Source of the DNA: Euglena gracilis
Lineage: Eukaryota
Length of the DNA stretch: 64,000 nt
Direction of reading: 5' to 3'
Assembly (NCBI GenBank): GCA_039621445.1
Contig: CP154954.1
Coordinates: forward strand, 15,704,140-15,768,139
The notes below the pieces were generated by a model that did no database searches, was not told where the DNA came from, and worked only from the letters and a program-made list of their open reading frames with translations. Below, piece by piece: positions 1 through 64,000 of this stretch. Position numbers and translations under genes: made by a program. The stretch's first letter is position 1, and every line of letters begins with the position of its first letter.

Positions 1-310
1 CAACCACACACCACACACACAACACACACACACACACACACACACCCACCCACACCACCCACCCACACAACACCACCCACACACCCCACCCACACACACC
101 CCCCCACCACACACCCCCCCACACACACACACACACAACACACACACACACACACACAACACACACGCACCACACACACTCACCACAAACAACACTCCAC
201 ATCACACACACACCAAACAACCAAAGAAAACAAGACCACCCCACACACCACACACACACCCACCCCCCTCCACACACACACACTCGCACACACAATCTTC
301 ACACACCACA
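1..310. repeat. Degenerate (CA)n microsatellite
   Basis: Directly visible; similar tracts at 1500-1745 and 36545-36730. Confidence 0.9.
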
Positions 311-1345
311 TCTCAAAAAATAACCAAACCCAAAAAGCTCATTCCCCTCACCCCCCACATTTTTTTTTACACAAAAAACCATCCAGGCCCCCCGTGGCAC
401 AAAATTCGGCTATCATCATCAATTACGAACCACTAAATCCACCAGTCAGATAAACACGCGATAGATATTTCTATTTTTCACAGGACATGATCCATTTTTG
501 ACAATAAATGAACCAGGAAAAATTAAAAAGTTTTTCCTAAATGGTCCTGAAATACCGCCCAAATGTAAACTCCGGGAGATTTTTTATTATTTTTAGGAGT
601 GGATGCTTCTGTATTACTCAGGCTACCGGGGGAATTGATACAACAATTTTCCACAAATTTTCGCAAATCTTCTGCAATTTCTTCAATATTTCTGCAGTTT
701 TTTCCACTACAACCTGAAATGGAAGGCGAAATGGGTTTCAGCCATTCCTTGAGCGTTTGTTTCACAAGGGAACCCAGGTGTTTTTATTTTATTTTTGCAA
801 TTTTTACAATTTTGCCAAAATTTGCCAAACTTTACAAATTTTCGCACGTTTTGGCAATTTCTTGGCATATTTTTATTAAAGGTTTTCCCCTGATTTCTGC
901 TGGGAAATCATTTCCACTTAAAAAAAAAAATTCCGCATCCCGGACCAGATTTTAATCTGAGACCAAACCTTTTGTCAATCATATTTGTGCTTTTCAGATT
1001 TTTCAGCCAAAAAATTCCATATTTCTAAAATCAGCGAGTTTTCAGAATAAAAAAAAATATTATTCAGACTTTTTTTTGCAGAAAAAGTGCTAATAACAAT
1101 TTAAAAATACACCAAGTGTGCACAATGACAAAAGTTGTGAAGTTTTTCTAAGTCCTCCAGCATAAGTGCACACATTCCCAAAACCCCAATTTCCGCAACT
1201 TTCCCCCAGTTTCGGCAATTTTTCCACAATTTTTATTTGGCCTCCAACATCAATTCCCCTCCCCTCCATTAACTCTTGTCATGCACTGGGGCGGGGGGGG
1301 GAGGCGAATGATGGTGGGTCATATCGTGGTACCGACCGCCAACAG

Positions 1346-13654
<12,309 letters not shown>

Positions 13655-16600
13655 GCTGTCCCCCCATCGAACTCAACACTTTGCCCCGCCTTCCACCCAC
13701 CACGACGCATATGCATTCCTGTGTGTGTTTGCCTCCTCACCTTTTCCTGCGATTTTAACAGCACTTTCAAGACACCTGTCACGGCGTCTTTTGGACGTTT
13801 GGCATCGCCTGCGGGAGACGCCAGTTTTACTGATTTGTACCATGACGCTTTTTCAGGATGGCCTTATGCAATTTAGGGTCATTGGGACAGTTTTGGGCCC
13901 ATTTCGCACAGCATATGCTTCGCATGTAATACACCTTCGTGTGTGCATGTGCATCTGTGTGTGTGGATGTGTGTCCGCGCGCGTGTGCGTGCGTGCCTGT
14001 GTGCGCGCGCGCGTGTGTGTGTGTGCGTTTCTGGATGCAGCAATTAGCCTCTAACTGCCAAATCTAACATCACGTTCATACATGTGATATAAGACAATTC
14101 CCAATTAAACCCCCCAAATAACCTGGCGGGGTCCTTGCTCCAAATTACTTGGCAGGGGGAGGGGCAAAAAAAGACGGTTCCAGTATATTGGCACCCCCCT
14201 TTTTAGGCAAAATTCCTTCAAGTCGCTGAAAAAGGGGCCAAATAACATTGCGGGGGGGGGGGCAGGGCCAAAAGTTAGTTTCAATAACCTGGCATTGTAT
14301 TTGGGGGTGGGGGTTACATGATTCCCCTCTTGCTGGCTGTGACAGTGCGGAGCACGAGTGGGGTCCAAGGAGGAAAGGAGGGGGGTTTCATCTTCTCAGG
14401 GAAAAATAAAAGAGGCGTGCGAGGTTATGCTATTGATCCCAGTTCCGTTGAACCTTTACCACACGTATGGGCTGTGTTTTTAACTGGCAGGTGCAACCCC
14501 GAAGCCTGTATTGGAGATTTGAAACTTTATTTCCGACATGCCTATCCCCCCCCCTCTTTTGAAGGGCGGTGGCTGAGTTCAGACGTTCAAATTCTCATCA
14601 TCATTTGATGCACTTAGTTGGGCATTGACTTTTTGTTGCCCGGGCATCCCACTCCCACAACCAGGGCAGTCTTCAGGGGCAGTTCTTCTCTTTTCTTTTC
14701 TTAAGGACTCCTTGGTGACCCCTTCCGGGCAATTGGCCCAGAAGGGGGGAACTGGAACCCAACCCCAGTCGAAATCCAAGATGTTGCAAACCATATCTTT
14801 TTGCATGTTTCACGTTGCTGGGCGATGTTCTATGGATGCCAGGTGTCGTGGTTTTCGCGTTCGGAAGATCATCGCTGAAATAATATCCCCTCTGCCCTCC
14901 AGAAGAAAAGAAAAAAAATATTATTTTTTGTCCGCCAAGCCACTGTAGATTACCTGAAGGACGGGACAGCCAATTTGGGGTTATGTTGGTCTGAGGTGGT
15001 CTCTGAAGCATGTGCGGCCTCGTGGAGCAACGGGTGAAACAAGTGGGGTTTTTTGAGTCCCCAACAAACAGTATTTTTTCAGCCAGGCATCGAGTGCCCC
15101 ACTTTGTTGTAGCTTTCCAATCCCCTGCCACGGTCAGGTTTCTTTTTTAGGACAGTCACACCTTGAGGGGGGCTGCCATATGGTCAGGTGTTTGAAACCC
15201 CTTCAAGGACAGGTTTTTAGGGGTGGTGGTTCAAAAGCCCCCCTTCCAGGGCGTTGCTTAAGAAAATTTGGCCCCCCCAGGGGGTCCAGCCAGCCAGCCT
15301 GCCTTTTTCCAGCCCTGGAACCCCCTCCCTCCCCCCATCAACGAGTTGCATTTATTTCCAGCCGCCCGAAGGGTGGCTGGACGGTAATGGATTTTTCGCT
15401 TTCAGGAGTGCAGAAAAAATGGGCCAAAAATGGGTCAAAAATGGGCGAAAATGGGCTGGAAGAGGCTGGCCAGGGCAAATTTGGGGTCAAGAAATCGATT
15501 TTTTTTGCATAATTGGCAGTTTTTGGGGGGTATTTTTGCAGTTTCCATTTCTTTTGGTACCCAGTTCGACCCTGGGCACCAGCTCCAGGACCCCTATGGA
15601 GGGGAGGGGCATGGCGCAACCCCTACCCGCCCTGGGAGGGAGGGGTGGTCAAGACCCACTCTCCAACACCCCCTGCGGTTGGGGTCACACAGGTGTTAAG
15701 TGAACCTACGTCTTGTACATGCAGCAAGTGTCAATTTTAGGACCCCGGGATTTTTAAACTTGAAATTGGGTTGGCCATCTGTCCTTGGGGCGACTGGATA
15801 CAGTAGGGTTGGGGTCAGGATTGTTGATACTTAAAAATACTCCCTTCCTCCCTGCCCGTCTATTTGGGGGAGAGGGGAAGCGCGTTTCCCTCAGGCGGCA
15901 GAGGGATAGCGGGAGAAAAGAAAATGCCAATCGTGCCTCAACCAGGGACCAGAGTGCAATTTTCTTTCAGTCTCCCAAAAAAGGCTCTCTGGGGTTGTTG
16001 AGGAATTGGGTTAGGGTTCAAAAGTGCTAGGGCCTAACAATCCTAAACACAACCGGACTTCTTCGAATAAACCCTAAAGCCACATCGTCAACTGGGTGTG
16101 AAGCTCAGAACCCCCGCAGGGATCCTGAACTTAACATGTACATATTTTCCCATCATTTCCCACCGCACATTTTCTACATCTTTTGCCACCTTTTCAACAT
16201 CTTTTGAAAGAGCCATTTTGAGATTTGTAAATTTCGGGAACAAACAGAAAAAAGAAGAGGTCCATTTTTTCCCTTTCACAATCATTGATCGTTCCAAAAT
16301 CGAAATGGGGGTCATCCAGCAGCCATTTTCCAGCCAGTCCAATTTTTCCAGCCTCTGAGCTTCCCCCCCCCCCGGGGGGAGGGGGGTCCCTGAGCAACGC
16401 CCTGCCCCCTTCCCATGGTGCTCATGGCGCATGGCTATGGGATGGCACCCCCGAGTACAAGCCACCCTCTTCCCCACCCAAAGGTCAATATGAACAAACA
16501 GTTATATTATTTTGATACATAAATAAATAAATAAATAAATATTATTACTGAATTATAATATATAATAATAATATAATTACAAAACTAAACAAAAATAAAT

Positions 16601-16710
16601 AAATAAATAAATATTCAGATATTCATATTCAGATGAATAAAAGCCTGGTCAGTGGTCCACGGTGCTCACCCCCCCCCCCCCCCCCACCCCCCCCCTGGCC
16701 CCCCCCCCCC

Positions 16711-19700
16711 ATGGCCGCTGCCGGCCGGCTGCTGGCGGCGGTGCTCCTCCTCCTCCTCCCCCTGCCGGGGTCGGCGGCCCTCCAACGGCCGCCTGCCCAC
16801 CGGCGGGTGGCCCCGGTAGGACCGCGGTCTGGCTTAGCCGCCGCCGCCGGCCGGGGCTTACAGACCGACCCGCGGCCGACCCCCGTGGACCGCGGCATGG
16901 ACGGTGTGTAGCGTGGATCGGCCGGTGCCCGCACAACGCTGCCATGGCACGCTCCCTGTTTGTGCTTGGTGTCGCTCTACTCGGGTCGGATGATTTCCCT
17001 CTTCGTGGGGGGAGGGGCGGGCGTTGCCACTTCTCTCTCTGCCTCTCGGCAAGGGGTGGCACAAAAGTGGTTTTATTTGTTTTTTTGCTTGTTTTCCGAT
17101 TTTTGCAAATCTTTTCTATTTATTATTTTCTACATTTATTGTGTCTTTTTTTGTTATTTTGCATTTTTTTTGCCTTTTTCACCTGTTGCGATTCTTGAGG
17201 TCTGTGTTGCTGTTGCGCCCCCGCCGCTGCTCCACCCTGAGCCTCTCATGCCCCCACAGGGCTGCCCACATCCAACAGCGCTCTCCCCAGTGACGGCGGC
17301 CCACTGACGCTGGCACCGGGGCTTTGGGCAGCAATCGCGGTGGCGTGCCTGGCCAGCGTTAGTTGCGCACTGCGCCGCTGGTGGACGGGGGACAGCCGGA
17401 CCGGCGTTCTCCGACCACTCTGTGACCCTCGCCAGGCACCGCCTTCCGCGAGGCCCTGAGGTTGCTGTGCAGATGCCCTGATAAACACCCCCCCCAATGT
17501 ACTGATATACACTGAGGGTCTTTAAATTTCGCCCTTGGAAAGAGTCGGCAAGGTTGGGTTTTGTTTTTGTATTTTTGGGGTGGGGGTCCCAAAATCGGCC
17601 CAAAAATTTTTGGGGGGGGTACCCAAAAATCAAAATTTTGGGTCTCCATTGACGACGAGAGAAAACCACGGGAAACAATGGTCGACCACATGAAGAACAC
17701 TGGCCTTGCCATGAGTTCTGTTCCGAAGGTCATCATTTACGGCACTTCGAAAGCAGCTCCTCAATCAAAGCTTGCTGGGCGACACTTTTCACATTTTTCT
17801 GAAATTTCTCGAAAATGGTGGGGAATCAAAGGAAACGTCCACAAACCTAAATTGAAGCCCTTAACATGCCCTATCTAACAACATTTTGATTTCCCCGCAA
17901 GTCCCCGCTTAGCCCGAGTTACGGCCATTTTTCGGCCGATTTTGACCATTTTGTACAGTTTTGGCCTGTTTTGACTTTGCCGTTTTCGGCCAGTTTTGGG
18001 TCAAAAAAAAAAAGTCGGAAAAAATCGAAAAAATTTTTGCCCGAAACGATGTTTTTTTGGCCTCCCAGACCTGAAAAGCCTGTTTTTGAGCCCAAAATGA
18101 GCGTTTTTCGCCCCTCCAGCGCCCCGTTTTTGGCCCAAACACATGGAGGGTGGTTGCGAAATTGGTGGCCTTGACACCTTGACACTGTGGTCACAAGGGA
18201 CACGGTTGACAATCCCCTCAACAATGGCTTTGTGGAACAACAAACGTTGATACACTTGCCCTTTCCATGCTGAGGGCAAATCTGGTATTGAACTCCTGTC
18301 CACAGCTTTGCAGAATTTCTTGAAAGAAGCCATAAAGAAAGGGCTGTGTTGATGAGAAAAAAAATTTCAAACAGGGGGTCCCCAAAATACAAATTCTTGG
18401 GGTTTTTGGGGGGAGTGCCAAAAAAAAAACAAAACCCAAAGCCCAACCTTTGAATCGGGAGTGTGTGTCAGGCCGACTACCTCAGGGATAGGGTATTTGG
18501 CGAAAGCATTTCTGGCACCAAAGGTAGCAGATGCCCAGAAAAGCCTATTTTGGGGAAATTCTTGAGTCACCGCTGCCCCCCCCCTGCCCTCACCCGGGTA
18601 GTGCTTGCCTGCCACTCCACAAGGGGGAAACACAAATTCGTTTTTTTTTTGTTTGTTTTGTGCTTTTTTTATTATGGTAAAATATGTTTTTTTGGGGGTT
18701 TTTTTTGTGCTTTTCCGGTGATTTTTTTCATTTTTTGCAGGAAAATTTTTTGACAAGAATTCCTCGCCTTGGTCCCGATTTTCCCCAGGACAAAAATTTT
18801 TATCGACGGCATTTTAATGGTTTTTGGTCAACAAATTGCATATTTTTTTGCAACAAAAAAAAAAACGAAAAAAAAATTCCCCATGGAGCCGAAATTATTT
18901 CTAGGTTCGCTCCAGCAGAAAGTGTGCATTCCGTGGAGCTTCTAAAGAATTTCATATGTAATTTGCGTTTTTTTTTCTGTGTGTGTTTTGTGTTTATTTG
19001 TGTTTTTTGTGCTTTTTTTTTACGTCGTGTTATTCGAGAGTCCATGTTGCGTTCCCCCCTCTTCCAGGGTACCCCTTTCACCTCCCCTCCCACCCTGGGT
19101 GATCAAATCAGTCGGTCTGTGTTTGTGGGGTGGGGTTATTTGGAATCAGAATGCACACTGTCCGTGTCACCAGTCAGCTCCTGCACACCACCGATCTCCT
19201 AATGGGTGAACTCTGACTTTGTTCAGTTTTAGTGTGCTGGTAATGACTCTAAGGCGGTGGGTGCGCCACAATGCCCATTGCGGTACACCGTCCACCAGCG
19301 TTCAATTCCAGCCGTACCCATGCTTGGCCCTCACATGTTTGCCTGAGGGGTGAGCTTCTGATGGATCTGTTTGTTACCGGTTTTCTTGCCAAGTTTTCTT
19401 TTTAACACACAAAGTGTCGAATTTTGAGAAATGGTGTTGTGGTAATGTGCAGATCCCCCCTGATACAATTATACTGTTTTTTTTTGAATTTGCACAGCGA
19501 ACCCCCCCCCCCTAACTGTACAGCCCCCCCATTACCCTCAAATGCACAACCCTCCAAAAGTGTATGACCCCCCTGTGGCGTTTGATTTGAAGACTGAATG
19601 GGCAAACCCGCTTCATGCAAAATAATACCACCATTTTCGGCATCACAGGATCTTTCCATCATTTTGCTTTTTTCTGTGTTGTATTGTTGGACATATTCAA

Positions 19701-20030
19701 ACTCGAACTGCTGATAATGTATATTCAAAAATAGATGATTTTTTATATGAAATACGGTGAGTTGCGGCATATTTGGGTCCCTAAAGTTTTTGACAAAACA
19801 GGGAACCCCCCTCCAATAACAGAATCCCTGCTAGAGGTGTTGAAATTCTACCCAAATATATAACTGCGGGCTCCTACATGCCCCCCTGCAGTGCAAACTT
19901 TTGAGCAGGGGGACGCGGGTGGCCCTCCCTCGCCATGGCGGCCCACACCGGCGCCAGCGCGGCAGACTCCTCGTCGCCTGCGCCGTGCCTGCGGAGCGCA
20001 CTGCCCCCCACTGCGCAGTGGCCAGGGGAG
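16711..20030 (+). other. Exons encoding a Euglena class I-type tripartite plastid-targeting presequence
   Basis: Signal-peptide-like [23 protein letters not shown], then a P/A/R/S-rich transit-like region. A second hydrophobic stretch [21 protein letters not shown] is followed by RR (stop-transfer; exon starting 17260), then a [11 protein letters not shown] segment before the MnmG core. Confidence 0.75.
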
Positions 20031-23000
20031 GACCAGACTTGCAGGTAACATATGCCCCCCCCCTGATGAAGACAGCAGGCCGGAGATGAGAAAGGTGCAT
20101 CTGGTCAATCTGTAGTGAATACATTGCGCAACATCATATGTGTGTGTGTGCTGTGTGGAGTTGACGCAAACCACGACCAACTGCAGTGGCAGTGCAGTGC
20201 CATGCAGCGAAGCGGCAGCGCAATTGCAGTGCAATGGCGGTGGCAGTGCACTGGTATGGGTTTCAGAATACAGAGGAATGGCAGAGGCAGTGCAGTGCAA
20301 TGCAGGTCTCGAGGCCTTCCAGTAGTTGTGTGCGTGCGAGTGCGCGTGCGAGTGCGCGTGCGAGGAGCGAGCGAGCGCGCGTGCGCGCGCGCGCGAGAGA
20401 GAGAGAGACAGAGAGAGAGTGTGTGTGTGCGTGCATGTGCGTGTGCGTGTGTGTGTGCGTGTGCGCGCGCGATGTCATGTGCTATGTTGTTTCCTTGCAG
20501 TTTGTGATGCCATACCGTCGGGTCTGGGGAGGACACAGAGTACGACGTGGTGGTGGTCGGCGCCGGGCACGCAGGCTGCGAGGCGGCTCTGGCGGCGGCG
20601 CGCCTGGGGGCCCGCACGCTGCTGCTGACGATGACCCTGGACAAGATCGCCTGGCAGCCGTGCAACCCGCCCGCGGCCCCGCATGCACCCGGGGGATGGC
20701 TTGGGGCGGGGGGGGGGGCGCAAATTTTTTTGTGTGTTTTTGACGGTTTTCGATTTTAGCAAAAATTGCTTTTTTTGCGGGTTTTTTTTTTAGCATTTTT
20801 GCATTCGAGGGCACATGTTGCCTCCACCCCCCCCCCCGCTTCAAATGCGAATCAACCACAAACGTTCAACTTTTGAACGGGTGAATGTGGTTCGTTGAAA
20901 GAGATGTTGTCGTGTAGAGTACCCAGCACCACGATGGGCTGGGGTCCCGACTCAACCCCCCCCCCCCGGCTCATTGGCCCAGTCCATTGTGGCCCCAACA
21001 AGCCGGAGGGGGGAGGGCAACTTCGGGGCGCCATGTTGACCCCAATGACCAAAGGGGGGGGCAACCAGCCGCCAAGCCAAAATGCCTCAAAACAGGGGGT
21101 CCATTTGGGCCTGTGGCCAACTTTGGAGGTGGGGGGCATGTTGGCCCCAACAGGGGGGGGGGGAATGAGCCGGGGCGGCGGAGGTATGACGAGGAAGCCT
21201 GAGCTGGCACAATGGAGTTGCGCAGATATTTTATGGTTTTCAGCCACCAGGTCCTGGCACCTCCAAAATCCCTATAAATGGACAGCATTTTTTGGTCTTT
21301 CTGCAGGTGGGGTCCAACAAATCCCTACAAATACCGACAGAGAAAAAAATTGTGCAAATGAATGCCTAGCCAAAGCCTTCCTAGTGAACAACTTCGACCA
21401 TCTTTTTGTCCTTCCTTTTTTGTTGCAAAGTTTTGTAGTTTTCTCTGTTCCTTGCTTTTCTTCTTTGAAAACTTTTTTGTCTTCACAGATTGTCCTGAAA
21501 ATGGTGGCTATCTGAGCAGCCAAAGTGTGCCTGGTAGAAGATCAGCATCAGCAGACTTAGTACAGTCCGGACAAAAATGATGGGAAACAAAAGTAAAACA
21601 AACAAAAATATAAAATATATAAAACAAATAATATATAATATATAATGTGTAATATATAATATATAATACATAATATATCAATATATAATATAACATATAA
21701 TAAATGGCATACAATGTACAATAATATATAGCACATATAATAATAACACTGACATACATAACAATAAAATGATATTAAACAAAAATAATGGGAAACCACC
21801 CAATTTTCCCATTCATTCTTCCTATCATTTTCCCCTGTACCTTTTCTATGCCCTTTGGTGGGGGGCACGTTCAGGGGTAGTCAATTTTCACCACAAAAAG
21901 TTGGGGGTATGAAATATGGTCACGTTTGGACTTCTTTTTTTGTAATAAAGGAACCACAAAAAAGACACCTACAAAACGATTTTGACGATTTTTTAAACCT
22001 CAATTTAAGTTTCAATTTGAATATTTTTGAGTTTAAAAGCCAATTGCATAAAAAATATTTATTTTTGAAATTTATATTTAATTACATTTAAATATTCAGT
22101 TGCTTTTCTGCTGATTTATTCATAACAATTGAGAAAAATTACCACCATTTTCCGTAAAAGTTTAATCTTCCCATTGCGTTGATTGTGTTTCCAACATTAA
22201 AGATTTTGCATAATTTTTTCACGTAATTGTTGTTTCCCGTCGTCGGACCGTGTATGCATTCTGGATCAAATCTGTCCAAAATAATGTGGCCAGGACCCCA
22301 ACCCCAGTGTTCAATCCCGACAAATCCCGACAAAACATAACAAATCCTGACAAATCCCAACAAATCCTGACACAGCCAAATCGCAAGTGTCTAGAGATGT
22401 CTGTCAAGGATAACAAATTGAATATGATTTTTGTTCTGTTTTGGAACAGAGGTTAGCTGGCTGGATCTTTCATCAATTTAACTTGGGTGGATTAACCTCG
22501 GCGTTTCCAGGGGAGAGGTAACCACCTTGTCCATATCGGGGTAAGAAAATCTGTTCGTCAACATTTATTTCAGAATTAAGGCCTCTACAAAATGCATGGA
22601 AAGATGGTTGGATCAATTTCCACCCACGACGCAGTATTTGTGCTGGGAGGGGGGTGCTCGCCAGCATGCCAGGGGGGTGCTCGCCAGCCCAAAGCTCCAA
22701 AAAAAAAAGATGTTTTCACCATTTTTATTTCACCGACCTCTCCCCCAATGAATGAAAAGGAGTTTATTTAGTTTGAACAAATGAAAAAAAAAAACAATTT
22801 CCCCTTTTTTTTTCTGTTTTCACGGGTTTATGTTGTTGTTTGCCAGGCCGGGCAGCGATGGCAGCCATCGGGGGCTCCGCCAAGAGCCAGCTGGTGCACG
22901 AGGTGGACGCGCTGGGGGGTGAGATGGGCAAGGCGGCCGACGCGTCGTACCTCCACAAGCGCCTCCTGAACGCCTCCAAAGGACCGGCCAGGCCTGAACG

Positions 23001-26000
23001 CCACCGCTGAGCGGCCAAAGCAGCTCCTCCATGAGTTTGACTTTGGTTTTGGTTTGGGGTTGCATCATTTTTGTCATTTCCCCCCCATTTTTGTCATTTT
23101 TGCCATTTTTGTTGTTGTTTTTTTACATTTTCATCATTTCTGTCATTTTTGTCTTTTTTGGCATTCATGCCATTTTGGCAGAGTTTTGTGCCTGAGGTCG
23201 GCTGTGCATGCCCTGCGAGCCCAGACAGACAAGGTACGTGCTGCCCCAAGCGTGGCTGGCTGTCTGCACATGCACAGGGTCACAGGCTTGCCGACATCCT
23301 GCGTTTTGCATGTCTGATGCTTCGTGTCTACGCAAACTGATGCTGGAAAGGCAGACAGAAAAGCGTGCAGGGATTGGATGTTTTGGTGATTTTAAGAAAT
23401 AGGAACCCAAATTTACCTTAGTATGCAGCCTGAACCTTCATAAGGAGGAAACCTTGGACGAGGAGGAGAACCGTTTCCCATTCAGCAGTTTTTGTTTCAG
23501 GAGCATGGAAGAGAAAGATTATTTAATTATAACACAGCAGGTCAAGCAACACAAATCAAAATATATAATTTAAATTTTCATTTTTTAATATTATTAATAT
23601 TTTTTTGCTAAAGCAGGAAGAATATATAACGCAATTTGCATCGATTCTTGTCGATCTGAAAGGCACATTCCACTCCTTGGCCCCTGCCTTTCAGGTGGAG
23701 TACTCACAGTACATGCGGCAGGTGCTGGAGACCACCCCGAACCTCTGCCTGCGCGAGGGCACCGTCAGCGAGCTGTTGGTGGATGAGCACAACGACGAGG
23801 TCCGCGGGGTGCGGGCCATGGATTCCCCGACCCTGTAATGACCCACCCAGGGGGGGGGGTGAAGGGGGGGGGTGGGTGGGTGGGTAGGTTTGGACCGCTG
23901 GGCCCTCGGGGGGGGGGGGGGCATTATTTGTTCGCGTGTTTGGGCCCAGGGAAAAGTCTCCCTGGGGGGGTATCGAAGTGAATCCATGGGACGGACCGTG
24001 TACGGGATGGAGTTCCATGCCCCGACCCTCGTGCTGACCGCTGGTACAGCCAGCGGCGAGCTTTAGAACATCCCAGGTTTGGAATGCCCAGCCTTGTTGC
24101 ATCTTTTTTTTTGCCCACTCAATTTCCCTCCCCCCTGGTGCTCCCCCTTGCAAGTGATGGGTGGGCAGAGTTGTTCCAAGTGAACCAGCATGTGTGTTTT
24201 TCTTTGAGAGCACCATAGGGCACCACCCAAGGAATCAGAACAGGCTGGCTGGGGGTTCCCGCATTTTCAAGGGGGTGGGGTCAGTCGGTGCCGGTGGCCG
24301 ATGGCGCACCCCACACATGCTTTGCCCGCGCCGCCCGTCAGTCGCCGCTGCCGCCCGTTCATGAACGGCACCATCTGGGTGGGCCGCACCACGCGCTCCG
24401 CTGGGCGGGCCGGGGAGCAGGCCTCGACGGGCATCACGGAGCAGCTGCAGCGTCTGGGACAGGCCGGGCCGGGGGGCCAGGGTGCTCGGGGGCGGTGGCG
24501 GTGCGTGGGCGTGCCCCGTGATGTGGTGACGTGGTTGTCGCGGACCTGGGTGTCCAGCTGTGGCCGGTGCGGCAGTGGTGTCATTTCATGGCCAGGGCGA
24601 GCTGGCCACCTCCTTTCAACCAGCCTTTTTCCCCACCTTTCGCCTTGAAGCTGTCCTTGTTGCCAGAGTCGCTGTTGAATTGTCATTAATTGTGTTTTTG
24701 GTGGCAATTTGCATTTGGAGCCTTTTTCTGAAAGGACTACAAATGATACAGTTGTGGCCAGGCTGTTCTCCAGAAGGGTCACCCCATGGTGGGGTGCTTT
24801 GGGCAGGCAGGAGAAGACAACATCTTCGAACCCCTGGGGTCGGGTTGGGGAGGAGGTGTTAATTATTTGTGCATCCCAGGCACCGAAAGCGCTGAGGGGC
24901 GGAAAAACGGCCATTCTCAAGCAGTGCGGTCCATTTGGGACGGGAAGGTTTCTTTTTCCCGTCAAGGACCGCCCTTAGGCCTAAGGGCCGACCAAACACT
25001 GAAACAGCTGGTTGAGAACTCAAATGTTGTTAAAAATGAAAACGCCAAAGAACACATTTTGACGTTTTGGGTGGACGGGCGATGGTCCAAGGTTGTTCCA
25101 CACCATTTTTTTTTCCACCAAGTTGGCCCGTTTTGCCATGGTATGGCCATACCATTTTCTCGGCAATGTTTCCTGCGGATTTCTCGTTGAATGCGCTGGG
25201 ACGGGGAATGGGAATTTCGTCTCCTTCGGCCCGACTCGGTTCCCCAAAACGACCCTGCAACGGAAAGGTCCCCAAAAGGCACAAGGTGTCGCCCTCCCCC
25301 AAGCGTCTGACTGTAGCAATGCGGTCCAGCCCCGCGGACGCATCCGTCGGGGCCCCAGTGCCGGGCCTGGCCGAGGCTTCACCACCGACCGGCTGAAGAC
25401 GGGGACGCCCCCCCGCGTCGATGGCCGGACCGTGAATTTCGCGGTGATGGAGCCAAACATTCACTTACCCGCCCCCCCCCCCCCTTGTCGTACAACCACC
25501 CCTCATTTACGCCCCCCCCCCGGTCACAGGCTGCAGGTCATGAGGGTGTTATGACCACCCCCCCCCCCCCCGGTCACAGGTTGCAGGTCATGGGCCCCCC
25601 GGTCACAGGTTGCAGGAACCCACTCGTACGACGGGGGGGGGGGGGGCGGGTAACATTGATTTGACCCCCGGTTCCCGAAAACAGTCGGTGTGGGTGGGTG
25701 GGTTTGCGCCCGGGAAGTGTGTTGCTAAGTGAATCTGTGGATGGAGCCGATGCCAGGGGACTCCCGCACGCGGTGGTTCACCCACGACACCGCTCGGCAC
25801 GTGGAGCGGGAACAGGTCAGGGATTTTTTTGGCTGGGTAGGGGGGGTTCCTCACGCAAAAAGTCGCAAAATTTGCCTCGCTTTTGTCCGCTGGTGGAGTT
25901 GCATTTTGCTCACAGCCCCAAATATTTTTTTTTCACAAAAGCCCCAATTATTTTCAGCCAAACAGCCCTGCACCGATGCTGTGCTATGGGACGCGGACGA

Positions 26001-29000
26001 CCGCCGCCACCCACCAACTGATCCGCGACAACCTCCACGAGACTCCGAACAGGGCCCGGCAGATGGCGGTGTTTTGGGGAAGGGAAGTGTACAGTGAACT
26101 GTGCCTGGCCAAGTGCTTACCCGCAATCCATCCGGGACAAATGTGGTATAATTATACATTAAATTGTTTCGATGAAGGCTTTCACATTCGGACCTCAAGC
26201 ATCCACTGAATTTTGGTACTGCTGACCTTGGAAGGTTGGGAGACAGATGCCTGTTGGGACCCGGTTTTCTTTTGTTGATTCACCCGGACCCTGGGGTGGA
26301 TCTATGGCGGTTGGGTGGATTCCAAAGGCCCTCGCAACTGCCCTTCCATCGAGGACAAGATTGTGAAGTTTGCCCAGAAGGAAAGCCACCTGGCGCCGAA
26401 TGGATATTTGAATCCTCCCGCAGCCGCTTAGTGAGAAACGCCAGTGGAAGAGCTCTGCAACACCGGAATCAATGAAATTGCTTCCAAGCCTGGGTGAAAT
26501 GAAACTCGAACGCAGAGCTGCAGCACAGACACCACCGAAGCCAAATATGAAAAAGTATTAATTGCAATTTTATGTTAATGAATTGGAAAACACTGATTAA
26601 TTATAATTATTGATCAATAACACGAAAAAAAATTATTTTATTATGAATAATAGTAAACACTGCCACAAATATTAAATATCATTATCAATATTAAGATGTT
26701 GCATTATAAACATTATTGTTATTATTATTATTATTATTATTGAATAATATAATTGTAAATATCATTAATTGCCCCTTTTCTCACCGGCCGACCCCATTCG
26801 ACTCCGGGGCCACCCAGTGTTCCTGGAGCCCGAGGGGCGCCGCACGCCGGAGCTCTACGTCCAGGCCCAGGGTTTGAAACCAGCAGAGGGGGCACCGGTG
26901 CTCCTCCTCGTCCTCCCTGAACAATGGCAAACCCTGCCCAGGGCTGCTCCACCGGGCTGCCGGAGCGCCTGCAGCTGGGGCTGTTGCGGGCTGGGGGGTC
27001 CCGGAACGAGGGGGCAGGGCAGGTCTCGCACACTACACGCAAACAGAAACGGACACTGCCAAGAGACCCAGACATGCCCGTCTGTTCACACTCACACCCA
27101 CTCATTCATCACAGGGCAGGGGGGGGGGAAATGCACCGCGCATTTTTGCGCTTTTTTGCGCTTTTTTTTGCGCATTTTTGTCAATTTTTCAAAAAATGCG
27201 CATTTTTGCGCATTTTTTGCGCATTTTTTTCCATTTTCCCACTTTTTTTTTTTACACTTTTGTCCATATTGTCCACATTGTCCATATGTCAAAAATAAAT
27301 TTGACATTGGTGTTCTTGAACACCGTTCTTCTGAACAATTCTATGTTATCATCCATCCCTCTTTCCGCCAATAATCAAATTCTCCATTCTTCCCTCAGAT
27401 TTTTTCACAAAATGGCTTCAAGTTCAACGGCTGATCATCCAAGCTTTTGTTCAATGGAAATTTTATTCTTGGACAAAAGCTTGCTGCCAAGAAGCTGAGC
27501 AGATGGAGCAAGATGAAATGCGGAATCCTACTCCTCTGGTCACAAGTAAGCGGCACCATGGCTGACATTGTTGGTTATGGTGAACGGAGAGTGACGCTGC
27601 TGAGCGACGTTGCTCGTGCATTTTTTTTTTTGGCCAAAATGCCTTCATTTCAGCTCTTTTTGGTGATTTTGGTTTAATTTTGGGCTTATTGTTGGAAATT
27701 TTTCTAAGTCCTTTTTCCCTTAGGAATGTCACAACTCAGCGCATTTTTGCACATTTTTTCCCAAGGCCGTCCAGCGCATTCCCCCCCCCCTGCACATGGG
27801 TAGACACGCACTCGCATTTATTTTAAAGCATACACACTCCCGTGCACACAAGCAGATAAACGATAAACGCACAAACACACACAGACAAAGAAACACACAT
27901 GTGTGCATAAACACATGCACGATCCTCAAACGTTGGTGGTGTCCTCCACGTTCTACAAAAGAGCTCCACATATAATCACCCTTCGAAGCTCAATCCTCGC
28001 TGCTCTTCCTCCCCCTCCTGTTTGGACCTCGCCCGGGCTCCCCCATCGAGGGACGCTGCCGGGGATGGAGCAGGTGAAGATGGTGCGGCCCGGCTATGCC
28101 ATCGAATATGATTACATTCCCGCCACGCAGTGCACGCGAACCCTGCAGGCCAAGACGGTGCGCGGCCTGTACCTCGCTGGCCAGGTGTGCCGGGGCGGAA
28201 TGAAAGTGGCACCTTAAATTGACCAATCCCCTGCGAAACACCAGCTCCATCACTTACCAACTGATTTGACACACACACATATATATATATATATTCATAT
28301 GTATGATCACATATGTATAAATTAACAACGTGCATTACAAATATGTATTAACATGTATTAATGTGTTCATGCACGTATGAACATATTAATGCATTTTTTA
28401 ATATATTTAATATGTATTAACATATCAATGTGTACAAATATGTTTTAATGTACATTCATAGGTTGATAAATAATGATATTTATATGATTTTTATTTCAAA
28501 TCCAGCCCCCCCCCCCCTCACAGGTGTGTGGCACGACGGGGTACGAGGAGGCGGCAGGGCAGGGCCTCGTGGCGGGGGCCAACGCCGCCCTCGCGGCGCT
28601 GGGCCGCCCAGGGGATTTAGTGAATTGGTGTTTTGCATGGCAGAGGGGCAGACCTGGGCAGGAGGGGGGGCAGACCCGAAGGGGGGTCTGGGACCCCCCG
28701 CGCGATTTGTACAATGATTTTCTTGGAGAATGCTCTTGATTTTGTTTAGAAAAAAACGTATGCGAAGCCGCGATATTGGGCCTTTTTTCCCAGTTCCCCC
28801 AAAACTTTTCCAGCGCTTTAAGCTGGAGAGTCTGTTGTGCCCCCCCCCCCCTGGCCACTCAATACCCTGTGGCCGCCCCGCGCTGGAGCTGCCGCGGGAG
28901 TCGTCGTACATCGGCACCATGGTGGACGGCCGCCGCCCTGCATGGATGGCACCAGGACCCACTGAGTCCAGAGGGGAGGGGGCGGTTGTTGTCTGAGGTT

Positions 29001-32000
29001 GTGACGGGGACCGGCTCACCCCCCCCCCCTGCAGCCCTCGCACCCGCCAATACAAGGCCCTCCTACCTCCTATTACAAAAACTCGCGGCCGTGGTTTCAG
29101 ACAGTGGGGGGGGGCATCTTGCACAGGTGGGCGTGGTAGATAGAAAGCACAGGGAATCCCAGAGTGCTGGCAACACATGCTGTTTGCACTCCTGCCCTGT
29201 TTGTACACAGTGCCCTGTTGGAAGGAGGGAGTTTGATTAGGGGGTCACCCAACTTTGTTGACTGTCTCTGGTCTCAACTGGGGTTTTAACCAGGGGGCGG
29301 GGAATATGCAATTTGCATGATTTGCAGTTTTTTTTGGATAATCAGGTTTTTCCGAAATTTGCATTTTTTTTGCATTTTTTTGCATTTTTTTTTTGCATAA
29401 AATATTTTCCCCTGGACAATTTTTTTGTAGTTAGTCGCCGTGTCATGTTTGGTCCCTCTGCAGTTGCCTCAGGTCTTTGATATTTTCACCCTAGTAAAAG
29501 GCCGCCGCTCTATTGATGTTCAATGGTGACCTGGAGGGACGATTTGCTTTGCCTGAACGTGCAGGTGCCATTTGTGTTGATTTTCAAAGCTTCAGTGCTT
29601 GCCGTTGCCTTCCAGCAGGTCTTCTTTGTGAATCATTGACAGGTACCCCGGCATTGTCACATGTTTACGGATTTTAGGCAGCAAAACTCTGTTATATTCC
29701 AGCCTTTTCTCAGGGGTTTAATGCAAGTTGCATTTTTTTTCATTTTTTTGCATTTATTTTACTTGCATAATTTGAAGGGCCAAGTTGCCTATCCCCCTAT
29801 CCCCCCCTGTTTTAACTGAGTTTTCAATTTCTTAAAATAGAAATGTTTTTCACACCAAATTGCTTTTCAGAGAAGTGGTTAATTAATTTATCAATGTTTT
29901 TGAGCACTGCTCAGATGTTTACAAGGGTCGGGGCCAAAAGATTGGCCCATGAATTTTGCAGTGGGCAAAGTTGTTTGGGGTATTGAAATGACCCCCCCCC
30001 AATTAGAAGCCCCCAGGGGTTATTGTTGTTATTGTTTGGTTAGTCTGCGGAAAACCCGAGGAGGGCTTCTAATGGGGCACCCTTATGCGGGGCCCAAAAA
30101 ACTTTTGGCGCTTCGCGTCGGGTGTAAAAAAGTCAGCCTTTTTGGATTTGTGTTGACGTAGAAATAATTCTTTTTTATGCGCACATCCTGCCAGAGTTCC
30201 TCGAAGATGTCACTCTTGTTGATGCCCCCAAAGATCCGATCCACCTGCATTTGTGTGCTTGTGGCTGGCCAGCGCCAAGCACCTATAGTAAAAATGGCGG
30301 AAAATGGTCGAAAATGGCCGAAAATGGCCGAAAATGAAATTTTGGGCTCTGTAGGTGGGGGTCCCGAAACTGGCCGAAAATGGCGAAAATGGCCGAAAAT
30401 GAGAAAAAAATTGCAAATTTTTTTCGAGTTTTTTTTGCCGAACAGTTGCTTTTTTCCTGGGGGGGGGGGGCAATTTTCAGTGCGATTTATTCTTGTCTCT
30501 GTGCAGCCTGTCTTCTTTTGTTATTATGCCTGGCCCTGCAACACATGCTGCTCAAACAACCACCTCCGAAAGGGTTATTTGGGCCACAGCTGATATTTTG
30601 ATGCCATTTCCAATGTTACTCCCATGTTGGCCATTTTGGATCAATTTTTGCTATATTTTGCACTGTTTTGGCAAATATTGGGCTAATCTGGGTCAATATG
30701 GGCACATTTTATGGCATTTTGCACCATTTTGGTGATTTTGGGTTATTTTTCACAATTTTGTGGACATTGTTGGCGCTTTTGGGCAAGTTTAGGTTATTTG
30801 AAGCAATTTTGGGTCAATTTGATTGCTTTTTGGGGCCTTTTGCGGTCAAATTTAGGTTTTTTGTGGTCATTTTTTTGGGTTTCTGTGCTAGGTTGGGAGC
30901 CAGTGGATGCAGTGGTTACAGATACTGGACAAGATGCAATGGATGCAGATGCTGAACAAGATGCAGACTGAACAAGATGTCGACACTGGACAAGATGCAG
31001 ATGCTGTATGAGATGCAGATGCTGGACAAGATGCAGATGCTGAACAAGATGCAGACACTGGACAAGATGCAGATGCTGTGCAACATGCAGATGCTGGACA
31101 AGATGCAGATATTGGACAAGATGCAGACGTTGTTCAAGATGCAGACACTGGACAAGATGTCGACACTGGAGAAGGTGCAGATGCTGTACAAGATGCAGAT
31201 GCTGGACAAGATGCAGATGCTGGACAAGATGCAGATGCTGGAGAAGATGCAGTGGATGCAGATACTGGACAAGATTAAGATCTTGACAAGATGCAGGTAT
31301 TGGATAAGATGCACACACTAGACAAGATGCAGCGATTGCTGATGCAACGGATGTAGATATTGGACAAGATGTACATGCTGGGCGAGATGCGATGTTGAAC
31401 AAGAGGTGAGCACATTTGATGTCAACATTTCAACATTATGGACCAATCACATGTTTGCTTGCTTTTGTTTGCTTTTCTTTGCTTGCACGTGCTGCTCAAC
31501 GAACCACCTCCAAATGGGTTATTTGGGCAAAAGCCGATGGTTTTGATGACATTTCAGAAAATTGTGGTGACAAGGTGCAATTAGGCAAAGTATGAGAAGC
31601 GTTTTTTTCTCTGTTAAAGGTGTGAGATTCTTGCATGATTCCTGCATTAGGTTTATTGCACACAAGTGGATGGGATATAACAGTGCCACCATCAAACAAT
31701 GTTGTTTGGGGTATCAAGTTGGAATAGGTGAGGGGAAGTTGTTTGCGAAAAGCATTCACGCCAAGAGGCTTGAAGAGAAAAGCACCAGTTTTGGTGTTGC
31801 CATCCACCATTGTGGTTAATATGTCGTGTGCCAACCACTCTCATGAAGCGTCCCAAGAACCCCCAGAAAAAAAAGACCAAAGTGGACAAGAGCCTCTCTG
31901 GTAGGAAAAAAATAGCTTATTCCCAAAACCTTGCATTTGCATATTGCAAACAAAAAACTCTTTAATCCCTGAGCACCCATTCCAAACGGACCTCCTTGGA

Positions 32001-35000
32001 TGCGTTAGCTTGCCACGACTGCTTTCGTGTTGACTGAATGATCAAAATGTATTGTTGGTATGAAAGAATTTTAAGGCAGTTTTACCCCCCCCCACCTATA
32101 GGGAAAAAATGGCCGAAAATGGCCGAAAATGGCCGAAAATGGCGAAAATCTGGGGGTCAACTATAGGTGCTTGGCCAGCGCCTTGAATACGTACAGCTGC
32201 CTGGGGGAGGGGGGCTGTTATTTGAATTTTTGGTGGCGGGAAACCCGAGGGGGGGGGGCTTCTATCTGGGGGGTATTTAAGGGGGGGGCTTCTACCCTCC
32301 CCCCCCCTTGTCCAACGAACATTTACCTGTAACCTACGACCAGGGGGGGTGGTTGTACACCCCTCCAACCTGCAACCTACAACCAGGGGGTGGTCGTTAC
32401 ACAGGGGGCAAAAAGCTCATGCACCATGCACAACGGAAAATGAGCGAAAAACAGCAAAAAAAGGTAGCCAAAACACAGCGACTCCTCCGGAGGGTGTGTT
32501 ATAAAAGACAGCGCCAGAAGGCTGCTGTACGAATGCTACACAAAAAAAATTTAAAATGTCTCCAAAGAATACGGACATAACACCCTAACATTACAACCCC
32601 TAAATAGAAACCAAACAAACAAAATTAAAATGTTATCCAAAATACGGACTTCAAAGGAATCATTGTGACGCTAAATTTAATTCTTAGCGTTGTGTAGAGG
32701 ATGCCAGGTTTTTTCGTTATTTTGTTTCAGTTGTTTTTTTTTTAATTATTTTTTAGTTTTTTTTTACAAAGGAAAGATTTTTGTGACCTAAATTTAATTC
32801 TTAGCTGTAGAGGCTGCCAGGTCTACATTCAGCTGCACACCTACCTCCTGATATGGCCCCTTTTGGATTGTTTTGGTCTCCCACCAGTAAGATGGTCATT
32901 AAAACAGCCACTGTTTGTCTCAGACTGGGGGGGGGGCACCTATGGCGTCAAGTATTGACCATGGGTTGGGGTATAGGGCCATTTTAGGCTGTTTTTGGCC
33001 CTGTTGGCTAACTCATCATTTTAACCAGTTTGGGCATTTTGGCAATTTCCGAAAACTTTTGGCCATTTTTGGCGTTGTTGGTCATTTCTAAGGGCACTTG
33101 TGGCAATTTTTAGCCAATTTATGGCAACCTTTCGGCGTTTGTCGCAACCCTTAAGAATGCTGAGCCACGTTTTGCATTATCATCAGCCATTCTGGGTATT
33201 TTTAACCTCTTTAGGGGCGGACCATCGGATTATTGCTTACCAATTACCAATGTTTGCCGTTTGGAGAATTTTTGTTTTGATTGATTTTTTTGGCGCTAAC
33301 CACCACGTCCTGATTTTCACGAAAACATATCTTTTTGCACGCTTTCCTTTGCGGGGAGAAGGGGCAAAGCGGACGGTTGCTTTTCGACATTCTCCTGGCA
33401 AAGATATTTGTTCCTGACAATTTTAACCCCCCCCCCCTCCAAAATGACCCCAAAACCCAGGACCCCAAAAGAAGGCCTGGTATTCATTTTGGGGGGGATT
33501 TAGTTTAGGGCACCTCAAAGTCAGGTTGGTGGGTCAAAAAGCACCAACACACCGGGCGTGGCCAGGCCCATGGCCCAGGGCTGTGCGGGAAGCCCCGAAA
33601 TCATATGAGTGCCCCGACCCCCCACCACCAGGCCTTCCCGTGATTCCAGAGGCGCCGATTTTTCAGTCAAAATGGAACCAAAGCCGTTTTCTTTGTGCGG
33701 TTGCTGTGGTGGTGGGGGGTTGACCCACCCCCAGGGTATTAAGAGCGTTGGTTTTGAACAGGGGGAGGGGAGGCCCCTCCTCCCCCCCTAGGGGAGGGGG
33801 GTCCAGTCCACCCCCCCAGGGTCGAGAGGGGTCCCGGGGACGCCCATGGAACCAATAATTTTTCCTTCTCTGGCGCTTCGTGACACAGCCTTGTGGTTTC
33901 CCCATCCGTTCCCATCTGTTTTTGTCGATTCGGTCGGGGAAAATATCGCCAAAAACACCATTTCCGCGCGGATTTTTCTTGACCCAAAAAAGGGGAGGGG
34001 GCGTCGACCCCCCCCTTTCCACCCCCTCCCTGGGGGGAGGGGGTTCCAGACCACTCCTCCCCCTTTCCCCCTCTCATGTAATACCCTACCCTCCCCCAGG
34101 TGAGGGGCCAACCCCCTGGGCCTTCCCGTACGGTCTTGCCATATGGCCTGCAGGGCGGCGCCGGGCCGACCTCATCACGAAGCACCAGGCGGAGCCGTAC
34201 CGCGTGTTCACGTCTCGGTCGGAGCACCGGCTGCTGCTGCGGTCCGACAACGCGGACCAGCGGCTCACCCCCACCGGGTGTGCCGGAGTACCCAAAAAAC
34301 CCTTTTTGGCTATTTTTTGTTTGCAACCAGGGAGGCATGACCCCCTTAAGGGGCAGGCACCTAGGGTGTTCTGAGAGCCAGGCAAATTCAGGAACTACTG
34401 GAATTTTCGAGTAAACATGTGGGTAGACCCCCCCCCCCCCGGCGCCAATGAAGTGAGTCACACTTGCTAACCTGGCTTTGTCGGAATGGCCTCCCCCGCT
34501 GCACTGGTCAACTTGACTGAAGCCAATTTTCGAGGGAGAGGCATTATCAAGATATTGGGTAGTATTGATTGTGTTTTTTTGGAGATTATACCATTTTTGT
34601 CCTCAGCAGTCGATCTGGGGTCTCACACTCAACCATACATCCTAAGCAGGCTTCCCATTCCCCCGGACATTCACACTTGATCCGCCCTGTTCAGTTGCAT
34701 CATTCCAAATGACGGGGTTGCCCGTTGGATCGCTGCCCTCCCGGCCCAGGTACAAGTACGGCCTCGTTGCTGAACGGCAGTGGCAGGAGTTCCAGGCGAA
34801 GTGCGCCAGACCCAGCCCCCCGCCGGTGTCCCCCTCGTGGCTGAAGGAGACCGGGTCCAAACCCATTTGTGCAGTGCGTGGGCGAACGCAAAATGCACCG
34901 GCAACGCAGTTTCTTGTATGGCCCCTGACAGGAATGAAAACTCGGCCTTCCGATGTTTGGAGGAGGCTCACATTCAGGGGACATACTCGGGTGCTGTGCG

Positions 35001-38000
35001 GACCCACTGGAATTGCATGAACTGCCTGGACTGCATGCCTGTGAGCGTTCCATTGCTTGGCCGGCTGAGGCGAGGACGGAGGGCTGCCCACAATGGAGAA
35101 GGAGAAAGCGCGCCTGGGGACGGTGCGGGTGGACCCCAATCGTGCTGTATTGTGTTTCGGTCCATCGTGGTGGTTGCTTTATTTCATTTCATTTCATTTA
35201 TTTTTTTATTTCATTCTTTTTTATGCATGGATTTCGCTGCTGCTGCCATTGCTGTTGGCTTCTCGACGCTTTGAAGACTGCAGCACAGCCTCAGCACACC
35301 ACTGGGGCAGGCATTGGTCGCCGAGAGCGGGCAGGAGATGAAGTCGGCGATGTCCCTTGAGCACACCGTGGCCGACCAGTTGAAGCTGTTTGGAATCTCC
35401 ATAACTCCCCCTCAAGTATAAGGCCCACCCAATTATGTATGCCCATTAGACCACAGACGGGGCTTCATGTTTGGGCCCATATAAATTAACAAATATAACA
35501 AATACAGACAAATATAAAAAAAATTTCAAACCTTCAAATAACAACCAAATTTATTCCAAAACGATGGCTGTGCCTCCCAGATTTCCCCAAAGTGCCTTTT
35601 TTGCCCAAGATGAACCATTTCTGAGAAACGGAGAAACTACTCCCAAAATTTTCCTTCGTGCAAAGATGATCTTTTTTTAAAAACAAAAAATGTGTGTGTG
35701 TTTCTTTTGAGAGGGCACTCATTGTCCTGCCTTTTTTAAGGTGCACAATGTCCTCCCCCTGTGTAGGCATGCAGGTGGAGAAGAGATTTTAAACTCTCGC
35801 TCACTCCCCCCCCCCCGCCCCCCAAGGGGTGCCTACCTGGGATCCGACCCCGACCCCATGTAGGGGGGGGGGGGGTTGGGCAATTCGCCAAAAGTGCTTG
35901 ACACTCAGCAAGGCATTTTGGGTTTCACACATCCTGAACCGGTTTGGCACTCATGGATTGAAAACCTACCTCATTTTTCCTTCAGTCAAACTTTCTACCC
36001 AGATTGGGGATGCTGATGGAAGCCCCGTACGCCTTGCAACATGGTGAACATTCCCTGAGTGTTGGGCAATTCTGAGCGTTGCAGCCCCGCCCCAGCCACA
36101 GTGTGGGGTCGAGGGGATCCTCCGCCGGCCACACGTGCAATACAGCCTGTTGGAAGCCAGGGCACGCAGCCGTGCCAGCGCTTTGAAAAATATTGGGCAG
36201 CGCTCCCATGCTGTCTTTTGATATTTAGCAAACACATGCATTTCTGTAAATGTTCTTGGGTTTGTTGAGAAAATTTGCCTCTTTGGAATTTATTTCCCAA
36301 AATTATATGACCCCACAATACATAGGAGGAGGGCGCAGGGGTGGAAGGGGGGGGGCTGTTCCCCACCCCCTGGACCATATCCCCCCTTCTTGCAGGGTCC
36401 GGCCCCGCCCGGGGTTGGTACTTGGGGTCTGTTGGTTTGACAAAAATTTTACCCCAAAAAGTCCCCAAACGTGACATTTTTAGCAATTTTTTTGGGTGCA
36501 AAAGTTTTACATCACCCAGACATCATTTCTTCTGCCCCCCACATGTGCACACACACACACACACACATGCACACATGCACCACAAACAAACACACACATT
36601 TGCGTGCACGCACGCAAGCACACACCTGTGCAGACTCACACACACTCCCTCACACTCACACACAGACACACTACACACAACCACGCATGCACAGCATCAA
36701 GCCACCCACCACACCACACGTGTGCACGCGCACCAACCCGCGGGTCTCAACCCTGTCGTCGGCCCACGGCTACGGGGCACCTCCCAAGGCCGGCCTGCAG
36801 GCAGAGGAGAAGGACTCCGTGGAGGTGGACATCAAGTACGAGGGCTTCATCCGCCGGGCGCAGCTGCAGGCGGAGCGGGTGGCAGCGTCAATGGGGATGA
36901 AGCCACGCCCACTCCTGAAGACAAGGGGGGTGAACGCCTGTCGCATTTTTTTTCCGCGTGTGCATTTCTTGCACATTTTTTTTCAAAACTGTGCAAACAT
37001 GCATTTTTGTGCATTTTTGCATTTTTTGCAGTTTTGTCCTTTTTTTTTTGCTGTTTTGGCACATTTTTTTTTGTGATTTTTACATTTTTTTTGCATTTTC
37101 TGACCATTTTCGCAAATTTTTTTCCAATCTTTTGAATGGTTTGATTTTTTTTGAAACTGACATTTTCTTCAAAATTCCATACAATTATAGAAATACGACA
37201 CCATTTTTGCATATTTTTCGGGCATTTTTTTGCTTTTTTCGTAATTTTGGCGCATTTTCTCTAAAATTTCGAGCATTTCTGTGCATTTTTTTTTCCAAAA
37301 AAAGCATGTACATTTTTTGCGCATTATTGAGCATTTTTGCGCAATTTCCCCAACACGTGCCACCTTTTTCCCAAAAAAGAATCGTTCCGGTGCGAGATTT
37401 AACAATTTTGCCTCAAGTCCCTCCCAACACCCTGCGCTAGGCCGTTCGTCTGCCCCCCCTCCCCCCCCCCCAGCGGGGGAGGCGTGCCAGCAATTGCCCG
37501 CCGACCTGGACTACGCAGCCATCCACACCGTCTCCTTCATCGGCCGCGAGAAGCTGCGCGAGGTCCGCCCAGAGACCCTGGCCCAGGCCAGCCGCATCCC
37601 CGGCGTGACGAGCGCTGACGTGGCGGCCCTCCGCCCAGCGGCCCTGCCCGAGACCCATCGGCAACGGTGGCGCCACGCCCCGCGGCTGTTTAGGAATTGG
37701 GAATTAGGAATTGGGAATTTTGGGAATTGGGAATTGGGAATTAGAAATTGGGAATTGGGAATTAGGAATTAGGAATCGGATCCCCCATCTGGGTTGGGGG
37801 GTTCCACCACACCCCCACCTTCCAGCTGCAGGGTATACCCTCCCAACCTTCCCATGCACCCTCCCACAAGGCCCAGGCTTGGCAGGGCACCCACCGCAGT
37901 TATTTGGTGTTAATGGTAAATGGTAATGGTCAATCACGGGTTGGGGGGATGAGGTCCAGTGCCCTGTGCTGGTTTCCACCAGTTTCCACTGCCGGCAGAT

Positions 38001-38226
38001 TCTGCAAAAACATTTGGAAAAGAACTGTGTCGTGATAAACTGAACCAGAAAGCTCACCTTCAGACCGTGGTGACATGGGTTGTGTTGTGCAAATTCCGAC
38101 CCAATCAAACCCCAAAACGGAAAGGAAACTGCCACTGCGTGTGCCCATGTGGGCAGCCGCTGCCAGCGGCTGCACCTCGACCTGCGGCGCAAGCGCTCCG
38201 AGGCCGCGGCCGTGGTACCCGTGTGA
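16711..38226 (+). CDS. mnmG: tRNA uridine-5-carboxymethylaminomethyl(34) synthesis enzyme MnmG/GidA, nucleus-encoded, with plastid-targeting presequence; about 26 exons
   Basis: Exons (~ = uncertain by several nt or more): 16711-16903, 17260-~17420, ~19909-20030, 20532-20668, 22863-22985, 23200-23233, 23695-23813, 23994-24047, 24357-24456, 25375-25450, 25745-25815, 25976-26046, 26299-26387, 26812-26864, 26942-26987, 28051-28184, 28524-28605, 28875-28927, 34168-34277, 34750-34809, 35092-~35138, ~35294-35358, 36111-36154, 36761-~36885, ~37474-37632, 38168-38226 (TGA). Motifs: [16 protein letters not shown] (FAD binding), [117 protein letters not shown]. Confidence 0.95.
20031..20531 (+). other. 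Nonconventional intron in mnmG with a perfect 8-bp flanking direct repeat
   Basis: GGGAGGAC(20026-20033)-CAGAC...GTCTG-GGGAGGAC(20527-20534). CAG at +4..+6 and CTG at -8..-6. Removal joins [14 protein letters not shown] in frame. Confidence 0.8.
22986..23199 (+). other. Nonconventional intron (GG...TC) in mnmG
   Basis: CAGGC at +4 pairs with GCCTG ending at -6. Removal restores [15 protein letters not shown]. Confidence 0.85.
23814..23993 (+). other. Nonconventional intron (GG...CG) in mnmG
   Basis: Perfect 10-bp inverted termini CCATGGATTC / GAATCCATGG. Removal restores [12 protein letters not shown]. Confidence 0.85.
25451..25744 (+). other. Nonconventional intron in mnmG with a perfect 8-bp flanking direct repeat
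   Basis: GATGGAGC(25446-25453)-CAAACATTCACTTA...TAAGTGAATCTGTG-GATGGAGC(25740-25747). Removal restores FAVME|PMPGD. Confidence 0.85.
26865..26941 (+). other. 77-nt intermediate intron (GC-AG borders plus nonconventional stem) in mnmG
   Basis: Begins GCC-CAGGGTTTG and ends CAAACCCTG-CCCAG (perfect 9-bp stem). Removal restores [10 protein letters not shown]. Confidence 0.85.
27117..27792. mobile_element. MITE family B (GCATTTTT-rich) in an mnmG intron; homologues at 52085-52889 and 62783-63574
   Basis: Termini CAG(G)nAATGC / GCATT(C)nTG. The three copies share about 250 bp of 3' internal sequence (CTGGTCACAAGTAAG...CCGTCCAGCGCATT). Confidence 0.75.
28606..28874 (+). other. Nonconventional intron in mnmG with a 7/8 flanking direct repeat
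   Basis: GGGCCGCC(28601-28608)-CAGGGGATTTAGTG...CACTCAATACCCTG-TGGCCGCC(28870-28877). Inverted termini match 12/14. Confidence 0.85.
29291..29809. mobile_element. MITE-like insertion inside the 5.2-kb mnmG intron
   Basis: CAGGGGG...CCCCCTG termini, with TTTTAAC duplicated on both flanks. Confidence 0.6.
30900..31400 (+). repeat. 18-bp minisatellite (GATGCAGATGCTGGACAA)n with coding-like variation
   Basis: More than 20 degenerate 18-nt units; reads (QDADAG)n in one frame. Confidence 0.9.
37690..37775. repeat. 7-bp tandem repeat (GGGAATT)n
   Basis: Directly visible, in the last mnmG intron. Confidence 0.9.
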
Positions 38227-39380
38227 CGCATGTGACACGTGTGACATATGTGGCACGTGTGAAACGTGTGACACATGTGGCACGTGTGACGCGTGCGACA
38301 CCGATACTGCGCCCCGCCCTCCCTGCGAAAACCCCTGGAGAGGACGAGGGCCCCCGCTATGGGATCCTCCTCTGCACACATTGGAACCTTCTGACTGCGC
38401 GTTGCTGATCCAGTTCAATTTAATTTGCGGAGGTTCATGTGTCTTTGCAGCAAATGGCGGGAGGGCGTCCAAATGAAGGGAGAGTGTGCCCCAACCTATT
38501 GAAATTGACGTGCGAGTGTGGTATCAGCCCTCCGCCCCCCCCCTTCTCGACCTGAAGTCTAAACAGGCTGAATTTAAGGCGAGGCCGACCCACCTGGGAG
38601 CCTGGGCAGGAACTCCAAGGCACCTGGATCCGACCCCCGGGGGGTTGGGCAATTGTCCAAAAGTATCCACATTTGACTGATGGGGACTTCTCGTTCCGAA
38701 GGCGGTGGAGGCCTAGAACAGCCCATTTTTGGACACTTTTTTGGCCCACAACTAGGCAAGCACCGAACCCCCTCAGGGGTAGTGCCTGCCTGCCTACTCA
38801 CTCCGAGACCCCGCTTCCCCGGGATTGGTCAAGTTCAACCATAATTAATGCCGCAGACCGCCTAACAAGTTTATTTTATTATTTTAAGCTTATTTGTTGT
38901 TATTTACTTGAAATGGCTTCTTTCCATCACAATGGCTTGCGACGACAGCAGGTCCCCTGACTCTGTCACCGGGTGGTTTTTTCTTCATGTGCTATACACA
39001 AAACTGTAGAGATTTTGTTTTTGAAACGCTGGCTTGTCCTTGAAGGCGACGCAGAAAAACAAAGGAAAAGGCATTCGGGAAACGGAAAAGCGCTAATTGC
39101 CCCTCCAACAAAGCTGAACAGGAAATTATGGGGGTGGATGGCAGCATTTCTGATGATGGGATGCTGGGATGGGAGATGTTGAGGAATGCTGGGTGATGCT
39201 GGCATATTTTTTACACACTGTGAAGATTTAAGGTCGTATTTAAGCTCGTATTTAAGCTCGCATTTTGGATAAACGAGCAATCATTCCCCAAATACCCCAA
39301 ATCTCGCTGTTGCACTCCCCCTCGCTGCGCCCGTCCCACAGCGTCACGTGCCCGACTCCCCGGTCAGGGGTGGGCGGGCC

Positions 39381-59830
<20,450 letters not shown>

Positions 59831-59861
59831 TGTGCGCTGTGCAGGGCAGAAGTTGGTTTCC

Positions 59862-62800
59862 TGTTGCCCATGATCAATCAGCCAGCTTCAACTATCACTG
59901 ATGGGTTCCACAGAAAGGTATGCTGTTGTTGAGGTTTGGATACCGTGCCGGGTGACATTCTGCCAACTGCCCAACTCCGTCGCGGTTCCCGGAGGTTGGG
60001 TTGAGTTCAGGGGGTTTCGGAGGGCCGGAGGGTACCCTACGCCCCGGGGGGGGAGGTCAAGAAACCAGCAGCCCAAATTCGGGCTGGGAGCCCCTCCCCC
60101 GGGGGGTCAAGTGAAATAAAGTTGTGTCCAGCCCGGCCGGAGGCCGGACCAGCCGACCGCAGGCCGGCCAGCCAATTTGGCTACCCAGCTCACCTATCCC
60201 TGCATTTTTTCCCCTCATCACAGCTTCCTCCATCACAGCCCCCCAGCCTTGACCTAGCTCCATCCATCAAAATGTCGAAAATGCAAAAATGTTTCAGAAA
60301 ATTTGTGTTTTTTGTCGACCCCCCCCTCCAGCCCTGACCCCCCCCCCCCCCCCCCTGGTTGACCCTGGTGGGGGGGTCCAACCAGCAGCTCATTTCCAGC
60401 CAGCAGCCTTTTTTGCCAGGGGCAGGCTGGCCCCCGGGGGGGGGGGGTCCTTAAGAAAACCCCTGGTTGAGGTGGTCGGGTTGAGGTGGTCGGGTATTGG
60501 CCGTCCGGGTGGACGCGCCCCCTGCCCCCCTCCACCTGGTCGCTGGCCTGTGCCATTTGCCAACGTCCTCAATCGTCCGTCGCCCCAGGTTCCACTTCCC
60601 CTCCTCTTCCCCCGCGGCCATGGCTGAGAAGGGCGACTACGAGATGCGCAACAAGCACTACGAGTGCTCCCACTGCAGCAAACACTTCCTGAGGCTGGGC
60701 CGCCCACGGCTGCGTGGCAAGGAAAGGGCTCCAAACTGATGTGTGAGAACAAGTGCAATACACACAGCACAGGGAAAGGCAGCCCTGAACTACCAACCCC
60801 CCCAGGTGTTCGAGTAAGTGACATGGGGGTTCCATTTCTTTTAAATCAACCTGATGGGGGTTTTGTCGCATGTTTTGGTGCTTTTGGTGGGTAATTTTTG
60901 GTTAAGGTCTTCTTGGTTGGGGTTGGGAGTTCGGCTTAGACCATCGTTCCAAACCCTCCATGCTACTTTCAAGGTCACGAAAATGCAGGCAATTTGCGTT
61001 CGAAGCCCTCTGGCTCTTAGGCGGCCTAACTCGTATTTGAGGTTTTGAATTTTGCATTGCGCCTAAGCGCAATGTTGCAAACATTCTGAAACCCACCGGT
61101 GAAACCCACCCTTTTGACCCTCTGGTTCTGCGGAGACCCTCCACAGAGGCATGTGCATCATTTGCTGATGTTGGGACCTGGGGAACAGGCCCAATTTTGG
61201 TGTTTTTCAGCCTATGCACCATTTTTAAGACCGTTCAAAACCCTGGGTTTGAACTGTGGGACACGTGAATTTTCCCAAAAAAGGCCCCATTGTGAGTCCC
61301 TCGTTTTTGAAGCCTTGATTGTGTTCCCTGGATGGTGCTACACAGGCTCTCTGCCCGTGAAGGGCTGCTGAGGCGTCCAGAGGGTGGACTCTACACACAC
61401 ATTGTGAAAAAGCGGCGTGTCACAGAGTTGTGATCCCTGGGGGCAACAGCCACGCTGTGGAACAATTTTAAAAATTGTATTTTTATTGCGCTTTGGCGCT
61501 ATGTAATTCTTAAATTTTCATTCTTTCACAAACCTGCCCATTGCGCAGTGGCGCAATGAAAACACATGAACATGTTGCAAGTGCGACAATGGTCACCCAC
61601 ATATGGAATTACAAAAAATTAAAGACATTGCGCCAAAGCTCAACGCGTTTTGTAAGCTGTGCAATGGAGTACCCTCGTTTCATTACCCGGCGCTTTGGGT
61701 TCATTCACACTGTGCTCGCAGACCGCAGAGTTCCAAGTCTTTCCAGCAGAGTTCCAATTTGCTCTCAGCCCCCGGCCCTGGGGGTGTCGGGAGACACTAA
61801 TGCAGATTGTCCTGAACCTCAGGCCTCGGTGTTCGAAAACATAATTTTTTTGACATTGCCCGTCGGCGCAATTTTTACAGTCACTTTCAAAGCTAAGTGC
61901 AAGTTAGCCGCCTGAGTTGTTTAGGGCGAGGGGGGTCAACCCCCCTGTGTCATTTGGACCCCAGGTTCAGTAGGGCTGCCATAAAAAAATATTGAATTTA
62001 AAGGCGAAGAAGGCCAGATAACAGGGTATTTACAAGAAGTTTACGTTTATGTCCATTCATGTGAGTATGTGTATATGCCGCCTTTTGAATGGTAATGTTA
62101 TGCAGCTGTGAAGTCATCTGTATGATCACGTGCGGGTGACAAAGCATATGTGCGTCCGCTGCCTGTCGTGTGACAGGTATCCTGCTCGGCTGCTTCGAAT
62201 TCATGCATGTGCTTTCCTCCAGCGGTATTTTAACGGAATTCAGCTGTGCAGGCAGTTGCAAAAATACACTCCCCCTTCTCCCAGCGACATCACGACGTGG
62301 AAAGAGCGGCTGCGGCATTATGCTCTCACGAAGCACGCCTTAGTGGATGGTCCCATGTTTGTTGCGCAGGTGTGTGTTTTAGTGTCGCGTTGTGTTTCGA
62401 CAGCGACTTTGAAGTCCGTAAATTTTGTGTCTCTCTTTGGCTGCTGACGTTTGCATCTGTTTCTGTCCTGTTGTTTCCTTCCTGCTGAGCCGCTGTAACC
62501 GAAGCGGCGTTTCAGTTGGAGAGGACCCCATTGCCCTGCGGGTTCAAGCCAACCACCAGCTTGTGTGAAAGTGACCCACTTTTGCGTTTGAAAGTGGAAA
62601 ATGTGAATTCGCTTCGGCACAACCCTGACCTGAGTGAAGTTCAACACCTTTTGAACGAGATGGTGTCCATTTTTCCCCAAAATGTCACCTGAATCGATGA
62701 GTTTGCAAGAAAAGTTTTTTGGTTCTTAAGATTTTTTCCCGCCAGCAACCTTTTTCCAAAGCTGGACCCCATCCTCTATCAGCAGGGGGGGGGGGAATGC

Positions 62801-64000
62801 GCTGCGGATTGTTCCGCATTTTTGCGCATTTTTTTGTGCATTTTTGTCAATTTTTCAAAAATGAGCATTTTTTGCACATTTTTGCGCATTTTTTTGCGCA
62901 TTTTTTGCACACACCCCCCATTTTTGCACATTTTCCATTCTTTGGGCATTTTTTGCCCAATTTTGCACATTTTCCAATTTTGCTCATTTTTTTTGCGCAT
63001 TTTTGTCAATTTTTCAAAAATGCGCATTTTTTTGCGCATTTTTTGCACATTTTCCCCCCATTTTTTGCACATTTTCCATTTTTTGGACATTTTTTGCGCA
63101 TTTTTTGCACAATTTTCCATTTATGCGCATTTTCCACCCAAATCACATGCTCACCGAACCCATTTTCGCACTTTTTTTCCACCCAAGGGACCCGCCTCAA
63201 GAGAAAACCCTTGGATGATGAGGTGTGTGTACTCATCCAATGACGATGAGGACACTAGGGGTTTCAGAGACCCCACATTGACACGTAACCAAGGCAGGAA
63301 TCCCACTCCCCTGGTCACAAGTAAGGGGCACCATTGCTGACATTGTTGGTTATGGTGAACGGAGAGTGACGCCTTGGTCATGCATTTTTTGGCCAAAATG
63401 CCTTAATTTCAGCTTTTTTAGGTGATTTTGGTTTAATTTTGGGTTTATTGTTGGAAATTTTTCTAAGTCCTTTTTCCCTTAGGAATGACACAAACTCAGC
63501 GCATTTTTTTGCGCATTTTTTTGCGCATTTTTGCGCATTTTTCCCGAGGGCCGTCCAGCGCATTTCCCCCCCTGTATCAGCGAATTTTATTTTTTGCCCA
63601 CCCCCCCAAATAACAGAGGGTGGTTGGCGCCCCCAAATTGTCCCCTGCAACGTTTTTTATTTGTCTATTTCTCCCTTGCTCCGTTATTTAGAAAACCCCA
63701 TAAATTACGTTTTCTTCAGATAATCTGGTACCCAAATATTATAAAATATTCTCTTTATTGTTTGTATTGAATTTTATGTTTCTATTTGTCAGATGGCAAA
63801 GCAGTCTGTCCTTTCTGTGTTACACCTGCTGATTTTCCGGAAAGATTTTAATGTGTCATTGGAGGTGAAAAAATCTTTGGACATCTCTGCCGTATCTGTT
63901 GCAGGACGGCAACAACCAAGGGAACCGCAAAGTTATTAGCAGATTTTGTTTGTTTCGAAGGGACAACGATTGTGCAAAATAAGATGAGAATGGGTTGATG
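59862..64000 (+). mobile_element. ~4-kb composite dispersed repeat, copy 2 (runs off the window end)
   Basis: Same start motif and identical duplicated ORFs (e.g. 51433-51750 = 62130-62447; 49715-49957 nearly identical to 60497-60739). Confidence 0.8.
60008..60465. mobile_element. hAT-like MITE (family A) nested in the 4-kb repeat; internally deleted counterpart at 49456-49683
   Basis: CAGGGG...CCCCTG termini. Flanks GTTGAGTT / GTTGAGGT (7/8) in both copies. Confidence 0.75.

Follow-up and report, generated by a model that had tools for sequence, protein, structure and literature searches.

Several nonconventional introns of a mnmG gene from Euglena gracilis carry eight-base repeats directly outside the arms of their terminal stem. 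We consider it probable that at least the presumably young introns M1, M8, and M15, and most of the 14 introns with the canonical 8-nt gap, descend from short non-autonomous DNA transposons. The source elements would have had CA(G)...(C)TG inverted ends and would have duplicated 8 bp of target at insertion. Once transcribed, these ends would pair into a stem from which euglenid nonconventional splicing would measure, with cuts placed 3 nt before it and 5 nt after it. Cuts at 3 + 5 nt would remove the element plus 8 nt; as these 8 nt would equal one copy of the duplication, the original coding sequence would be restored, whatever the target. An insertion into a coding exon could in this way be removed from RNA without trace. 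The analysis covers one gene in one 64-kb window, i.e., the 64,000-nucleotide stretch of contig CP154954.1 to which all positions refer.

Reconstruction of mnmG and its introns

The gene encodes a GidA-type tRNA modification enzyme with Pfam GIDA and SAM_GIDA_C matches. It was located by tblastn using E. coli MnmG and P0002, a 581-aa euglenid MnmG encoded on an intronless 1790-nt contig, as queries. We rebuilt mnmG with euglenid orthologue proteins and enumerated its junctions. The resulting model (19935..38214, + strand) has 23 inferred introns, M1–M23, and extends to ~38214, well past 28877, where the first-pass annotation had ended. The RNA junctions are predicted from protein colinearity with the orthologues: when element plus 8 nt is taken out, the mnmG protein is colinear with euglenid MnmG, including P0002. 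In a relative (P0001), the exon between M13 and M14 has the same ends.

Twenty of the 23 introns are nonconventional and three (M4, M14, and M17) are conventional. A GT/GC-AG option is absent in 19/23 introns at every position that the coding sequence allows; M12 has a GC-AG option and also a 9-bp terminal stem. Among the 20 nonconventional introns, the unpaired gap beside the terminal stem measures 8 nt in 14, 9 nt in three, 10 nt in two, and 7 nt in one. Gaps of 8 and 9 nt agree with the euglenid class, whose stem, typically CAG/CTG, begins 3 nt inside the 5' junction and stops 5 (or 6) nt short of the 3' junction. The 8-nt-gap geometry fits the nonconventional splicing code N3-CDG...CH'G-N5-6|R, in which the 5' spacer is strictly 3 nt (PMC12501133). 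Stem ends in the 14 canonical-gap introns are CAG in nine and CAA, CAC, CAT, or TGG otherwise, and the first downstream exon base is a purine in 14/14. The nonconventional mnmG introns have the borders and stem of the euglenid class and, to judge from colinearity with P0002, would be removed at the predicted junctions.

A UFD2/UBE4-type ubiquitin ligase gene (1343..13633, + strand; P0121 and P0123) provided a control. Its 14 inferred introns are all conventional, 13 with GT-AG and one with GC-AG borders. Exact repeats in 16/17 conventional introns are 0–4 nt long and lie within the AG|GT consensus; in the exception, the GT-AG intron M14, the exact repeat reaches 8 nt and inverted ends are absent.

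Eight-base repeats beside the stem

The first-pass annotation had reported that the 8 nt before the 5' stem arm resemble the 8 nt after the 3' arm, and recounting from the sequence reproduced all seven of its values. In M1 (20026..20534, + strand), the 8-mers at 20026-33 and 20527-34 are identical (8/8) and enclose an element at 20034-20526 with CAGAC...GTCTG ends. By the N3/N5 rule this intron is 20031-20531, which is 501 nt and a multiple of 3. Only the repeat and the common reading frame set its register, because exon 1 is without orthologue support; the inverted ends are just 5 bp, and the weak terminal stem is missing from the MFE fold. M8 (25446..25747, + strand), 294 nt long, has identical 8-mers at 25446-53 and 25740-47 (8/8) around an element at 25454-25739. 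Its inverted ends agree at 12/14 positions, its terminal stem is seen in the MFE fold, and its register is fixed by P0002 protein colinearity. In M15 (28601..28877, + strand), the 8-mers at 28601-08 and 28870-77 agree at 7/8 positions around an element at 28609-28869, with inverted ends of 10/12 and a terminal stem in the MFE fold.

The 11 further 8-nt-gap introns (M3 to M23, + strand) span 22981..38170 and take their registers from orthologue alignment. Located by the outer bases of their stem arms, identity is 6/8 in M11 (26391/26806; 8-mers 26383-90/26807-14) and M12 (26868/26936; 8-mers 26860-67/26937-44), and 5/8 in M3 (22989/23194) and M5 (23817/23988), the introns previously noted near 22986 and 23814, as well as in M23 (37636/38162). 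It is 4/8 in M7 (24460/25369), M18 (34813/35086), M20 (35362/36105), and M21 (36158/36755), and 2/8 in M10 (26050/26293) and M22 (36904/37486). Inverted ends are only 5 bp in M1, M3, M10, and M21. Six off-geometry introns (20669..35286, + strand) have gaps of 9 nt (M2, 2/9; M6, 2/9; M13, 3/9), 7 nt (M9, 4/7), or 10 nt (M16, 5/10; M19, 4/10), and the repeat excess is absent in them (20/54 identical positions). The remaining introns in the range first annotated are at 4/8 or below as described there (M7 4/8, M10 2/8; M2, M6, and M13 2–3 of 9).

These repeats exceed chance. Over the 14 introns, the stem-abutting 8-mers are identical at 70/112 positions, and the in-register flanks of the same introns at 26/112 and 30/112. 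Permuting partners, which preserves composition at each position, gave a mean of 41.6 (sd 5.0) and reached 70 in 0/20,000 shuffles. Without M1, 62/104 positions are identical (matched in 0/20,000); without M1, M8, and M15, the count is 47/88 compared with 30.5 (sd 3.9) and was equalled in 1/20,000. Positional consensus common to the introns accounts for part of the identity: permuted partners are 37% identical, not 25%. All eight gap positions are elevated, with agreement in 6–13 of the 14 introns (13/14 at position -3), and agreement falls to 5/14 and 0/14 at the first two stem positions. The comparison of offsets that the earlier annotation had proposed, carried out here on the 14 mnmG introns for k = 4 to 12, gave an identity of 0.62 at k = 8 and 0.23–0.36 at every other k.

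Elements with the same architecture outside exons

Introns and elements outside exons in the window have in common the combination of CA...TG ends and an 8-bp duplication. A scan that ignored gene annotation and sought CA...TG ends that are at least 8/10 complementary, counting abutting repeats with at most one mismatch, found seven matches at k = 8 compared with 0.7 in shuffles; the figures were five versus 3.3 at k = 7 and one versus 0.8 at k = 9. The seven comprise M8, four non-exonic loci (one doubled by segmental duplication), and one dubious match. The duplication signal is seen at k = 8 only, both in introns and in the four non-exonic elements (8, 7, 8, and 7 of 8).

All four elements are given without strand. 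The largest, a 1898-bp element at 30276-32173 (30268..32181 with flanks) nested in intron M16, ends in perfect inverted repeats of 14 bp (CAAGCACCTATAGT...) and is flanked by an exact 8-bp duplication; the flanking sequence is unique. A 477-bp MITE at 47499-47975 (47491..47983 with flanks) has perfect inverted ends of 16 bp (CAGGGGATTTCTTAAG) and flanks that agree at 8/8, but it is located inside a G-rich minisatellite whose unit includes the same 8-mer, so that this duplication is weak evidence. Its body is similar to 60065-60466 (80%) and 49476-49684 (76%). To the same family belongs a 228-bp MITE at 49456-49683 (49448..49691 with flanks; 7/8), the counterpart of which in the segmental duplicate is 458 bp long (60008-60465; flanks at 60000-60473); the family accounts for two independent insertions in 64 kb, with a body identity of 76–88%. 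The fourth element, 316 bp at 55633-55948 (55625..55956 with flanks), is bounded by CAGGGTT... ends; its flanks agree at 7/8 and are unique sequence, and its body recurs in diverged form at 4897-5078.

Clustering of the introns with MITEs, which the first-pass annotation had anticipated, was found for the ends and not for the bodies. Twelve between-element end pairs agree at 9/12 positions or more, compared with 0.82 in shuffles, among them M15 with the 47499 MITE (the 5' end of M15 is 9/12 identical to the MITE end after CA), M9 with the 55633 element, and M5 with M8. The bodies of mnmG introns showed no similarity to those of the MITE family, and most intron bodies are unrelated to one another. 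The match between the ends of M9 and the 55633 element is partly a T run.

Mobility of these elements was presumably transposase-driven. Judged solely by duplication length and end sequence, their superfamily would be hAT-like, hAT elements being characterized by 8-bp duplications and C/TAG... ends (PMC3260210, PMC3517528). The earlier suggestion of a hAT link keeps these two features in its favor and has two results against it: no transposase family was found at E<=0.01 among 150 of the 153 window ORFs of at least 125 aa, and TA at positions 4-5, as in the Buster target consensus nnnTAnnn, was present in 0/7 duplications compared (M1, M8, M15, 30276, 47499, 49456, and 55633).

Discussion

The reading of these introns as transposons with 8-bp target-site duplications, first put forward from the sequence alone, is favored by a repeat that fills the 8-nt gap between the stem arms at k = 8 only, same-ended duplicated elements outside exons, clustering of ends, and protein colinearity. 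The graded loss of repeat identity among the introns may follow their age, as the first-pass annotation proposed. The 8-mer similarity might instead reflect splicing signals needed at both junctions, i.e., a purine at intron +1 and exon +1 and a C before CAG, together with chance. The 37% identity of permuted partners and the agreement of position -3 in 13/14 introns are in line with such signals, as is the experimental requirement for an exon-start purine (PMC12501133). However, none of the 20,000 composition-preserving permutations reached the observed identity, the 8/8 and 7/8 repeats are unrelated in sequence, and repeats also occur at non-exonic elements, where splicing signals do not apply; this already disfavoured explanation strikes us as very improbable. 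We give equally little credence to the idea that the non-exonic copies are former introns moved via RNA, with circular introns being reverse-spliced or reverse-transcribed and reinserted. Excised nonconventional introns are indeed reported as circular RNAs (PMC11282704), but a reinserted intron would bring its own 3+5 spacer bases and not duplicate a new target, and the non-exonic copies have target-specific 8-bp repeats abutting CA...TG.

Double-strand-break repair, in which filler DNA is captured at a staggered break without a mobile element or transposase, was proposed in 2016 for the eight-nt repeat of a new gapC intron (PMC4770533), and both the failure to find a transposase among 150 of the 153 window ORFs of at least 125 aa and the mutual unrelatedness of most intron bodies accord with it. 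Random filler capture is nevertheless not expected to yield CA...TG inverted ends every time, and the fixed repeat length of 8 recurs with the same ends at independent non-exonic sites, including a multicopy family; we therefore regard repair scars as unlikely. More weight is due to a mixed origin, although we doubt it: only a minority of the introns (M1, M8, M15, and perhaps M11 and M12) would be transposon insertions, and those of low identity or aberrant geometry would have arisen otherwise, for example as conventional introns that gained stems. The low identity of the six introns with 7-, 9-, and 10-nt gaps, the values of 2/8 for M10 and M22, and the alternative GC-AG borders of M12 agree with this, and transitions of this kind were proposed in 2014 (PMC3935182). 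Against it, with M1, M8, and M15 set aside, identity in the other 11 canonical introns is still above that of permuted partners.

The transposon origin may extend to a broader proposition, which we advance tentatively and with less than even confidence: that the 3+5 spacing is a fossil of the 8-bp staggered cut of a transposase, that one element superfamily seeded most nonconventional introns, and that the splicing machinery acts as an RNA-level neutraliser. The machinery may have adapted to the elements, or the elements may have been filtered by pre-existing machinery. If the proposition is true, the seeding superfamily would be CA...TG-ended, 8-bp-duplicating DNA transposons, exonic insertions of exactly this element class would be silenced genome-wide, and the tolerance and accumulation of such insertions in euglenid genomes would be explained. 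In E. agilis, 71.8% of all introns are reported to be nonconventional.

Comparison with known systems

Several components of this model are already in print: a MITE origin, TSD-like repeats, the N3/N5 code, and, for a newly gained intron, an eight-nt repeat. Transposon origin with TIR and TSD labels has been published (PMC3935182, PMC11282704), so that the 8-bp arithmetic alone may add to what is known; an explicit link between 3+5 and an 8-bp TSD was not found in the literature searched. In E. agilis, the gapC intron that a single strain gained recently is accompanied by direct repeats of eight nt (PMC4770533). As stated in the 2014 paper, no transposable elements had by then been identified in euglenid genomes (PMC3935182), and the 2025 study excluded "slidable" introns, i.e., those carrying repeats (Nomura et al., 2025).

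The mnmG introns share with other euglenid nonconventional introns (Milanowski et al., 2014, 2016; Nomura et al., 2025) borders that are not GT-AG, direct repeats at the junctions, a stem pairing +4..+6 (CAG) with -8..-6 (CTG), and a proposed MITE-like origin. They differ in that the texts searched neither relate the length of the repeat to the 3+5 spacing nor present a MITE family whose ends match. With hAT MITEs such as maize Ds1 and Drosophila Mar, the present elements have in common an 8-bp target duplication, the absence of coding capacity, and short inverted ends, which in hAT MITEs start with C/TAGGG or CAG(G/A)GG (PMC3260210, PMC3517528); in contrast, some ends here are CAA or CAC, and the Buster consensus (PMC3517528) fits 0/7. 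The introns of Amoebophrya and Fritillaria likewise have non-canonical borders with inverted and direct repeats and are read as MITE-derived (PMC7789003, PMC11282704), but the duplications in Amoebophrya are 3-5 nt (PMC11282704), and the descriptions consulted for both mention no constant distance from stem to cut that would match the length of the duplication (PMC7789003, PMC11282704). Introner elements, found in Micromonas and further algae, are also non-autonomous DNA transposons that have inverted ends, duplicate their target, and turn into introns when they insert, and splicing takes out the element plus one duplication's worth of sequence; introners are, however, spliceosomal, with element-supplied splice sites and a 3-nt duplication (PMC11282704), whereas in mnmG introns an RNA stem would set the cuts, at distances of 3 and 5 nt, and the duplication is 8 bp.

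Intron structure of the mnmG gene

The window reads as euglenid nuclear DNA. Searches with E. coli MnmG (tblastn) returned exon-sized matches on the forward strand from approximately 20541 to 37631, and a word search with one mnmG exon identified two sequences: P0002, a 581-aa MnmG on an intronless 1790-nt contig with 80% identity over that exon, and P0001, a genomic fragment of a relative. With P0002 as query, the gene, which encodes a GidA-type tRNA modification enzyme, could be traced as far as 38214 (19935..38214, forward strand); the range 20026-28877 treated in the first-pass annotation therefore comprises only its first two thirds.

We inferred intron junctions from protein colinearity, enumerating for each pair of neighboring exons every combination of donor and acceptor under which the product stays colinear with P0002 or, for intron 2 (M2), with the orthologue P0003. 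The length of each intron, i.e., its register, is thus set independently of any repeat. The exception is M1, for which the register rests on the repeat and the shared reading frame because the exon before it is an N-terminal extension that lacks conservation. The resulting model contains 23 introns (M1-M23, numbered in order), i.e., 20 nonconventional and three conventional GT-AG introns (M4, M14, and M17); M12, counted as nonconventional, can also be read as GC-AG. M1 additionally contains a candidate conventional pair (20045-20500), with GTAACA 11 nt inside the start of the 5′ arm and, 26 nt inside the end of the 3′ arm, a pyrimidine tract plus CAG. As read from the sequence, splicing of this inner pair alone would leave an in-frame stop behind, and the arrangement may be a nested one. 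When P0001 is compared with 28053-28187, the frame of the relative breaks away at precisely the two boundaries of the exon between M13 and M14, a pattern suggesting that the relative has introns at the same two positions; the decayed repeat of M13 (3/9) is anecdotally consistent with old age.

Direct repeats at the terminal stems

The first-pass annotation had proposed that target-site duplications (TSDs) of 8 bp explain the +4/-6 placement of the intron stems, based on identity between the eight nucleotides before the 5′ stem arm and those after the 3′ arm. A recount on the sequence reproduced all of its counts: 8/8 for M1 (20026-33/20527-34) and M8 (25446-53/25740-47), 7/8 for M15 (28601-08/28870-77), 6/8 for M11 (26383-90/26807-14) and M12 (26860-67/26937-44), 5/8 for M3 (near 22986) and M5 (near 23814), and 4/8 or fewer for the remaining introns in that range. 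We then located the outermost terminal stem of each nonconventional intron and summed the unpaired bases between arms and junctions, a sum that is independent of where a slidable junction is placed. It equals 8 (3 + 5) in 14 of the 20 introns (M1, M3, M5, M7, M8, M10, M11, M12, M15, M18, and M20-M23), 9 in M2, M6, and M13, 7 in M9, and 10 in M16 and M19.

Across the 14 introns with a sum of 8, the 8-mers flanking the stems agree at 70/112 positions, compared to 26/112 and 30/112 for the adjoining in-register 8-mers. Reassigning downstream 8-mers among the upstream ones, which keeps positional composition, gave a mean of 41.6 (sd 5.0), and 70 was reached in none of 20,000 shuffles. The excess persisted when M1 was left out (62/104; 0/20,000 shuffles) and when M1, M8, and M15 were all left out (47/88 vs. 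30.5 shuffled; 1/20,000). Identity was raised at all eight gap positions (6, 7, 8, 9, 8, 13, 9, and 10 of 14) and dropped to 5/14 and 0/14 at the first two stem positions. Among k-mers abutting the stems (k = 4 to 12), identity was 0.62 at k = 8 and 0.23-0.36 at every other length. The six introns with sums of 7, 9, or 10 showed no excess (20/54).

Permuted identity was 37% rather than the ~25% otherwise expected, and part of the similarity is therefore shared consensus; for example, the first downstream exon base is a purine in 14/14 introns with a sum of 8. The permutations, however, retain this composition, and the observed identity lies well above them. A duplication of 9 bp was rejected, as the repeat extends by one base in 8/20 side tests, close to the 5 expected at a chance of 1/4 per side.

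Conventional introns served as controls. A second gene on the forward strand (1343-13633), modeled on P0121 and P0123, encodes a UFD2/UBE4-type ligase, and its inferred introns are all conventional (14/14). Intron type contrasts sharply between these neighbors, as 20/23 introns of mnmG are nonconventional. Among the 17 conventional introns that the two genes have together, in-register identity does not go beyond AG|GT(G) and exact repeats span 0-4 nt, with the exception of M14. This GT-AG intron has an exact 8-nt direct repeat (28182-28189 and 28521-28528), but no inverted ends inside; the repeat exceeds what splice consensus alone accounts for.

Elements outside exons

A strict gene-blind scan for perfect 6-bp ends missed known cases and mostly returned tandem-repeat artifacts. 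We therefore scanned the whole window for CA...TG ends that are complementary at 8 or more of 10 positions, 40-3000 nt apart, and abutted by repeats with at most one mismatch. Repeats of 8 nt were found seven times, compared to a mean of 0.7 in 10 shuffles, whereas other lengths were closer to the shuffled means (k = 6, 10 vs. 10.1; k = 7, 5 vs. 3.3; k = 9, 1 vs. 0.8). The seven matches are M8; a 1898-bp element nested in M16 (30276-32173), whose perfect ends are 14 bp long and whose 8/8 duplication lies in unique sequence; a 477-bp MITE (47499-47975) that combines perfect ends of 16 bp with flanks matching at 8/8; a MITE related to it at 49456-49683, together with the segmental duplicate of that copy at 60008-60465 (7/8); a 316-bp element (55633-55948) with 7/8 in unique flanks; and a dubious match (27190-29324). 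M15 is absent because it was masked by the low-complexity filter. The 47499 MITE sits in a G-rich minisatellite, the unit of which contains the same 8-mer as its flanks, and elsewhere the array even has two such 8-mers side by side; its 8/8 flanks alone therefore prove little.

Several other features were observed in the window. A segmental duplication (49311-53314 and 59862-64000; 94-97% identity) contains a zinc-finger-like ORF (49703-49954 and 60485-60736), and its two copies differ by ~230 bp in the MITE. The element nested in M16 contains a minisatellite (30900-31430); G-rich or repeat arrays related to it are found at 1-330, 1495-1750, 36548-36719, 44930-45290, and 54420-54580, and tandem arrays are also present at 43120-43727 and 46813-47504. 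A weak Fer2 match beside the 55633 element looked spurious on inspection, so that this element is at most a possible intron of a minus-strand gene.

Body identity among the MITEs at 47499, 49456, and 60008 is 76-88%. The earlier expectation that intron bodies cluster with a MITE family was not borne out in the window, where clustering was seen at the ends: body-level BLAST of mnmG introns against the MITEs gave only poly-G/C and other low-complexity matches, whereas 12 of 684 between-element end pairs matched at 9 or more of the 12 positions after CA, compared to 0.82 in composition-preserving shuffles. These include M15 with the 47499 MITE (9/12), M9 with the 55633 element (10/12, in part through a T run), and M5 with M8 (9/12). 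A Pfam search that covered 150 of the 153 ORFs in the window with a length of at least 125 aa detected no transposase; the elements here are therefore non-autonomous, and protein evidence does not allow a superfamily to be assigned. A 16-nt MITE end matched at least 115 metagenome contigs once each, with no paired inverted copies, and these matches were taken as chance. Part of the M13 body is an interspersed repeat (27108-27759, 52080-52835, and 62782-63521; up to 87% identity), and parts of M7 and of the 55633 element have diverged copies in UFD2 introns (4308-4451 and 4897-5078).

Discussion

Where euglenid nonconventional introns come from, and why their stems have the odd +4/-6 placement, have been open questions since the 1990s. 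To our knowledge, the MITE hypothesis for these introns has hitherto been without identified elements. Within the window, the proposed TSD geometry is well supported by identity confined to k = 8 and by non-exonic elements of the same architecture. Most likely, the system works as follows: an element with CA(G)...(C)TG ends would enter an exon and duplicate 8 bp of target; its ends would pair in the pre-mRNA; and the nonconventional machinery would make its cuts 3 nt upstream of the stem and 5 nt downstream of it, removing the element plus 8 nt so that one full target copy remains. The machinery may be tuned to such elements, or it may act simply as a filter on the insertions that persist. Two further proposals are that graded repeat decay may form an intron age series and that the elements may belong to the hAT superfamily.

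Removal of 3 + 5 nt fits the experimental splicing code N3-CDG...CH'G-N5-6|R (PMC12501133), which demands a 5′ spacer of exactly 3 nt and has a 3′ spacer of 5 nt but tolerates 6; this tolerance agrees with the sum of 9 in three of the introns here. In that study, introns that have repeats at their junctions, 84.4% of all introns, were set aside as 'slidable', and a duplication signal would sit in that class. That introns of some kinds derive from transposons is already known, as is the MITE hypothesis for euglenids, which dates from 2014 in a text stating that transposable elements were not then identified in this group (PMC3935182). A 2016 account describes a nonconventional gapC intron, present in one E. 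agilis strain only, with eight-nucleotide direct repeats longer than those of other introns, and interprets them as double-strand-break repair (PMC4770533). In a 2024 review, CAG/CTG is annotated as TIR and the junction repeats as TSD-like (PMC11282704); the terms '8 bp', '8-bp', '8 nt', and 'hAT' did not turn up in a search of its main text. Across freely accessible main texts, we found neither a statement of the link between 3 + 5 and 8 bp nor a euglenid MITE family matching intron ends. The tie between duplication length and splicing code, with matching non-exonic elements, appears new.

If the 8-bp duplication does equal the 3 + 5 spacers, exonic insertions of such elements would be spliced precisely from the outset, which would explain rapid and ongoing intron gain. 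The link deserves genome-wide testing, and the question would be testable with existing data and tools, i.e., the annotated E. agilis junctions, which number in the hundreds of thousands, and the knock-in assay at EgGSL2. The likeness to hAT elements, which make 8-bp duplications and have C/TAGGG-type ends (PMC3260210 and PMC3517528), is real, with membership in the superfamily putative; the Buster target consensus cited in the latter is fitted by 0/7 duplications here. Algal introners offer a parallel, as transposons that make introns; the route proposed here would, if true, be a second and non-spliceosomal one from transposon to intron.
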